Shown: one piece after another, positions 1 through 64,000 of the stretch
How the letters are laid out: each line of letters opens with the position of its first letter
Position numbering within the stretch: position 1 is the stretch's first letter
Position numbers and translations under genes: made by a program
Source: Amphiscolops sp. MND2022
Lineage: Eukaryota
Assembly (NCBI GenBank): GCA_964187785.1
Contig: OZ076409.1
Span: 17,982,001 to 18,046,000, forward strand
Direction of reading: 5' to 3'
Length of the DNA: 64,000 bases
The notes under the pieces: model-generated
Database searches by the model: none
Seen by the model: the letters and a program-made list of their open reading frames with translations, nothing else
What the model was told of the DNA's origin: nothing

Positions 1-2354
1 TTAAATGTGTTGCTTATGCAAAGAAAGAAAGGAAAATATGCTTTCAAGGTTCCGTAAGATACCGTCGTGTTGATAGAACGGTATGGAATCATAATACATT
101 ACCGCTTCCTGTTACTCTTGATCCATTAGAATGTAAAAACATTATAGGACATTTAAATGGTACAAATGATAAAATATTGAACAACCTCCACTACAATAAA
201 ACTTTCACACTTTTAGAAGACCATTATTTTCAAGAACGATTAGAACAATATCAAACTCCTTTCACTGTATTCCAATTAAACAAAATGTACACAGGTACAT
301 TTACATTTATGCCTGCTGATAAAAACTGGATATATGACCCTACTCGAAACCCTTATCTTAACTGTCCTGCTCATCATCAATTCGAAGTCAACCTAGTTAG
401 TTGGCGATTAGAAATTTCTGAAGTCGAACTTACGTATGATGACACATCCAATGACATGATAATAGATCGACATACATTACCCTGCTATTTTGCAGATGGT
501 TTTTGTAAACTCACAACGAAAACCCCTTCGGTTCAATGATGACTATTTCCTAATTTGCACATTACAAGACTTCATTGGTCGTATGACAAAAATTGAAGAT
601 AGATACTGGATTGAAACAGACTTTTTTGTACATTCTCCACACTCAATAAAACCCAAAACAACTTTTTGTATCAAAGGTACAGAACATCCATATGTTTATG
701 CTCCTCATACACAACATCCAAATAACCCAAGTCTTTCAAGATTTGAAGTTTTTCCTACGGCACAAACTTTTTGTGGTAAACCAGACCCTCTTTATTCTAC
801 ACAATATTCAGACCTTTTTGTTACATACACTGAAAGTTTCAATATGCATACAGGACAACCCAACCCTCATTCTATGATTGATGAATATATTTCTGGTAAA
901 ACAGTATTGGACACTTCAAATAACAAATTTATATTTCCTGCATTAAATGTTTCAAACAACTTTGCTAACATTGACTATGACGCACATATAAACACCAAAA
1001 TAGATTACACTATTAACCATGTTTTCAGATCAATGACAGTACAAGAACTAAATACACTTCATACAATATGTGAATTAGAACGAAACCAACTTCTTACAAT
1101 ACTCGCAATGTCAGTACAAAATCCTCAACTTGCTGGTTTTCTTTTAACCGGTAATAGAAGTAATTTCTTGTACGTTGAAGGCTTACAAACCTGGCTCTAT
1201 GACTGCCCTCATTTTTTATCTCCTTTATATAAAGCTGATAGATGCTTTGACCGTATACCTATCCTTTTTAGAGATCCCTTAGTGTACGTTGATCCAATTA
1301 CAAGACAAACTTATGACTATGCTACAACAATTACATGTGATAATAATCAACGTAACATTATTGAACTATATCCTGATTCCGATGATCAAGATTTTTACAT
1401 TCTTGGACCTGAACCTATTAAACACAAACCTCCACTAATGTTTACACCAAAACTGAATCAAAACTACAATACGCCCTAACACTTTTACAGCTCAAGATGC
1501 TGGTATAAATTCTAATGCAGAACTCGACCAATTTTGGAATCGTATTTTATTTTCCAAACATTCTGATTCTACACTTCAATTACTAGGCAAAGCTCTTAGC
1601 TATTCTTTAATTTCATCTAATACTCCTAATTATGATGCAGATTCCCCTCAAGATTCTGGTAAACCTTATAATACATTACGTATAGGACTACATGATAAAC
1701 TCTTGAATTTAACTCCTCTTTTTACACCTACATGGTTTTCAGATGCTCTTATTGCACTTTTTGGATATCCTTGTTATATTCTCACACATTGTGGTATATA
1801 CTTTTCTACATTCCTTTTTGTACAAGCTACTCTTACACTCATTGTCAAACTTTACAAAACAATATCCATTAAATATAATCCAAAAAAATAATATTATTTT
1901 ATTTAGCTCTATCGCACATGGTTTTTTTAATGTTCTTACAGCACGAATGGTCAATGACCTCAATGAGACTCAAAACAAAAAACCCAAAAGTACACTTTTA
2001 AAAGCCAAATCCTTAGAAAATTTTATTGACACTTCAACAAATTTAATTAATCATTCTACTGATGTTACTTCCCCTCCACCTTTCTATACTAAACGTCCTA
2101 ACAAAATTCAATTTCCTAAATTTAACTTGTTTCCGAAACGACACCACAATTCTCACCAAAAAACTGCTTCACTTCCTTTCTCTCCTGTTCAACATCCTCC
2201 ATTTCCTAATTATACTCATAAAAACTTTCATCCAAATGACAATCTAACTACTCAACATGACACTTTAATTAACAATTCTGTCACCTCTATTACGGATACA
2301 CCAATTAAAATCTATTCACGGATAAACTATCCTTTTCCTCCTCCATCTTCTTGA
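1..2354 (+). pseudogene. env: Envelope-like glycoprotein, class III fusogen-like (gB/chuvirus G), frameshifted; 5' end outside window
   Basis: ORF pieces 177-539, 490-1479, 1703-1891 and 1743-2354; CELERNQLLTILAMSVQNPQLAG and LYDC...RCFDRIP...YVDPITRQ...C motifs; hydrophobic C-terminal segment followed by a P/S/T-rich tail. Confidence 0.75.
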
Positions 2355-2568
2355 ACACTCTCTCAGTTTTGTGCAAGCTCTCTTCCGGCACACTCGCCTA
2401 CTACTTCATCTTTTCACAATTGCTACTCCTCCACCACTTGAAACCCTTGCAGAAGTTCATCTTCCTCAATCCAATAACACCTCTCTCATCATAACAGTCT
2501 TCAAAAACTATTCACCTAAAGTTGATAAATCCACTCGTTAGTGACATTTAGAATACTTTAACTTTGAA

Positions 2569-3770
2569 GTGCTAAGGCCTCTTGGAATAGATAACACTGT
2601 GATTGTTGATGTTTTCCCTTTAAACACAATGACACAAGCACAACTTGACTTACAGAAACAGGCGCAACTTGATCTACAAACACAGCTTGAACAAGCAACC
2701 CCAACACATCTCATAACTAGATCTCTTTTAAATGATTCTCCCGTTCTCTATATCGAGACTTCTGAACAAACACCTCCAACTTTTCTTGAACAAATGGAAC
2801 ACACAAAAGTTGAACACGAAAATTCAAAACCTACTCTTTCACAAGATGATACTGATCATACACAAACAACACCACCTCCTCCAAAAAAGCGATATGAAAT
2901 TATGAAAGATCCAATCTTTCTTTCTTCACCAATATATCCTCCTTCAATACCTTCAAAAGTTTCACTTTGTACGAATCGTGACGATCATTTGATCCCATTT
3001 CTTTCAAATGACAATTTCGTCTTTAAAGCACAACTAACTTCCCTCTATATGCATCCTACTGATTATTCATTTCGCTTATATGACAAAAATCAAGACTTTT
3101 CACATCAATTGCCTCCAAAATAAGGGGTCCATACCAATATTGGCTTGATAACGGAGTCAAAATTTTCTCTCTACAATTCAATTTTCTCCGTCCTTCTATC
3201 TACGATCTCAAAACAGATGAATCCGATCCATCTTTCCTTTCTATTTCCCAAGAAGCTACTCATCGTCAAACGTATACTAAATTTCTACAACACACGAAAC
3301 CACAAAATCACATTTTCGTCAGTTACAAATATACATCACCGTTCACAATGACAAATATGTACACCCTTGATCACTCTTGTATAACAGGCTACCTTCGAAA
3401 CTATGACCCTATAAAACAATACTTCTGTTTGCTTCCATACAATAATACTTCAAGTCCACTTATTGTACCTCACGAATACCTCATACATTACGATGACTTT
3501 TTGTTGCCTTGCAACATTCCTACTCAAATTGTCAAACCTCTCACTGTCATTAAACACCTAGTATCTTCTCCGCTTGACGATAAAGATAGAACTTACTATA
3601 CAGCACTCTCCAAGCAAATGTATTCCTACAATGAACTCCTCTTCATTTCTGCAAAAACTATTTCTTTTATGGTACAAGCTGAACAAAAAACTGAACATAA
3701 ATCACACTCTTCACCTATAAAAAACGCTCCTGACAAACTTTCCTCTGTATTGAATAACCGAACACTATAA
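2569..3770 (+). pseudogene. Accessory ORF-a of element A, unknown function, frameshifted
   Basis: ORFs 2569-3123, 3145-3351 and 3348-3770 match 28073-29151 in C (PPPPKKRYEIMKDP, GYLRNYD..KQYFCLLPY). Confidence 0.75.
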
Positions 3771-3774
3771 TAAC

Positions 3775-3965
3775 CGATCACAACACTCACACATATACTG
3801 CACTGCTATGACAGAACACACAAACTTCTCCAGACACTCGATTTAGACTCTCAACGCATCACCCAATCATTCCAAGCAATTCAATCTGCTTTGGAAACGA
3901 TAACTACTCTTTTTAACTCAACTAATCTTCATTAAACTCTCCTACAGGTAATACAAATTTCCTAA
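3775..3965 (+). pseudogene. Accessory ORF-b remnant
   Basis: Manual translation LTHILHCYDRTHKLLQTLDLDSQRITQSFQAIQSALE is near-identical to C 27820-28010; boundaries approximate. Confidence 0.55.
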
Positions 3966-4363
3966 TTTTTCTTCTCTGGTACACCCCATGATACATCTTT
4001 GACACTATATCGAAGGTATTTACATTTTTCACCTAATTAATCCAAATAATCTCTTGCTTCCTGAATGAAATCTCAGGACAATCTTTAAAGTACATACTTC
4101 TTTCCTATAGTACATGTCAAACATAACTATTTTTATCCAAAAACTACATAAAACAATGATACAAGAAATGCAAGACGTTATAGCACAAAACTACCTATGA
4201 AACATTATAGCACCGTTTTTTAAGGTACTTCTCTTCTCTTGTCGTTGTCAAATTTCTTATACTCCGTGTGTTTTAGAAACATCCATTTTTCTTCCTCCTC
4301 CTTCCATACTCTTTCAGAACATCTCCACTTCTCCTTCTTTTTCTTCTACAGCACACTCTCGTC

Positions 4364-4816
4364 ATGGCCTCCAACGCTGAAGTAGAAGGTATCATCACAA
4401 TGACTTCCAGTCAATCAAAAGTACACAGCCTCAAAGCCGCCATTTTTCATACAATGGCTTATAAACTCTCTCTTGAAATCAACAAGAACAAAATCACACC
4501 CAAAACTATTATTGCTTTTCTCAAAGTTTTATACAATGTTGCCCAGATAAAGACAAAAAAAATCACTTTTGAACAGTACTCTCGCATTCATTTGGCTGGC
4601 CCAAAAATCGCAATTTGCGAGACTGCATTCAATGCTGTTTTCGTTTTGAATTCTGCATTTACATCAAAAGACCAATATTTCAAAACTGCCAAACAAGAAG
4701 CAATCCTAGCCTTCAATAACGTTTTCAAAGATTTTGGGTACACCCAAACCCTTGAATACTACGACCCTCAAGTGCATCAAGCCCATCCACCTCAACAACA
4801 TCCTCTATACAACTGA
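4364..4816 (+). CDS. Accessory ORF-c of element A, 150 aa, unknown function
   Basis: Intact ATG-to-stop ORF; homolog in C at 27025-27451; preceded by a pyrimidine tract and CAG acceptor-like site at 4349-4351. Confidence 0.75.
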   Translation: MASNAEVEGIITMTSSQSKVHSLKAAIFHTMAYKLSLEINKNKITPKTIIAFLKVLYNVAQIKTKKITFEQYSRIHLAGPKIAICETAFNAVFVLNSAFTSKDQYFKTAKQEAILAFNNVFKDFGYTQTLEYYDPQVHQAHPPQQHPLYN

Positions 4817-5804
4817 ACACTTTACTTACTTTGTCACTCTTCAACTACATTTCTTCTTGATTCCATCATCTTTCTTCTATGATGTTTGAGATGTAGCTGT
4901 AGATCACTCCTCCAAAAGAACTTCTCCTACACATGCTGACACTTTTCACTACACCCCACAAGATGGTCAACATCATCCATCCACACTCTGGGTTCGCAGA
5001 CGTTGCCAACATTCTTCTTGTCCTCGTCACTGGTCTTTCTGTGCGACAGCCATCTTTCTCTTTTTCAACCTGCCTCTTCACTGTTCTTTCTCTGTGGCAG
5101 TCACTACTTCGTCGACTTCTTGACTGGTCTTCACACTTCAATGGACTGCACTCTTCTCCAAATTTCAAACAATGTGATTCCAATTGAGTCAATTTTCAAA
5201 CTAAACTATATAGTCAATTTTAACTAATCTATAACCCTCAATTGTAAACATATAGTCCATCTTAACTAACTAACTTGTAACTTATTGTATTCCATTTTAA
5301 TCAAATTGTAACTCCAATACAGTGTATAATCTTAACCCCAATTTCATCGTAGTGCTATATAAAATCTTAATCTTCTATAATCGTACTATAATTACCCCCT
5401 CTGTTGCTATCCCCACAAAAATTTACCTATAATTACCTTTGTAACCGCAATATTATCCCCTTCCATTGTCTTGTGTATAGTATATTGACATAATCTTATC
5501 TAATTCCTTTGTTACATCTATAATACACTTCAAAAAAATATCTCTAATCCCCATTTTTTACAGAACATAAGTCCTACCTACAGCACAAGAAATTTTCTAA
5601 GATTTTTGGACAAAAATGTTTTCTTTTACAAAACATGTTCTACACCTTTGTTTTACTTCCCAAAAGCAATCCCTAAAAATTTTCAAAATTTTTCTTTTGA
5701 ACTTTTTCAAACTGTAACTTCTCGTTTTTCAATGTTTGAAACTTGCAATTGCCACAGTTCTTTTCTTTCTTCAACTTTTTGCTTCTGCTGTACTCTTCAC
5801 TTTC

Positions 5805-6005
5805 GTTGAAAATGAACTCTCACTAGAACCTTGACTATTCGAAACTTCTTCACTTTTGGTTCACATACCCGCCAATGTTGGTTCACAACTCATTGACAAC
5901 TTCACGCTTTAATTCTTCAACTTGAAAAGTTTTCAATGCTGACTAACTCATGTTGATGACAATTTTTTCAAACAAGCCGATGCCTGGTACGAAAAAGAAA
6001 CATGA
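5805..6005 (+). pseudogene. Accessory ORF-e remnant
   Basis: VENELSLEP*LFETSS...SQLIDNF aligns codon-wise with VENELYFEPRLFKSSS...SQLIDNF in C (~25985-26185); in-frame stops in A. Confidence 0.5.
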
Positions 6006-6291
6006 AACATTAAATAGTTGTCAACAATAACTTGACCGAAAACTGTCAGTCAAAGAAACTGAAAGAACTTGAACCTTTTGCACCAATTGAATCGTCTATG
6101 ACGTAAGAAGTCAAATCGTCTTAGGTTGTTCTCACTCCTTAAGTATGGTACACTACAGAACGAAACTCATGCAACACATGCATAACACATATGAAACAAA
6201 CCTATGCATATAACATCTGAAACAAAAACTTTTAGAACTTCTCAAACACAAAGTGCATATATGTAATTTTATTTTTAAATTCCCGGTTGAT

Positions 6292-6704
6292 TGTGATGCC
6301 ATGATGCATGTCCTCAAAGATTCTATAAATCTGAAATACTCTGAACTCCTAACCAAAGTAATTAGTAAATGTAATCTCATTTGAAAGCTAATTATTGTAG
6401 AAGAAACTTCACTTAATATATCCTGTAACAATCTTCTTAGATTCATCCTGATGCTGTCACATTATTAATTGATGAAACCTACCCTAGTTAATAGAATATA
6501 TCTACTCGGAGAAAATGAGAATTCATCCTGACGATCAGTCTTCTCTCCAGCACTTCAAGAACTGAGATCTCAGAAATAGATTGTACTTAGAGCTAGCTAG
6601 CTGCAAGGTATAAAGTAAGACGACCCTGCTGTTAAAATCATAGACTTCTTATGTCAGTAATAAAACATCTAAAAGAAATAACACACACGCTTTTTAACAG
6701 CTCA
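6292..6704 (+). repeat. 3' LTR of element A (413 bp)
   Basis: Begins TGTGATGCC and ends TTTTAACAGCTCA, the same termini as the C LTRs read on the minus strand. Confidence 0.85.
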
Positions 6705-7167
6705 TATGAACGACTTGCCATGAACTTGTCGAACAATTCAAACAATAGTGAATTATTTCTGAATACTCTGAACATCTAAATACTCCGGTTCAGGACGGAG
6801 TAGCTTGTTAACAGCCTGTCGAAGAATATTGACTTCGAAGAATATTGACTAAAGAAAACACTCTCCAACTACTTTTTGCATTACTTCGACACTAGGTATC
6901 GAGAAAACTCTAGTCAAACCTGGAGAATGTAATCACAGCCAATCCACCAGGTCGAACTCATTTCTTGAAAAAACCTCCCCGGCGTGTTGTCAAATATACA
7001 TATAAATAACGTTCGGGGTATTGAAAATACCGTTGGAGCACTTTGCAAGACATGTTTTGGGACAAAAATCATGTATATCATGAAAGCTAGTTATGCTCCC
7101 TTGAACAGCTGAGGTTCACTGGGGCCCTATTCATGGTCATGTCGTTAGAATCGACCACCCTGGTTAC

Positions 7168-9229
7168 TGTTGGAACTAACGTTGACTGAGTTGCCGATGG
7201 GTTCGGAGTTCCCTATTGATTCAGGCTCGATATCATGTCGTAGAACTGAACCTGAAGGTTCAGTGGCGGAATTTGAAAGACCATCTACTTTCGAGGCTAG
7301 ATTTTCGATTAATTTCAAAATTTCTCTTTGTCCAAATTCTGCGTCTCTTAGTCTTTTGGACCGTCGATTTTCAATCTTGTTTGAAATATCTGAGAAGTCT
7401 TGTTCAGTCAAGCAAGTATTTTCATCAGAAGCCTGGCTTGTAGACTCGACATTTTCCAAACTACTACTTGGGTCACTCCTAAGTTTCCTTTTCTGAGATT
7501 TCTCGGGCATCGTCGAAAAGTTTAGTTGATCAAACAGGTTAATTCGACTGGTTTAACTGGTGGTTGAACAAATCAAGAGTTTCCAGAACAAGCTTGTTCC
7601 AATGCAAAGATACAGTCTCAAATCCAAAGAAAACGTTCGCAAGCAAATAAAAGAGTACAATCAATAATTGAAAACTCAAAATTCAAAGTTTTGGGAATTA
7701 CAAATCAAGGTTGAGCTTTCGCGAAATCAAAATAACACTGTCCTTTTCCTTTTCCCACTTCAGGTATTTATACTTTGCGCTAGACACGCGGGATAAATCC
7801 CGCGCGTGAATTCACACTTCGTTCAGCTCGGCGTCCTTCCGAGGCAAGAAAATCCAAGTCAGGTACGCTTCCTCGGGACTCGGCTTTCGGCTTCATCTCA
7901 CTTCAAAGGAAAAGTGGGAATCAACTTCCTGCCGAAGTCCCAATTCCGCGTACCTTTCTTCTTCATCTCCCGCCAATTCAAGACGCCGAACCGAAGTTAG
8001 CACTGAAATTCATGAACCTAGCTACTGAAGCGGGAAAAGGAAATGAAGTTTACATCGAAGAAAATGAAACTCTAAATAAAATAAAACTGCACTAAATTAA
8101 GAAAAATGGGAATTCGGGCATTATTATTCTCATCAACTGAACACAAAATGATCAATTTGGGTGGATTAATTCGTTGGTTAAAGTTCTGGTCGAATGCCAG
8201 GGCGGAGTGTTAAACTGAAATTTTCCGGAACACTTGACCGGATATTGAACATCATTAATCAACACAGTGGGGGGGGGGTTTAACGCAACTTTAATGGCTT
8301 TAGTGAGTATTATATGCCATTCAATCAATAAACGTTCATAACAAATTAATAATCAGCACTTGTCACAATGTAATTAATCTTTCATTCGTTCTCAACTAAG
8401 CAGTTGCCCCGGCGGTCGACCCGGGGTGGGGCTCTACCAACACAGTAATATTTGAATAAAAATACTACAAAACGAACGAAATATTGCTCTGGTGGGGGAA
8501 TCAGGACAAATTAACAATATTATCCATGTTACACTAATGATTAATGCACAGTAATATCAACTATATTTGATCGGTTGTCCCGGTGGTTGTCCCATTTGGA
8601 AAGTAGAGTTGGGTGACCAGGCGGTTGACCTAAATAATAAAACAAATACTTTCATCCTTTAGACCCTTCATTATTTCCATCGGTTATTTATTTGTGGTTT
8701 GAGCTTCTTTTAAGCTCTGTGATCACGATAGAATAGCACAACATGTTATACAGTAATACTATTGCTTCAGTTGTTTCAAGCGTGCGACCAGGCGTGCGAC
8801 CCAGCACTCGGTCGACTGGTGAGCTGCCTGGTATTGCTGTTCAGCTAGCGCGGTGAATTTGCGCTAATCGCTGATTGGTCCGATGAAATTGGAATGAAAT
8901 TTAATCTGCTTTAGCTCCATTGTTATTGTAGCGGTAAATTGATCAGCGTGTTGGCTGAGTTAATTTCGGTCAATATGCTGGTCGCTTTACTGTAAACAAA
9001 TCACACTAATAGCACTTTAATAATATTTAAGTATTTACATATTTATGTATTTTAGGTACTGCGCTGGGTTAATAATGTTTGTTGGATAGTTTAGATGGGT
9101 TGTTTGTTAATTGTTTCTTTCAAGGTGAATGATGTTCTTATTCGGTCCCTTTCTGGTTGATTTCTCTATTTCCTTCCTCTGGCGTTCTCCTTGTATTCGT
9201 TATTTCGCTGCTCCTAGAGGGCTGCGACA
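7168..9229 (-). repeat. 3' LTR of element B (2062 bp), carries a copy of the gag 5' end
   Basis: Direct repeat of 20794-22854. Confidence 0.97.
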
Positions 9230-9773
9230 GTCCCCTGCTTTGGTGAGGGACGTCCACTATGGGAGGTAATGGAGAAATTGGCCTGAAAGGCGACGATATT
9301 GGCGGAAGAAATACCGATTGTACCATTGAATCGTAAGATAGCCAGGACGAATCGGTTGACCAGTCACTTCCTGAGAAGTAACCTATCGAACTAGAGTTAC
9401 TGGAGATGGGGCTGATTGTCCCATCGTGCGGCCCGTATAGCCAATTGTCCATGTTCTCGTAGTTTCTAGGGGGGCTCGTGAATTCGTCATCCGGGATGAT
9501 CGGGTTGGAGTTGACAAATTTCCTGTATGGTAATGTGTCCGATTGGGCCGTTGCTAATATAGATATTGGTGCCGACTCATGATAAAGGACAATATGTTCC
9601 GTCCCAGTGTTAATAATCTCGTAAATATCCTCAATTATTGGTGTTTGAGTATTTTCGCATTTATCACCATGCACCTTAGGTGTTGATTGTGCACAGGGGT
9701 TTACTGGGGCAGCGTCTTGGTCGCGGTCCAAAATGAAATAATCGGTTGAGGAATTGAGTGTCGATGAATTCAT
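9138..9773 (-). CDS. Element B sense-strand 3' ORF, 211 aa, S/P/D-rich, crosses the PPT and ends inside the 3' LTR
   Basis: Intact ORF with ATG; an ORF occupies the equivalent position in element D. Confidence 0.55.
   Translation of the reverse strand: MNSSTLNSSTDYFILDRDQDAAPVNPCAQSTPKVHGDKCENTQTPIIEDIYEIINTGTEHIVLYHESAPISILATAQSDTLPYRKFVNSNPIIPDDEFTSPPRNYENMDNWLYGPHDGTISPISSNSSSIGYFSGSDWSTDSSWLSYDSMVQSVFLPPISSPFRPISPLPPIVDVPHQSRGLSQPSRSSEITNTRRTPEEGNREINQKGTE
9230..9241 (-). other. Polypurine tract of element B
   Basis: AAAGCAGGGGAC immediately before the 3' LTR on the minus strand. Confidence 0.7.
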
Positions 9774-10054
9774 TTGATCCGATGAGTAAATAAATTGTAT
9801 GCAATAAATAGTAATACTTGTAAGTAATGCTGAGCGGCTGTTCTGCGGAATGGTCGAGTAATTGAATGATAATTCCGTTCTTTTCTTTTGTTCACGCCGC
9901 TTGCATGAATGGGAAAGTTTTCAGCTGGCAGACTGAATGACTTCCATTACGTCATACTAATAATATTGTATAGTAGTAATCTCGTTGGTTTTACGCCACG
10001 TCTTCGTATTGGTATTATTGTGTTGACATTTTTAGATTGATTTGCTTGCAAACG

Positions 10055-13000
10055 ATGTCAAATTCGACTGACGAAGATGATCAACGACTGTTACAGGCAG
10101 GAAAGATTGGAGTTATGGAGAGCGAGGGTGAAGCAGTGTTAGGAGGAGGGGAAGTCGCGAGTGGTCTGGATGAAGGGAATGGGGAGGAATCGCAATTGAT
10201 TATTGCTGAGACAACTGATGAGGCTGTCACTGGAGATTCTCCTGTTGAGTTGGAAGTTCCGGTGTCTTGTGGTGGGCGTGGATTTGGAGAAAAAGATGAT
10301 GACAGCGACTCTGATAAATCTGGGTCTAGTCTGAGTGAAGTTGGTGTTCCCCGCGGCGATACCGGTGACGATGATGATGATGATGATGGAGGAAATTCTG
10401 TGCATTCAGCATCTAGTGACGCCCGCCATGAATTGGACTATTTGCATGATTTAAAGGGTGAGTTCCTTAGCGAATTGTTAGTGGCCAGCTAACTTTTCAT
10501 GCTAGTATACAGACGCGTCGTTTCATCCAACTTGTCTGTGTTTTAGGCTTGTCTGACGATTCTCATGATGAGGATTATGTTCCTGGGTCTTCTGTTCGCG
10601 TGTCAGCTACTGTGGAACGTGTCCGTCGCGAAGTGTCCTTCGTTGAAGGCAGTCCCGTGAAGCGTGGTCGTTGGTCCTGTTCTGGGACACCTGCCAGGGA
10701 AACTGCTACTGCTGCACCTAATGTAGAGACTAGTGGTGGGTAAATCTTCTCCTTTGTTATCACATGTCATTTGTCCATACTTTGTATATTTTTGATTATA
10801 GTCGTTTCCTCACCATTTGGGATGCATACGTCTGCGGGGGTTCATTCGACGGACTCTGAAGGTGTTTTGCCAGTGACGGGGGGCTTTGCTTTCAGCGAGG
10901 AGCCTGGGTGTAGTGATCAGCCTAAGCGGGGGCGGACCCAGCATGCTCGTCTTGCCGAAGGCCTGGAGCGCTCTGTGATCCACAATGAATGGGCTAAAGG
11001 TGATTATAGTTTTGTTGTTGGGTTATTAGTGGTTGTTATTTTGGTCTGTCCTTCGTTTTTGTTTTTTTTTGTTTTTGCCGTATGCAGTCTGTCTGAACTG
11101 TGTTCACCCATGATCTTCTTTTTAGCTGGGTTGAAGGATGTGCCAGAAGGTGCTGTGTGTATGTCGGCATCACAGGTTTTGGCTTTCGGCCAGGCAGCTG
11201 TTCGATTGGAGCGGACCCAGAGTCGTGTGGAGGATCGTTCATTGTCGCGCCGTTAGTATTGCACTCTTATGGCTCATTTCCAGCATCAGTAGTTATCATC
11301 TTTATACTCCGTGTATTTCTTGATTCGATGATAGTTGATTGGAGAGGGGCGGGATAGTAGGTTTCGGGGTGACTTGGTAATGAGTGTTTGTATTTCTGTT
11401 TGTAAGTCTGGACGAAATCATGCGCCTGCTCAAGCAAAAAGGGATCCAACTGCATCGAGTCCGTGGGCATTTGAACGCTGAGGAGGAGACCAAGAGCAAA
11501 TTGTTTGCGAAGTACGAGAGAAGGAAAAAACGGCAAAGCGAGCGTCATGTTCTTCGCAGAGAGATGGCTACACATGCGATTCCTCGGCTCTTTGTTAGCC
11601 GAAGGACTGATAAGAACCCAAACGGGTTCAATTGTGCGATTTGCCGTAAAGATGTTTCGTTTCTGTCGCGTGGGGAGCTGGAAATCTGGAGGCATTTCGG
11701 TCGCAAAACTCATTTCGCAAAGGACCGACGATATCGGCTTGACCATGAAGATTGCATCTACACAGAGAAGTTTGATGAGATTGCTGTTGCCACCATATCA
11801 CCAGAGTTGCGTGCTGAAATTGAGCTGACGCCCCCTGTTGTTCTTGGACCAAAGAATGCGTTCGAGGAGGATGAGGTGGACGCTCTTGTGGGCGTAGTTT
11901 CCAATGTGCCTTGCTCAACCTTGGTTGGGGGTTTGTTTGAATTGTTGCGGAGTGGCGGGTCCCACAGCTTCCTTAGACGTTTGTGGAGTCAGTTCAGGAC
12001 GACCATCCCCGTGGAGACCAGCTATGCCCAGGCCACCTGGAGTAAAACTGAGTCATTTGTTATTTTGTGTCAGACATTGTATCCCCGAATTTTGCGTCGG
12101 GTGCAATCTGGTTGTAAGCTGTCTGACTTCAGTATTTCTTTCCGGCGTGACGATAGTGGGGTGCAGTGTTATGTCCACTTCTTTGCTAGCGATGTCGTCC
12201 GCGAGGTTTGTGTGCTGTGGGAAGAAGTCTCTCCTGGGCTGTGCGATGCGGAGATCAAGTGCTTGACCCGCGTCCTCGCGATTCTCCCAATTGATCAGTC
12301 TCCAGTTGCTGTCCGGGGCTGTCCTTCGACGCTGTTCAATGTGTTTTCTTCGTGGTGCAAGGACGAAGGGCGACCGGTGCCACTGCCTGTGCTGGAGTAT
12401 ACCCCTGATGTCTTTAGAGAGCAAATTCGTGAAGCTGGCTTAGTTGGTGCAAACTTGTTGGATCCATTTGCTATTTTGGACTATTTGCTATTGCGCTTGG
12501 TTAGAGCCGTCCACCAGCCTTGGTTAGAGTCTCTGCCGACTTTTCGTGTGTGTATAAGCCAGCGCCAGGTGCCGTTTCCTTCTTTGCGTGCTGCTATCTC
12601 AGAGTTGATACATCATTGGGCCGATGTGACACTATTCTTGAAAGAGACGGGGACTGTTCTTCCTTCAAAGGGCAAGGCTCCTCTTGACGTTGGTCAGCTC
12701 ATTGTGTCGGATACCCTAGTGTTGCCCCGATTGAGTGTCTTGCATGTTCTTGTTGCGTGCTTCGAGGCCAACTTTGTGAAGCAGTTTGATGAATCAGTGA
12801 CTGACTACACCTGTCGTAATTATTCCGATTTCTGCTATTTTTATTGGAGTTTGCTCGGCAAAGTCAAGAAGTTGAGTAGTCTGCCTGAGATCGAGGCTTG
12901 GAGCCAGTACATCGGTCGTCCCTTGACTACGTGGGCTAATATCCCTTTCGTCGAGTGTCTTCGTGGTGAGCCCCTTGTGACCGTGGCCTTATCAGCTTGT

Positions 13001-13996
13001 GGAGATACTGTTCGGCGGCCTTTCCTCCGTGAGTGCCATGGGTTTCTTTCGGAATTCTTGAAGGTGTTAAATCAGTCGGCATATGCGAAGTCTGTCCTGT
13101 CCTCAAATCTGAGCTGCTTTTCGCCTGATATGATGTTGTTGGGCGATGAATCTTACGCAGTTCAATTGTTCAAAGATTTGACGACTTGTCTTCTTGACTG
13201 TGGGCGGTTGGCGTCGTTGGATTGTGAGGCGGCCAGTAATGAGTTCAAATCTCTACTTGTGGAGTTACGGCGTCGGAATCGGCGTGTTGTGTCGTCGATC
13301 AAGGACAGTTTTGTATTCTTGCGGGATTCCGGACTTCTAGACTGCCGGCTGAATTTGGATAAGGTGGTACAAATTGCTGCAATGGCGATGGTTCCGCGGT
13401 GTGTCAATTATCCTGTCGTGGATATGTCCTTGAGTGGAGCTTTGGTGCCGAAAAAGATCCTGTTGTCTTCGATATTTGCTTGTCAGTCATATGTGACATT
13501 CAGGAAGTTTGCCTCCGGAGAGTTGTTGACCAGGGACTGTCTAGAAGAACTGAAAACCAATTTGCCGAACGGGAAGGGTTTCATGGAGGACGCTTCGTTT
13601 ACACCGTGGAGGCCGTTGTATGCTCATACCCGCTGTGATATGTATCGAAGATTGCGAGATGCTTTCGATGCATACTATCTGGATCAAGTATCGGAATGGC
13701 GTCGACGAGCTGGATTGGGCTTGTATGCCGCGACCGCGTCTCCTGATAAATTGTTACCCGAGTTGCAATTCTCGCATGCTGCATCTGTTGTTGAGGAGAA
13801 TGTTGGGACTTCTTCCGCCGTTAATACTCCCCCTTCAGTGAAGTCTGTCGGCAAAACGGTCAAGCAGGCGGGTGGTTCTGGCAGTATTGCGGAGATCGTC
13901 AAGATGAAGAAAGATCTTCGGCAAAGTGGTGTGTCTGGGTCGTCGTCTGGTAAAGGCAGTTCTAGTGGGTCAGTGAAACGTGGATCCGGGCGATGA
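10055..13996 (+). CDS. Antisense spliced gene in element B: acidic N-terminus, BED-like zinc finger, hAT-transposase-like body
   Basis: Frame-consistent exons 10055-10457, 10547-10735, 10802-10999 and 11126-11251 with GT..AG introns; long open exon ~11400-13996 containing CAIC-x(16)-H-x(5)-H; junction between exon 4 and the long exon unresolved; homologous to 50731-54643. Confidence 0.8.
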
Positions 13997-14336
13997 AACA
14001 CATTGTAGCAAATTTGGATCAAACTTTAGATTTAGTTGTATTTGTACTGCTATATGTTGTATTTCTGTTGTTATTGGTCCGAAAGGTCCATCAGTATGTC
14101 GATTTACCATAGTAAGCAAACACAGACAAAATTGTCTGAAAATTGAATCGCCACTTTGTGGGAAAAAAAGGGGTTTGTTAACAAACCCGGCAAGTAAAAC
14201 AGTACAGGGAGTTCTTGAATTTATTTCTTTGCCCTTCGAATTTGTTTTCTCGTGAGTTTAGGTTGAGTCGTAGGGGTGATTAAGTAGTTTGTAATAGGGT
14301 AAATGAGACGATGATCCTTCCAGTTAGTTGGGAGTT

Positions 14337-17300
14337 TTAGTCTGTCGCGTTGGGTTCAGCATTTATCGGATTATAATAAGCATAATCCTTCTTCCAATTT
14401 GATGGAGGGTTTGCCCTTAAGTTGTATTTGTTTTTTCGGGGAGAACTCGGGGTTGGGGTATCATTTTCAGTGGCATCAGGATCGGCGTTTAGCGTGGCAT
14501 TTCCTGGGTGTTCGTTTGGGTTAGGTTCCAGGGGAAAATCTCCTGGGTCATTCGTTGGGTTGTCCGTTTGGGTAGGTAGATCTTCGTGTGACTCTGGAAT
14601 TGTTATTGTGGGTTCTGTTTGAAATGGGGGTGTCGTTGAGGTGTACTCATCGAAATTGGACTGCCATGCCTGCGCGTATAGGTCGTCGTGGAAGACGTCT
14701 ACTTCCTTGTCTGGGGTGTAATCTTTGGGCAAGACAGGTTTGTCCGGGAGCGATTTGTCGGTAGGGCATGGTTTCAAGCGAATCCTGTGTAGGATTTGTG
14801 TATAGTTTGTCTGTAGTTTCCGTATTAGGTAATTGTTGTTGGGGAGCACTTTGACAATAATATAGGGCCCTGTCCAGAGGTATTCTTTGAATGGGAGTTT
14901 GGTTCCCTGGGTATTCGCTTTTGGGTGTAAGGCGTAACAGTATTCGTTGACATTGAGGGGGTGGGCGTTTGCTTTTTTGTCGTAATACTGTTTGTATCGC
15001 ACGTATGACTGCATTAAGTTTTTGTTCACCGCCTCCTTGATTTGCTGTGTTTTGTGTAGAATGTCTTCTCCCATGTTCGTCGTCGTAGTTGTAGGTCGTT
15101 GGTTTCGTATGCCAAATTTGAGGTCCAACACGTTATATGGGATCCTCCCGTGGAACACTCGGCTGGGTTCACACCCTAAGGCGGAGTGGTACGATGTGTT
15201 GTAATTCAGCGTGGCGATGGCTACGTATTGATGCCACATCGTCCGGCGCTCTCCTGTCGAGATTTTCAGCGATTCTTTCAGAGAGGCGTGGCTTCTTTCT
15301 AAAATTCCGATGGTTTGGGCATGTTTAGTGGTAGCATGACGGAGATGTATGCCCAGGGTTCTCGTCGCGTCTGCCATTACCTCAGACATAAACTGAGTGC
15401 CCTTGTCGGTGATGACTGTAGTAGGGAGGTAGGCGTGACGGGTCATGATGTCGACCAAAACTCGGGCTACTGTGGGGGCGTCCGTTTTGACGACATAGTA
15501 GGTGAAGAGGTAGCGCGAGTAGACGTCCATTGCAGTGACAATCGCGTTATAGCCACCGGAAGGCTCATCAAACGGGACGATGTCCATTTGAAGTGCATCT
15601 TCTGGGCCTAGGGCCAGTTTGGAAGTGTCGATCATTGGTGGTGTAATGGATCGTTTGTCCGTTCGTTTGGTCTGCATGCAGTCGGTACACCTGGAGATGT
15701 GGTGTGCTATTCTGGCTGCCATGCCTGGGTAGTAATATTTCTCTCTGCATTGCTGTATTACCTTGGCTATTCCGGGGTGTTTATTGGCTTGGCCATGGTG
15801 CGCTAGGATGAAGGAGTCAACCAAATGTGCAGGTAACAGGATTTGCAGGAATTTGACCTTTCCTGCGTGGTCGTAATACTCTCGGTATAACAGTCCGTCC
15901 TTTAGGATTATTCGGTTGGCTTGTGCGCTGTATTTGGCTGCTCGGGGGTCGGTTGCCAAGAGTTGTTCATTGTGAGGTTCCTTGAGCAAGCGGAGTTTGT
16001 AATTTCGCAGGACATTGTCTTGGTCCTGTTGTTGCCTCATGGTCTTCGACGGACCGTCGTGTTCGTCGGTAGCTTTGGGTGGTCCTTGGGTTACGAGTAT
16101 TTCCGTTTGAAATATGGTAACTTCTTGGTCATTGTTTGGTGTTTTGGGATTGGTTTCGTCGGGGCCAGGTTCTTTATTGTTGTCATCGGCAATTTTCTTT
16201 CGTGCACGGAGCTTGCGCTCCCATATTTGTTCTTCAGTTTCCGTGTCATCATCAGGCATGAAGAAAAATTGTTCTTCTTCCGCGACATCGGATGACTGGA
16301 TGTTGACCTGGATCGGTGTTGTTCGTATGTCATCTCTTATTGTGAGGTGGACCTTGTCTTTTGGATGAAGGTCGAGGCGGGACAGGAAGTCCGCGGGAGT
16401 GTTCATTTTGCCCGGCACATGAGCAATGGTGAAGTGAAACTGAAGAACAAAATCGCAGGCATTCCAGAGGGCCGGGGGTATGATTTTGGTTTGAAAGAAA
16501 CGTGTCACTGATTTATTGTCGGTGAGGACGACAACCGGTTTGGTTGATTCCCAAAGAATGTGGCTATACTCCATGAAAGCGAAGTATATTGCCAGAAATT
16601 CTTTCGCGTAGATCGACATTTTAATTTGTGACGGGGAAAACATTTTTGACCCGAATGCCACTGGTGCGTAGGTTTTTCGGACTGAGCTGATTTTTTCTTC
16701 GGGGTTTTCTTCGATCATGAGGGCATAACCTGCATTTTTGAAGTTGGCGTCGGTCATGAGTACGTATTGTCTGTTAGGCATAGGTTGTTTGAGCCACAAA
16801 CCACAGGCATTGTCCAAGGATTTGTTGATGTTGGTGAAGGAGTTCATGATCTCGTTTGTGATCTTGATGGGCTTTTCAGCCTTGATGAGCTCGTGGAAAG
16901 GGGCTATCTTTTCGGAAAGCCTGGGAATGTAATTCCGGTAGTAGTTGACGAAGCCAATGTAGCGCTGGAGACCCTTTTTGGTTTTTGGGAAGGTCAGTTT
17001 TTGTAGGTAGTTGTGGATCTTCTGATCTTGGGGGGCAATTCCTTCTGGTGACACTGTTCGTCCAAGGAATTGGACTTCCTTGGCACCGAACTGGCATTTG
17101 GCCATTGTCAAACGCAGGCCTGCTTCGCGTACGCACTGGAAGACCTCACGCAGGTTGGTCTTCAGCTCCTCGGCGTTGTGGGTGGCAATCCCGATGTCGT
17201 CAACGTACTGAGCGCATTTGTCAGCCTTGATGACTCGATCGAGATATTCTCTCATGAAGCTCGAGAAGGAGGAGAGGGACCTGCTGAGCCCTTGTGCGAG

Positions 17301-19754
17301 TCGGAGGTATGCGAATGTTCGACTGGCGAAATTGAAAGCTAGGAGTTCGACCGACTTTTTGTCTGCCATTTGCAAGACGTGATAAGCCTGGGAGCAGTCT
17401 AGCTTGCAGAATAGCTTTTTCCCTGCGAGGTGTTGGGCAGCGTCTGAGAGGGTGCTGACCGGGTGGTTGTTATTTGTGTAGTCGTCCGCTATCAAATTGT
17501 TGATCTTTCGGAGGTCGACTAGCAGTCTGAGGCGTCCGTTTGGTTTTCTCTGGGCAAATATGGGACTTGCATATTTGCTAAACGGTAGCGTGGTAATGAT
17601 GCCGTAGTAGTGCATCAATGCCAGTTCTACTGTAAGATCTTCTTTGAGATTCACTGGGCAGGGTAGGCTCTGCGTGTAGGCCGGCTGATCGTTTTTCGGG
17701 GTCAGTTTTATTTTGAAGTCGTGGTTGACGCCTATGTCCAGGCGGTGACGGGCGAAGACGTCATGGTATTCAACCAGAATGTTCTCTTTGTCAGCTCGGT
17801 CTTGGCTGTTCAATTGGGAGTCCTCCCATTTAAAATTCTCGAGGAATTTTTGTCTGCTTTGAGGGCTTGTTGTTGGGTCGAGTTTTTGGATTTCCTCTAG
17901 TTCTTCGATTTCTCGGAGGATCCTTCTCTGGACGGGGGTGTGGGTTGATGGGTCCCCCGGATTGTCTGGAGTTGGGAACCAGAACTGTTGGGTGGTCTCA
18001 GGTTTTTCTGTGGTTTTTAAGAGTTCGTTTACGTACTCTAGCGCCTGTTCTGAGTCGTCCTCTGTTAGGATTTTGAGCGCGGCGATGGGGATGGGTTTGA
18101 TGTTCTTCGCTTCGTTGGGCGTTGTAATGTGAAATTCAGCTACCACTGTGTTCTTTTTGATGGTAAATGGGGTAGGTGAGGTGTTCGTGATCCGGATGGG
18201 TATTTTCATTTCGTGGACTGTGGATAGTGAGCTGGCGATCACTATTTGTTTGTCTTCAGAATAGTTTGGGAGTGGGTGGATGACGCCCGTAGTGTCTGCT
18301 ATAGCCCTTATGTTGACTAGGGCTTCGATTGTGATGCATTGGTCAGGGGCCAGTGTCGTTTGGTTGGGGATGGACACCTTGTGTGGTTTCGCTGGTTGTT
18401 CTTCGGACACTGGGTTTATTGCGTAGGTTAGATGAGGGAAGTGGAGAAGTCCCTGGCTTGCGTCGAGGATGGCGCTGTTGGTTTTGAGAAAGGTGAGGCC
18501 GAGAATGGGGCCATTGATTTTGCTGGCTACTATGAATGTCTCTTTGAACGTCCAGTCGCCGATTTCAAACTGCACTTGGATAGTCTTGATCGGGGTTTCA
18601 ATGTCGCCATTTGCGACTTGTAGTTTGAACGGCGGTGGGTCAGATTCTTGTAGGAGATTATTGGGGCTCATGGTTTTGAGTTTTTGGTACTCTTGTTCGG
18701 GCATGCAATTGACCAAGGCCCCGGAGTCAATGAGGGCGTCAATGGAAAAATGTTGGAAATCCATCGGTGCGAATAGCATGCGTCTTTTCTGTTTGAGAGC
18801 AATTGCTGAGAATATTGGGAGGCATCGTTCTCCCGTTGGATTGTTTGTGGAGGTGATGTTGACTAGCTGGTCTTCATCCAGTTGTATCAGTGGGTTATTG
18901 TTATCTTGTTGGGTATCTACCGGTTTGGGGTTTGGGTGCGGATTTTGATTGAATTCGCATGTCAGTGCTCGTTTGATCCGCCTCGTCTTTGGGGCTGTAT
19001 TAGCGTTGGTTGTATTTGCAGGATTGTCGGAAGGGTCCCCTTCTTTGTGTGTAGTTGTCGTGCCTGTAGTTGAGTTTGTTGGGTGGACGGAGCTGTCCTT
19101 TATTGGGAATTCAGGGCTTTGGGGAGATGATGGCGATGACGTCATTGCAGCCCGGATTTCATTTGTGTGTGCCGGAACTCTTGTGGGTGACCCGTATTCG
19201 GTCGAATTGGTGATTTGTGGTTTGAGGATTGGTCTCAGAGAAATCGTAGGGGGTGTGACGATAACTTGTATTTCCTCGTTTTGTTCTTCGGCGTGTTGTA
19301 CGGGTGAGTGACTGAGGTTGCCATCATCTTTCCGCTTTGTGGTGTCCAGATTCATGTTTGTTTTCTTGGCGAATGCGTGGAAGGGTACATTGATCATCTC
19401 TTTGAAGGTTAGGGTAGTTTGGTCGTATAGGTCAGGGTTGTGGTAGGGGTCACAGTCGTAGTCTGGGTCGAGTATGTAGGTGAGAGGAGTTGAACTGGGA
19501 GGGAGAGGGCGTCGGGTTGTATTGTAGAGTTGAGGGTTTTCTTGGTACCATTCTGGATATTGCAATTTGTCAACGGTGGATTTGTTGAACTTGATGAGGC
19601 GCCGTATGAGCCATCTCCGCTGCCAGTCGGTAGATGGTTCACCGGAACACTCTGCGAACATCTCTAAATCGTGGTCCTTCGGGGGTTCGGATGTTGTGTA
19701 AAATCGGTAATCGATATAATCCCCGAAGCGAAGACGTGGCTTTAGGAGTTTTTT
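14337..19754 (-). CDS. pol: Pol polyprotein of element B (protease, RT, RNase H, integrase), reached by -1 frameshift
   Basis: LIDSGA, QYVDD, LMTDA...KEFLAI...LTDN, HHCC zinc finger, MDIV...TDKG...E catalytic core, WTGPY; frame is open from the slippery site through ORF 14337-19661. Confidence 0.97.
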   Translation of the reverse strand, partial: KKLLKPRLRFGDYIDYRFYTTSEPPKDHDLEMFAECSGEPSTDWQRRWLIRRLIKFNKSTVDKLQYPEWYQENPQLYNTTRRPLPPSSTPLTYILDPDYDCDPYHNPDLYDQTTLTFKEMINVPFHAFAKKTNMNLDTTKRKDDGNLSHSPVQHAEEQNEEIQVIVTPPTISLRPILKPQITNSTEYGSPTRVPAHTNEIRAAMTSSPSSPQSPEFPIKDSSVHPTNSTTGTTTTHKEGDPSDNPANTTNANTAPKTRRIKRALTCEFNQNPHPNPKPVDTQQDNNNPLIQLDEDQLVNITSTNNPTGERCLPIFSAIALKQKRRMLFAPMDFQHFSIDALIDSGALVNCMPEQEYQKLKTMSPNNLLQESDPPPFKLQVANGDIETPIKTIQVQFEIGDWTFKETFIVASKINGPILGLTFLKTNSAILDASQGLLHFPHLTYAINPVSEEQPAKPHKVSIPNQTTLAPDQCITIEALVNIRAIADTTGVIHPLPNYSEDKQIVIASSLSTVHEMKIPIRITNTSPTPFTIKKNTVVAEFHITTPNEAKNIKPIPIAALKILTEDDSEQALEYVNELLKTTEKPETTQQFWFPTPDNPGDPSTHTPVQRRILREIEELEEIQKLDPTTSPQSRQKFLENFKWEDSQLNSQDRADKENILVEYHDVFARHRLDIGVNHDFKIKLTPKNDQPAYTQSLPCPVNLKEDLTVELALMHYYGIITTLPFSKYASPIFAQRKPNGRLRLLVDLRKINNLIADDYTNNNHPVSTLSDAAQHLAGKKLFCKLDCSQAYHVLQMADKKSVELLAFNFASRTFAYLRLAQGLSRSLSSFSSFMREYLDRVIKADKCAQYVDDIGIATHNAEELKTNLREVFQCVREAGLRLTMAKCQFGAKEVQFLGRTVSPEGIAPQDQKIHNYLQKLTFPKTKKGLQRYIGFVNYYRNYIPRLSEKIAPFHELIKAEKPIKITNEIMNSFTNINKSLDNACGLWLKQPMPNRQYVLMTDANFKNAGYALMIEENPEEKISSVRKTYAPVAFGSKMFSPSQIKMSIYAKEFLAIYFAFMEYSHILWESTKPVVVLTDNKSVTRFFQTKIIPPALWNACDFVLQFHFTIAHVPGKMNTPADFLSRLDLHPKDKVHLTIRDDIRTTPIQVNIQSSDVAEEEQFFFMPDDDTETEEQIWERKLRARKKIADDNNKEPGPDETNPKTPNNDQEVTIFQTEILVTQGPPKATDEHDGPSKTMRQQQDQDNVLRNYKLRLLKEPHNEQLLATDPRAAKYSAQANRIILKDGLLYREYYDHAGKVKFLQILLPAHLVDSFILAHHGQANKHPGIAKVIQQCREKYYYPGMAARIAHHISRCTDCMQTKRTDKRSITPPMIDTSKLALGPEDALQMDIVPFDEPSGGYNAIVTAMDVYSRYLFTYYVVKTDAPTVARVLVDIMTRHAYLPTTVITDKGTQFMSEVMADATRTLGIHLRHATTKHAQTIGILERSHASLKESLKISTGERRTMWHQYVAIATLNYNTSYHSALGCEPSRVFHGRIPYNVLDLKFGIRNQRPTTTTTNMGEDILHKTQQIKEAVNKNLMQSYVRYKQYYDKKANAHPLNVNEYCYALHPKANTQGTKLPFKEYLWTGPYIIVKVLPNNNYLIRKLQTNYTQILHRIRLKPCPTDKSLPDKPVLPKDYTPDKEVDVFHDDLYAQAWQSNFDEYTSTTPPFQTEPTITIPESHEDLPTQTDNPTNDPGDFPLEPNPNEHPGNATLNADPDATENDTPTPSSPRKNKYNLRANPPSNWKKDYAYYNPINAEPNATD

Positions 19755-21136
19755 GACTCCATTTCTGGTGGTGCCATGGTTTGTGGCTGCTGCATCGGGA
19801 TCGTTTGTGGGTTTTGTGTGATGGGAATATTATTGGGGGGCGTTGTTTTAGGTGTTTTCCACCATGAGGGGCGGTTTGCCCAATTCGCTCCAGAGAAGCA
19901 GTCTTTCGTTTCGTGGCTCATTTTGCCACATGTCTCGCAGGGAGTGGATTGAGTTGGAGCGTTTGTTTTTTGGGATCGTTTGTCCCGATTGGTTTTCCTG
20001 CAGTTTCGTAGGAGGTGACCTGGGTTGCCGCACCCAAAGCATGGTCCCGTTGTTCTGGGGGGATTGTTTTGTTGCTGTTGTTGTGAACTGGGTTCGATGT
20101 TGTGGACTCCTGTGATTGAAAGGCTGTCGTTGGTAGCGAGTCCATTGAGTTCGATTTCTCGTTCCAAGTGCTGTACCATTGTCTCGTACGATTCTGTTTC
20201 TAGTCTTGCCTGGTTTAGGACCTTCTTGAGGTGTGGTGGCATTTTTGCATAGAAGGATGTTTCTATGAATCGGGGGGCGTCCTCTCCATAGGCTTCTTGT
20301 GCTAGTTTTTGGTATTGCTCCAAGAAGTCTGGGAAGGTTTGTTGGCTTGGGTTAAATGACAGATTTTCCCATTTGCACCGTACAGTTGCCACTGACTGCT
20401 GTCGGACGTATCTCCTGCGGAAGCCTGCCAGGATGTCATTCAGGTGTTCGCGTGTTGCTTCCGTCATGTTCCTGAATGTTTGTAACGCTTCGCCTCTCAG
20501 GAGGGAGTGAAAGTAATGGATCTTTTCTTCTTCAGTGATGTTCGGGTATACTTTGAGGCTTGTCTGGAAAAGGTCCTCAAAGTGCTCGAACTTGTCCGTT
20601 TTCCCGTCGAAAGTCGGCATCGTAGTGGACATGGCTTTTGGTAGCCTGGGGACGCCTGAGTTGTTTGTTGTTGCCGTTTGCAGCGATTGTAACAGTTTAT
20701 CAATGATGTCATCGGGGTACCTCTGGTTTGGAGGTGGCAGACTTGATGATCGTTGATGATTTTCTTGATGGTTCGCAGAGACTCCTGTCACCATGTTGGA
20801 ACTAACGTTCACTGAGTTGCCGATGGGTTCGGAGTTCCCTATTGATTCAGGCTCGATATCATGTCGTAGAACTGAACCTGAAGGTTCAGTGGCGGATTTT
20901 GAAAGACCATCTACTTTCGAGGCTAGATTTTCGATTAATTTCAAAATTTCTCTTTGTCCAAATTCTGCGTCTCTTAGTCTTTTGGACAGTCGATTTTCAA
21001 TCTTGTTTGAAATATCTGCGAAGTCTTGTTCAGTCAAGCAAGTATTTTCATCAGAAGCCTGGCTTGTAGACTCGACATTTTCCAAACTACTACTTGGGTC
21101 ACTCCTAAGTTTCCTTTTCTGAGATTTCTCGGGCAT
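19742..21136 (-). CDS. gag: Gag of element B, 464 aa, two CCHC knuckles; starts within the 5' LTR
   Basis: PTFDGK...FEDLF capsid-like region; CFGCGNPGHLLRNC and CETCGKMSHETKDC. Confidence 0.93.
   Translation of the reverse strand: MPEKSQKRKLRSDPSSSLENVESTSQASDENTCLTEQDFADISNKIENRLSKRLRDAEFGQREILKLIENLASKVDGLSKSATEPSGSVLRHDIEPESIGNSEPIGNSVNVSSNMVTGVSANHQENHQRSSSLPPPNQRYPDDIIDKLLQSLQTATTNNSGVPRLPKAMSTTMPTFDGKTDKFEHFEDLFQTSLKVYPNITEEEKIHYFHSLLRGEALQTFRNMTEATREHLNDILAGFRRRYVRQQSVATVRCKWENLSFNPSQQTFPDFLEQYQKLAQEAYGEDAPRFIETSFYAKMPPHLKKVLNQARLETESYETMVQHLEREIELNGLATNDSLSITGVHNIEPSSQQQQQNNPPRTTGPCFGCGNPGHLLRNCRKTNRDKRSQKTNAPTQSTPCETCGKMSHETKDCFSGANWANRPSWWKTPKTTPPNNIPITQNPQTIPMQQPQTMAPPEMESKNS
19748..19754 (-). 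promoter_or_regulatory. -1 ribosomal frameshift heptamer A AAA AAC (element B)
   Basis: Lies at the gag end; the -1 frame is continuous with pol; same heptamer in D at 59985-59991. Confidence 0.85.
20781..20793 (-). other. Primer binding site of element B (tRNA-Leu-like), inside the gag ORF
   Basis: TGGTGACAGGAGT directly after the LTR-terminal CA; first 12 nt identical in D; tRNA identity inferred. Confidence 0.8.
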
Positions 21137-22854
21137 CGTCGAAAAGTTTAGTTGATCAAACAGGTTAATTCGACTGGTTTAACTGGTGGTTGAACAAATC
21201 AAGAGTTTCCAGAACAAGCTTGTTCCAATGCAAAGATACAGTCTCAAATCCAAAGAAAACGTTCGCAAGCAAATAAAAGAGTACAATCAATAATTGAAAA
21301 CTCAAAATTCAAAGTTTTGGGAATTACAAATCAAGGTTGAGCTTTCGCGAAATCAAAATAACACTGTCCTTTTCCTTTTCCCACTTCAGGTATTTATACT
21401 TTGCGCTAGACACGCGGGATAAATCCCGCGCGTGAATTCACACTTCGTTCAGCTCGGCGTCCTTCCGAGGCAAGAAAATCCAAGTCAGGTACGCTTCCTC
21501 GGGACTCGGCTTTCGGCTTCATCTCACTTCAAAGGAAAAGTGGGAATCAACTTCCTGCCGAAGTCCCAATTCCGCGTACCTTTCTTCTTCATCTCCCGCC
21601 AATTCAAGACGCCGAACCGAAGTTAGCACTGAAATTCATGAACCTAGCTACTGAAGCGGGAAAAGGAAATGAAGTTTACATCGAAGAAAATGAAACTCTA
21701 AATAAAATAAAACTGCACTAAATTAAGAAAAATGGGAATTCGGGCATTATTATTCTCATCAACTGAACACAAAATGATCAATTTGGGTGGATTAATTCGT
21801 TGGTTAAAGTTCTGGTCGAATGCCAGGGCGGAGTGTTAAACTGAAATTTTCCGGAACACTTGACCGGATATTGAACATCATTAATCAACACAGTGGGGGG
21901 GGGTTTAACGCAACTTTAATGGCTTTAGTGAGTATTATATGCCATTCAATCAATAAACGTTCATAACAAATTAATAATCAGCACTTGTCACAATGTAGTT
22001 AATCTTTCATTCGTTCTCAACTAAGCAGTTGCCCCGGCGGTCGACCCGGGGTGGGGCTCTACCAACACAGTAATATTTGAATAAAAATACTACAAAACGA
22101 ACGAAATATTGCTCTGGTGGGGGAATCAGGATAAATTAACAATATTATCCAAGTTACACTAATAATTAATGCACAGTAATATCAACTATATTTGATCGGT
22201 TGTCCCGGTGGTTGTCCCATTTGGAAAGTAGAGTTGGGTGACCAGGCGGTTGACCTAAATAATAAAACAAATACTTTCATCCTTTAGACCCTTCATTATT
22301 TCCATCGGTTATTTATTTGTGGTTTGAGCTTCTTTTAAGCTCTGTGTTCACGATAGAATAGCACAACATGTTATACAGTAATACTATTGCTTCAGTTGTT
22401 TCAAGCGTGCGACCAGGCGTGCGACCCAGCACTCGGTCGACTGGTGAGCTGCCTGGTATTGCTGTTCAGCTAGCGCGGTGAATTTGCGCAAATCGCTGAT
22501 TGGTCCGATGAAATTGGAATGAAATTTAATCTGCTTTAGCTCCATTGTTATTGTAGCGGTAAATTGATCAGCGTGTTGGCTGAGTTAATTTCGGTCAATA
22601 TGCTGGTCGCTTTACTGTAAACAAATCACACTAATAGCACTTTAATATTATTTAAGTATTTACATATTTATGTATTTTAGGTACTGCGCTGGGTTAATAA
22701 TGTTTGTTGGATAGTTTAGATGGGTTGTTTGTTAATTGTTTCTTTCAGGGTGAATGATGTTCTTATTCGGTCCCTTTCTGGTTGATTTCTCTATTTCCTT
22801 CCTCTGGCGTTCTCCTTGTATTCGTTATTTCGCTGCTCCTAGAGGGCTGCGACA
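20794..22854 (-). repeat. 5' LTR of element B (2061 bp)
   Basis: Direct repeat of 7168-9229, followed by the PBS on the minus strand. Confidence 0.97.
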
Positions 22855-25283
22855 GTTACCAACCGTGATTAAACGCAAGCCCAACCGTCGTTGTATAAAG
22901 GCTCCAAGGAAGGCACAATCTATTGATAGCTACTCGTAGTGGAAAAAAAGTTGGAGCCCAAGACATTGTGCCAGATACAATCCCTCTATCCTGATTGATC
23001 ATTTGGAGGGCGACAATCGAAACTACTTAATCAACAAGCCAAACCTGAACCGGAGTTTGATAAAACGGAAAACGTATACAATCTGTTGGCTAATTGGTTA
23101 GGAACTGGAGGCGCCAGCATGCAAGAAAGACGAGCTTTCATGTCACGATGCAAGTAAACAAGCAACGGCATTACGTGGCGCTACATCAAAAGCTCGAAAA
23201 TAGCAAAAGGACTTCAAAGTGTCAGTAGTCTTTTTACAGTACCCAAAAAAAACAAATGGGTCGCAAAATATCACAAAAACTGGAGGGGGCCATTAGGAGA
23301 AAAAAAATCACAAGGCCAAAAAAACTGACAGGAAACTCTTTAGTGTCGCCCGGTATTGTTTGCCACGCTGAAAAAAAAAGAAAAAACCTTTTTGATTCAG
23401 TTCCCTAGCCCAAATGTTTCAATTTGACACAATAAAATTTTATTAGAACTTTGGAGAACTATTTTGGTCAGCTAGTGTGGATTTAAAAAAAGTTCACTAT
23501 AATAGTCGCGTTTTACTTCATGAAGCGCCGACTAAAAAAGGAAACTTCATTCAGTATTTGGATGCATTGGAACATCTGAAAAGCCAAGGTTTCCAAGAAC
23601 AGTCCATCACTACGAGACGTTATGAAATCTTGTATGGCTTTGTGGACTATGTTTGGCGCCGAGAAATAGCTGTCATTTACTGCCTCCCTCTGTGGAATCA
23701 CTGCCTTTTACCACATACCAACTTCGGAGACATCGTCCTCAACAGAACAAACGGCAACCATCCGATGCTCCATGTTTGCCATATTTGCCTCCGCCCACTC
23801 ATTTTAGACAGTCGAATTGGAACCTCCGATACCCCAAAGGGCTTGTTTCATTTGCGGACTATCAGTGCGTTTTGGTAGTGAGTGTCACACTCGTGACAAA
23901 GGTCGCAAGCCAACACAGTGGCAGCTCCGTATGTAACGGCACCCTGTGACCGACCAAATTTTCGACGTTTTGACAATTTTCTGAAAAATTCGTTCAAAAG
24001 TGACGTGGCCCTCAAACATAAGTTCACGGGGTACCAGTCCCGCAAAAATCATAAAGAGACAGAGCAAGCAGCTCCCGCGAGGCGGAAAAAAGAAGGGAAA
24101 TGTCAAAAAGACGTGCAAAACGTCACAGAACCGAAAAACTGTAGCCTATGCGCTAATTTCCACGGTGCCCATCATAGTTCGTGCGGAACCAGTATGTCGG
24201 AGTGATCGCAATATCAATACCCAGGGTTGTGCCAAACCCGAGTGCCAGTGCCATGCCACACAGACCCAATTCGCCGAACTGGATTTTAACTCTTATTTGA
24301 TGCATTTACCGATTTGTTTGATGAATTCTTGATCCGAGAGCTACCACTGTTATTGTTCATGTCATTTACGTTAGATTCCCATCTGGATTGTTTAATGTAG
24401 TTCTATGCAACTTAGCCCCTTTTTAACAGGCTATTTACGCAGTGGACACGAAGAAAAAGCGTATTTCATGTGACTAGTAGCAGTAACAGGCCGGAACAGG
24501 TCAGAAGGCATCCTTAGAGACGGTTCTCCCTACTCGGGACCGACATTCCTGAGGAGGACAAAATGGACTGGAGCTATGATGATTAGTCCCGAATCTTAAT
24601 CCATGGCATCAGTTCCTCCACCCTGTGTAGCGAACAAACGCTAAGCGCTTTTCATTACAGTACTTGTAGCTCAGGAAAAGTTATGCGAGCATAGGGAAAC
24701 ATTAGCGTGTGAATGCACAGGACCTTTGTTTTCTCTGAACTGTGGTATGACTGAGCATGCTGCTTCATAGTGTACGAACATGGTTATGATTGATGAGCTG
24801 AATTACCGCAGGCAGACTGAAACGGAAAAACTGCAGTGGGGCGCTCATTCTATCCCTTATGATATGGTGTTCATGCAGCTTTCAGCGCACCGAGCTGCAC
24901 TTAACGCTCCCTCGATTACAACCCGCGGAGAAAAAAGGCGCAAACCATCATAGAGCCTGCCATCATGGAAGCGGCGCAAACCATCATGGACGAGCAAACA
25001 ACCTGCTATTCTAGTTTTCGAAAATCTAAAGCTCGATGTGGATCGCCAGGGACGATCTGAAACCCGGTGTATAAGAAGATAGAGATACCACTTTCAAAGA
25101 CATACCAGGACAAGCATTGCAGAAACAGAATAACAGATACACTTGGCAAAAACCCCATTGACTGGAAAGGCCATGTAGATGGTGTTGACAAAAATCCGAT
25201 TCCAGCGTAATGCTGCACGCATTTCCAGACTTTCCGTGATTACACAGGAGGAGTATCTCTAGAACGTCAAGAGTTATGTCATC

Positions 25284-25725
25284 TGAGCTGTTAAAAATTT
25301 GTGATATAGTTCTTTTTAGGTCTTTCATGTAGTACGTAAGAAGTCTTACATTCTTAACAGCAAGTTCGTCTAGAGTATCAAGTTTACTGAATAGCTAGCT
25401 ACTTCTAATGTCTATGAGATCTCAGCTGGATACTTAGAAACCGTTTCTCAGTTAATACTCTAATTTTCTCCCAGTAGATATAGTCTACAAATTAGTCAAT
25501 GATTACAATTAGTTATATTGTCATGCTAATAGATTAATAGTGACAACAGTAAGAAGGGTAGGATAGAGTAACCATTACATTGTCACAAGTCATAAGTTAG
25601 GTTATGTCCAAATGTCAGAAGCATAGTCAACTTCAGTTGACTAGAAATGAAATGACATCTATCTCTTTGAATTAGGTTATTTCGAGGTATTTAAAAGTTT
25701 TTAAGACATGTATCATGGCATCACA
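25284..25725 (-). repeat. 3' LTR of element C (442 bp)
   Basis: Direct repeat of 42546-42999 with a 12-bp indel and scattered substitutions. Confidence 0.95.
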
Positions 25726-25984
25726 ATCAACCGGGAATTTTTGAAAATAAAATTCATTCATCTGCACTTTGGAAGTGTGGAGTTCTGAAGTGTTTTTGTC
25801 TTGCATGAAATTTTGTTCTAGAAAAGCACTGTACTTAAGGAGCGAGAACAACCTAAGACGATTTGACATCTTACATAAGTGACGATTCAAATTGGTGCTA
25901 AAGTTTCAGTTTTCTTAACTGACAGTTGCGTTCAAGTTATTGATTGACAACTTGTTCACTAGTTTATGTGATATATTAGTTTTG

Positions 25985-26185
25985 CATTTTACGTATCTGC
26001 CGTCGGCTTATTTGATAAAATACTGTACATCAGCATGAGTTCTCAAAATTGAAAGTTTTTCATGTTGAAGAAAGATTCTACGAAGTTGTCAATGAGTTGT
26101 GAATAAACAGTGGCGGGTGTTTGAACCAAGTGTGAAGAAGATTTGAAAAGTCTAGGTTCGAAGTAAAGTTCATTTTCAACAAAAG
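25985..26185 (-). pseudogene. Accessory ORF-e remnant of element C
   Basis: Codon-level homology to 5805-6005; boundaries approximate. Confidence 0.5.
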
Positions 26186-27024
26186 TGACTAGTGCACGGA
26201 TGCCAAGAATTGGTCCTTGTTCTACCGTTGAAATGTGTCAAACGTCAGAAAGCTTTTTTGTACCAAAGGTAGATGAGAAAAATTTGTTAAGAGGTGTCTT
26301 TTACATTTATGGTGTGAAAATTTGTCGAGTGAAAGTTCTGAACGAATTAAAAAATTCATTCGAATGCATTTTCATGAGGGAAAGAGAAAAATTATGAGTA
26401 CTGTAAAAATCTTAGAAAAAAATTTTATTCTATGGATAGGACTTGTGTACTGTAAAAGAAGGATGTGTAGTAGTTGTATTATAGAGTATTAAACAGAGAG
26501 CGATTATAGAGATAAATGGCGTGGTTAAAGAGCAATTATAGGAGGGGATTAGACGAGTATTAGAGCATTAATTATGGGGATTATATGATTACAATTTGTA
26601 CTACAAGATTGAAATAGACATTGATTAAAAGAATACAATATATAAGTCTATTTTAACGTTAAGAGTCTTTGAGTTAGAGTAGTTAATATAGTCCAGTTTG
26701 AGAGTTTGAAAAATTCATTCATTCATTCATTCATCTGTATTGATCAATGGAACCAGTTGGCAGTTGAAAGTGAGAAGAAGTTGCATATGTGGAGTTGACA
26801 CAGTCCAGTCGAAATGGGTGCTGCAAGAACCAGTTGAAGAAGTGAACGAAGGGTGTCGTGGACCAATCGATGAGGTGTTGAGATTGCTGCAACGCAGTGA
26901 TGAAAGGTTGCTGTTTGGTGTGAAAGAAGAGCAGTAACGATTTTCACTCAATAGCATTCATGTTGAGGAGATAAAGACTTCTATATTGAGAAGAAGAACT
27001 GTGAAGAATTTTTGTTTTGTGAGG

Positions 27025-27451
27025 TTAGTAAAGAGAATGTTGTTGTGAAGCATATACTTGATGACTTTTTGGGTCATAAACCTCGATTTTTTGGGTATAT
27101 CCAAATTCTTGAAGGACTTTATTGAAAGCTTCACAAGCTTCGTCTATGGCTACTCTCAAGTAATTATCCTTCGTCGTGAATGAGGAATTGAGAACAAATA
27201 CTGCATTTGAGGCGGTTTCACATATAGCGATTTTTGGGCCATCAAGATGGAGGCGGGCATACTGTTCAAAATTAATGTTTTTCTTTTTTATTTTGCATTC
27301 ATTATAGAGAACTTTCAGAAAGGAGCGTTGGGTAGAAGGTGTGATTTTAAAGTTTAAAGGCCATTGAATGGAATATGGCTGCTTTGAGACTATGAACAGT
27401 TGAAGTAGAAATTAATTTGGTTTGATTTGTTTTAGTATCTCGCGGAGCCAT
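27025..27451 (-). pseudogene. Accessory ORF-c of element C, frameshifted by an internal deletion
   Basis: VHSLKAAIFHSMAFKL...FEQYARLHLDGPKIAICETA...FGYTQ matches ORF 4364-4816. Confidence 0.75.
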
Positions 27452-27819
27452 TTTGTGAAGAACGATGAAGAGATGCTGTTCGAGTTGGAAGATTTGGAGT
27501 TCTGATAGTATGGCTGGATGGGTGTTGGTTTGGAGTAAAGAGGCAAAGAAGAAGGAGGAAGAAGAATAGATGTTTCTAAAACAAAGAAGTTGTCAAAAAG
27601 GTATCAAGAGTGTTCAACCTATGTTTTATACGGTTTGGTGCTAAATAATATCAAATTGGGGTGTTAATGTTTTTGTAGCTTGTTAGTGAATGTTTTGTAC
27701 TGTATGTTCTAACATTCAGAGTACGAGTCTTTTAGCGTTCAAAAGATAAGTAAAAACGTTACCTGTATTAAATTGGAAAAATGATGGTTCCAGATTGTTC
27801 CATAGAAGAAAAATGTTGA

Positions 27820-28010
27820 AATTTGTATTACGTGTATGAAGATTTAATGTAGATTAGTGGATTGAAAAAGAGTAGTTATAGATTCAAGAGCAGATTGTAT
27901 TGCTTGTGAGGATTGTGTTATACGTTGTGAGTCTAAATCAAGGGTTTGCATGAGTTTATGTGTTCTGTCATAGCAATGGATTATGTGTGTGAGAGTGGTG
28001 ATGAGAGTGT
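27820..28010 (-). pseudogene. Accessory ORF-b remnant of element C
   Basis: HCYDRTHKLMQTLDLDSQRITQSSQAIQSALE matches A 3775-3965; boundaries approximate. Confidence 0.55.
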
Positions 28011-28072
28011 CAGAGGGATTGCGTTAGTATGGGTCCAAAAAAGTGTGTGATATCTTTAAATAGTACGATTAT

Positions 28073-29151
28073 TTAGAACGGATGAAAGTTACGAATCGGT
28101 GAAGTATGTTCAGTAGTTGGTGGCTTGTGTTCTGCTTTGGGTTCAGATTGGACCATGTATGTAATAATTTTGGCTGAGATGAAGAGTAGTTCGTTGTACG
28201 AATGAGCTTGTTTAGCAAAAGCCGTATAATATGATCTATCTTTATCATTTAGTGGAGAAGAAACAAGGTGTTTGATTACTGTAAGAGGTTTGACAAGTTG
28301 TGTAGGAATATTGCAAGGTAACAGAAAATCATCGAAGTGGATGAGATATTCTTGAGGTACAATAAATGGTCTGGATGTGTCGTTGTAAGGAAGTAGACAA
28401 AAGTATTGTTTGATAAGGTCGTAGTTGCGAAGATAGCCAGGTATTTGAGAGTGATCGATTGTGTATAAATGTGTCATATTAAATGGTGATGTATATTTAT
28501 AATTGACAAAAAGATAGTCCTGTGATTTTGTGTGTTGTAGAAATTTAGTGTATGTTTGATGATGAGTGGCTTTTGTGATAGAGTGAGAAAGGAAAGATCA
28601 GATTCATCTGTTTTCAAATCGTAGATAGATGAGCGTAAAAAATTGAACTGGAGTGAGAAAGTTTTAACGCCATTGTCAAGCCAGTATTGGTATGGAGACA
28701 TGATTTTTGAGGCAATCGATGCAAAAAAATCATGGTTTTTATCGTAGAGGCGAAATGTGTAATCTGTGGGGTCCATATAAAGGGAAGTTAGTTGTGCTTT
28801 GAATGTGATATTATCTTCTGATAAAAGTGGGATCAAGTGATCATCACGAGTTGTAGAAATAGATGGTTGAGAAGGAATTTTTGAAGAGAATATAGGTGAG
28901 GAAAGAAAGACAGGATCTTTCATTATTTCATAGCGTTTTTTTGGCGGTGGCGGTACTTCATGTGTATTATCAGGAGGAGTATGAAGTTTTGAAGGTGTAG
29001 TATGTTCTATTTGTTCTACTTTTTCGGAAGGTTGAGCATTTACTTGATCAATGGGTTCAAGAAAAAGTACAGGAGAGTCATTAAAAAGAGGTTGTGTTGC
29101 GAGATCAGAAGATGATGGTTCAAGTTGAAGATCAAGATGTGCTTGTGTCAT
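28073..29151 (-). pseudogene. Accessory ORF-a of element C
   Basis: ORFs 28474-29151 and 28073-28477 are homologous to 2569-3770. Confidence 0.75.
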
Positions 29152-29377
29152 TGTAGAACAGTTGAGAAAGATAAAAAATATACTAACGAGTAGCTTTATT
29201 TTGGCTGATTTTTGATTTATGACGTGGATTGTGACCGTTGGATGTGGTGGATTGAGAACTTGAATCTGGAGATCAATCGTGAATAGTAGTTGAGAAAAGT
29301 TAGAGATGGATTAGTTGAAAAGTGATATCTAAAGGCAAGTGTTCAATATCAGTTTGGAGAGTAGAATGAAATTGAAT

Positions 29378-31900
29378 CTAGCAAGATGGTGGAGGAAAAG
29401 AATAATTTGTTTTGGAATAAACTTTGACGGGAATTTCCGTACTGTTTTTGACAGAAGTGTCATTAACTAAATTGCCATGTAAAGTGGTTAAATTGTCATG
29501 TTGATGTGAGTAATTGTCATGATGAATGTAGTGGTGGAGTAGTTAGGTAAAGGAGGATTTTGTTCTTCTGCGGGCGGAAGTACGGATGTCCTATAATTAA
29601 TTGTGGATTGAGAAAGTGGTGATCTTTTTGGAAATAATTTAAGTCTTGTCAAACGAAATTTGTAAGGACGTTTTGTACGGAAAGATGGAGGGGAAGTAAT
29701 ACAATTTGTGTTGTTGGTTGGGGTTGTTTGATTGTCAGAAAAAGGATTTGAAGTGTCAGAAAAGTATTCGTGTGATTTAGAGGTTGGGAGTGCTAATTTT
29801 GGATATTTTCGATTTTTATGGCTCAGGTCATTCGCCATATCAGCTGTGAGAATATTAAAAAATCCATGTGCTATTGAACTAAATAAAGTAATATTTTGTT
29901 TAGGATTTTGTTTAATTGAAATTGTTTTGTATAGTTTTACAAATAGTGTAAGAGTTGCTTGTACAAAAAGAAATGTAAAAAAGTATTTTGCACATTGAGT
30001 TAAAATATAACATGGATATCCAAATAGTGCAATAGAAGTGTTCCAAAATTGATCAAGTTCAGCTTTCGAATATATGCCACCGTCTTGAGCTGTGAAGGTG
30101 TTAGGGCATATTGTAGTTTTGATTTGAGATGGAGTAAACATTAATGGTGGCTTTCGTTTAATAGGTTCTGGTCCAAGAATGTGAAAATCTTGATCATCAG
30201 AATCAGGATGTAGTTCAATAATGTTCTTGGGATTGTTATCACATGCAATAGGAGTTGTATAGTCATAAGTTTGTCTTGTAATTGGATCAACGTACATAAG
30301 AGTATCTTTGAAGTGTATCGGTATACGATCAAAGCATCGATCGGCTTTGTATAAAGGAGAAAGGAAATGTGGACAACCATAAAGCCAAGCAGTTGAACCT
30401 TCAACATATAGAACATTACTTCAGTTTCCTGTCAAAAGGAAGCCAGCAAGTTGAGGATTTTGTACTGACATTGCTAGTATTGCAAGTAGTTGATTTCGTT
30501 CTAGTTCACATACAGTATGAAGAGTATTAAGTTCTTGTACTGTCTTTGAACGAAAAACATGGTTAATGTTGTAATCAATCTTTGTATTTATATGGGCATC
30601 GTAATCTATTGTGGCAAAGTTGTTAGAAACATTTAATGCAGGAAAAATAAATTTGTTATTTAAGTTGTCTCGGATAATTTTACCAGAAATGTATTGATTA
30701 ATCATGAATTGTGGATTTGGTTGTCCTGTATGCATGTTAAAACCATCTGTACAGGTTACAAAGAGGTCCGAATATTGGGTCGAAGAAAGTGGGGCATTTT
30801 GACCGCAGAAAGTTTGAGCATTTGGGAATGGGAAAAGTTCAAAACGTGAAAGACTTAGGTTGTTTGGATTTTGTGTATATGGGGCATGTAAATGTGGGTG
30901 TTTTGTTCCTATAATGCCAGAGGCTGCTTCAGGTTTTATTGAGTGGGAAGAGTGTTCAAAAGAGTCTGTTTCAATCCAATAGCGGTCTTGGATTTTGGTC
31001 ATTCAACCAATAAAGTCTTCTAGAGTAAAAATTAAACAAAAATCATCACTAAACCAAACAAGAGTGAAAAGGGTTTTAGTATTTGGTTTGCATCTGCAAA
31101 AAGTCATCTGCAAAATAGCAGGGTAAAGTATCTCCATCTATAATCATAACGTTTTCTGCGTTTTCTGTATCGTCATACGCTAGTTCAATTTCTGAAACTT
31201 CGAGTCACCAACTGACTAGATTTACTTCATATTGGTGATGAGCGGGGCAATTGTGATAAGGGTTTTGATTTGGGTCATATACCCAATTTTTGTCAGCAGG
31301 CATAAAGGTGAAAGTACCTGTATACATTTCGTTCAATTTATATACCGTAAAAGGGGTTTGAAATTGTTCCAGGCGTTCTTGGAAGTAATGATCTTTTAAA
31401 AGTGTAAATGTTTTGTTGTAATGTAAGTTATTTAATAATTTATCGTTTGTACCATTGAGGTGTCTAATAAACTTTGCATTCTAAAGGATCAAGTGTAACA
31501 GGAAGTGGCATAGTGTTCTGGTTCCATACAGTTCGATTAACACGTCTATATTTGACAGAGACTTGAAAACAAATTTTACGTTCTTTTTCGGCATAAGCGA
31601 CACATTTATAAGCTTTATTGCGTTTAGCGTTTGCCCGTACATGGACTCGATCTTTGACAGTTGCAGGTTGTATGTTTGAAGGAGCTTCTGTACGTTTTTT
31701 TTACTTTTAGTAGGTTGAATTGTCGTAAATCATGTTGTTTTGCACAGTCATAATGTGAAACCATAAGGTTGCTAGTATTGGGATGGAAGATAGTCATCTA
31801 TATTTGTTGGTGATATAGATACAGAGGTTGTAGAAGTTATTAGGTAGGAGTAAAATCCTATGTTAGTTATGTATATAAGTATATTCATGTTAAAATGAAG
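29378..31900 (-). pseudogene. env: Envelope-like glycoprotein of element C, class III fusogen-like
   Basis: N-terminal VSHYDC motif near 31750; ORFs 30421-31002 and 29488-30297 match the env of A; start position uncertain. Confidence 0.75.
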
Positions 31901-33150
31901 TTGCGTATTTAAGTCCGGAATAAGGATTATAGAACACTATTTTGCCGTATGTTAAAGAAGGGAGATTTGGATCTCGTTCGAATTCTATGAGTACAACTTC
32001 GAAGGGAGAAGGAGTTGTTTTGTGTTCTATTTTTGCAACGTGAAATACTGGATGTGGGTTAAAACCTTGAAATTTAACTTTAACTTCAAACTTTAGTTCT
32101 AGATTTGGATTTTGAGGTCTTTTAAGTTCTGTTTCCTTACGTTTGTGTAAAATTGAATCGTTATTTGTAATAAAACGTTCTGTAAGGATTGGGAAGCGAG
32201 GACCCTGTGACGTATCGTATATAGTAGTTCGTCAACACGAATAGGATGGTCTGCAAAATTAGGAGTTGGAGGTCTTGAGTGTTCTGCAGTGTAATATTCA
32301 GGTATTCTATTATGTTGAGGTATTGGAGTAGGTATCAAAACTTCAGAAAAAAGGTTTCCTGAAAGAAAAGCAGTTTGAGGGTCTGATGAAAGTAATGAAG
32401 CGGTATCTAGGCCAGATGTAAAATACGATTGTGGATCAAATTCCGAAGAAAGTGTGTCAGAAGAGAGACGTTGAGCGTGTTGTCTTGCATGTCGTAGAGC
32501 AGAATTACTGGAGAGAGCAGAAAAATTAAGTGTTGAAGTGTCTGTACTAAGTCGGCGTGAAAGGAGGTTTCGGAGGTAATATCTATGGTGTGGAACAAAA
32601 AGTCAGCTTGTGGATTCTTGTGATGGTGTGTAGTCGGAATTGTTGTCTAAAAGGTTAGATAGTGCTGTAGAAGGTTTACGAAGTGGTTTTAGAGGAGGGT
32701 AGAGTTTAGAAGAGGTTGTACTAATATTTGATGGCAATTGTAGTGGAGGCAATTGTGTATATTCTTTGTCAGGAATGTGTACTAAGTTGAGGTGGGGTTG
32801 AACTCTAACAGTTTTAACAGCAGTAGGTTGTTTGTAATTTACGTAGCGTTCAACAGATTCAGTATTTGGTATGTGTACTAAAGTAGTATTACTAGGTGAA
32901 GTTTGTGAGCGAGAAGTAATAGGAATTTCAGTATTTGGTGGTCTACTTGTAATAGATGAAGATGATACAGAGGATGTGTCAGTGATTATTGATCTTGTTC
33001 TTTTAAAGGGTGTTACAGGAATTACATTGCGACCTTGGGAAGTAGTAGTAGTTTGAAATTCAGTATTAGAAGATAAACTTGGAGCTGAAGAAGAATCCAG
33101 GGTGATAGTGTATATGTTTTCACCTAGGATAGGTTAAGTTTGAATCATTC
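31900..33150 (-). pseudogene. Decayed P/S/T-rich coding region between integrase and env (separate ORF or long env leader)
   Basis: Fragmentary ORFs 32099-32338 and 32407-32598 plus an ATG-less open stretch ~32650-33120. Confidence 0.45.
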
Positions 33151-33188
33151 TGGTCGACTAGTTTTCGTTGGGTTAGCAGAGCGAAGGG

Positions 33189-36100
33189 TTATTTATAGAG
33201 TTTTGAGGGTGGTATGATGAGTCTGTAATCCATTTGTGGTTGGCGTCTTAAAGGGTAATGAGTTTTGGTAGTTCTGTCTATTGGAGGAGGATGTATATTA
33301 GGTTGATTTTGAGATATGTGTCGGGGTCTGTCAATAAGGATGTCAGTGTGAGGAGTTCTAATTATTTGTTTGGAAGGTGAGTTGTAAATGGGTTTGATAG
33401 GTGATTGGTTATTTGAGGAAGAAGTTGGACAGTTGTAATTGGATGTATTAGAAGGCATCAGAGTTTGTTGAGATGATTCATCATCTGAAGGTGAGTCATC
33501 AGAGTTAAAGGGGGAAGAATCACTATTTGATGGTTTGTGGAATGTGACATTGAGTAGTATCAGAAAACCGCATGAAACTACGTAAGTGTGGGTACAAAAG
33601 TGGGTCATTTGGGTAGTATGGAATTAAATGGTTTCAATGAACGTGTACTGTAGAGCCATCTTGTGAAAGGAGTTCATAAGTGACATCTGATAATCTGTCA
33701 AGAATTTTGTCTGGTCCTATCCGAAGCGGTTTTAGTTTGTCAGGAAAGTGAACGTGAGAAAAGTTGCGTTTGAGAACAAAGGTTCCAAAAGGGATTGGTT
33801 TACCTGCGTGGTAAGTTTTTGTGATATATGCATGTGAAATGATTTTTTCAGGGTGTTTTCATGGACTGTAGAATATATTTGTAACATAGTGGTTTCTACA
33901 GAGAGAAACCGAAGTGGAATTGGTTTAGACAATGTTCGATAAAGGAAAGGATTCAAATCAGTTTTGTCATAATGGGAGTGTTCTGGAAGTTGAGAGCAGT
34001 ATTGCGAGATACATGTTTTAGTAGTATTACGGTTGAGGTTTAAGTCAAAGGTAAGGGGAATTCTTGGTTGTGTATGAAATACAATTTCGTGAGGAGAAAC
34101 ATTGAGTTCTGTAGGGGGTTGTGAATTATGTGCATAAGCGTACATGTGAACTTGAAAAGCCCAGTCTTTGGGGGTGTCATGAAGAAACATTCAAATGTGT
34201 GTACCAAGATTTCTGTTTTGTATTTCGACAAGACCATTGGTCCAAAGGGAATAAGCTGTTCGGGGGGAGTGTCTAATCCCCATTAGTGTACAAAGATGTG
34301 TCATTTCTTTATTGACATATTCTGATCCGCGATCAGTAACAAAATATATGGGTGGTCCAAATTTATTGATCCAATGATGGAAGAAAGTTTTTATAGAAGT
34401 TTTGGCGTTATTCGATTTGATTGGTACTGTAACTAAGAAATAACTGAAAGCATCACTTATGACATGAACGTAGGATTTGTTGTGCGAAAGAGGATTTATA
34501 GGTCCTTTTGAATTCATGGAGATACGGTAGTTGAAATATGGAGCGTGTTCTGAAAATGATTGTGTTGGAGCAGTTTGAATTTTCATATTGAAGTGTTTTT
34601 TTCTTTGACATTCTATACAGTCATGTATGAAGATTGAGAGCCATTTTTCAAGAAATGGATTGTACTAATGTTGGGAAAATGTATTGTATGTGATTTTTAA
34701 TTCCAGTATGAGAATGTTCATGAAGTTTGTTGAAGACTTCGAAACATACGAAATAGAAGACAAATTCTAATGGTATCACGTATGATATTTGGAGAAGAGG
34801 TTTGATTTATGGTAGGTCACCTACCATAAATCAAACCTCTTCTCCAAAAATCATACGTGATACCATTAGAATTTGTCTTCTATTTCGTATGTTTCGAACA
34901 GTTACTCTACACAGTTACTCTACACAGTTATGTTTCTCTACACAGCAAATACAAATTCACGGTGAATTTGTATTTGTTGTGTAGAGACTAATGAGAATTG
35001 TGGAGTCTTCTATAAAAAGTTGTGAAAAACTTTTGTATTATGCGTGTAAAAAGGGAGTAGCAGTGATGAGTGGTGTGAGGAATTCTGGTTCTCCTTACGA
35101 GTTAACCAGGAATATACAGTTCGGAGAATTGGGTCTGAGATTATTGTTGTTGAAGAGTTTTGAGGTCTAGTGAATAATCGTCTGTAAGGAAGAAGCCTTG
35201 AAAGTAATTTTTGTATTTGAAAAATGAAGTATCATTGAAGGGTATTATTTGTGAGCAATGAGTGGTATGACGTGAGGGTGATTGAACATATATTGCTGAT
35301 GCAACCTCATGAGATGTAGTAGATATTGGTGGGTTAATGCTTGAGTAGGATTGGATTCAGTTTTAACCTGTAAAGAGTTGTCTGATGTAAAGGAGGAGTC
35401 TTGTTTTGGAATTCGGGTAGATATATGTTCTTCATCATCACTTGTAATATCAGTGTCATTGAGTAAAAGAGATTGTTGATGAAGGGATTTGTTGTTCTTT
35501 TTGATGGGTGTTTTGAATTTTGTTGGAAATGGAGTTACAGATTTATATGAAAAGGAGGTTAATGGTTTAACGATAATATAATTGCCTTTATCATTTATTC
35601 GGATGGAAAATTGGTCTGTTCCATAATCAGCAAGTATTGGATGAGAGTCATTTTTTTGGTGTGGTAAAACTTCTTCATGTTTGATTAAGTAATGAACAGG
35701 TTTGAGTGTACTGTCTTGTAAAAAAGCAAAATCGATTTGTGGTGGTAATTGTTTGTGCTTTAATTGGTTAAGTTGAAGTTCAGTTTTTGTAAAAGAACGA
35801 CTTAACATGTCGGCAACAGAGAGGTTTTTTCCAGGAGTGTGGATAATTTTTAATTTGGAAAACTTTGTTAATTGCATTTGTGCACGGTAAAAACGTGGAC
35901 TGAGATTATCTTTTTTTGTAAAGCAGTGTAAGAGGGGTTTGTGATCTGTAAAAACGTGTATTGGGTGTGGAGAACCAATGATGAGAAATTCATATATTTG
36001 TAAAGCGTGTACTATACCAAGGAGTTCTCGATCAAGGGTAGAACGTTTTTTTTCTTGTGGATTTAAAATGCGAGAGTTATACGAGGTAACTTTCATTTTG

Positions 36101-38325
36101 TTTTGTTCATTCAGTTGGAAAAGAACAGCGCCTAGTCCAATAAGTGAAGCGTCTACTGTAATGAAGAATGGATGTTTTGTATTTGGTTTTGTAAGTTCTG
36201 TATCGGAAGTGAGAGATGTTTTAAGTTTTTGAAAAACAGTTTCGTGTTCAACTGTCCATTTCCATGGGGTATTTTCATAAAAAAGATCGTAAAACGGTTT
36301 GAGATTAATATGTAGTTTTTCAACAAATTTTGTATAAATGTTAACTGCACCTATAAAGCACATAAGTGCTACTTTTCCAGTAGGTCAAGGGATTTTGTGA
36401 ATAGCTTCAATTTTTGAGTGAATAGGTTTAATAGTATTATAGCCTATTCCATGTCCAAGGAATTTAACCTTAAGAAGCATGAAAAAGGATTTTTCTGGAG
36501 CCAATTTGAGGTTATGTTTTATACTGATGCAATGGAGTTGCTCTATTAGGTGAAACATATGTTTTTTAGAATTTGATAAAAGTAAAACATCATCTATATA
36601 AACTGAAGCAAAACCTTGTTCTAGGAGAGTTTTAAAGAAAGTTGACATTTGTTTTGTAGAGGAGTTTGGGAGTCCTTTGAGACCATAAAAGCCTCGTATG
36701 AAAGCAACGAGTTTATAGCCAGAAGAGAAACTTGTGAGTTTAATGGTTTCTTCATCAAGAGGTGTGTGTGCAATGCGTACATGAGGTCAATTGCACATTT
36801 GTACTTTTCTGCGCGTGCTAATTGGGGAGCAAGAGGTTCAATAGGCCACGATTCGTCTGATTGTTCAGTGTTTGATTTCAGATGTCGAGCGTCTATTACA
36901 CATTTTATAGAGTCTCCTTTAGGTATGATAATGAGAGGGTTGAGATAAGTTGTGCCATAAACGGGTTTGACTTGTGGAGATGAACCAATTTGTTTTATAA
37001 TGTTAAATTTTTCAAGTTCTTTAAGAAGAACATTGAGTTCATCTATTGAATGAATCGGTACTTTAGAACGACGTTGGGTTACAAGTTGTGCGTTAGGTTT
37101 TCATCGAATTCGAAAGGGAGTTGCAATTTTGTCAACATCATTTTTATGTGTTTCAAAGCATGCTTTGTATTTAAGTAATAAGTTACAAAGTGTAATATAT
37201 TCAGTATCGGTAAGGTCAGAGAATTGGAAGTTGAATTTGTTAATAAATTTGAGATTTTCTGTTGTATATGGTAAAGATGGGAAAACGCGGTTCTTGGATG
37301 TATATGAAGTAGGTTGTACATTATACAATGGAGAAGTTAATTTTGGTAATCATGGTTTGTCATATATGCTTGGTGTAGTGAGAATTGATAAAAGGAGGTT
37401 GTATCATCTTTGTATTGTGAGGAGTAGTTGCTTTGAGGACAATTTCTGTAATTTCAGGATGGTAAGTATGAGTGACATTATGGATTAAAGTGTTAATATC
37501 ATGAACTTGATAATTTCTAGGTTTTTCATTTGAAATAGGAACTTCAATACATCCAATGTGTCCTGTAGGTAGTGTTGCAAATGATTTGTAGAGTTCTGTT
37601 TAAGCGTTGCACATATGTCTTGTTTATCTTCTGTGAAAACTTCTAAAAAGTTGAATGTTGTACGAAATTTAATAGAAAATTAAGTGTGAGGAATAGTTGG
37701 AAGAATTGCTTTTGTGGTGTAGTTTGAAAATGAAATTGTAGTAATTCTTTATTGGAAAGTGGGCAATTTTGGAAGAGATAGGTTTTAAACGTATTTGTGT
37801 TTTAGAATTAATTCTATAAACGTAAGAAAATTATGGGTAATCTTTGGATAATAGTTATGTAAATTTTGTGTAATTTGAATGTGTTTTTGATTGGTGTTTA
37901 AGTTGTAATGTAAAATCTGGTATGTTTATGTTTTGAATAATTTCTTCAAAGAAGGGTGTTCCGAGTATATTGTATTTTATATCTGCTATTGCAAACGGTA
38001 GTTTAAATTGACGAGAATCATCTTCAATGGTTGTATTTAGGGTGACAGTAACATAATGTAGTATAGGTACTTCTGTTTGGTTTGCAACATTAAATGTCTT
38101 TGAAGAGTTTTTTGTATTGTTTTGTTTATTCTTTAGGAGTTTTGCAATTGTAACATATGTAGGATAGTTTAATACTGAAATCGAGACACCACTATCTAGA
38201 AGAAATGATATTTCTAATCTAGATGAGTTTTCACGCTGGATTTGTGTTGATGGTGTATGTATATACAATGAATAGTACCAACTTGTAGGTGTTACAGCAT
38301 TTGCCATTTCAGTTGGATCATACAC
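33189..38325 (-). pseudogene. pol: pol of element C (PR-RT-RH-IN), many frameshifts
   Basis: LLDSGVSIS, VYIDD, ITVDAS...DRELL...FTDHKPL, VTDRGSEY...NGLVE. Confidence 0.93.
34738..34898. repeat. Near-perfect palindrome (80-bp arms, 1-nt spacer) within pol of C
   Basis: 34738-34817 is the reverse complement of 34819-34898 with one mismatch. Confidence 0.95.
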
Positions 38326-38329
38326 ATGT

Positions 38330-41300
38330 ACTTCAAAATTAATTGAGTCTGTTTGGTTTTGTGTTTGAATTGTATTAGATTTGTTCCTTGTATTTGAATG
38401 TGAGCGTGAACTAGAATATCTAGAATCTCGTGGTCTAGAAGGTGGTCTATAGGAAGATGTATTTCTTGTAAAATTGTTGTTATCTCTTGAATAGGAACGT
38501 GATCTATATCGATGACGAGAGTCAAGACTATAAGGAGATCTATGAGAAGATCTGTAGGGAGAACGGTGGGATCGGGAACCTTATTTGTAATGATCATATC
38601 GTGATCGAGTGTATTGTGGAGGAGTAGTGTTTTTGTCATAACTGAATCCATCTCTTGATGTAGAGCGATATCTGTTTTGTGGCTTTGGGTTTTTGTTACA
38701 GTAGTTATTTCGTGATGTACGTCTGCTTCTTCAGCGTGTGTCATATCTTTTTGTTCTATCATTTGATGATGAACGAAGGTACTGAACAAATGATTTTTGG
38801 TGAGATTTTGATCTAGTGTAGGCTACTTTTTTCTTCATCATCTCGTTGTTTTTTGAAACAAGCAGAAATAGAGTGATTTGTACGATGACAGAAGGAACAG
38901 TATTTTTTATATGCAGGTTTATTTTTGTTATTTGGGTCTCGAGGTCGTGTAAACATGAGTTGTTCTTGTTGTGAAGTGTCAAGAGTCTGAATTTGGATTT
39001 GATTTGTAATATAATTTAATTCCAGTGCCAGATCATGTGTTCTAATTTTATCATTTGCGATGTCTTCTGCATCAACAAGTTTCACTAATGTATGAAACGG
39101 AATAGAAGGTTCTAAAACAGTAGAAGTGTGTTTCACTTGTCGTTTATTAGCGAAGTCTTTAGGGTTTTTTGGAAGTCCTTTTGTGAAAATTTCATTACAC
39201 TTCAAATTAATTGAAGATGCATTTTCATTACTCCAGCGTTTTTCAACCAATTGTTGAACTTTAAGTGCAAAATGACGTACTGTTTTGTTATCTTTTTTAG
39301 TTAGATTGAGTGCTTCAACTTGAGCATAGTAAGCATTTTTCTGTGATGAGAATTGTTTTTTGAAAGCTTGTACGAAAGCGTGCCAATCTTGTTTGTATGT
39401 GTCATTTAAACGGATATACCAACTAAGGGCTGTACCTGTTAAAGAACACTGTGTGAAAGCCATTCTCCTAGCGTGCCAAAATTTATATTCGTAATCTGAT
39501 GTAGGTTGTAGGCCTAAGGAGAAAGTTACGCGAGCTTCAATGTGTTGTAAGTATTTTTAGGTGTATAATTATGATCTAAGCCATCGAAGGGTTTTATAGG
39601 TTCAGAGATTGATGTGGAAAAGCTAATATATGTTGGTGGTGTAATAGTAGGTTGAGACATTGTAGACGGAGGATTTGTATTATATGTAGGTATATTAGAA
39701 ACATTGGATGGTATATTTGGTACATTTGCAACAGCTTGTGATTATGTGGTGTTTAAGTAAGGATTAGTTCGAATAGTTGTAGATGGAGGATTAGGTAGTT
39801 GGAATTGAGTGTTATGTAATAAATTGCGTGATATATATGGTTGTTAGTGAAGAGGGAGGGTTTTGAGTATTTTTTGGTTGTTGTTATTTATAGTTGTTTG
39901 CGTGTTATCAGGGTTTGTACTAAGACTATATGATAGAGAATTAGTTGGAATGGTTTGTAAAGGAGGTCTAGTAAAATGTGTGGCAGTAGTGTAGTTATGT
40001 GATGGATTAGATTGAAGAGTATTATTCGTTAATGCAGGTTGAGTATTTTGTGTTTGAGTATTTTGAGCTGGGGTATACGCTGCTGTTGTAACTTCTGATT
40101 GGGTTGTAGGAGTTACGGTTCGATATTGTACTGTATTTGTGATTTGTGTGTTTGACGATCCTTGTTGAGGAGAATTATGTGATGTGATACGAGGAAAATT
40201 TTGTACAGGAAGAGGAGGTGGATCATAATTTGGTTGTTTTGTTTGTTGTGAATGAAGTTCTTGAGTTGCAAGCGTAGCGTATTTGATGTAGATAATGTAG
40301 ATGTAGTATCCTCATGTGGATTAGGAGTAGTGTTATTAGAAGGGGGATTATTTATGTTAGTTTGTATTATGGTGTGAACTGGGATTTGTATAATATTTGA
40401 ATCATCTGTGACAATTTGTGGATCATTCGTAGTTTCTTGAGATAATTCTGATGTGTTTTGTATTGTAGCCGTTTCAGAAGGGTCTGGTATAGTGTTAGAG
40501 TGTGTAGGTTCTTGATCTTGAAATAAATTTGTAATCTCATGTTGATTACTATATGAAGTATCATGTCTTGTATCATGTAGTATCATTTGAAGATTATTTT
40601 TGTCAGGAGACGGTTCGGAAATGAAATTAGGATCAATATATGGGCGGTTGTCAAATGTTTCAGAATGTTCGAAATTAGAATTAGTATCAAAATTGATTAG
40701 TTCAAAATAGGTTGTATTAAATGAAAGAGGGTCTTTATATTGAATATGTTTATTTCTATTTTTAATCATGAATGGTAGCAGTTCGGTTTCGGATAATACT
40801 TGTAGAAAATTAACATAAGCGCTTTAACCTTGGTTTTCCCATATTAATTGATAATTAAATCTGGAAAATTTTAACAGAAAATGGGAAAACATCTTTATTG
40901 GGGTACCATATCTTCGTTAGGGTTAATGTGTTTAAAAAATCTGTATTGAAATTGTTTAATTTGTGCTATATCTTGTTGTAACCAGTAATGAGGGTTATTA
41001 TGTCTTGTAATTGTAGTTTCAAGGTCTGGTACTTCAAAGTATTTATGTTTTTCTCTTAGACTTTCTAGATGAGAAGGGAGGTTTACTGGTATTTCTAGGT
41101 TTTCATTATGTTCTATTTGTTTATCCATATATATACTGAAAACATCTTGTATAGATAAAATTATATTTTGTGGATGGATTGTTCTATAATATGATCCTGT
41201 GTTTATTCCTCCAATTGGGGTAAAAGAAAGTTGAAATGGTTTCTGGGGATCGTACAGGTTCTGTTGTTTTACATCTAATGTAGTATAAATACGAATCACA

Positions 41301-41851
41301 GTGTTCTCGTACTAAATAAAGGAATAGTATGTATATGATAAGGTTCTATTTCAAATGAGAATGGGTTTGTGTATTGATATATGATATTGTGTAAAAATGG
41401 TATTTTATCTTGAGTTGAGGAACGTTTTTGACGCTGTTCTGTAGTTAGTAAAAATGGAGAGGAAGCATTGTAATGTGGTATTTTTAGTTGTTAAAATAAG
41501 TGTGCCATAAAGGGTATATGTGATGTATGATAAGAGATTTCGTATTGAAATTCTAAAAATATGGTAGTATTGTATCTACAAAAACAAATTGTAGAAATAT
41601 TGAAAATGTTGTGCGAGGAAGAAGAGGGAATTTATTGTGGATATATGGTATTAGTGTCGAAAATGTGTGGTATATATTGAGGAGTCCGAAAAGAGGTAGG
41701 ACTATACTTGTAAACATAGGGGGAAGAGTTATTTTCTACGACTTAGGTATAAAAGGTACTAGAAATTTGTCAAAGAAAAGAGCCATACCAGGAATGCAGA
41801 AAGGAACCAAAGAAATATGATGAGTTTAACTACGTCATCAGCAGAACGCAT
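38330..41851 (-). pseudogene. gag: gag region of element C with long N-terminal extension, CCHC knuckle and RS-rich tail
   Basis: PIKPFDG...SLTGTALSWY capsid-like core; CSFCHRTNHSISAC; upstream fragments 40113-40769 and 40895-41299; 5' boundary tentative. Confidence 0.75.
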
Positions 41852-42220
41852 TTATTTATAGAACGAAAAAGTGCTGTATGTGAAGTGGTACTTTGGTTGA
41901 AAAAGTTTTGGTTATTTTAAATATTTATGTAAAATATTTGTATCCGTTAGACTTTGTTTTTAAACAGTTTCGAATGGAAAGCGTACTGAAAATTGTCGAA
42001 AAGTGATGTGTATGAAAAGGAGTATTGCAGTTGTATGTATTGCAGGTGTGCCAATTTTGAAGTTCATCCAAGCGGCTAGAACCAAAGGATTTTTACTAGC
42101 AGGAATCGCCGGGTAGCACTATGAAAAGGCCAACACGTATCGCACGTCTGCGGTTGGAACGGAAGAAGGAAGAAGTAACCAACACGGATTCACTCGAAGG
42201 TGGTTGGAACAAAAATTTTC

Positions 42221-42357
42221 AACTGACAGGAATTACGTTTAGGACGCAGTCAGAACCAAAGAAATGTAACTGACAGGAATTACGTGTGGTACGCAGTCGG
42301 AGCCAAAGAAATGTAACTGACAGGAATTACGTGTTATGACGCAGTCAGAACCATAGC
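42221..42357 (-). repeat. Three tandem 47-bp hairpin-forming repeats in the 5' leader of C
   Basis: Units start at 42221, 42268 and 42315 (AACTGACAGGAATTACGT-n5/6-ACGCAGTCRGA). Confidence 0.9.
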
Positions 42358-42530
42358 AACACGGATCAATTACACTTGAAATTGGTTGCAACGTGGAGTA
42401 AGTAGCTGTGTACTATTAAGAGAGGAGGAGAAACAGTGTGTCAAACAAAGAGATATCGAATGAGGAAGTCAAGAAAAGATGTATAATAAGCGTAAAATTG
42501 ATGTACTAGAGGGAGAGAAAAGCGAATTTT

Positions 42531-42543
42531 GAAGATCGCACCA
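42531..42543 (-). other. Primer binding site of element C (possibly tRNA-Gly-like)
   Basis: TGGTGCGATCTTC begins 2 nt after the LTR-terminal CA; tRNA identity is a guess. Confidence 0.7.
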
Positions 42544-42545
42544 AT

Positions 42546-42999
42546 TGAGCTGTTAAAAATATGTGATATAGTTCTTTTTAGGTCTTTCATGTAGTACGTA
42601 AGAAGTCTTAGATTCTTAACAGCAAGTTCGTCTAGAGTATCAAGTTTACTGAATAGTTAGCTACTTCTAATGTCTCTGAGATCTCAGCTGGATACATTCT
42701 TTTCAGATCGAAACCGTTTCTCAGTTAATACTCGAATTTTCTCCAAGTAGATATAGTCTACAATTTAGTCAATGATTACAATTAGTTATATTGACATGCT
42801 AATAGATTAATAGCGACAACAGTAAGAAGGGTAGGATAGAGTATTCATTACAATGTCACAAGTCATTAGTTAGGTTATGTCCAAATGTCAGAAGTATAGT
42901 CATCTTCAGTTAACTAGAAATGGAATGACATCTATCTCTTTGATTTAGGTTATTTCGAGATATCTAAAAGTTCTTGAGGACATGTATCATGGCATCACA
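42546..42999 (-). repeat. 5' LTR of element C (454 bp)
   Basis: Direct repeat of 25284-25725. Confidence 0.95.
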
Positions 43000-43355
43000 C
43001 ATCAGCGAACAGGAGCAGTTTAAAAAGATGATCACCCTGAATGACCTGTCGAACCGATTTTATATCGAGGAAAAATCAGAACTTTCTGAGGTTTCAAGTG
43101 TTCGTTACCCCGCCATGAATTATGGTTGGCCAAGAATGTTTGCAGTCGCATTGTAATGACACACGGAGTTGAGTTTAAAATTTTTCGAATATTCACCGCA
43201 CGATGTTACAATATCAATAGTCTAAACGATGATCCATTAGTTATTTTCTTCATAACTTAATAAATAATCAGTTCTTTCTTTTCTGATTGAACTTTCAATG
43301 TGAATGAACCGGTTTGAGTTGTCATCATGCAAAAAATTCCTCTTTTAGAACTAAC

Positions 43356-43433
43356 TTGTGCATTGCGTTTGAGCAGGACCGGGGGTGGAAAAGTCTCCGT
43401 ATGTCGCAGTCAATATATAGCTGTACGATGTAC
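43356..43433 (-). CDS. Host gene exon, second half of an FN3-like repeat (GTSYSYILTATYGDFSTPGPAQTQCT)
   Basis: TTCCAG acceptor, GTTAGT donor, phase 1 at both ends; paralogous to the end of exon 45685-45921. Confidence 0.8.
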
Positions 43434-43686
43434 CTGGAATGACAAACTTTTTAATTACTCAATCAAAAAGAAAATTTTGTGATGAGTTTCTGAAGCAAAT
43501 TAAAAAAACAACAAATTGCCAACAAAAAATTCAAGTTTTGATTTTTTAAAAAAGAGTACAACTAACGAAAAACATGAGATTTGGAACTTAACACAGGACA
43601 AACAAATAATTTTTTCATAGTCGACCGTTGGCTTTCAAATTCAAGATGGAAGAACTATTGACGACATCCGGACCCAATATGCCCAC

Positions 43687-43854
43687 CTGCGGTTAGTCCA
43701 GTGTCCGGCGAGGATGGCACAGGAGCAGTTCCATCTCTAACCAATGTGAAAGTAACAGCAGGAGAGGCAGAACCATCATCTGCGTGGGCGGCTTCAGTGT
43801 AGGAGATTTCACTTGCACTCACAGTTGTAAGAGTCAACGTAGGTGCACCCGGTG
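43687..43854 (-). CDS. Host gene exon, first half of an FN3-like repeat (APGAPTLTLTTVSASEISY...GLTA)
   Basis: TTCCAG acceptor, GTGGGC donor, phase 1; paralogous to exon 45685-45921. Confidence 0.8.
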
Positions 43855-44549
43855 CTGGAAAAAATTAACGAGCCAATCAATTTTCAACTTGACTTGATTT
43901 GTGACAACCAAGAAAATGTTCAAATCTAAGATACTATTTGAGCACCAGAATGTTGACAACACTGGAGTTTGAATCAGAATTTAATCAGAATTACAAAAGA
44001 ATTTCTTATTTCAAATTCATTCAAGTTTTAAAAAGTTATGTCAGATGGTATTTTGAAGAGTTTTGCATTTTTTGAGCTTTATTACGCAATATCTAAAACA
44101 CTAAAATTCAGAAGGAAACCTCCCTTGTTCATTTTGTGGCCTCAATTCCGTTTTTTTTTCAGCTTGTAACACTTTTGCTGAAACTTCCTTCTTTAAACAT
44201 GAATAGACAAAAGCAGTTGAAACTCTTTGAAAACAAAATTTCTACAGAGTCCCCTTCTGAGCACTGCAGTATAAACATGTTTTTACCTAACTATTTTAAA
44301 ATAATTGAACAAAAATTTTTGTTATCAACATTATTAACTTAAAAAATTAATAAATTTTCAATTTTACAGTTTTCGAAAATATTATTTCTTTCAAATATTA
44401 AGAAAAATTCAGAAGTTCAGAATAATTTGGTCTCCTTCATTCAAGTTCAATTCACTTTTTACAATCAGGGGTGCAATTCATTTATTACAGAAGTGCCCCT
44501 ATTTAATATTAAAAGAATTCAGAATATCATTTTCGAGCTTAGCACTCAC

Positions 44550-44831
44550 CAGTGAAACAGGTGGTGTCTTCGCTGAACGGACCTGTTTTCACCTCATTGT
44601 TGGCAGTGCAGGTGAAAGAAGCCTTCATTTTGCAGGTACCTGTTTTGGCAGTTCCATCGAGATCAGTGTCTGTTAATACAGTGACGTCATAAGGTTTTGA
44701 GGTAATTCCTGTTGCAATTTCTTTGTCTCCGACGTGGAATGCATACTCTTCATTGGCCACCACGGTCCAGTCAACTGTCACTGACGTACCTGTTGCTCCA
44801 GTCTGACCGAAGTTTGCTGGAGCTTCAGGGT
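44550..44831 (-). CDS. Host gene exon, FN3-like repeat (PEAPANF...VTVDW...CFT)
   Basis: TTTAG acceptor, GTGAGT donor, 282 bp, phase 1-1. Confidence 0.8.
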
Positions 44832-45406
44832 CTAAATAAAACCATGCCTAATGGAAATGGATACAACTGAAGAAAGGTTTCGAACTTGATTGATTGCTTC
44901 AAAATTTTGCACTGTTCAACTCATTCCGCTAGCCACTCAAGCTCCAAAGCCATTTATGTATAAATTGAATTGTTGGAGGCGGGTTTAGTTGATAACGGAA
45001 AACACCAAAGTTCAAACATCAGACATACTGCTGACTGTAAGTATATTACTAACTTTCAAAGGTCATTCTCTTGACTCTGCTGGTTCTCGAGTAAGTATAT
45101 GCCCGGGTTTCCCTCTCATACAAAAACAGGTCAATCATACTCTGCCATCATGCTCACAGTATATTTCCAAGCTGATCATACTCTAGTTATTAACTAAGGA
45201 GTGGCTGAGAACAAATTGAGTGACTATAATTTGTCTTTAACTCCGCTTAGAGCTTAACGGAGTTCTGACCTGCAATGTATCGTTCGCTGATACAAAAGGT
45301 CGAATGTGGCTCTATTGCTCTCAGCCTATAAAGCTGGCTGTTCTCAATATTTGAAAATTTTTGTTTGGGTTGCATGTCACGTCAACCCGCGTTTGGAACA
45401 AAAATT

Positions 45407-45492
45407 TATGATTCCAGGCTGATCATACTCTGGACCATATATGATTCCAGGCCGATCATACTCTGGACCATATATGATTCCAGGCCGATCAT
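45407..45492. repeat. 33-bp minisatellite, ~2.6 copies, intronic
   Basis: TATGATTCCAGGCYGATCATACTCTGGACCATA units at 45407, 45440 and 45473 (partial). Confidence 0.9.
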
Positions 45493-45684
45493 GGCAAGAC
45501 CATAGTAAGGAAATTTGTTTGATTTGTATAGTGCCATAATATGGTCAGATTATGATCGGCTTGGTCGGGAAATCCAGGTGAGCATCCATGTTAACGTACA
45601 TGTTATATACTGTTCGGCTATGAAGTCGTTCGGCCAATGAAAAACAAAAGCATGAATTATTTTTTTTCAAAAATGTTTTCTTAC

Positions 45685-45921
45685 TAGTGCATTGGGATAC
45701 AGTTGTAGTAGTAGAGAAGTCGTGGAATGTTGCTGTTAAAACATAATCATAGGTTTGATGAGGAGCTAGATTCGTCTCGGGGCTCGAAACTTCGCTCCCG
45801 TCCCTTGTTACAACCAATGTTATGTCTGAAGACGCCGGTGAATCGGCCGAGTTGGCACTTGTGGTGAATGAGATCTCAGTGTCACTGACTGTTGTCAGAG
45901 TCAAAACAGGTTCGCCAGGAG
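45685..45921 (-). CDS. Host gene exon, FN3-like repeat (APGEPVLTLTTVSDTEISF...TYDYVLTATF...QCT)
   Basis: TTTCAG acceptor, GTAAG donor, 237 bp, phase 1-1. Confidence 0.8.
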
Positions 45922-47182
45922 CTGAAACAAAAACGTTCAAGTGAGCAATTTCAATTTCTCGAATCACGATTGAATGTTATGATTGACAGCCTATGAAGCA
46001 TAAGATAACCGGCTAAGTTATTTTTCATCCAAATGAAGGCCTCAATGAAGGCAGCACATTAGCTGAAAAAGTCGAAGATTTTAACAACTTGATTTAACAG
46101 ACTTACTTGATTAATGTTGGGTCTGTCATGTTAATTAGCTATTGCAATTCTGAATACAGTGCCATACCATTTTTCCAGAAAAAAAATTCATCAAGTTTTG
46201 TGGTTTTTTTTCAGTTATGTCAAGTTCCTCAAAAAGCAATTCAGGCCAACTTTCCTTTCAGTTCGGTGCAACATCGCGTTTAACCAGCTCTATTATAACG
46301 CAAATATTTAAAAAGTCTCAGCAAAGTAAGTTAATATTCTTCTACTAATGATGAAATTATATGTCGATGTCTAACAAATGGAACTCAAAACTCGAATTGA
46401 ATCGATCTAAGATTTCAGAAAAAAGTGTATACCCATACTATTTCATTGCAAATGTGATTGGAACGATGTCAGGGTGTTACGGCCGATTAAAATACACCCA
46501 ATGATATAATGGCCTATTGTTTTGGGGAGAATAATAAACGTCCAGACAGTTGTCAAACTAAACACCGTCAAAAGAAAGCAATCAAGATGTTCCACGGCGA
46601 CATTTTTCTGTTGCTCCAAACGCAGGAGCGAAGCGAAGAGGAATTACGTGCCATTACCGGTACAGGGGCTGGTTATGACGAACAACTACTTGGAGAGAAT
46701 ACGAAGCGCCCCGGAAGGAGACCGGCCAAGTTATACAACAATCTCTCCTAATATTGGGGTCAAGTCCTCTTTGGACGAAAGTGTCTTGGGCACAAGGTCC
46801 CTTGATGTAAAGCCCTAAAGCGCAGTGTCCTAGAACCGGTCAAAAGATGCAAGCAATGGCCTAAAAAAGTACGCAATTTTTGTTGAAAATTCACAAAGTG
46901 ATCAAATTCTGAGTTGAAATTTCGAAAGATTCGAGTGACAGACCCATCATAACTAGATTGTGTCTGTAACTAGAAATAATGTCTGTAATTTATGCCCTCT
47001 GATAAATTGAATTATTACTTTTATTATGTTACGGGCATGCTCAGTTATCAGACAGTTAATTGATTAGCGAAATGATCCTTCTGTGCCAAAGTTACGTAGG
47101 ACAGTTCTAGCAGGCAAGTTCCAGTGTTCTGATTTAACTAAAAGGTGCCCAGACCTCATGCATTCCTATAGAACTTATCACC

Positions 47183-48691
47183 TGTAAGAACCAAGTCCCG
47201 TGATATCTCTTAAATCACCTACGGATCGTGAATCTTTCTTTGTAATTTTCGTTTTAGGCCCAGATGTACTTTCCCTGTTTTCCTGACTATTAGGAGACAA
47301 ACTGGCCCCAGTGTCCCTGTGTCCCGTAGAGGACATTGAATTAGCAATGTTCTGAATCTCTGGTATGACTCTTTCAGCTATCGCGGTTGTAATGGCCCTA
47401 TTTATTTGAGTGTGCATTATTGACATCATTGAGCCTATCTCCTGGGACAATCTCAGGATAAATTCATTTGAGAAAGCTTCAAAGGACTGTCTAACTTCAT
47501 TTTGTCTCAACAAATCATTTTCATGTGGATAATTCCTGAGCTCACTCTCATGGTACATGTTTGTACCAGCGTCCCCGTGGGCCGAGGATTGATCTATTGC
47601 GTCAGCTAACTCTCTTTCTATGGGGTTATTTTTGCTATTCCCCAACATTACGTCTACGTTTTCAAAGTCAGACATCATGTCCATTTCTCTAGATTTTCTG
47701 GCTTTTGCCTTTTGTCTTCTAGTGGAAGGCATAAGAGATTGTTGCAAGAGGTAAGAATTTAACTTAACTTCTCAGGCTTGCAAAATAGAGTAGTATTACT
47801 AGAAAGTAAGTAACATTGACGTGTAGTTTAACAATTGTGTCCCCGGGACTAAATGTCCCGGCTAAATATATTAGAAACTACATGACATTCAAAATATGGG
47901 TTGTCACCTTCTAAAAATAGCCTTAAGGGCTTTCTAAAAATAGCAACAGTTCTAAAAATAGCAACGGTTAACTAGTGACATCATCATGATGCAAGTGACT
48001 TCAAAAGATTTTTCCCGACAGGCAACGTGTTGGCGGGAAGACCGTGTGTCTACTAGACATATTAACAGCGTAGATATACTAAAGCAAAAATACATGTGTT
48101 CCAACATTTTACATGAGATTTATCAATAGCACCCCACATTTCATTAATATGTTTTCTTATGACACTAAGTGTCCATTTTTTGAGAAATTAAAGGCCTTTC
48201 CAAGTTGTAAATAAGTGTACTTGTTATTTAGCACCTTTAATTCAAAAGTGGACTCAGCGTCCAATCGACATGGCAGTCTTCATTTTATTTTTTGGCAAGC
48301 GGCATATGGCCGCCTAACCCAAAGATCAAAGCGCCGCATAAAGTATTGAATAATACCACTGGTTATTCAAATACTGCACTCTGATTGGTTGAAGCTCATT
48401 CGGACTTGCTATCCAAGGCGATAGGCGAGGAAACATTTGAACACGTTTCCTCTACCTGTACGCCTTGGTGTCCAATTTACTAGCAACGTACACTTAGCGC
48501 CGGTATTACATAAAACCAAATCATAACTTTAAATGATATTTTACATTCATAATAAGCAAATTATATGACTTCTAAGATAAATACAGTTTAAGTGTGAAAG
48601 TTTCAATTTAAAGGGATTGTGCTGGGTAGGGCTTTTTGATAGTTATGGCAAATGGAATACATATTGCCATCACAGGCGGACGCCTGGGACA
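47183..48691 (-). repeat. 3' LTR of element D (1509 bp), with an intact copy of the gag 5' end (ATG at 47732)
   Basis: Direct repeat of 61121-62650. Confidence 0.95.
47911..47961. promoter_or_regulatory. Three CTAAAAATAG (MEF2 consensus) motifs in the D LTR
   Basis: At 47911, 47934 and 47952; retained in the 5' LTR at ~61868-61918. Confidence 0.6.
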
Positions 48692-49423
48692 CTCCTCCTG
48701 GAATTAGCTTGAAGTAACCCACTTTCATCCCTTCTAGGAACGCTAATCTTCTGGCATTAAATTGCTCTGGAGACTCCCCCTGCACGGCCGTCTTGAGTAA
48801 ATAGTCGATTACCGCTTCATCTTGAATCTGTTCAACCGATTTCCCGCAAATGAGGCAGTCTGTGCAGCCCGAGATGTAGGGATTGTCGCTGTTCGGGCCT
48901 TTAAAGTGGATTCCACTCGTGCATTGTTGCTTATTGCTAGTAGAAGTTTCACCGCTCGCCCTCCAGTCGCCAGTTGGGTATTTGTCTACTGCGGTGGGCG
49001 ACATTGGCGTGTCCACCATCGGGATCAATTAGCTTCAAATGTTGATCGGGTGATCATTTCTAAGTCTCGGGTCTCTTGCAACTGGCCCTCTCCCCATTCC
49101 TAGATCGAAATATCCAGCGTCGAACATAGGTCCGGGTATGTATGAGAGCCCGGGGTCCTTGCACAATTTTCCCCTTGTTGATTTGAGCAAGAGAGCACCG
49201 GGATGGTGTCTGAAGCCGTAGGAAGTTCCATTTGCTTTTCTATGCATTCTGCAAGTGGGGCCACCTCATCATCGTCGGACAGAGAGTCCAGATCGTCTAC
49301 TGAAGCGCTGCTCGCACACTCCATTTCGTCGTCGCTGGATATGTAGATTATCCCGTCTCCTGAATGTTCTGGGTAGTATTCAGGAGACTCCGAGTCAAAA
49401 TGGCTTGATAGGAACTTGTCCAA
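48603..49423 (-). pseudogene. Element D sense-strand 3' ORF, frameshifted; crosses the PPT and ends in the 3' LTR
   Basis: Acidic fragment 49100-49423 and fragment 48603-49028 with CTDCLICG. Confidence 0.55.
48692..48701 (-). other. Short polypurine tract of element D
   Basis: CCAGGAGGAG immediately before the 3' LTR. Confidence 0.6.
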
Positions 49424-50730
49424 TATTATTTTCTTTGCAATTTTTGAAGAATTGATTAGGATTCAATTTTGAGTTTTGATTCTAGTAAGCAACTGGTTGT
49501 CGAGGATGATTGTGAAACAATGGCGATCTTCTTCTCCGTCGACTTGCGGGAGTTTTCGTTTCAGTTTCCCGGGATTTTGCTTTTCCCCCGAATGCTAAAT
49601 TTTCAGTAACAAATTCCATCTTGGTAAAGTCTTCCAACTAGCCGCTCCGTTTTCTTTGATAACGCCAATTACGGCCTTGTTGGCTTACATCAACTTTGTG
49701 AACACTTCCATATTAAGAGTGTCTCTTCGAGTGTTTATTAACACTCATCAAGCACTTGAGGGTCTCAAGAGGGTGAAGCTATGGCAGTCAGCCACGCCGT
49801 CCATCACCAATCTTATCAGCCCATAGAAGTGCAGCAAAATCTCTTCCAAGTAAAATGCCTCCTCAAGGTCGCAAGTCCATATAAAGACTAATGTGAAATG
49901 ACCTTGAAAATAAGTAAAATCCCGACAAAAGCATGAAATAATTTGTAAAATGATAAAGTTTCAAAATAAATGATAAAATGTAGATTGCGCTGGCAGACTC
50001 TATCCACATAATGCCATAAATTGTAAATAATAGCAAATTTGACACCAAATTGTATAGCCACGAACTCCAATTTTGACACTTTGTCACATTGCTGATTCAC
50101 CTTTCAATTCCTTTACATTTGAATTCTCTCCAATTTCCTTCTTGTAGTATCGTCCAGTATTTAATCAATTTTAGTCTTTAAGTCTTTGAGTCGTATTTAT
50201 TTGTATTTACTTGAAGTTTTCAGTTACAATTTCTCTCTGATACGTCCTCTGTATCTCCTTTACTTCTGTGGATTTCTTGGGTCAACCTAGGACAATCTAC
50301 ACTGAGTCCCAATTGGCAGCCCCACCCAGACCTATCATTTTCTTCCTCCTTCAAAGGAGATATTGCTCTCCCCGCTCAGCAGCTGCTGCAGAATTGTCAT
50401 TTTAACTCCATTGAACATTACCCTTGGCTGATTTGCTCAATCTCAAACTCTAAGACTTCCAATCTATCAACTGTCAACAATTTGAACGCAGAACATTCTC
50501 CTTTCAGATTAATCCATACAGGTCAGTAGCGTTTCAGGGTTTCTTTTTTATGTTTGGTAACGAATTAATTTGAGGCTTGATCAGGGCTCTCATTTCATTC
50601 ACGTACTTCCTGTCCCATAACCCAAGAATTCACTTGAGTTCAAAATATCTACTTCCGGAAGATTTTTAACGCGGTAATGGACTCTTTTTCAGGAAGCTAT
50701 CCGCTTGAATTTATCTCTTTTTATTTAGAC

Positions 50731-53700
50731 ATGTCGTCCGAAGAGCACAATGAAATTGTTCCCGCTACTGCTACTGGGACTCTGATAGAAGAAGAAGTTC
50801 CACAACGGCACGAAGAAACAGCAGTCAGTCAAACTACTGCAACAGTAAAGGACGCTGAGTCTAATCAACCTGAACCGCCGAAGGACTGCCCAACTAAGAC
50901 TGGCCCGACCCCCAGCCCATCTACTGATGAAAGTATCTCTGCATTCATCGAACGTCAGTTGCAGACCTTAGGATGCCAGGGCACTGGACTCGACATCTCT
51001 TTCTTGCCTCCTACTCCATCTGCCATAGTAGACCACACACCTCAGCCAGCAGTTGAGAAAGCTTCTGAGTCGGAGCCGATTCCCCAGGTCGCAACTGGGT
51101 CAGCGGACAACGAGTCACTTGAAGTTGAAACTGAGCGAATGATCGACATCAACAGCGAAGCGGGCTTTTCCGGCACCAAAGCAGATTACTTTCAGACAGA
51201 CACCAGCGACGTTGAGGAGCTGCTTGACAGTTCCAGAGCTGAGACTGCCAACTAGTCTCCTTTCCTGATTGCGATGGATACTCACAGCGCCACCGGGTCA
51301 GAGGCCCGCAAGGAGATTGAGCAATTGTCCTCAACAGGGTTGCCTGACGTTTCCTCTCCAGAGCTCTTCGCCCCACGCGACCTCTATCTGCCTCTGCTCG
51401 CACTCTCATCAACCAACACTTCAGCGAGACTAACCCAAGCATCCTCCCAGTGGGTCATGCAACTGTAGCCTTTAATCAAGGACAGGTGCATTCCATCTTG
51501 CGCGCCGTCTCCACTGAGATCATTACTTCTTCTCTTCATCAAATGAAGAATATACTGGAGGAAGCGATCCGGGTGGGAGTCCGTTCCCAAGCCACCCAGC
51601 AAGGACCCAGCAAGCAGCGGATTAAATGCTTCCGCAAACAGTCCGACAGCCCTGGACAGGATGGGCATGATAGCGACGTTGGAACAGAGGGGTACACCAG
51701 CAAGGCCCTAAAATCAGAGGATGAGTTCGTCGAGGGACTGGTAATGAGATCAGCATCGTTCCTCCCCCAAATCCACCTGGCCAAGTTTCGTCTTCTACGC
51801 CCGGACAATCATCTACCCACCAAGTCCCCAGTCAAGGGTTCTGCTCTACTGATTATGAGCCATTGGCTACTCTGACAGCCGACCAAGCTTCCGCCTCTAG
51901 TCCTCCTTGCAAACGTCGACGACTTCCTGGACGTACCGGCAAAGTAATGAAGGAAGCCTATTTCAAAGGAATTCAATGGACTTGCACGTTTGTTACTGGC
52001 CCGCTAGATCCTGAGCACAACAAACATAAGTTCTATTGCCAGATCTGAAGACGAATGTTTCGATCGTTTCAAAAGGCGCCCGAGAGATTGTCCGCCATTT
52101 CCAGTGTGAATCTCACTTCCGTAAGGACCAGCGCTGGAGATTCGAACATTTGAAGAAGAAGGACAAGGTGACTGGCCGAGTAGTCCATGAAGTTAGGGGG
52201 AAGAAAAGCCAGCTACTGACTCCTTTGGAACTCGAGAGGGAGAAACCTTTCTTCATGCAGGCTCCCTTAGTTGAAACTGGTAGCAGTTACCCGTTTTATG
52301 AAGACCACATTGCAGGCTTGGGATCTATTGCTGGACAGGAGGAAATCAGGCTGTGTGTTCAAATTTCCATGGTTGCCCTCTTCGCTCCTCGTTGCGGGGA
52401 TTTGCATGTCCTTGAGTCGCTATGGACGCACATTGGCACTGCGACGAATCATCAGAGTCTGTTCTCTGCCTACGATTGGGGTTCTTCCAAATTGACAGTA
52501 AGCATTTTCATTTTCTAGCCTCAAAGTCCCTTCGGACTAGCATAGCCTAGAGATATTTTCATCCTTGCTGATTTGTTTTTGACAATCTTTCATCACATCT
52601 TCCTCTGTGTTATCGCAGACATTGCGTACCACGTCAGTGTCACAGGCCAATACTCTTTGGAGTTCGAGATGCACCTACAGCTTTGTGTCGATTCGTCTCT
52701 GGAAGGGCGAATCCCTCAGTGTCGTACGTTTGCTGCGCTACCGCACTGCTTCGGAGCCCGCCGTAGGTTTTCTACTGGCACTGTCCCGTCTCTTGTCCGT
52801 GTTGTCAACACAGCCTTAAATTATGAGTTTGTCAGGATGTCCCGCAGAACTGATCCCTCTTCTTGAGCGTTCTTGCCTCTTCCAGAAGGGATTGAGTACC
52901 CCTACCGATTTGACGCTCTATCTCTGCCGGACATGATGCACGAACGCTGAGGAAGCGTGTTTGGAACCATCAGCTTCTCACAGTTGAAGTTCTTGGTTGC
53001 CTTCTTAGACGGTTGCTGAGGACAACCATGGGCTGCCTTAATGCCAGAATTCGTCAAGGTAAGGTCAATGTCTCTTCGACCACAGGTCCAGTTTTAGATT
53101 GATTCCAATATTCATATTGTCTGGAGGCCGTTTCTACTCATCATCTGGAGATCGCTGCTGTGCCTACCATATGTTCGGAGCTGATCGCGAACTGGAAGTC
53201 CGTGCACCAACATTTGACGAAGATTGCGCCACCACAAGTGAATCAGGGAGTCAAATGCAAGACCCAAAGCCTTAAGTGGGAAATCATTGCTGACGATTTC
53301 TTCACAATTAAGCTGGAATTCTTCGCACGGATTGTTCGTGATTGTTAGTATAGTCATCTTTTCATTCTGCCCTCGGGCCACATGGCATTGGTTTTATTTG
53401 TCACCAAGCAAAGTTCATTCCAGATATTTTAGATTGTCATATCAGGCCCAAGGATGTTACATGGACCATGTGGGACAATAATATATTTTGTTTTCCAGAC
53501 ACCAAGAGCTTCGAGAGCCAATTTGCACAGCGAAAAGATAGTGGCTTCTACACTTTCCGCGAATTCCATACCTTCATCCGAAAGCTGGCTGCACGGGCTC
53601 TCCTTCCCGGACATGTGCCTGAGATACTAGACTGGAAGTCGTTAGATGACCTGCAGGGACAGATTTGGCGGCAACTGTCAAATAGCGACTTCTTGAGCCG

Positions 53701-54643
53701 ACTGAAGCTGAAGGAGAATTTGGAAGCTGCTTGTCTTGCTCGCGTCAAGAAAATCTACAGCAAGAAACAATTGACTCCTGAAGAAACAGACGCTGCAGTT
53801 GAAGCCACTCCGGACGAATTCGCCACCAAGGCCCGAAGTTACCTCGTTCACCTGTTGAAAGCGTTTCTTGCGGATCTTAGCCTCAATGCTGGTATCTTCA
53901 GAGGCTTGGGCAGTTTCGATCCAGTAGCCCTCTTGAGTCTGCCTCTCGAACAAGCCACGTATTGCTTCTCTGCTCTATATGGGTCCTTCAGTTTACGAGG
54001 ATGGCTGGAGAATTCCCCCGAGACCGATGCCCGAGACGAATACGTTGATTTTGTAGAGTATTTCCGCAGTGTAAACTCTGGAGCCAAGGACACCCCGGAG
54101 GTCTTCACCGACATGGTAGCCTTCCTGACGAGCATGCCCGAATTGAAGTTGCGCAAACATTTGTTCTACACCTTCCAGTTGAGTTGTCTGTGTCTAACTT
54201 CTAAACAGCCAGAGCTCCCAGCTGTCAAATACCCTGGAGTTGACTGTAATGATCCCAGAAGTCGGCTTTTCGACGTCATCATGCCTGCGCAATCTTATCT
54301 TGCTAATGTGGCGAAATCAATGGCCACATGTACTGCAGAAGCTTCCCTGAGTACCTTTAAAGACTTGGAATTCCGTTTCAGTAGCGGCAACGTCCCAGGA
54401 GATCCTTGTTCTCATGTAGATAGTTTCGGCAACGCCAATTTGCATAAAACTCTGGTCGCAGTCTACAAAGCTTTGGGCAAGAGTTTCCGACTTGACACCG
54501 AGTGCGCTTCAAGTTCCTCATCTAAAGAAGGGGGAAAACAACGTAAGCAGTCACCCAATAAAGGCAAAAAGGTTGGCTTCCGGATCGCTAGTGTGACTAG
54601 AAAGGCTTCTGACGGAAATACCCCCGGATCTTCTAAATCCTAA
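50731..54643 (+). pseudogene. Antisense spliced BED-finger/hAT-like gene of element D, disrupted
   Basis: FYCQI*KTNVSIVSKGAREIVRHFQCESHFRKDQRWRFEH matches B FNCAICRKDVSFLSRGELEIWRHFGRKTHFAKDRRYRLDH; C-terminal ORF 53468-54643 also aligns; donor-like GTAAG at ~52498 and ~53059. Confidence 0.8.
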
Positions 54644-54878
54644 ATGTACAAAGAGTACATTGGTTTCTAGACTGTATATTGTTGTAAACTGTTTTGTATT
54701 TATTTCTTCCATTTGCTGGTTCGTTTGAGTGTGGCTTTGTTTTTTAGGCCACCAAGTCTTCTTTCTTGTATATAATTATTTCAAGTAGAAAAAATAAGTC
54801 AGAAAAGTCCCAAGTAAAAAATAAATGTCCTCGTGGACTGATAGTAGAGGAAAAGGGACTGGTAATTCAAATTTCTGG

Positions 54879-57800
54879 CTAGTATCTGTATTCATCAGTA
54901 AAGTCGGGGATTGGGTTAGGTCGAATGTTTTATTTCCGTTCTCTAGGACTAGAATTTTCTTCTGAATTTCCAGTTTCTGATATTCCGGGCACGGTAATAT
55001 CTGCGCTTCTGTTTGAAACATTTTCCGTATCTTTTAAATCATTAGTGACGTCATTTTTATTCTCGGTTTCATTTGGCGTTTCGCTCAGTGGGGACGATTC
55101 GTCACTGCTATTCTTCTTTCTCGGCCATATTTCATTCTCGGTGACGTCATCCTCGTTAATTCGCTCGGTGCAGCTTTCATTCTCACTTGCGCTGCTGCGT
55201 TCATTCTCGATGACGTAATGGTCCACACTTCCGTCCTCAGTGTCGGTCGGCCGGCGCGTGGCCACGTCGGTCCAATCTTCCTTTCTCGGTTCAAATAAGT
55301 CGTATTCAAAATCCACTTCCCATGAAATAGAATACAAGTCGTCTTGTGGTATTACTATCTCATTTTCGGGCTGTAATTTTTCGCCGTCATATTTGTCCTC
55401 TAAAGGGGCATTTGGTACGAATTTCTTAAGTCTAATACAATGGAGTATTTGCGTTTTATTAGTATTCAATCGGCGCACAATACAATTGTCATTGGACAGT
55501 ACTGTCTGAACGACAAAGGGGCCAATCCACCTGTAATCCCTGAATGGGATTTTTGATGCTTGACTGTCTGCTTTAGGTTGTAGGACAAAGCAATAATCCT
55601 TTTCTTTAAGCAGAGCCGCTTTGGCCTTTCGGTCGTAAAAGTCCTTGTACTTTAAATAGGACTGCATTAAGTTCTTTTTGGTCTGATCAATGAGGATTTG
55701 TGTCCTATGTTGCACTTCCTCCACAAATTCCGTAGTTGGCAAGAAATTTTTATTGGGATTGTTTCCCAATTTGTGATCTAGGACGTTAGAAGGAATTCGA
55801 CCATGAAAAACTTCACTCAGTTCACATCCAATGCTGGAGTTGTATGTAGTATTATAGTTGAGTACTGCTAATGGCAGGTACTTATGTCATTGGCGTCGAT
55901 ACTCCCCTGAGGCCATTTTCAAATTAGTTTTGAGTGAAGCGTGCGTCTTTTCCAGCTTGCCAATTGTTTGCGGGTGTATTGTAGTAGCGCATTTGAGTGT
56001 TATACCCAAAATTTGAGTTATCTCAGCTATGATGGTCGATGTAAATGCGGACCCTTTGTCTGTGATGAGAGTTGTCGGCAAATATGAGTGTTTCGTCATT
56101 ATATCAATGATCACCTTGGCTACATTTGTGGCTGTCGCCTCAATTAGCTGGTAGGCAAATAAGTATCTTGAATGAAAAAACATCAGTAGCCGTCATCACT
56201 GTCTGGTATCCGCCACTGGTCGGTAGATTTGGTAGTAAGTCGATCTGCATGGCATCCTCAGGACCTAGGTCCCACTCGGGCAAAATTAACAATTCTGGAG
56301 TTATTGGCTTGTTGGGGACTCTTTTGTCTCTGGCACACGTCTTACAGCCTTCTACCCATTTTTTCACATGTTTTGCTATTCCAGGGTAGTAGTAATTTTG
56401 GCGAATTTCCTGTAGCATTTTGGATATGCCTGGATGTCGATGTGCCGTGCCATGTATTGCATGCAGTAATTCTTTCAACAAATGTTTAGGCAGTAAAATC
56501 TGGTGATATTTGATTTGTCCTGTTTCATCGTAATAGTGTCGAGTCACTATTTTGTCCTTGAGGACTATTCGGTCTAGATTATTCAAATATTGTTTATACC
56601 GAATATCCTGCTGGAGGATTTCTTCAGAGTATTCCTCATTCTGAATTTTCGCCTTCAAGTGAAGCAAAATCAAGTCTTTAGATTGTTCCAGTAGTATTTG
56701 ATTGGTTCTGCGTAGTTTCTGAGTGAAATTAGTGATTTCGTCTACTACTTTCTCAGATATGGCGTCAATTTGGATGACGGTCTCGTCGACCTTGAGTCCT
56801 GCTATTGACTGCCTTTTCCTTTCCCAAATCTGTTCTTCTGTTTCATTGTCTTCTTCCGTAAAGAACACTTGTTCTTCTTCAGACACCCCGTCTGATTGGA
56901 CATTAACTTCGATAGGTTGAGTTTCAACATCTGCTCGTATTTTTAGGACCAATTTTTCATTGGGGTCCACTTCCATGCGGGACAAGTAGTCCGCCGTTGT
57001 GTTATTCTTGCCTGGAATGTGCGCTATAGTGAAATTGAAGTGAATGACAAAATCACAAGCATTCCGTAGTGGCGGCGGTATTATCTTGGTCTGGAAAAAC
57101 CTTGTGACCGATTTCTTGTCCGTAAGGATGATCACTGGTTTGGGTGTTTCCCAGAATATGTGTCCAAATTCTTTGAAAGCATAATATATGGCTAAGAATT
57201 CTTTCGCATAAATTGACATTTTAAGCTGGGAAGGTGTGAAAGTTTTCGAGCCACATGCTATAGGTGCATAGGACTTCTTGACTGAAGTATATTTCTGATT
57301 TGGATCGTCTTCCGTGAGTATAGCATATCCTGCTGCTGTGAAGCTGGCATCTGTCATTAGGACTAGTTGTCGATTTGGCAGAGGTTGCCTCAGTGCTAGC
57401 TGGCTGCATCTATCCAGGTCTCTGTTGATTTCGTTGACTTGTTCAATCAGTTCTGATGCGACTAGGACCTTCTCGTCCTTTTTGAGTAGTTGAAAGAAAG
57501 GAACCAGTTTTTCTGACAGTCTCGGTATGTAATTCCTATAATAGTTAAGGAATCCGAGGTATCGTTGTAGGGCTTTTTTGGACTTTGGAAATTTCGTTTT
57601 TTTGGGAAGTTTGTGATTCGTTCTTTCTGAGACTTGACGCCCTCAGGGGTGATTGTTCTTCCTAGGAAGTCAATTTTGGTTGCTCCAAAGTGGCACTTTT
57701 GCATAGTCAGCTTCAATCGAGCTTCTCTGATGCATTCAAAGGTCGCTCTCAGGTTTTTGATGAGCTGTTCGGCGTCATTGGCCGCAATGCCGATATCGTC

Positions 57801-59991
57801 TACGTATTGAGCACATTGATAGGCTTTGATAACACGGTCCAAGTGTTCTCTCATAAAACTAGAGAAGGCCGATAAGGCTCTACTGAGTCCTTGTGCCAAT
57901 CTTCGATAAGCAAAAGTTCTACTGGCAAAGTTGAAGGCCAGCATCTCTATGGACCTTTGGTCTGCCATTTGAAGGCAGTGATACGCTTGCGAACAATCAA
58001 GTTTACAGAAAAGTTTTTTTCCGGCCATATGTTGCGCGGCGTCCGTTAAGATACTGACTGGATGATTATTGTTGATGTAATCATCGGAGATCAATTTGTT
58101 GACCTTCCTGAGGTCTACCAAGAGTCGCAATTTCCCATTAGGCTTCTTTTGGGCAAAAATGGGGCTGGCGTACTTTGAGAATGGTAATGTTGTTATAATA
58201 CCATACTTGTGGAGTGACGCTAGTTCAACCAGTATGTCCTCTTTTAAATTGACCGGGGTAGGTAAGCTCTGGCTAGAGGCAGGTGAGTCGCCCTTGGGGG
58301 TCAGCTTGGCCGTGAATTCCTCGTTTATGCCAATATCGAACCTGTGGCGAGCGAATAAATCATGAAATTCCATCAACAGAGCTTCGACTTGTTTAATTTC
58401 ATGCTGTTGTAGCATTGAGTCCTTCCAGTCAAAGTTACTGAGGAACGTTTGTCGAGATTCTTCATCTTTTTGTGGGTTGAGACTTTCTGCCTCTTGCAAG
58501 TTGCGCAGTTCTCTAAGGATTCTCTTTTGTATTGGAGTATGGGACGCTTCGTCACCTGGATTTTCGGGTGTTGGGAACCAATATTGTTCGTATTGGTCGT
58601 TGTTTCAGTTGGCTTTGAGAGGGTTGCTAATGTAATAGATAGGATCTTCCTCGTTTTTGTTGAGCAGGTGCCAGGTAGACACTGGGTCTTGTGGCCTGAC
58701 ATGCTTCATCTGCTCAGGTGTAATCACTGAAAAGTTTGCTATATGCATCCCTTTTTTGAGCTTGTGGGGCTGGTCAGTGAAGTTGTTGACGTGTATACTC
58801 GTTGTCCCTTCATCCAACGTAGTTATGGCAGCACAAAATTTTATATCATTTTCTTCATTTAGGAGTTCGCTGGGTTGTAAGATCCCAGTAACAGCAATTT
58901 CTGCGTAAATTTGGGATTGAATAGGGATAGTTGTACGATCATTGGGCGGTATCGTTACGTCCTCGGGGTTGAGGATAGGTTCCATCACATTCGAGTACTT
59001 GTGGTCAGCCGTTTTCAAGTGCATTGAGAAAAAAGGAAAATTGAGTATACCCTGGCGCATGTCTAGGACTGTGTGGTTTCTTTGTAAAAACATAAGTCCA
59101 ATTATGGGGCTGGATAGCTTTTCCATCACTATGAAGATTTCATGGAACTCTATGTCCCCTACTTCAAATTTGAGTTCTACTGTACTCTTCGGAGTTTCAA
59201 GGTCCCCGTTTGCGACCATAATTTGGAAAAATGGAGCAGGACCCTCTTTTCCTAATGATTGAGTTGCAAGTAACCGTATCTTCCTGAGCTTTGCTTCTGG
59301 TATCGCACTGGAGTGGGCCCCAGTGTCTATGAGACCATCTAATGGTAATTCTCCGAAATCAATTGGAAAATATAGCATCCGCCTTTTAAATTTAAGGCCA
59401 AGGTTGGTGGAAAGGGGAACGTATGACGGTTCTCCTTGTTTTTCCACTAAGATATGCAGGAAGGCTGTTCCTTCCAGATGGCTATTGAGGCCTTGATAGT
59501 CTTCTTGCTCTGGAGTTTCCTCTATTTCTTCCAAAATTGCTTCAGAATTTGGCTGCCAAAGTTCCCATGAGGGCCCTAGAGAGTTTAGTGTCCTCTATCT
59601 GGGGATCGTCCTCATCGTCCGTTGGTGGATAGTCATCGCGTTTAAATTGCAGGTTTTGTGTATCATATGGTTCGTCATCCCAGTACGGGTCTTTGCCGTA
59701 CTCGGGGTCAATGTATTGGGGGTGATAGTCTTCGACCAGTGGTAAAAGACGGAATTGAATTTCAAAGTCTTTAGTATAGTCAATTTCATAAAATAGGTCT
59801 GGGCGATCATTATGTACTATTTTATAAGTTCGGATATAGGCTCTTTCCATCTGTTGCTGCCAGACGACGGATGGGGTGCCATTGGTGTCTTTTATATGGT
59901 GTCGAAAGGTGATAATTGGAGGATCTGATATGACATATTGTCGGACCGACATATAGTCATGTATTTGGAGTCGTGGCAAAATTAGTTTTTT
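54879..59991 (-). pseudogene. pol: pol of element D, frameshifted
   Basis: LIDTGA, QYVDD, MTDASF, HPGI...C..C, TDKGS, WIGPF; high similarity to B pol. Confidence 0.95.
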
Positions 59992-61689
59992 GGATCAGTC
60001 TTTTTGGTGTTGGATTGGTTTGAATTGACAGCCACTGAGTCGCTGGTTGTTTTAGTTTTTCCTTCAGAAGTTGAGGCATTTGCATCTTTTTGTTCTGTCT
60101 GAGGCCTCTTGGGACGCAAGTGAGCGCCAGCGCCCTGCCAACATTTTTCACTTGAATGATTCTTTTTTCCGCATGTGTCACATGGTGGGTAAGTTGGACG
60201 CTGCGGTTTCTTGCCATCTTTTTCTCCATTTCTTTTTTCTTTTTAAGTTTCGGACAGTTTTTGTAGTAGTGTCCCGTCACTTTACAATAGGAGCATTGGG
60301 CGTCCTTGTTGGTGTTGATGCCGTTAGACAGCAAATTGCTTTGATTCGTGGACGCCGAGGCCATGGTGGCCATTGGCAAGTCATCTGACTCTTCTAATGC
60401 ATTGAGTTCTAATTCTCTAATTCTCTTTCGAGATGAGCGACAACTTTTTCGTACGTTCCATTCTCCAGTCTGGCCATGTTGACGGATCGTTTTAGCTTTG
60501 GTTGACGTATAGCAGACTGTCAATCATGCTTTTTGCATTTTCACCAAAGGCTTTTTCAGCTCCTTGGTTCAATTTCTCCAAGAAATCCGGTAGTTTCATG
60601 GTACTTGGATCGAAAGTCAATCGATGCCATTTATGCTTTGCCGTCGCTTGGGATTCCGGATTAACGTACTTTCTCCGGAATATGACCAGTACGTCCTCTA
60701 GATTCTGACGATTGATGGAATTTATGTTCCTGAACGTCTGTAATGCCCCTTTTCGTAGTAGTGAGTCGAAATGATTGATTTTCATTTGTTCTTCCATTGT
60801 GGGCTGCATTTTGATCATCGTGTGGAACAAGTCCTCGAAAAGCTCAAATTTTTCACTTTTTCCAGCAAATGTCATCAGGGTTGTTTGTACCGGCCTGATG
60901 GTCATAGATTGTGGTTTGTTTTGTAAATTGACCAACACATCGGCTAATCTTTTGAACGGGTCCTGAGAAGGTTCAGGAGCCGCTGGGTCTGGAGCTGGCA
61001 GAGTCGTGTCCAGAGAGACATTGTGGTTGGATTGTTGTCTCTCCAAGTTTGGGATTGAGTGGATTCGTCCAGTCAGAATTTCAGGAATTTGCGGTTGGGT
61101 GTCGGTAGCTCCTGTCACCATGTAAGAACCAAGTCCCGTGGTATCTCTTAAATCACCTACGGATCGTGAATCTTTCTTTGTAATTTTCGTTTTAGGCCCA
61201 GATGTACTTTCCCTGTTTTCCTGACTATTAGGAGACAAACTGGCCTCATTGTCCCTGTGTCCCGTAGAGGACATTGAATTAGCAATGTTCTGAATCTCTG
61301 GTATGACTCTTTCCTTTCAGCTATCGCGGTTGTAATGGCCCTATCTATTTGAGTGTGCATTTTCGACATCATTGAGTCCATCTCTTACGACAATCTAAGG
61401 TTAAATTCATTTGAGAAAGCTTCAAAGGACTGTCTAACTTCATTTTGTCTCAACAAATCATTTTCATGTGGGTAATCCCTGAGCCCACTCTCATGGTACA
61501 TGTTTGTACCAGTGTGCCCGTGGGGCGAGGATTGATCTATAGCGTCAGCTAATTCTCTTTCTATGGGGGTTATTATTGCTATTCCCCAACATTACGTCTA
61601 GGTTTTCAAAGTCAGACTAGAAAGTCAGACAAATTGTCCATTTCTCTAGATTTTCTGGCTTTTGCCTTTTGTCTTCTAGTGGAAGGCAT
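59982..61689 (-). pseudogene. gag: gag of element D, begins inside the 5' LTR, frameshifted
   Basis: FAGKSEKFELFEDLF, CSYCKVTGHYYKNC; the N-terminus is intact in the 3' LTR copy. Confidence 0.88.
61108..61120 (-). other. Primer binding site of element D
   Basis: TGGTGACAGGAGC directly after the LTR-terminal CA. Confidence 0.8.
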
Positions 61690-62650
61690 AAGAGATTGTT
61701 GCAAGAGGTAAGACTTTAAATTAACTTCTCAGGCTTGCACATTAGAGTAGTATTACTAGAAAGTAAGTAACATTGATGTGTAGTTTAACAATTGTGTCCC
61801 CGGGACTAAATGTCCCGGCTAAATATATTAGAAACTACATGACATTCAAAATATGGGTTGTCACATTCTAAAAATAGCCTTAAGAGCTTTCTAAAAATAG
61901 CAACAGTTCTAAAAATAGCAACGGTTAACTAGTGACATCATCATGATGCAAGTGACTTCAAAAAAGTTTTCCCGACAGGCAACGTGTTGGCGGGAAGACC
62001 GTGTGTCTACTAGACATATTAACAGCGTAGATATACTAAAGCAAAATTACATGTGTTCCAGCATTTTACATGAGATTTATCAATAGCACCCCACATTTCA
62101 TTAATATGTTGTCTTTTGACACTAAGTGTCCATTTTATGAGAAATTAAAGGCCTTTCCAAGTTGTAAATAAGTGTACTTGTAATTTAGCACCTTTAATTT
62201 AAAAGTGGACTTAGCATCCAATCGACAGGGCAGTCCTCATTTTATTTATTGGCAAGCGGCATATGGCCGCCTAGTCCAAAGATCAAAGCGCTGCATAAAG
62301 TATTGCATAGTAGGACTGGTTATTCAAATACTGCACTCTGATTGGTTGAAGCTCATTCGGACTTGCTGTCCAAGGCGACAGGCGAGGAAACATTTGAGCA
62401 CGTTTCCTCTACCTGTACGCCTTGGTGTCCAATTTACTAGCAACGTACAATTAGCGCCGGTATTACATAACACCAAATCATAACTTTAAATGATATTTTA
62501 CATTCAAAATAAGCAAATTACATGACTTCTAAGATATAATTGCAGTTTAAGTGTAAAAGTTTCAATTTAAAGGGATTGTGCTGGGTAGGCCTTTTTGATA
62601 GTTATGGCAAATGGAATACATATTGCCATCACAGGCGGACGCCTGGGACA
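61121..62650 (-). repeat. 5' LTR of element D (1530 bp)
   Basis: Direct repeat of 47183-48691 with small insertions. Confidence 0.95.
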
Positions 62651-64000
62651 TCACCCGATGAAACGATGATCAGGGGGTAAAATTCTTAATCATCATAAAA
62701 TTTTTGTATTTCCCTGACACAAATGAAATTTCGAGCAAAAAAATCAATGCCGGAAAATTGAACAATAGAAGACGAAGGTATTTTAATGAAAGGTTGCTTG
62801 AAGCAGACCCGGAAATCATAAGCAAATTGTAATCAGGGACTGGCATTTACAACTGATAAATGTGATATAGTTTTTTTGCAAAAAAAAACTACAGACAAAA
62901 AATTCATCAAGAAGTGAAATGATGTAGGTGGCTGATGATATTGATGATTCGCGAGTCAGAAAGAAAGAGGAAATAGATGTGAAGCACAACAAGAGTAGTT
63001 CTTACATCAAAAACGTACCGTGTATGAAAATATTGCGTGTTATGACAAAGCCAACAACGCGATTTGCTACAGCCAGCAGCAACAACGGTAAAATCAAAAA
63101 TCTCAAAATCAGATCAATGGCTGGTGTTTATGTTATTAGCTGAAAATCAAACTGTAAACAATGTACGGGCGCAAAATCTAATGATAAACAATGTAAATTT
63201 TAGTGCTTGATATATAGGGTTGAAAAAATCATAGCGCTTGTTTTTTTCCATGAGATTATTAACCAGAGATTCTTACCAAGGCTTGAGGGTTTGCTCTACT
63301 TCATGAAGAGTTTCAAAAGTGAGATTTTGTTTTTGTCATTTTGTACATCGACACCCACAAAAAATACGGATAAAAGCAGTTCAAAAAACCTGTTATATTT
63401 TTATGACTTTGAGCTACGTATCTTTGAGTTCGCAAGGACTACGACTTGCTGATTTTTATTTCTAGTAAATTCTAGGAAACAGAAACGCTTTCTACAGGAA
63501 TCAGTGACCATTACTCTGTTTTAGCTGTGATTCCTGGAATCAAGAAGGAAAATGATTATAAAGCCTGCCAAACTTTTAATTCTGCTAAATTACCGCCCTA
63601 AAATACCGGAAAAGTTTTGTGAGGATGAAATGATCAAACCGATTAACGCAAAACGTTCGTCAACTTTGAGCCATTTCGTTCGTGAGAAACCTGTTACTGA
63701 GTTAAGGCGCTGAGAATAAAGGAGCATCTGATTCAACAGTGGATAAAAGAGCCAAGTGCGCTCAGCCATGACAGATTTATAACAACATGAATACAATAAA
63801 ATCACACAGCTGATCAGGGATACAAAAGATCATCATTTTTGCTGAAAACGAAAGTTTCAATCTTTTTTATTTAGCGATCTTCATTGTCGCTAAAATAATA
63901 AAAACGATTTACAATATAAAAGAATCAGTGATTTCGGCAATTGTTTTTTTTTTGGAATCCGACAACCTGAAAGGATTTTTTTGCTTCAACTAGGAAAACT

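Follow-up and report, generated by a model that had tools for sequence, protein, structure and literature searches.

Introduction

Retroelements with envelopes of the herpesvirus gB type have been cataloged by Chary and Hayashi (eLife 2026; PMC13524379), whose survey of 1512 env-bearing Ty3/gypsy elements includes 221 with an HSV/gB-type env, from cnidarians, ctenophores, tunicates, nematodes, flatworms, bryozoans, rotifers, and arthropods, and also reports 114 gypsy elements that carry the chuvirus-like glycoprotein known from mosquito BEL/Pao elements. Its authors argue for an ancient origin of the association between gB-type env and gypsy, with occasional exchange between elements. The same source cites Drosophila gypsy as a precedent for fusion into neighboring germ-line cells and describes the transmission route as unknown for most such elements. 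An earlier survey (PMC10084718) reported no gypsy capture in insects.

Two other kinds of retroelement are relevant for comparison. The Anakin BEL/Pao elements of mosquitoes carry a PF24664-type chuvirus-like glycoprotein with a recognizable chuvirus donor (Dezordi et al. 2020, PMC7642597; 2023, PMC10084718). Accessory ORFs are found in the foamy-like fish ERVs, which reach 17 kb, and in planarian Burro, and extra ORFs beside env are known in general (PMC6431247); in Cer1, env is replaced by CERV, a nuclear protein with a coiled coil that serves the export of genomic RNA (PMC10309623).

Here, we describe two related elements, A and C, in a 64,000-nucleotide stretch of the Amphiscolops sp. MND2022 genome (the whole stretch is referred to below as the window). 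We consider it probable (roughly 0.85) that both derive from a high-copy Ty3/gypsy lineage with the layout LTR-PBS-gag-pol-ORFx-env-ORF4-ORF5-LTR, i.e., in Chary and Hayashi's broad usage, an errantivirus whose env is of the HSV/gB type, with the intact env, pol, and ORF4 being separate database proteins that are linked only through the broken element C. Like the gB-type errantiviruses of PMC13524379, the lineage has a Ty3/gypsy pol, the order gag-pol-env, LTRs with a tRNA primer site, and multiple copies, and its env likewise combines a gB-like fold with a leader, a membrane anchor, and no clear furin site. The union of gypsy with a gB-type env is already published across metazoans; the new part is a high-copy lineage on a long branch, in which env is flanked by three extra ORFs. 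Xenacoelomorpha does not appear in the group list of PMC13524379 and acoels are absent from its seven supplements, although a related clade may already be included in its trees and cysteine classes. Our literature search, which addressed acoel env-bearing elements and ORFs downstream of env, found no paper on this lineage.

Results

Element C is a complete but broken 17.7-kb LTR element

Element C occupies positions 25284-42999 on the minus strand (17,716 bp). Its 5' LTR (42546-42999) and 3' LTR (25284-25725) are 91.9% alike over 459 columns, both end in TG...CA, and the same four bases lie at both ends of the element as a 4-bp target-site duplication (25280-25283 and 43000-43003). The primer binding site (PBS; 42534-42543, minus strand) lies 2 nt past the 5' LTR and starts with TGG; its first 7 nt pair with 3' ends labeled tRNA-Gly in a table of PMC13524379, and the assignment to tRNA-Gly is tentative. 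A polypurine tract is absent in front of the 3' LTR in both C and A. At this site, both elements instead share one non-purine 14-mer, the core of which is a short palindrome (25726-25739, minus strand, in C; 6278-6291, plus strand, in A). We read the missing tract as an atypical plus-strand primer and do not take it as excluding Ty3/gypsy membership. The sense strand of the element is G-poor (11% G).

The gag core of element C (38400-39556, minus strand), detected in translation by PF03732 (E 1.2e-9), comprises a capsid-like domain, one CCHC knuckle, and an Arg/Ser-rich stretch, and broken ORFs reaching to about 41300 may belong to gag as an extension. It is followed on the same strand by a broken pol (33198-38400; PF00078, PF17917, PF17919, and PF00665), mapped to the natural protein P0285, in which protease (PR; LDSG), reverse transcriptase (RT; YIDD), RNase H (RH), and integrase (IN; H2C2, core, and SH3-like end) follow one another. 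Between pol and env lies a broken, Ser/Pro-rich ORF (32045-32710), here termed ORF-x, which has 50-76% identity to the natural proteins P0093 and P0028 and no Pfam match. The remaining genes, all broken, are env (29380-31950, its start extrapolated from the natural protein P0001), ORF4 (27847-29154, located by tblastn with P0356 and P0018), and ORF5 (27028-27411, with 66% nucleotide identity to 4415-4810 of element A). The gene order is thus gag, PR, RT, RH, IN, ORF-x, env, ORF4, ORF5.

This anatomy departs from the described gB-type elements in several respects. In PMC13524379, a survey whose search windows limit size, 16 of the first 30 rows of the 221 gB-type elements have LTR coordinates, and these measure 9.3-13.0 kb, against 17.7 kb for element C. 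About 1.25 kb separate pol from env, unlike in those elements, and there are three extra ORFs around env, none of which was found by word search to be described in the main text of that paper.

Elements A and C represent different subfamilies of one lineage

Element A is the 3' part of a C-related element with its own 3' LTR, its 5' side lying outside the window. In a self-comparison of the window, positions 1-6700 (plus strand) were homologous to 31608-25279 of C (minus strand) at 64-77% identity. The A env (1-2354, plus strand) is spread over four frames, with its 5' part beyond the window, and is 88-94% identical in four pieces to residues 116-901 of P0001. It is followed by a broken ORF4 (2569-3935, plus strand; 84-86% identical to P0356), an ORF5 of about 150 aa (4367-4816, plus strand) that was taken from the ORF list and is conserved in C, and the 3' LTR (6292-6704, plus strand), which has TG...CA ends as in C and 67-74% identity in two blocks. 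Relative to P0001, the A env has three frame changes; the C env has four frame changes and three stops, and lacks about 210 nt relative to A. A and C are dead copies from different subfamilies of one large high-copy lineage.

In front of the 3' LTR, a non-coding-looking stretch is 70% conserved between A (5600-6150, plus strand) and C (25820-26460, minus strand). Candidate explanations are a structured RNA signal and an additional small ORF.

The pol of the lineage is of the Ty3/gypsy type

The natural protein P0285 (1878 aa) shares 83% identity with C over the RNase H region and belongs to a cluster of 1183 members. It contains RVT_1, RT_RNaseH, RT_RNaseH_2, Integrase_H2C2, and rve domains and an SH3-like end, and a further natural relative, P0283, has gag and pol in a single frame. 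The Pfam set is of the gypsy type, with PF17917, PF17919, PF17921, and PF24626 in pol and PF03732 in gag. In contrast, no BEL/Pao family, such as Peptidase_A17, DUF1758, or DUF1759, was detected at E<=0.5 in P0285, P0283, or P0308, nor was any found in the ORFs of C. Among solved structures, P0285 matched the Ty3 Gag-Pol best (E 3.3e-48) and the Ty3 RT next, with retroviral RTs scoring far lower. An RT-RH tree was built from 31 of 32 rows, one being dropped for short overlap; all were gypsy-like, with no elements from PMC13524379, and the tree bears on relationships among gypsy-like sequences and not on the split from BEL/Pao. In this tree, the family and a sister pair formed one long branch with 100/100 support. 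Named gypsy proteins were 25-32% identical to the lineage over the RT-RH region. Element C is of the Ty3/gypsy type and not BEL/Pao, as an earlier note on this DNA had proposed; the PR-RT-RH-IN order that it had given for the elements in general was seen in C, but element A has no pol inside the window.

Other elements in the window

The window also holds a young 15.7-kb LTR element, B (7168-22856, minus strand), with 2064-bp LTRs that are 99.4% alike and an open gypsy-type pol of 1830 aa whose RT-RH forms a long isolated branch. Its gag matches DUF1759 (E 2.9e-6), a family typical of BEL/Pao elements, and also weakly PF03732 and Ty3_capsid. Element D (54930-62650, minus strand) is a decayed relative of B; its gag likewise matches DUF1759, and its protease and RT are separated by a dUTPase-like domain whose match to PF00692 (E 2.3e-4) falls slightly short of the cut-off. 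Two stretches that are 94% alike (47178-48691 and 61115-62650) may be its LTRs. A region at 11384-13996 (plus strand) has a weak relative at 52048-52491 (25.5%, E 2.4e-5), which sits downstream of and antisense to element D and is followed by a 429-aa ORF (53354-54643). At 44539-45976 (minus strand), two short ORFs resemble fibronectin type III exons of a host gene, with no Pfam match above cut-off. Searches for tRNA genes and Rfam families likewise gave no match.

Env is predicted to have a class III, gB-like fold

The motifs that had earlier been read as a class III envelope are all present. In A, one ORF (466-1479, frame +1) encodes CELER...L...NPQLAGFLLTG, WLYDC, CFDRIPI, YVDPITR, and the Cys motifs that follow, and two others (1457-1891 and 1713-2354) encode the hydrophobic segment and tail; in C, minus-strand sequence near 31760 encodes an HYDC motif. 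Env sequence does occupy 490-1900, the extent originally assigned to it, but the gene covers all of 1-2354 and starts upstream of the window. PF24664 (Monjiviricetes_fusion) was matched above its curated cut-off in A (E 6.6e-14) and C (E 2e-7), these being 2 of the 42 ORFs scanned.

A search with env recovered 22 proteins out of 726 candidates, all of them unnamed and 18 of them at 54-90% identity. Among the members listed for four large clusters, 21 of 60 were 850-930 aa long, and in one cluster 9 of the 15 listed members were full length; many cluster members are fragments, and these, together with some proteins from the pol-env intergenic ORF, are counted in the cluster sizes, which are not to be equated with copy numbers. 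Cysteines of Env are kept across subfamilies. Two rearranged natural records were also seen: P0018 has the N-terminal half of Env fused in frame to the ORF4 core, the fusogen core being missing, and P0055 has a tandem partial env duplication in one frame.

The fold was modeled on the natural record P0001 (901 aa, 90% identical) as a monomer from a 73-row alignment, with a mean pLDDT of 69.3 and a pTM of 0.49. In the model, a beta-rich N-terminal half is followed by a central helix of 45 residues (444-488), a second, membrane-like helix at about 707-748, and a tail that is disordered. The gB-like fold is predicted to lie between a hydrophobic leader at the N-terminus and a membrane anchor toward the C-terminus. 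The hydrophobicity of the anchor is moderate (mean hydropathy 1.76 and 1.56, and below 1.5 in P0015). Foldseek against the PDB placed herpes gB first (E 1.7e-12; 110 matches at E<=0.001), and against viral models it placed chu-like and xinmovirus G proteins first (E 4.4e-29). In an unfiltered search of 48,161 chains, gB took ranks 1-6 (Z 9.1, rmsd 16.1 over 434), with rhabdovirus G and Bourbon virus GP ranking below it. Domain IV of gB was matched with a Z of 8.9 (rmsd 3.6 over 156), and matches to gB domain II and the PH fold fell at 92-404 of the model. The model agrees in this with the gB-like architecture of class III fusogens, in which an elongated fusion domain is set into a PH-like domain and accompanied by a long central helix and a beta crown. 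Superposition of the whole chain on gB was poor (TM-score about 0.2-0.36, rmsd 16-50), and given this and the pTM, it is topology and the matches of single domains that carry the fold call. Searches of solved structures by sequence found no gB with env (three chance matches, and none with a profile), indicating that the link to gB is visible only by Pfam and by fold. Since Pfam and two fold programs agree as three independent lines, we accept for the modeled Env a class III fold of the gB/chuvirus-G type, as the earlier note had suggested. The G proteins of Jingchuvirales and Xinmoviridae and herpesvirus gB thus share fold, domain order, and PF24664 with the predicted Env, but they are only 10-16% identical to it, and the Env described here has a disordered tail of 150 residues and is encoded by a retroelement.

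ORF4 and ORF5 have no assigned family

ORF4 encodes a protein of 430-470 aa. A search with its core recovered 77 proteins out of 1544 candidates, all unnamed, mostly 395-560 aa long, and 36-100% identical, and its clusters have 1036, 705, and 502 members. The protein has no hydrophobic segment. Near residue 96 there is a basic motif, of the form K-K/R-K/R-Y in 5 of the 9 sequences read, which resembles a nuclear signal, and the C-terminal part contains a coiled coil. No Pfam match above cut-off was obtained with any of seven ORF4 proteins, and there was no Atlas match. Matches in the PDB were to coiled coils only, and the viral library gave nothing at E<=0.001; as the model is poor (pLDDT 43), however, the lack of a fold match does not show a new fold. 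ORF5 likewise had no Atlas or Pfam match.

Our best guess from these features, at clearly less than even odds, is that ORF4 acts as an oligomeric accessory protein, soluble and probably located in the nucleus, with a role in regulating the RNA of the element or countering host silencing. Any likeness between CERV and ORF4 is by analogy only; CERV replaces env in Cer1, whereas the extra ORFs here come in addition to it.

env, ORF4, and ORF5 have evolved under purifying selection

Comparison of A with C, which are separated by about one synonymous change per site, gave a dN/dS of 0.147 for env, ectodomain included (701 codons, 95% bootstrap interval 0.115-0.191), 0.159 for ORF4 (405 codons, bootstrap interval 0.113-0.22), and 0.11 for ORF5 (131 codons, 0.057-0.246, with dS near saturation). 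Shifted frames of the same alignments gave 1.16-2.34. These results indicate that all three genes were protein-coding and constrained while the subfamilies diverged. The subfamilies form deep tiers, at 60-89% for env, 68-94% for RT-RH, and 36-99% for ORF4. That the lineage is potentially infectious is a reasonable inference from the selection on env, both copies in the window being dead.

Discussion

By comparison with gypsy elements, the full-length RNA of this lineage would be expected to build Gag-Pol particles and to be reverse transcribed from a tRNA primer, and by comparison with class III fusogens, Env would trimerize in the budding membrane and fuse with a neighboring cell. Transfer would most likely run from somatic cells to the germ line of the same animal, where the integrase would insert the element with a 4-bp duplication. 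In this reading, Env is an old cargo of the lineage and not a fresh capture.

The PR-RT-RH-IN order is identical in BEL/Pao elements, and Anakin is a precedent for a chuvirus glycoprotein on such a backbone, which the earlier note, in keeping with the state of knowledge in PMC10084718, had regarded as the main recipient of such captures. That generalization is not borne out by the 221 gypsy elements with gB-type env in PMC13524379, and for the elements themselves, the gypsy families in gag and pol, the failure to find any BEL/Pao family in P0285, P0283, P0308, or the ORFs of C, and Ty3 as the best structural match of pol leave a BEL/Pao identity with next to no probability; in contrast with Anakin, the backbone here is gypsy and there is no close viral donor. 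It has also been proposed that the lineage captured its env independently, in this case by taking up the G gene of a chu-like or xinmo-like negative-strand RNA virus that is as yet unsampled. Chu-like and xinmovirus G proteins are indeed the best structural neighbors in the viral library, and the RT-RH branch is long and isolated. A profile search with env returned 3149 relatives at E<=0.001, and the nearest are unnamed proteins of 600-1100 aa in which PF24664 was the only Pfam domain (24 of 24 scanned); some of these lie on contigs of 10-13 kb, a size that fits virus genomes and whole retroelements alike. However, identity between Env and the best-matching named G proteins of viruses is no more than 12-16%, below the 22-35% that Env shares with the 25 long, unnamed relatives compared, and no donor is thereby identified. 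Env subfamilies have diverged to 60%, so that any capture must be old, and the occurrence of gB-type env with gypsy pol in many phyla led the authors of PMC13524379 to argue for an ancient origin. We therefore consider an independent capture unlikely. The far relatives could be envs of errantiviruses or else G proteins encoded by unsampled viruses. An env tree, obtained from a quick and unfinished search, has weak deep support and contains no named rows, and scans of viral contigs and metagenome contigs for the genomic context of the relatives yielded nothing; one candidate locus was rejected because the match, which fell in a different frame of an unrelated gene, was due to chance.

Whether all of the genes located after pol and before the 3' LTR serve the element in the manner outlined above is a separate matter. 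ORF4 and ORF5 have no homology to known retroelement genes, as would be the case if they were an unrelated insertion or host DNA, but in both A and C, despite the divergence of the two, they are found at the same place between env and the 3' LTR and on the same strand, they share the G-poor strand bias of the rest of the element, and ORF4 forms clusters of over a thousand and several hundred members. An origin outside the element is consequently very improbable. It is also conceivable, if rather improbable, that env has been retained for some role outside infection, for instance in budding within the cell, in transfer between cells, or in interfering with related elements, or that the lineage spreads mostly without it. 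Both copies in the window are dead, many cluster members are fragments, and the env-ORF4 fusion in P0018, without the fusogen core, implies that env-deleted variants exist. Against this stand the low dN/dS of about 0.15 across the whole gene, including the ectodomain, the conservation of cysteines across subfamilies, and the full-length members that make up 9 of the 15 listed in one cluster. We accordingly favor the reading of A and C as remnants of an errantivirus-like gypsy lineage with a gB-type env and genes of its own around it.

This reading can be carried further, into an account that we regard as doubtful. The lineage could be a "complex" invertebrate retrovirus-like lineage, in which a class III env and fixed accessory genes of unknown fold have been kept through deep subfamily splits and in hundreds to thousands of copies, in a host group outside the survey; on this account, ORF4 would represent a regulator or silencing suppressor of a new class, and an unsampled RNA virus could have been the source of env in a separate, old capture.

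With the elements in the window, the known pattern of gypsy elements with a gB-type env gains a further lineage. As a lineage without a close named relative, and maybe from outside the surveyed groups, it would provide a test of whether gB-type env and gypsy have been associated since early animals. Accessory genes under purifying selection similar to that on env point to a life cycle more complex than gag-pol-env, and ORF4, which is abundant, conserved, and without an assigned family, is a target for the study of element self-regulation or the evasion of silencing.

Follow-up and report, generated by a model that had tools for sequence, protein, structure and literature searches.

A two-gene accessory cassette, putatively splice-switched, between env and the 3' LTR of an env-bearing Ty3/gypsy element

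The window, by which we refer to the whole 64,000-nt stretch of DNA analyzed here, is densely filled with LTR elements, including two copies of one env-bearing element. Copy A, on the plus strand, comprises only the 3' part of the element and extends from the window start to the end of its 3' LTR at 6704 (LTR 6292-6704, with TG...CA ends common to the copy C LTRs). Copy C (25284-42999, 17.7 kb, on the minus strand) is a decayed yet complete element, as delineated by Pfam matches, LTRs that are 94.6% identical (25284-25725 and 42546-42999), and a flanking 4-bp target-site duplication. Its constitution follows the order LTR-gag-PR-RT-RH-IN-extra ORF-env-ORF-ab-ORF-c-LTR, in which Pfam models were matched in the order PF03732 (gag), aspartic protease (a weak match, E 0.16), PF00078, PF17917/17919 and PF00665, together with a weak SH3_Tf2-1 tail match. 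Judged from these Gag and Pol domains, with gag followed by PR-RT-RH-IN, and consistent with TG...CA-ended LTRs and a short target-site duplication, the element is a Ty3/gypsy LTR retrotransposon. Membership of the complex Retroviridae (class I SU/TM Env, retroviral Pol) was also considered and rejected, Pfam returning Monjiviricetes and retrotransposon models instead.

The 3' part of env in copy A (1..2354, plus strand) is broken across several frames and matched the PF24664 Monjiviricetes_fusion model at 466-1476 (E 6.6e-14), with scores of 51.2 and 29.8 bits in the two copies against a cut-off of 27. Comparison of copies A and C yielded an env dN/dS of 0.07-0.11. From the domain match, and from the position of env after pol as in gB-type errantiviruses, the envelope is assigned to the class III chuvirus/gB type.

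In copy A, 3,937 nt separate the env stop (2354) from the 3' LTR (6292), in keeping with the roughly 3.9 kb of an earlier note, and the same order of ORFs recurs on the minus strand of copy C (25284-42999), as had also been claimed. From these observations the note proposed four or more novel accessory proteins, encoded by ORF-a, -b, -c and -e. The cassette is real and holds two genes, here termed ORF-ab and ORF-c, both of which are coding and under purifying selection. Third-position changes between copies A and C were strongly enriched in ORF-a (99 of 154 substitutions, p 4e-15), ORF-b (23/29, p 5e-7) and ORF-c (75/139, p 5e-7), bearing out the protein-level conservation reported for these three frames, and the bias was absent from their shifted plus-strand frames. 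Selection was measured pairwise between the two copies with dS near saturation, such that the dN/dS values are rough; over the conserved parts of both genes they range from 0.08 to 0.18, comparable to env. Within ORF-a, dN/dS declines from 0.35 (N-terminal 54 aligned codons) through 0.18 (next 85 codons) to 0.09 in the core; ORF-b and ORF-c give 0.08 and 0.18, respectively.

ORF-ab (2629..3935, plus strand) unites the two frames that the note had treated as separate genes. In copy A the gene has suffered a frameshift near 3100, with stops and a loss of sequence near 3770, and in copy C (27844..29151, minus strand) it is broken by indels and one stop, the breaks falling at different places in the two copies. 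When the C-terminal part of ORF-a served as query, 767 relative clusters were recovered among 844 candidates; of 83 database relatives extending to the end of ORF-a, 58 continue into ORF-b. Because relatives carry both parts in one chain (59 of 151, with the same 17-residue link in 56 of these 59), we consider them a single gene of ~450 amino acids; a natural chain of 468 residues also occurs. Profile searching of 1.84 billion representatives identified 429 proteins at E <= 0.001, the best 150 of which were considered, and when 151 relatives were compared with a natural full-length chain, identity fell below 60% in 58. Because this divergence extends down to 32% identity, ORF-ab is, as judged from sequence, kept across deep subfamilies. 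All 10 divergent ORF-ab relatives looked up are unnamed ENA records, as are the 120 ORF-a-query and 120 ORF-c matches listed, and among the matches listed no ORF-ab relative was found outside such records.

The predicted makeup of ORF-ab comprises an acidic, fast-evolving N-terminal region of ~100 residues, a basic patch, an aromatic-rich conserved core and a C-terminus that is helical. Of the 30 relatives in which the patch was located, 29 keep two or more basic residues there. None of these 30 matches the K[KR]x[KR] pattern at the PPPPKKR that the note had singled out in ORF-a as nuclear localization-like, and that reading is not confirmed. A strand-turn-strand pattern was observed at about 3390-3500, where the AlphaFold2 model contains three low-confidence strands, and residues ~270-305 are, by eye, what we take to resemble a Tudor/SH3-type barrel. 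In addition, the stop of ORF-ab coincides in part with an ATTAAA in each copy (3931-3936 in A; 27848 in C), which may serve as an internal poly(A) signal.

ORF-c (4364..4816, plus strand) is open in copy A, where it encodes 150 amino acids from the first ATG after a candidate splice acceptor, and is broken in copy C (27025..27451, minus strand), in which its 5' third is about 20 nt shorter. Searches recovered 570 relative clusters among 577 candidates, and a length of 147-152 residues was found in 96 of the 120 matches listed. ORF-c is less conserved between copies A and C (62% amino acid identity) than env or the ORF-ab core (about 80%), and is mutually unrelated to ORF-ab (probability 0.2%). 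Its core is basic, with 15 K/R against 6 D/E, and in 85 of 89 located patches three to four of four residues are basic, with the K[KR]x[KR] pattern occurring in 52 of the 89. The best-predicted part is a helical hairpin at residues 23-60 in a low-confidence AlphaFold2 model.

The remaining frame, ORF-e, corresponds to a conserved block before the 3' LTR (5789..6291, plus strand; about 70% identical to copy C) that behaves as non-coding DNA. The frame in copy A contains 3 stops in 85 codons, third-position changes between A and C were unremarkable both across the frame (21/53, p 0.2) and in its ungapped block (13/33, p 0.29), and codon bias was found in none of the six frames across both strands. 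A search covering proteins of 46-149 aa returned four single-member relatives with differing starts among 7 candidates, compared with the 570 and 767 clusters found above. ORF-e hence drops out as an accessory gene, and the codon-position bias by which the note's proposal was to be judged is present in ORF-a, -b and -c and absent from ORF-e. A total of four or more separate proteins is accordingly very improbable: in its favor are the conservation of the ORF-e block (84% over 107 nt) and the four database proteins called in the ORF-e frame (in a search whose query was short and contained three X), against which stand the single ORF-a/ORF-b chain in relatives and, for ORF-e, stops in both copies, the missing codon bias and the differing starts of its four relatives. 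Short frames at 4890-5227 were also rejected as genes, their counterpart being absent from copy C. The spacers between ORFs do diverge, as had been noted, but those between ORF-b and ORF-c and between ORF-c and ORF-e align far above shuffles. The ORF-e block is probably a cis-element. No response element is evident within it, because its folding energy was no better than that of shuffles (z +1.5 and -0.6); an Rfam scan of 2300-6800 likewise gave no match.

The note had recognized none of the proteins, and this stands. Neither ORF-ab nor ORF-c was matched at family cut-offs in Pfam (30, 6 and 24 proteins), in NCBIfam (7 proteins) or in PDB profile searches; the ESM Atlas provided no usable match for either, and no related locus was found in IMG/VR and JGI scans. 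AlphaFold2 models of ORF-ab and ORF-c were poor (pLDDT 35.6 and 49.7), with shallow alignments (Neff about 1.6), and Foldseek and VIA fold-search results were disregarded on account of these poor models. Membrane segments are absent from both proteins (hydropathy of the best 19-aa stretch 0.9-1.4). A leucine-rich export pattern was complete in 7 of 60 cases. The cassette was not found in the mainly open-access literature searched. ORF-ab and ORF-c would constitute two new protein families in a gypsy post-env layout that appears new to that literature.

Closer inspection of the sequence around ORF-ab identified candidate splice sites. A putative donor, GTTAGT (2537..2542, plus strand), is conserved at 29187 in copy C, whose 17.7-kb sense strand contains no other GT[AGT]AGT; copy A contains two. 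By itself the donor word common to the copies carries no significance, 399 of 1000 shuffles sharing a 9-mer. An acceptor AG common to both copies (4275-4276 in A, 27577-27576 in C) lies in a 36-nt island (4269..4304, plus strand) that is 92% identical between them, and in neither copy does an ATG intervene between this acceptor and the start of ORF-c. Another two pyrimidine-rich AG sites, at 4316-4317 and 4350-4351 on the plus strand, are strong in A only. The note had placed such pyrimidine-rich acceptors before ORF-c in both copies, which holds for copy A, where just 2 of 204 AGs pass an 80% pyrimidine cut and both precede ORF-c, but not for copy C, whose 5 passing sites (of 595) lie elsewhere. 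Also seen by eye was a YAG, broadly homologous between the copies and lying 75-85 nt before the donor (about 2450; about 29262 in C), which could start a short non-coding exon.

Joints were sought by mapping 422 relative proteins onto copy A, which revealed 21 non-collinear joints, most resembling ordinary deletions. Fourteen of these were forward skips and were checked, after exclusion of 7 repeats, back-jumps or weak pairings. Some GT and AG lay within 9 nt in 3 of the 14, and the fit was exact only for P0183, a relative known as a protein only, whose match to the post-env spacer ends at 2536 and continues from 4277, in the ORF-c leader. Among the 4 possible cuts, only that at GT...AG yields the observed junction residue, and the chance of any of the 21 joints hitting some GT...AG is about 0.015. 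Exactly absent from P0183 is a putative 1,740-nt GT-AG intron containing ORF-ab (2537..4276, plus strand), and the simplest reading of this protein would be that it derives from a genomic copy of an RNA after loss of that intron. ORF-ab thus likely resides inside a 1.74-kb GT-AG intron, retention of which would lead to ORF-ab and removal to ORF-c. For ORF-c, the spliced subgenomic expression envisaged in the note gains indirect support, from one relative's joint on a conserved GT...AG. This joint comes from one protein of 422, in a family where deletions are common, and could reflect a chance deletion with an adjacent point change. Were the P0183 joint such a deletion, both genes would still be real, and ORF-c could be expressed from an internal promoter or through spliced-leader trans-splicing at the conserved acceptor. 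Internal env promoters are described for Tor elements (PMC4402516), and trans-splicing is known in some LTR-rich invertebrate genomes, involving 30% of genes in one acoel (PMC9911081). Expression without cis-splicing is nonetheless distinctly improbable, given the exact GT...AG fit in P0183 and the conserved donor that is unique in copy C.

Returning to the intron-switch reading, a 3' subgenomic RNA, arising through an upstream splice or an internal promoter, would give rise to ORF-ab when the intron stays and to ORF-c when it is removed, and the full-length RNA would have to exit the nucleus with the intron still in place. Because of this requirement, export control of the kind exerted by Rev or by CERV of the Ty3/gypsy-related Cer1 retrotransposon is the likeliest role, and ORF-ab and ORF-c may tentatively be viewed, by analogy, as soluble regulators of the element's own intron-containing RNA that would act by moving it out of the nucleus. 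ORF-c would be the likelier export factor of the two, being the product of the fully spliced RNA as well as small, basic and helical, with ORF-ab as its later-acting partner. In the Pfam, NCBIfam and PDB searches, the ESM Atlas and the poor models, neither protein showed homology or a fold in common with any RNA-export factor. Taken as a whole, the picture of an env-bearing Ty3/gypsy element with a two-gene accessory cassette that is splice-switched and encodes RNA-regulating proteins is one to which we give even chances.

Two other functions were weighed. Vif, Bet and the cargo domains of Burro act, or are thought to act, against host defence, and both genes might similarly oppose silencing by the host or the cell's defence (piRNA/RNAi, chromatin silencing, apoptosis). 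The faster evolution of ORF-c (62% against about 80% identity for env or the ORF-ab core), the orphan status of both proteins, restricted where checked to unnamed ENA records, and the by-eye Tudor/SH3-type resemblance of ORF-ab residues ~270-305, built on low-confidence strands, would fit this role; with dN/dS far below 1, no positive-selection signal, and no Pfam match to defence or apoptosis domains, we regard it as rather unlikely. Less probable still is a structural role, in which a matrix- or nucleoprotein-like module tied to the chuvirus/gB-type env would link env to the capsid. In chuvirus genomes, G adjoins N and a small ORF; here both genes lie directly behind a Monjiviricetes-type glycoprotein gene, their sizes (~450 and 150 aa) fit those of chuvirus N and the small ORF, and ORF-ab is as strongly conserved as env. 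Against it, the gB-type env is argued to be ancient in these elements and not a recent capture (PMC13524379). Furthermore, no viral nucleoprotein was matched in Pfam or PDB sequences, and no related locus was found in IMG/VR.

Regulators encoded behind env typify the complex retroviruses of vertebrates, among them foamy viruses (tas/bet) and epsilonretroviruses (orf-a/b). The element resembles these viruses in accessory-gene position and total size and, if the putative splicing holds, would do so in spliced or subgenomic expression, but they are Retroviridae, while this element combines a Ty3/gypsy Gag/Pol with a Monjiviricetes-type env, and no protein similarity to them was found; the note's label of complex-retrovirus-like hence applies to the layout only. 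Fish foamy-like ERVs of up to 17 kb (PMC6431247) and DrFV-1 (PMC2774666) belong to the same group of complex retroviruses, whose accessory genes follow env and precede the 3' LTR. Closer to the present element, the gB-type env is widespread in Ty3/gypsy elements, and HSV/gB-type errantiviruses (PMC13524379) share its LTR-gag-pol-env order, PR-RT-RH-IN Pol, class III-type env and many genomic copies; unlike them, this element possesses two more conserved genes after env and a length of 17.7 kb. The main text of PMC13524379 contains no match for 'accessory', 'extra ORF' or 'splice', and relatives may be present in its supplementary element table.

Cer1 CERV of C. elegans is likewise an orphan, non-membrane LTR-retrotransposon protein, of about 500 aa, produced from a spliced RNA and carrying candidate NLS and NES; it differs in being spliced from the gag region and in its Cys-rich and G-protein-like domains, ORF-ab and ORF-c being post-env, and no similarity between CERV and either of them is shown (PMC10309623). 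Extra ORFs in gypsy elements are already known, including MDG1 sORF1/sORF2 (PMC11952523), bdelloid ORF3s (PMC5408684), and those of Ogre and Burro (PMC6431247), with ORFs downstream of env noted as occasional captures (PMC6431247). They too are selected accessory ORFs in Ty3/gypsy, but lie before gag, replace env, or encode recognizable enzymes or domains, unlike the two orphans after env, one inside a putative intron, described here. It is conceivable, if doubtful, that ORF-ab and ORF-c mark an invertebrate gB-type Ty3/gypsy "complex errantivirus" with independently evolved, splice-switched post-env regulators from two new protein families, one of them a Rev-like export factor, kept across subfamilies of 32-45% identity. 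If true, a gypsy lineage with a selected, splice-controlled pair would represent an independent origin of the complex-retrovirus design, and the 2536/4277 junction would offer a precise handle on the nuclear exit or silencing evasion of long intron-containing retroelement RNAs.

Additional features were observed elsewhere in the window. In copy C, a further frame of ~410 codons in pieces (31890-33133, minus strand) lies between integrase and env, Ser/Thr/Pro-rich and then beta-rich-looking at its end, with no Pfam match and only one copy within the window. The long 5' region (40113-42545) comprises frames upstream of the Gag core without Pfam match (40113-41311, minus strand) and about three 47-nt tandem repeats (42205-42359, minus strand). 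Two near-perfect hairpins with 80-nt and 26-nt arms and 1-nt loops (34738-34898 and 34935-34987), possibly inserted foldback DNA, lie between the frames for RNase H and the integrase core. At 7168-22856 is a young Ty3/gypsy element that lacks env, has LTRs of 2,064 bp that are 99.4% identical, and keeps gag and pol open on the minus strand; it contains an antisense 870-aa ORF (11384-13996, plus strand) with a Cys/His motif near its start and no Pfam match. A third element (47178-62650; 1.5-kb LTRs, 94% identical) also carries antisense frames, at 52030-52518 and 53354-54643. The 429-aa frame of this pair shares only 20% identity over 274 columns with the 870-aa ORF (E 0.4), and the two end in a similar Ser/Gly/Lys-rich tail.

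What the first reader, a model, noticed from the sequence alone, without database searches (positions are those of the whole stretch)
6080..6123. 3' block that is a collinear antisense copy of U5 and the PBS in the env-bearing lineage
Seen in A: 170-210 nt upstream of the 3' LTR lie GCACCAATTGA (6080-6090), TGACGTAAGAAGTC (6099-6112) and TCGTCTTA (6116-6123). In order, these are complementary to the LTR-end/PBS junction TCAATTGGTGC (visible in C at 42538-42548; the PBS of A is outside the window), to LTR GACTTCTTATGTCA (6643-6656, one G-U) and to TAAGACGA (6616-6623). C shows the same three matches, imperfectly: 25887-25898, 25865-25877 and 25854-25861 against 42538-42548, 42595-42607 and 42628-42634. 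Inference: a long-range 5'-3' RNA duplex circularises the genome and covers the PBS with a primer mimic (...GCACCA). This is reminiscent of Ty1 CYC pairing or Tf1 self-priming but differently arranged.
Basis: partly seen in the sequence, partly recalled or inferred. Interest (0 to 1): 0.8.

Follow-up and report, generated by a model that had tools for sequence, protein, structure and literature searches.

The report
End-joining clamp in envelope retrotransposons
A family of large envelope-carrying retrotransposons in an animal genome keeps a conserved stretch near its far end that is complementary to its own start and likely folds the RNA into a circle and holds the host tRNA primer, a trick known from yeast elements but arranged differently here.

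Summary
Observation confirmed base for base. The block (6080-6123) is the best partner of element A's own 5' LTR end/PBS among 657 windows of its interior (-25.6 kcal/mol; mean -6.4, sd 2.5). In 42 copies of three subfamilies the block and its LTR targets are conserved islands. One pair runs C-G, U-G, U-A and G-C along the tree, which points to plus-strand RNA pairing. A sister clade (64% pol identity) has a rewired version that pairs just behind the PBS, with one compensatory change. Self-priming is not supported: the PBS matches host elongator tRNA-Met over 11 nt, and 8 aberrant copies carry 15-41 nt of that tRNA copied behind the LTR. Best reading: a 5'-3' RNA clamp (like Ty1 CYC) joined to a 3' tRNA anchor (like Ty3's bipartite PBS) that masks part of the PBS. 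Limits: covariation rests on one pair per clade, transcript ends are unmapped, and three further env families show no such block. New variant of a known kind.

The parts
6080..6090 (+). Block segment 1 (H1): complementary to the LTR end, the 2-nt spacer and the first 6 nt of the PBS
   Evidence: conservation 0.95 over 38 copies; duplex -19.8 kcal/mol against -21.6 for the tRNA 3' end
6100..6112 (+). Block segment 2 (H2): complementary to LTR 6643-6655; holds the covarying pair 6100/6655
   Evidence: C-G 18, U-A 11, G-C 6, U-G 5, unpaired 2 of 42
6116..6123 (+). Block segment 3 (H3): complementary to LTR 6616-6623
   Evidence: 82% of cells paired
6124..6147 (+). Conserved tail, predicted to pair with tRNA-Met positions 34-62 (anticodon arm, variable loop, T arm): likely 3' tRNA anchor
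   Evidence: conservation 0.95; -21.3 kcal/mol, better than all 2059 windows of element A and reached by 11 of 2000 shuffled tRNAs; not significant in whole-element alignment scans
6280..6291 (+). Conserved non-purine motif at the place of the polypurine tract
   Evidence: conservation 0.94
6292..6704 (+). 3' LTR of element A (TG...CA, 413 nt, 4-nt target duplication TATG)
6616..6623 (+). LTR target of H3
   Evidence: conservation 0.92 against 0.77 for the whole LTR
6628..6635 (+). 5' arm of a predicted LTR-end stem; partner 6694-6701
   Evidence: 92% of cells paired, no two-sided change
6643..6656 (+). LTR target of H2, in the loop of the LTR-end stem
6694..6704 (+). 3' arm of the LTR-end stem plus the terminal TCA, start of the H1 target
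466..1479 (+). Part of element A's env (class III-like fusion protein)
   Evidence: PF24664, E 6.6e-14
25830..25898 (-). Block plus tail of element C
25284..25725 (-). 3' LTR of element C
42533..42543 (-). PBS of element C (tRNA-Met; one G-U, last base unpaired)
42546..42999 (-). 5' LTR of element C (target duplication GATG)

Best explanation
The block is a conserved 3'-UTR element of an env-bearing Ty3/gypsy clade that is complementary to the LTR end and PBS and likely pairs with them in the genomic RNA, closing it into a circle, while its tail is predicted to hold the anticodon and T arms of the host tRNA-Met primer. Shown: the element's anatomy, the complementarity, the conservation of both partners, one stepwise compensatory pair in this clade and one in the sister clade, and tRNA-Met as primer. 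Inferred: (1) H1-H3 bring the two RNA ends together, and H1 covers 6 of the 11 PBS bases. (2) A Gag chaperone anneals tRNA-Met to the tail, making up for the short PBS, and the tRNA 3' end displaces H1 from a 3-5 nt toehold. (3) Reverse transcriptase then peels H2 and H3 off in the order it meets them, while the tail keeps the primer-cDNA tethered about 150 nt from the 3' LTR, which would favour minus-strand transfer in cis.
For: Best duplex among 657 windows. Partners are islands of 0.91-0.95 conservation in an LTR of 0.77 over 38 copies. 88% of cells are paired, against 34-38% when partners are slid. Pair 6100/6655 keeps pairing in 40 of 42 copies through four pair types, with U-G copies lying between C-G and U-A on the tree, and it is the only one of 414 pairs of highly variable columns that is at least 95% pairable. 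A fixed G-U in 33 of 42 copies fits plus-strand RNA, not minus-strand DNA. Clade E: its block tops 112 windows in both elements tested, and 3 of 20 elements show a U-A to G-C double change between the post-PBS leader and the block, a target that exists only at the 5' end. PBS = 11-nt complement of host tRNA-Met; 8 aberrant copies extend it by copying that tRNA. Tail against tRNA-Met -21.3 to -23.9 kcal/mol, against -9.7 to -11.9 for five other host tRNA genes; 35 of 42 copies at p<=0.05 (copies not independent). Clade E's island also matches tRNA 47-60. Precedents: Ty1 CYC5-CYC3 and Ty3 bipartite PBS (PMC4974528, PMC11381356, passages).
Against: Only 2 of 33 pairs show any two-sided change, and the key pair is helix-terminal; its mutual information (0.57) is below that of unrelated columns that track the phylogeny (up to 0.93). 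In E, 2 of 20 elements have a G-A mismatch at the covarying site. H2+H3 without H1 beat all 20 shuffles in only 18 of 42 copies (no pseudoknots allowed). The tRNA-arm match is not significant in whole-element scans (A: 139 of 200 shuffles as high), was seen by eye before it was tested, cannot covary, and tail bases predicted unpaired are as conserved as paired ones. E island against shuffled tRNA: 57 of 2000. Families F, G and H have the same primer and an env, but no such block, so it is not needed across the lineage. Transcript ends are unmapped.
Confidence: 0.6

Rival explanations
1. Splint or local fold: H2 and H3 pair with the 3' LTR copy (R or U3, about 500 nt downstream) rather than the 5' copy. 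H1 alone, or nothing, reaches the PBS, so the block either aligns donor and acceptor ends or shapes 3'-end formation.
For: The covariation was measured against 3' LTR copies and cannot tell the two LTRs apart. An AATAAA lies behind H2's target in A (6659-6664), so the targets may be in R. No RNA data place the ends.
Against: H1 (conservation 0.95) and E's post-PBS helix have targets only at the 5' end. H2+H3 alone bind weakly, about -1 to -18 kcal/mol net, against -25 to -29 with H1. The three segments are collinear with one continuous 5' strand.
Confidence: 0.2
2. Relic plus protein site: the block arose from an aberrant antisense copy of strong-stop DNA and tRNA, and is conserved because proteins bind it and the LTR motifs, not because they pair.
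For: Such fold-back and read-through products exist in this genome (L084, L087). Most pairs never covary. Tail bases predicted unpaired are invariant too.
Against: Four pair types at one site with a G-U intermediate. Clade E keeps complementarity with entirely different sequences and targets.
Confidence: 0.1
3. DNA-level fold-back: the minus-strand copy of the block pairs with the tRNA-cDNA junction at the 5' end of the same strand, affecting primer removal or plus-strand start in an element without a purine tract.
For: The geometry allows it, and the family lacks a polypurine tract.
Against: The G-U fixed in 33 of 42 copies and the U-G intermediate would be A-C mismatches on the minus strand. 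In E the first target (post-PBS) is not in strong-stop DNA.
Confidence: 0.06
4. Self-priming: the RNA is cut after GCACCA and the genome's own 3' part primes minus-strand synthesis, as in Tf1.
For: The block ends a 6-nt stretch exactly like the tRNA 3' end.
Against: An 11-nt match to host tRNA-Met, of which the block covers only 6; 5 aberrant copies on A/C/D LTR ends and 3 on E ends carry 15-41 nt of tRNA-Met behind the LTR; PBS variants keep G-U pairing to the tRNA; E, F, G and H share the PBS without the mimic.
Confidence: 0.03

Closest known systems
Ty1 CYC5-CYC3 cyclization (PMC4974528, PMC7969010; passages read)
   Same: Direct pairing of 5' and 3' genome sequences near the PBS; in Ty1 needed for initiation and rescued by compensatory mutation.
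   Different: Ty1 is a copia element and CYC5 lies downstream of the PBS. Here (Ty3/gypsy) the A/C/D block covers the LTR end and PBS start in three collinear helices; only clade E pairs downstream of the PBS. No functional test here.
Ty3 bipartite 5'-3' PBS (PMC11381356, PMC4974528; passages read)
   Same: Short 5' PBS (8 nt in Ty3, 11 here) with further tRNA-Met-complementary segments in the 3' UTR.
   Different: Ty3 uses initiator tRNA and circularises through the tRNA bridge. Here the primer is elongator-type tRNA-Met, the predicted site covers anticodon and T arms, and it abuts direct genome-genome helices.
Drosophila gypsy 5' and 3' PBS (PMC1635307; abstract and discussion read)
   Same: Env-bearing Ty3/gypsy with a 3' tRNA site able to bridge the ends in vitro.
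   Different: Its 3' site was dispensable for cDNA synthesis, and no antisense cover of the PBS is described in what I read.
Tf1/Sushi self-priming (PMC6317226 passages; mechanism recalled)
   Same: An element-encoded sequence is complementary to the PBS.
   Different: Those elements lack a tRNA-complementary PBS and (recalled) prime from the transcript's 5' end. Here a host tRNA primes and the complement is 3'.
gB-type env Ty3/gypsy 'errantiviruses' (PMC13524379; passages read, supplements not read)
   Same: gag-pol-env order with a class III-like env.
   Different: That survey excluded elements with LTRs more than 14 kb apart; these are 17.7-20.7 kb. Placement in its tree was not tested.
Sirevirus inverted repeat at the PPT/3' LTR junction (PMC2829016; passages read)
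   Same: A conserved 3' internal sequence complementary to the LTR in an env-bearing lineage.
   Different: Its left arm borders the PPT and the right arm starts about 28 bp inside the LTR. Here the block is 170-210 nt upstream and targets the far end of the LTR and the PBS.

Membership tests
Ty3/gypsy LTR retrotransposon | gag, then RT, RNase H, integrase in that order | tested here: met
   Pfam on A's and C's frames; protease motif seen by eye in a family copy
Ty3/gypsy LTR retrotransposon | Direct LTRs, target duplication, tRNA PBS | tested here: met
   TG...CA LTRs, 4-nt duplications, 11-nt tRNA-Met PBS
Ty3/gypsy LTR retrotransposon | Polypurine tract before the 3' LTR | tested here: not met
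   A C/G-rich non-purine motif in A/C/D, E, F, G, H; the window's two env-less elements have purine tracts. Usual, not the feature used for classification.
Ty1 CYC-type cyclization | Conserved direct complementarity of 5' and 3' regions | tested here: met
Ty1 CYC-type cyclization | 5' partner downstream of the PBS | tested here: not met
   Not in A/C/D (targets are LTR end and PBS); it is so in clade E
Ty1 CYC-type cyclization | Needed for initiation, rescued by compensatory change | not testable with these tools
   Only natural covariation is available
Ty3-type bipartite PBS | Short 5' PBS | tested here: met
   11 nt
Ty3-type bipartite PBS | 3' UTR segments complementary to other arms of the primer tRNA | tested here: inconclusive
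   Significant on the conserved island, not in whole-element scans
Ty3-type bipartite PBS | tRNA shown to bridge both ends | not testable with these tools
   Needs annealing assays
Tf1-type self-priming | PBS not complementary to a host tRNA | tested here: not met
   tRNA-Met match and read-through copies
gB-type env errantivirus group (PMC13524379) | Class III-like env behind pol | tested here: met
   PF24664 in A and C; tblastn hits in E, F, G, H
gB-type env errantivirus group (PMC13524379) | Position in the published pol tree | not tested
   Their sequences were not fetched

The most novel reading that the evidence does not exclude
The 3' block is a PBS gate with a hand-over tether: it keeps the PBS shut until tRNA-Met is loaded on the adjacent tail, then passes the 5'-3' link from RNA-RNA helices to the tRNA as reverse transcriptase advances. 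Sister clades rewired the genome-pairing half around a shared tRNA-binding core, in a lineage that also starts its plus strand without a purine tract.
Probability: 0.25. Interest if true: 0.75.

Novelty: new variant of a known kind. Interest (0 to 1): 0.55.

Why it matters
End-to-end pairing before reverse transcription has been shown by bench work in a few model elements (Ty1, Ty3, Drosophila gypsy). Here natural covariation supports it in a high-copy animal lineage with an envelope, in a form that appears to join both known solutions and adds partial masking of the PBS. Two sister clades solved it with different partners, which gives ready-made natural variants for testing whether circularisation serves initiation or strand transfer. 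Nine literature searches (open-access library only) showed no description of this arrangement.

Tried and rejected
No RNA holder was listed by the sequencing-run search, so start and polyA sites stay unmapped; this is no evidence on expression. The first tRNA scans were uninformative: 40-nt duplexes (A 12 of 40 shuffles as low) and an alignment with lenient gaps. A stricter scan was significant only for 1 of 10 last-400-nt regions (L120, 1 of 500). A second tRNA-like site in A near 5969-5999 is not conserved in subfamily D and was dropped. My first idea that E's island binds the D arm was replaced by the T-arm register. Pairing of A's post-PBS leader with sequence upstream of H1 is not conserved. 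Variant Val and Leu tRNA genes also end in a PBS complement, but have acceptor-stem mismatches, and the read-through copies are Met-specific. A search for deletions joining the PBS directly to the block found 0. The mini element L087 appears once among 5 hits, so it does not show that the block is required. Homology of the E and C/D blocks (14 of 16 nt) is only suggestive (15-30 of 300 shuffles for L121 against three copies; not for L100). Family F (11 of 30 fetched copies aligned) has a conserved island next to the LTR but no clear long-range partner; G and H were tested on one copy each. Three look-ups in earlier scan notes returned nothing. The host group was not established; a literature search on a recalled guess gave nothing relevant. 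The HIV-1 parallel (a U3 motif complementary to the primer's anticodon stem) is recalled; one search did not list the primary paper.

Full report
Setting. The window is G000:C1:17982001-18046000 of a 1.07-Gb genome. Elements A (+ strand, 3' part in the window) and C (- strand) are Ty3/gypsy retrotransposons with gag, RT, RNase H, integrase and a class III-like env (PF24664), 20.7 and 17.7 kb long, with TG...CA LTRs and 4-nt target duplications. The family is abundant (3888 candidates in the first look). The host group was not established.

The observation. All 11 strings stand at the cited places. A's own 5' LTR and PBS were fetched and read ...TCA|ATTGGTGCGACC. Cofolding the last 100 nt of that LTR plus 15 nt with 657 sixty-nt windows of A's interior put the block first at -25.6 kcal/mol; the next was -16.5 and the mean -6.4, sd 2.5. 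The model has three collinear helices, H1 to H3. In the window's C copy the block ranks 2nd and 3rd of 112 windows.

Conservation and covariation. I aligned 42 of the 91 A-, C- and D-type 3' ends fetched, leaving out near-duplicates and most copies whose LTR end my motif search did not find. Over 38 rows, H1-H3 and their LTR targets score 0.91-0.95, against 0.77 for the whole LTR and 0.75 for the loop between targets. Of all cells 88% are paired, against 34-38% with slid partners, but only 2 of 33 pairs show a two-sided change. The informative pair is 6100/6655: C-G 18, U-A 11, G-C 6, U-G 5, unpaired 2. On the tree the U-G copies sit between the C-G and U-A copies of subfamily C, and subfamily A has G-C. 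Among 414 pairs of columns with three or more common bases it is the only one at least 95% pairable. Its mutual information is not the highest for that column, so the evidence is kept pairing, not correlation. A G-U fixed in 33 of 42 copies favours plus-strand RNA over minus-strand DNA. The LTR also holds a stem, 6628-6635 with 6694-6701 (92% paired, no two-sided change), which would make H2 a pseudoknot or an alternative state. Without H1, H2+H3 beat all 20 shuffles in 18 of 42 copies.

The primer. A pattern search found 18 hits and 0 for the reversed control. Among them are host tRNA-Met(CAT) genes whose 3' end pairs with 11 PBS bases; the G1-C72 pair and the anticodon stem mark it as elongator type (my reading from general knowledge). 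Eight aberrant copies carry 15-41 nt of this tRNA copied behind the LTR, 5 on A/C/D ends and 3 on E-type ends. Self-priming is therefore not supported. H1 (-19.8 kcal/mol) and the tRNA end (-21.6) compete for the same bases.

The tail. The island continues to 6147 with conservation 0.95. This tail is predicted to pair with tRNA-Met 34-62 at -21.3 kcal/mol. None of 2059 windows of element A binds it as well (best -15.6), 11 of 2000 shuffled tRNA bodies do, and five other host tRNA genes give -9.7 to -11.9 against -23.9 for a slightly longer tail. Against this: whole-element alignment scans were not significant, the match was seen before it was tested, and bases predicted unpaired are just as conserved. 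I rate the anchor likely, not shown.

Sister clades. Clade E (59-64% pol identity) has no GCACCA cover. Its 3' UTR has a different island (0.94-0.99 over 24 rows) that tops 112 windows in both elements tested. It pairs with the leader just behind the PBS and with an LTR site about 120 nt from the LTR end, and its first 15 nt match tRNA-Met 47-60 (57 of 2000 shuffles). Of 23 elements 20 yielded a 5' junction. At one post-PBS pair 15 have U-A, 3 have G-C and 2 have a G-A mismatch (L140 was misregistered by the script and is counted as U-A). E also has an LTR-end stem of unrelated sequence. Families F, G and H (F is 47% identical to A in RNase H) share primer and env, but no block stood out; H has a full 18-nt PBS.

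Mechanism. Best supported (0.6): in the genomic RNA the block clamps the 3' UTR to the 5' end and half-covers the PBS; tRNA-Met is caught on the tail, takes over the PBS, and stays tethered near the 3' LTR while reverse transcriptase removes H2 and H3, aiding minus-strand transfer. The pairing is supported by comparison; the order of events is inference. The main rival (0.2) is that H2/H3 use the 3' LTR copy, which cannot be excluded without transcript ends. Lesser rivals: protein-bound relic (0.1), minus-strand fold-back (0.06), self-priming (0.03).

Known systems. Ty1 circularises by CYC5-CYC3 pairing and Ty3 by a tRNA bridging a split PBS (PMC4974528, PMC11381356, PMC7969010: passages). Drosophila gypsy has a 3' PBS that is dispensable for cDNA synthesis (PMC1635307: abstract and discussion). 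The Sirevirus inverted repeat is local to the PPT (PMC2829016: passages). Tf1-type elements lack a tRNA PBS (PMC6317226: passages). gB-type env Ty3/gypsy elements are described, but elements over 14 kb were excluded (PMC13524379: passages; its supplements were not read and may list tRNA-Met elements). The block works like Ty1 CYC and probably like Ty3's 3' PBS, but matches neither layout. Searches showed no description of it.

Verdict. Real, conserved and probably functional; a new variant of a known kind. Interest 0.55; 0.75 if the gate and hand-over reading (probability 0.25) holds.

Noticed in passing
window 6280-6291; L099-L118: All five env-bearing families seen have a C/G-rich, non-purine motif where the polypurine tract should be; the window's env-less elements have purine tracts and another PBS. 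The plus-strand primer is unexplained.
   Followed up: partly
L087:1076-2245: Integrated mini element with a 4-nt target duplication: LTR, 24 nt of copied tRNA-Met, a jump to about 110 nt upstream of the block, block, LTR.
   Followed up: yes
L084:1089-2000; L085, L091, L098, L229-L231: Aberrant ends with 15-41 nt of tRNA-Met copied behind the LTR, several past position 58; L084 is a head-to-head LTR junction.
   Followed up: yes
L099-L104, L111-L112: Clade E LTRs end in TA and family G LTRs in AA rather than CA, judged by their 4-nt target duplications.
   Followed up: no
window 6562-6573 and 6592-6601: Conserved palindromes in the LTR upstream of the H3 target; candidates for dimer linkage.
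   Followed up: no
L031:7436-7769 and window 88-421: Element A carries an internal duplication near the env start, which partly explains its 20.7 kb against 17.7 kb for C.
   Followed up: no
window 11384-13996 (+): 870-codon stop-free antisense frame inside env-less element B (LTRs 7168-9231 and 20794-22856), no Pfam hit.
   Followed up: no
window 34738-34987: An 80-bp near-perfect inverted repeat and a smaller one interrupt C's pol region.
   Followed up: no
window 58605-59594 (-): Weak dUTPase hit (E 2.3e-4, just under the cut-off) behind the protease of the env-less element with LTRs 47178-48691 and 61115-62650.
   Followed up: no
L234-L263, last 45 nt before the 3' LTR: Family F has its own conserved island next to the LTR, with a small local hairpin and no clear partner.
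   Followed up: partly
L093-L097, L199-L228: Host tRNA genes lie in long tandem arrays with many anticodon variants.
   Followed up: no

Follow-up and report, generated by a model that had tools for sequence, protein, structure and literature searches.

The window, the whole 64,000-nucleotide stretch of the Amphiscolops sp. MND2022 genome that was analysed, holds two complete Ty3/gypsy LTR retrotransposons on its minus strand, here called B and D. Both have two LTRs with TG...CA ends, a 5-bp TSD, a PBS, a PPT and the domain order PR-RT-RH-IN. The PBS, TGGTGACAGGAG, is common to the two, and a purine run precedes the 3' LTR.

Element B spans 7168..22854 and has the TSD GTTAC. Its 3' LTR lies at 7168..9229 (2062 nt) and its 5' LTR, followed by the PBS, at 20794..22854 (2061 nt); the pair shows 12 mismatches. 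A gag frame with DUF1759 and a zinc knuckle (19742..21178) precedes a pol frame of 1830 amino acids that encodes PR, RT, RH and IN (14337..19829). Element D (47183..62650, TSD TCACC) is older, with 63 mismatches between its LTRs at 47183-48691 and 61121-62650 (1509 and 1530 nt). Its gag-pol fragments, comprising IN, RH, RT, PR with a dUTPase-like stretch, and gag, lie at 54930..61316. By blastn, the LTRs of B show no relationship to those of D (best E 0.11), as the original prediction had it.

Each element also carries a plus-strand gene of about 4 kb between pol and the 3' LTR, thus antisense to its host. The predicted starts and ends of these genes, 10055-13996 in B and 50731-54643 in D, were both recovered. 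The B gene, which stands tail-to-tail with pol, has an acidic, low-complexity first exon containing the ATG (10055..10457), three further exons (10547..10735, 10802..10999 and 11126..11251), and a long fifth exon that encodes a zinc finger, a hAT-like core and a low-complexity tail (11406..13996). The three introns proposed earlier are exact at their junctions (10457/10547, 10735/10802 and 10999/11126), and there is a fourth, 11252-11405, whose acceptor is degenerate in the window copy. The 870-residue reading frame first taken for the product is therefore the last exon only; the spliced product is 1170-1208 residues long in 18 of 21 copies.

The D gene is divided differently, as had been suggested from its donor-like sites. 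Three coding introns (52497/52582, 53058/53127 and 53343/53499) separate an exon encoding an S/T/P-rich N-terminus, an RKRR stretch and the zinc finger (50731..52497), an exon encoding RNase H-like strands (52582..53058), and two last exons (53127..53343 and 53499..54643). Stops, frameshifts and one degenerate acceptor disrupt the window copy, and the first two exons are affected.

Comparison of copies strongly indicates that the antisense gene is spliced at the predicted junctions. Canonical splice sites are found at 166 of 168 positions in B copies and 122 of 126 in D copies, and exon phase is preserved while intron lengths differ out of frame. Joined at its predicted junctions, D aligns without gaps to B, which has no intron there. 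One D intron is also present in distant lineages and has been precisely lost in B. A second core intron of the distant lineages was placed automatically at positions spread over codons 404-454, with 3 of 16 loci yielding no model. Very likely, the genomic RNA, being of opposite polarity, takes the introns through reverse transcription. The elements would thus be a case of introns carried, and precisely lost, within a reverse-transcribed genome.

The gene is a regular part of these elements. All 60 sampled gene copies lie within gypsy elements, in fixed position and orientation down to 22-36% identity. Conversely, 142 of 144 loci picked by their integrase carry the gene. For the core of the B product, dN/dS is 0.05-0.16 in the 19 of 28 pairs with an estimable dS, and 0.06-0.10 in four unsaturated pairs; for D it is 0.08-0.29 in 15 pairs. 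These values, restricted to open-frame copies, namely 18 of 21 in B and 6 of 21 in D, are far below the value near 1 that would have spoken against selection. Deep trees are congruent. Together with the dN/dS values and the near-universal carriage, this supports the original proposal that an ancestor captured the gene, in a single event, and that selection has retained it.

Another account is that the gene is a nested hAT transposon or a neutral passenger. Ordinary hATs are indeed abundant in this genome, with 150 scored matches. The fixed position and orientation and the low dN/dS argue against such an account, as does the absence of transposon ends: no pair of TIRs with an 8-bp TSD surrounds either gene. 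The B gene has no inverted pair of at least 11 nt; the D gene has six inverted pairs, none with 8-bp flanks that differ by two positions or fewer. Nor does the product resemble the genome's own hATs significantly in profile searches, with profile-profile alignments giving E values of 0.59 and 0.3. On the evidence of the sampled loci this account is refuted, and its probability is negligible.

The B and D products are homologous, as predicted. Their alignment is collinear, covers 684 columns at 21% identity (E 2.4e-28, probability 99.8) and contains all the motifs on which the claim had been based.

The origin of the protein is indicated by its predicted fold. The model of the antisense product (pLDDT 74.6) has an RNase H-like core with a helical insertion and C-terminal helices, like the Hermes transposase. 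Model residues 196-699, encoded at 12005..13516 on the plus strand, align to Hermes residues 133-609. Among the Foldseek matches listed, the first 11 are Hermes chains (E 1.2e-4 to 7e-3), with the next family at 0.041. The VIA fold search gives Hermes a Z-score of 12.8 (rmsd 4.6, 394 residues aligned) and the next match 6.8, and a viral-library fold search places a hAT dimerisation-domain protein first (E 3.1e-5). Atlas neighbours that have a family belong to hAT, FAM200, ZBED5 or C17orf113, at a recognition score of 2289 and 156 shared features, both under the tool's stated marks. The C-terminal dimerisation domain PF05699 is matched by Pfam in 0 of 35 sequences; the fold alignment reaches Hermes residue 609, and the Atlas neighbours carry this domain.

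Sequence searches do not reach as far. The last exon and its 35 homologues have no significant Pfam match, and PDB sequence searches with both profiles gave none. Full-length homologues with a name or annotation were absent from the matches, all 34 and 65 of which are unnamed ENA proteins; a scan of JGI metagenomes gave 567 pattern matches, none of them confirmed. A search of the genome for DUF4371 found no match, but neither did its control. The three fold searches and the Atlas neighbours support the proposed hAT origin, which a lack of structural similarity would have contradicted. That the gene derives from a hAT transposase and is under selection is held with high confidence.

The zinc finger is of the form C-x2-C-x16-H-x5-H and is encoded at 11633..11713 on the plus strand (residues 72-98, with the ATG at 11420 as residue 1). 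Its residues C72, C75, H92 and H98 are conserved. The BED label itself is unconfirmed: zf-BED is matched in 0 of 24 members, and BED fingers (Z 2.2-2.4) fall behind the RNA-binding U1/matrin fingers (Z 3.4-4.3), which are themselves weak matches. Foldseek returned no match to the finger with E under 1, and Atlas no informative match to the finger alone.

The residues with which a hAT transposase cuts DNA have apparently been lost. The register for this comparison was set by eye from secondary structure, because profile alignment to the genome's hATs was not significant. In the 35 sequences compared, acidic residues reach 70% at none of the positions of strand 1 (236-246) or of strand 4 (295-304). 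In the same inferred register, CxxH is absent, with no C/H column at 320-330, and the RW position has P (385, 18 of 35) and F (386, 30 of 35). No helix is predicted where the one bearing the catalytic Glu is expected. Ordinary hATs of the genome, mapped to Hermes, retain these residues (D in 9/9 and 8/8, R in 10/10, W in 10/10 and E in 13/13). Loss of catalysis, as first proposed from a single motif, is thus supported by column counts and strongly suggested overall, in a residue register that comes from secondary structure.

Alternatively, the protein may still be an enzyme, such as a nuclease or a strand-transfer helper with shifted acidic residues. Acidic columns are in fact retained (D462 in 35/35, D or E at 395 in 35/35 and at 668 in 25/35), and the register has no significant alignment behind it. 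However, all of these columns fall outside strands 1 and 4 of the RNase H-like sheet, CxxH and RW are missing, and the gene lacks transposon ends on which an enzyme could work. An enzymatic role is therefore very unlikely.

Within lineages, the whole antisense gene has been swapped between backbones. Flanks that are 98% identical enclose genes that are 45-73% identical, and shallow trees are discordant, with sharp breakpoints. There are many alleles of the gene, 45-80% alike. Pol backbones that are 91-99% alike carry alleles that are 42-62% alike, and one allele is found on backbones 60-85% alike. This swapping, like the intron hairpin and the divergent sense ORF3 described below, goes beyond what the original prediction had observed.

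Such exchange bears on two possible functions. In the first, the dead transposase is an integration tether, which attaches to target DNA or chromatin and guides the integrase complex to places where insertion is safe. The retained DNA-handling fold fits this, as does the fact that the gene is almost never lost from the elements. A tether would be expected to change together with its integrase, but with divergent alleles on near-identical pol and one allele on divergent backbones, no such co-evolution is seen. This function is improbable.

In the second, the protein represses or excludes elements of its own allele type, as in copy-number control or immunity, and rare alleles are favoured, so that many persist. 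In the B, F1 and F2 lineages, near-identical backbones bear many deep alleles, all of them under purifying selection, a pattern that fits negative frequency dependence. Recombination that periodically sweeps pol would yield the same pattern, though, and no target sequence specific to an allele came to light; the conserved cis elements are common to different alleles. Self-limitation is, if anything, slightly less probable than a tether.

Two of these cis elements lie at the left end of the gene. A conserved block at 9890..10006, with CTGGCAGACT at 9925 and a CRE-like TTACGTCA at 9947, separates the antisense gene from a sense-strand ORF3 (9138..9773, minus strand). ORF3 encodes 211 residues rich in S, P and D, runs into the 3' LTR and has no Pfam match; an ORF of 136-222 residues is found at its place in 20 of 20 B-type copies. 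The block is the usual left breakpoint of cassette exchange and probably serves as a bidirectional promoter.

The other element is a hairpin in intron 1 of B (10467..10505) with the palindromic loop TGGCCA at 10482-10487, followed by the palindrome GACGCGTC at 10512..10519. In D, a hairpin with the loop TGATCA at 50578 lies at 50562..50600, in a predicted 5'-UTR intron with a donor-like site at 50522. In each of the four lineages, the first intron contains a hairpin with a 6-nt palindromic loop. The loop is TGGCCA in 19 of 21 B copies and TGATCA in 19 of 21 D copies, while 20 distant loci have TGATCA (8), AGGCCT (7) or TGGCCA (1).

These observations would fit a protein of the same origin that acts on RNA, binding its own intron-1 hairpin or the complement in genomic RNA. 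Rev with its response element, and the kissing-loop dimer signals, offer analogies of logic without homology. The controlled step could be splicing, export, dimerisation or packaging, and protein and site would travel together as a cassette. As a kissing-loop dimer signal, the loop could even promote the template switching by which alleles are swapped. Beyond the presence of the hairpin in all lineages, one stem pair switches from G-C (7) to A-T (12), and GACGCGTC recurs after the hairpin: 19 of 20 B loci have it, as do 14 of 20 distant loci, and one of these occurrences is the symmetric variant GGCGCGCC. The interior of intron 1 is 83% alike among five alleles, compared with 52-60% for introns 2-4. 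The hairpin sits within the swapped segment in B, and the finger's top fold matches are of the U1, matrin and dsRNA types.

Several points weigh on the other side. Fold z-scores in B are modest (0.1 to -2.1 on the plus strand), and strand preference is mixed, being plus in B and F2 and minus or tied in F1; in this comparison the stem patterns covered 8 of 10 F1 and 4 of 9 F2 loci. Of 20 D loci, none has GACGCGTC, and part of its conservation stems from overlap with a likely branch point. Since the loop is identical across B alleles, it cannot account for allele specificity. The finger's Z-scores do not exceed 4.3, and Rfam has no match in 9200-11500. Action on RNA is a minor but real possibility.

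The best reading remains one old capture of a hAT gene whose product would now serve the element as a nuclear regulator without catalytic activity. Its more specific form, a DNA-binding anti-silencing factor, leads the alternatives but is proposed tentatively. The antisense gene would very likely be transcribed from the internal promoter block shared with the divergent ORF3, and then spliced. The protein of about 1200 residues may enter the nucleus by its basic clusters, and the finger and former DNA-binding scaffold may bind element DNA. In B, the N-terminus has 20-23% D+E besides basic clusters; acidic and presumably disordered, it could keep the element transcribed against host silencing, in the manner of VANC or TnpA. 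Allele turnover might then reflect escape from sequence-specific host recognition. One awkward point is that alleles have no fixed association with a particular LTR or promoter block, which is hard to reconcile with a DNA site that is allele-specific and lies beyond the cassette. An acidic DxD[FY]xP motif is present in 5 of 5 B alleles and prompted the idea of a histone-binding DEF/Y motif; the idea was dropped since the motif is confined to B and absent from 20 of 20 distant loci.

A broader but unlikely picture is an exchangeable control module, in which a dead hAT transposase, with its finger shifted toward RNA binding, is joined to a kissing-loop-like hairpin in intron 1. If this were true, the protein would license element expression or packaging, the hairpin would pair genomes and so drive cassette exchange, and the pool of alleles would be kept by conflict with the host or between elements, comparable to retroviral env types.

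Among hAT relatives, Hermes (PDB 8edg, 4d1q), ZBED, FAM200, C17orf113 and DAYSLEEPER share the zinc finger, the RNase H-like core and the helical insertion, and the C-terminal helices align within Hermes 133-609. Unlike hAT transposons, the antisense gene has no TIRs, and its product has a long acidic N-terminus and H-x5-H finger spacing. Unlike domesticated hAT proteins, it is borne by a retrotransposon and not fixed in the host. In the inferred register, no equivalents were found of Hermes D180, D248, R318, W319 and E572, residues given in PMC6027215.

Antisense extra ORFs are already known in plants. The aORF-3R of Ty3/gypsy elements, for instance Retand TRP28 (PF04195), maize Grande and rice RIRE2, is likewise a conserved ORF between pol and the 3' LTR, opposite to gag-pol and in nearly all active copies (PMC11963269, PMC7264820). 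In one trait of the Retand type, an antisense ORF in this place in most copies, the present genes agree with it. The plant proteins have been proposed to be nuclear, to bind DNA and to act as regulators; in both papers their origin is called unknown and an inserted TE is unsupported by similarity to other TEs (PMC7264820, PMC11963269). The word 'intron' is absent from both texts, whereas several introns occur here; of 35 members searched up to an E of 1, none matches the TRP28 domain PF04195. Here, too, the donor class is identified by fold as hAT and alleles are swapped as a cassette. The cassette exchange and the intron hairpin are new. The accessible literature describes no LTR element with a gene derived from a hAT, although subscription papers, Repbase reports or supplements could hold one.

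Other TE-encoded proteins offer partial parallels. VANC, TnpA and the gypsy-borne plant mobile domain PMD-A are non-catalytic accessory factors thought to act on host silencing, and domains are common to retro- and DNA transposons (PMC13547354, PMC5418596). They are plant systems with folds unrelated to the antisense product, and PMD went from gypsy or host genes into MULEs, whereas here a whole transposase entered a retroelement. In bdelloids, LTR retrotransposons have captured non-env enzyme genes common to several retroelement types, a GDSL esterase and a DEDDy exonuclease, as ORF3 (PMC5408684). These lie downstream of pol with catalytic residues intact and as family-specific gains, and the part of that paper available mentions no transposase.

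HTLV-1 HBZ, an antisense nuclear regulator near the 3' end, is an analogy without homology.

The elements of Amphiscolops offer a traceable case in which an entire class II transposase has been domesticated by an element of class I. The apparent loss of the cutting residues, strong selection and many swapped versions together point to a helper function not previously described. Interchangeable alleles on shared backbones form a natural experiment, in which one allele can be set against another for its target preference, its expression and its targeting by small RNAs. Since such a comparison is possible from genomic data alone, the role of antisense accessory genes is directly testable.

The two Ty3/gypsy LTR elements that carry the antisense gene, B (7168-22854) and D (47183-62650), both lie on the minus strand. 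They are among several LTR elements in the window, which belongs to a 1.07 Gb eukaryotic assembly; judging by the env-like neighbours, the host is presumably an animal. Each has TG...CA ends, a 5-bp TSD and pol frames in the order PR-RT-RH-IN. Their LTRs, described as dissimilar in the original prediction, are unrelated in comparison (best E 0.11). At the protein level, pol of the two is 51-57% alike. The same PBS, TGGTGACAGGAG, is found at 20760-20793 in B and 61085-61120 in D; we take it to be probably of the leucine tRNA type. B is young and D older, since their LTR pairs differ by 12 and 63 mismatches respectively.

In both elements the gene lies between pol and the 3' LTR, opposite to gag-pol. 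The proposed check, whether its homologues always lie inside such elements, came out in favour at every locus sampled: all 40 B- and D-type copies stand tail-to-tail with gypsy pol. Two distant proteins from a profile search, used as queries, gave a further 95 and 105 genome matches. From these, 20 loci were sampled; over most matches they are 22-36% alike to B or D, and every one has the same arrangement. In the reverse direction, 144 loci were picked by the B integrase (73-100% alike). An antisense partner was already listed at 94; among the remaining 50, a 190-nt probe found the gene in 48, including three short or displaced matches. Neither the B nor the D gene is surrounded by a TIR pair with an 8-bp TSD, as a nested DNA transposon would be, and the proposed carriage by the elements stands. 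Every database homologue is an unnamed protein. One is no more than 41-46% alike to any sequence scored in this genome, which hints that the family also occurs in other species.

Antisense ORFs at the same position are a known kind in plant LTR elements, their origin given as unknown (PMC11963269, PMC7264820). Here the predicted fold points to hAT. In the openly readable literature searched, no antisense gene of hAT descent, with introns or in many alleles came up. The antisense gene is real, and some of its features would be unexpected to specialists.

The B gene was compared in the window and 20 further copies, chosen across the identity range out of 131 scored matches. It has five coding exons on the plus strand (10055-10457, 10547-10735, 10802-10999, 11126-11251 and 11406-13996). 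Splice dinucleotides are canonical in 166 of 168 cases, six reference copies having been annotated by patterns that require GT/AG and the others by alignment. The introns vary in length (89-92, 66-98, 93-126 and 128-162 nt), and all are phase 1 throughout. The predicted GT-AG introns, at least three in the original prediction, are present and in frame and number four in all; the fourth was missed because its acceptor is degenerate in the window's copy, as in one other. When spliced, 18 of the 21 copies have an open frame of 1170-1208 aa, compared with 138-183 aa unspliced. The 870-aa ORF is the last exon and no gene on its own, since its ATG at 11420 is not conserved among copies.

The D gene, compared in the window and 20 copies out of 124 scored matches, has four coding exons with canonical splice sites in 122 of 126 cases. 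It is open in 6 of 21 copies (1209-1223 aa) and broken in the window's copy. The B and D products are homologous, as proposed, with 21% identity in an alignment of 684 columns (probability 99.8). The D introns do lie at other positions, all three junctions mapping gap-free onto uninterrupted B sequence. A phase-0 intron at codon 213 is common to D and, of 16 distant copies tried, all 13 that could be modelled. B lacks it, a loss that was precise in the B lineage. The patterns of sites and frames argue that the antisense gene is spliced. An acceptor-like TTTT(T/C)AG directly 5' of the start codon (10000-10054; D 50522-50730) is conserved in B alleles, D and the distant lineages. It suggests a 5'-UTR intron or trans-splicing, with a clear donor in D only. 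In one D-type locus (L090, 950-2950) the gene is partly duplicated in tandem within one element.

The predicted model of the B last exon (pLDDT 74.6) has a hAT-like fold. Hermes, the hAT transposase reference, ranks first in Foldseek, in agreement with the predicted hAT origin. In a wide fold search it scored Z 12.8 over 394 residues at rmsd 4.6, with model residues 196-699 placed on Hermes 133-609, and the next match, another transposase, Z 6.8. The top match in a viral structure library was a hAT protein, and neighbours in the Atlas protein resource fall in hAT/FAM200/ZBED5 clusters, with scores just below its reliability marks. Sequence methods (Pfam, PDB sequence search, profiles against the genome's own hATs) gave no significant hAT likeness, which makes the capture an old one. 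The pol and last-exon trees both resolve four lineages, B, D and the more distant F1 and F2, with B and D together, which argues for one capture followed by descent.

Hermes requires D180, D248, R318, W319 and E572 (PMC6027215). Ordinary hATs of this genome retain these residues, whereas they have no conserved counterparts in 35 members of the antisense family (register by secondary structure). In that register no 70%-acidic column occurs in strand 1 or strand 4, and the GCP pointed out in the original prediction falls at the second Asp. CxxH is absent from the 35 members, the RW position is mostly P-F, and the predicted model has no helix at the expected place of the Glu helix. Catalysis has thus probably been lost. 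A residual enzyme is improbable; D462 and E395 are kept, yet both are located in the helical insertion. At residue 668, 25/35 members have an acidic side chain. At five loci (L121-L125) there are frames of ordinary hAT transposases, 597-697 aa long, in which the D, D, CxxH-type, RW and E motifs occur; their sequences show no relation to the antisense gene.

The zinc finger (C-x2-C-x16-H-x5-H; predicted fold, pLDDT 87.9) matches the zf-BED profile in 0/24 members. Its fold scores are low: Z 3.4-4.3 for U1/matrin-type and 2.2-2.4 for BED fingers.

The gene is kept under purifying selection, as predicted. Among open copies, dN/dS is 0.05-0.16 for the B core in the 19 pairs, out of 28, whose dS could be estimated, and 0.08-0.29 for the D gene, not near 1. 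Pol between backbones, at 0.05-0.11, is similar to the core. Values rise to 0.19-0.51 in the acidic exons, and between alleles the tail is almost unconstrained, again in open copies. That the gene is a mere passenger is scarcely credible. Alleles are also exchanged between backbones. L066 and L070 are ~98% identical on either flank of the gene and 45-73% across it; conversely, L066/L067 and L078/L079 have an allele in common (90-99%) on different backbones. The switch points lie at the conserved block 5' of the ATG and shortly past the stop, and shallow gene and pol trees conflict with full support. Assembly chimeras were considered as a source of the mixes; most allele-backbone combinations recur at several loci, which argues against them. 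The eleven allele types sampled resemble one another mostly at 45-78%, and F1 and F2 repeat the pattern (pol 87-97%, last exon 42-59%). Exclusion among alleles would be one reading of the product, a doubtful one ranked fourth.

The product presumably acts in the nucleus. The leading reading, held tentatively, is that it would be an activator or anti-silencer at the DNA level. An integration tether, ranked third, is unlikely. A role at the RNA level, Rev-like or in packaging, ranks second and is a weaker candidate than the activator; the comparison is with the Rev/RRE pair. Bearing on such a role, in every lineage the first intron has a hairpin whose 6-nt loop is palindromic (TGGCCA, TGATCA, AGGCCT), followed by GACGCGTC in lineages other than D. 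The loop could be a kissing-loop element, and GACGCGTC sits over the probable branch point. The hairpin has no Rfam match, and its folding z-scores lie between about 0 and -3.8.

The conserved block 5' of the gene (9890-10006) contains CTGGCAGACT, common to B and D. From its opposite side begins ORF3 (9138-9773, minus, sense to the element; 211 aa), which separates the antisense gene from the 3' LTR of B. The block would therefore probably promote transcription both ways. The D-type positional equivalent (near 48600-49420), 278-279 aa in intact copies and broken in the window's D, has a C-x2-C-x2-C stretch; ORF3 of neither type has a Pfam match. Repeats 5' of the gene in B and F1 are what we take to be CRE-like. 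In F1 (L139, L147, L148), the motif ACGTTATG..GACGTCA is repeated in tandem five to six times upstream of the gene (~1900-2250 in gene orientation), an arrangement that resembles CRE arrays or subterminal repeats.

D also has a dUTPase-like stretch between protease and RT (58608-59594, minus; PF00692 21.4 bits, below the cut-off of 22). dUTPase in retrotransposons is termed rare in PMC5408684. Two decayed gypsy elements, 1-6700 (plus) and 25284-43004 (minus), are 66-77% alike over matched blocks, and their pol is only ~25% alike to that of the gene-carrying elements. In both, one frame matches a fusion glycoprotein of the Monjiviricetes type (E 6.6e-14 and 2e-7). Within the window's third element lies a near-perfect inverted repeat (34738-34898) with 80-nt arms and a 1-nt spacer.
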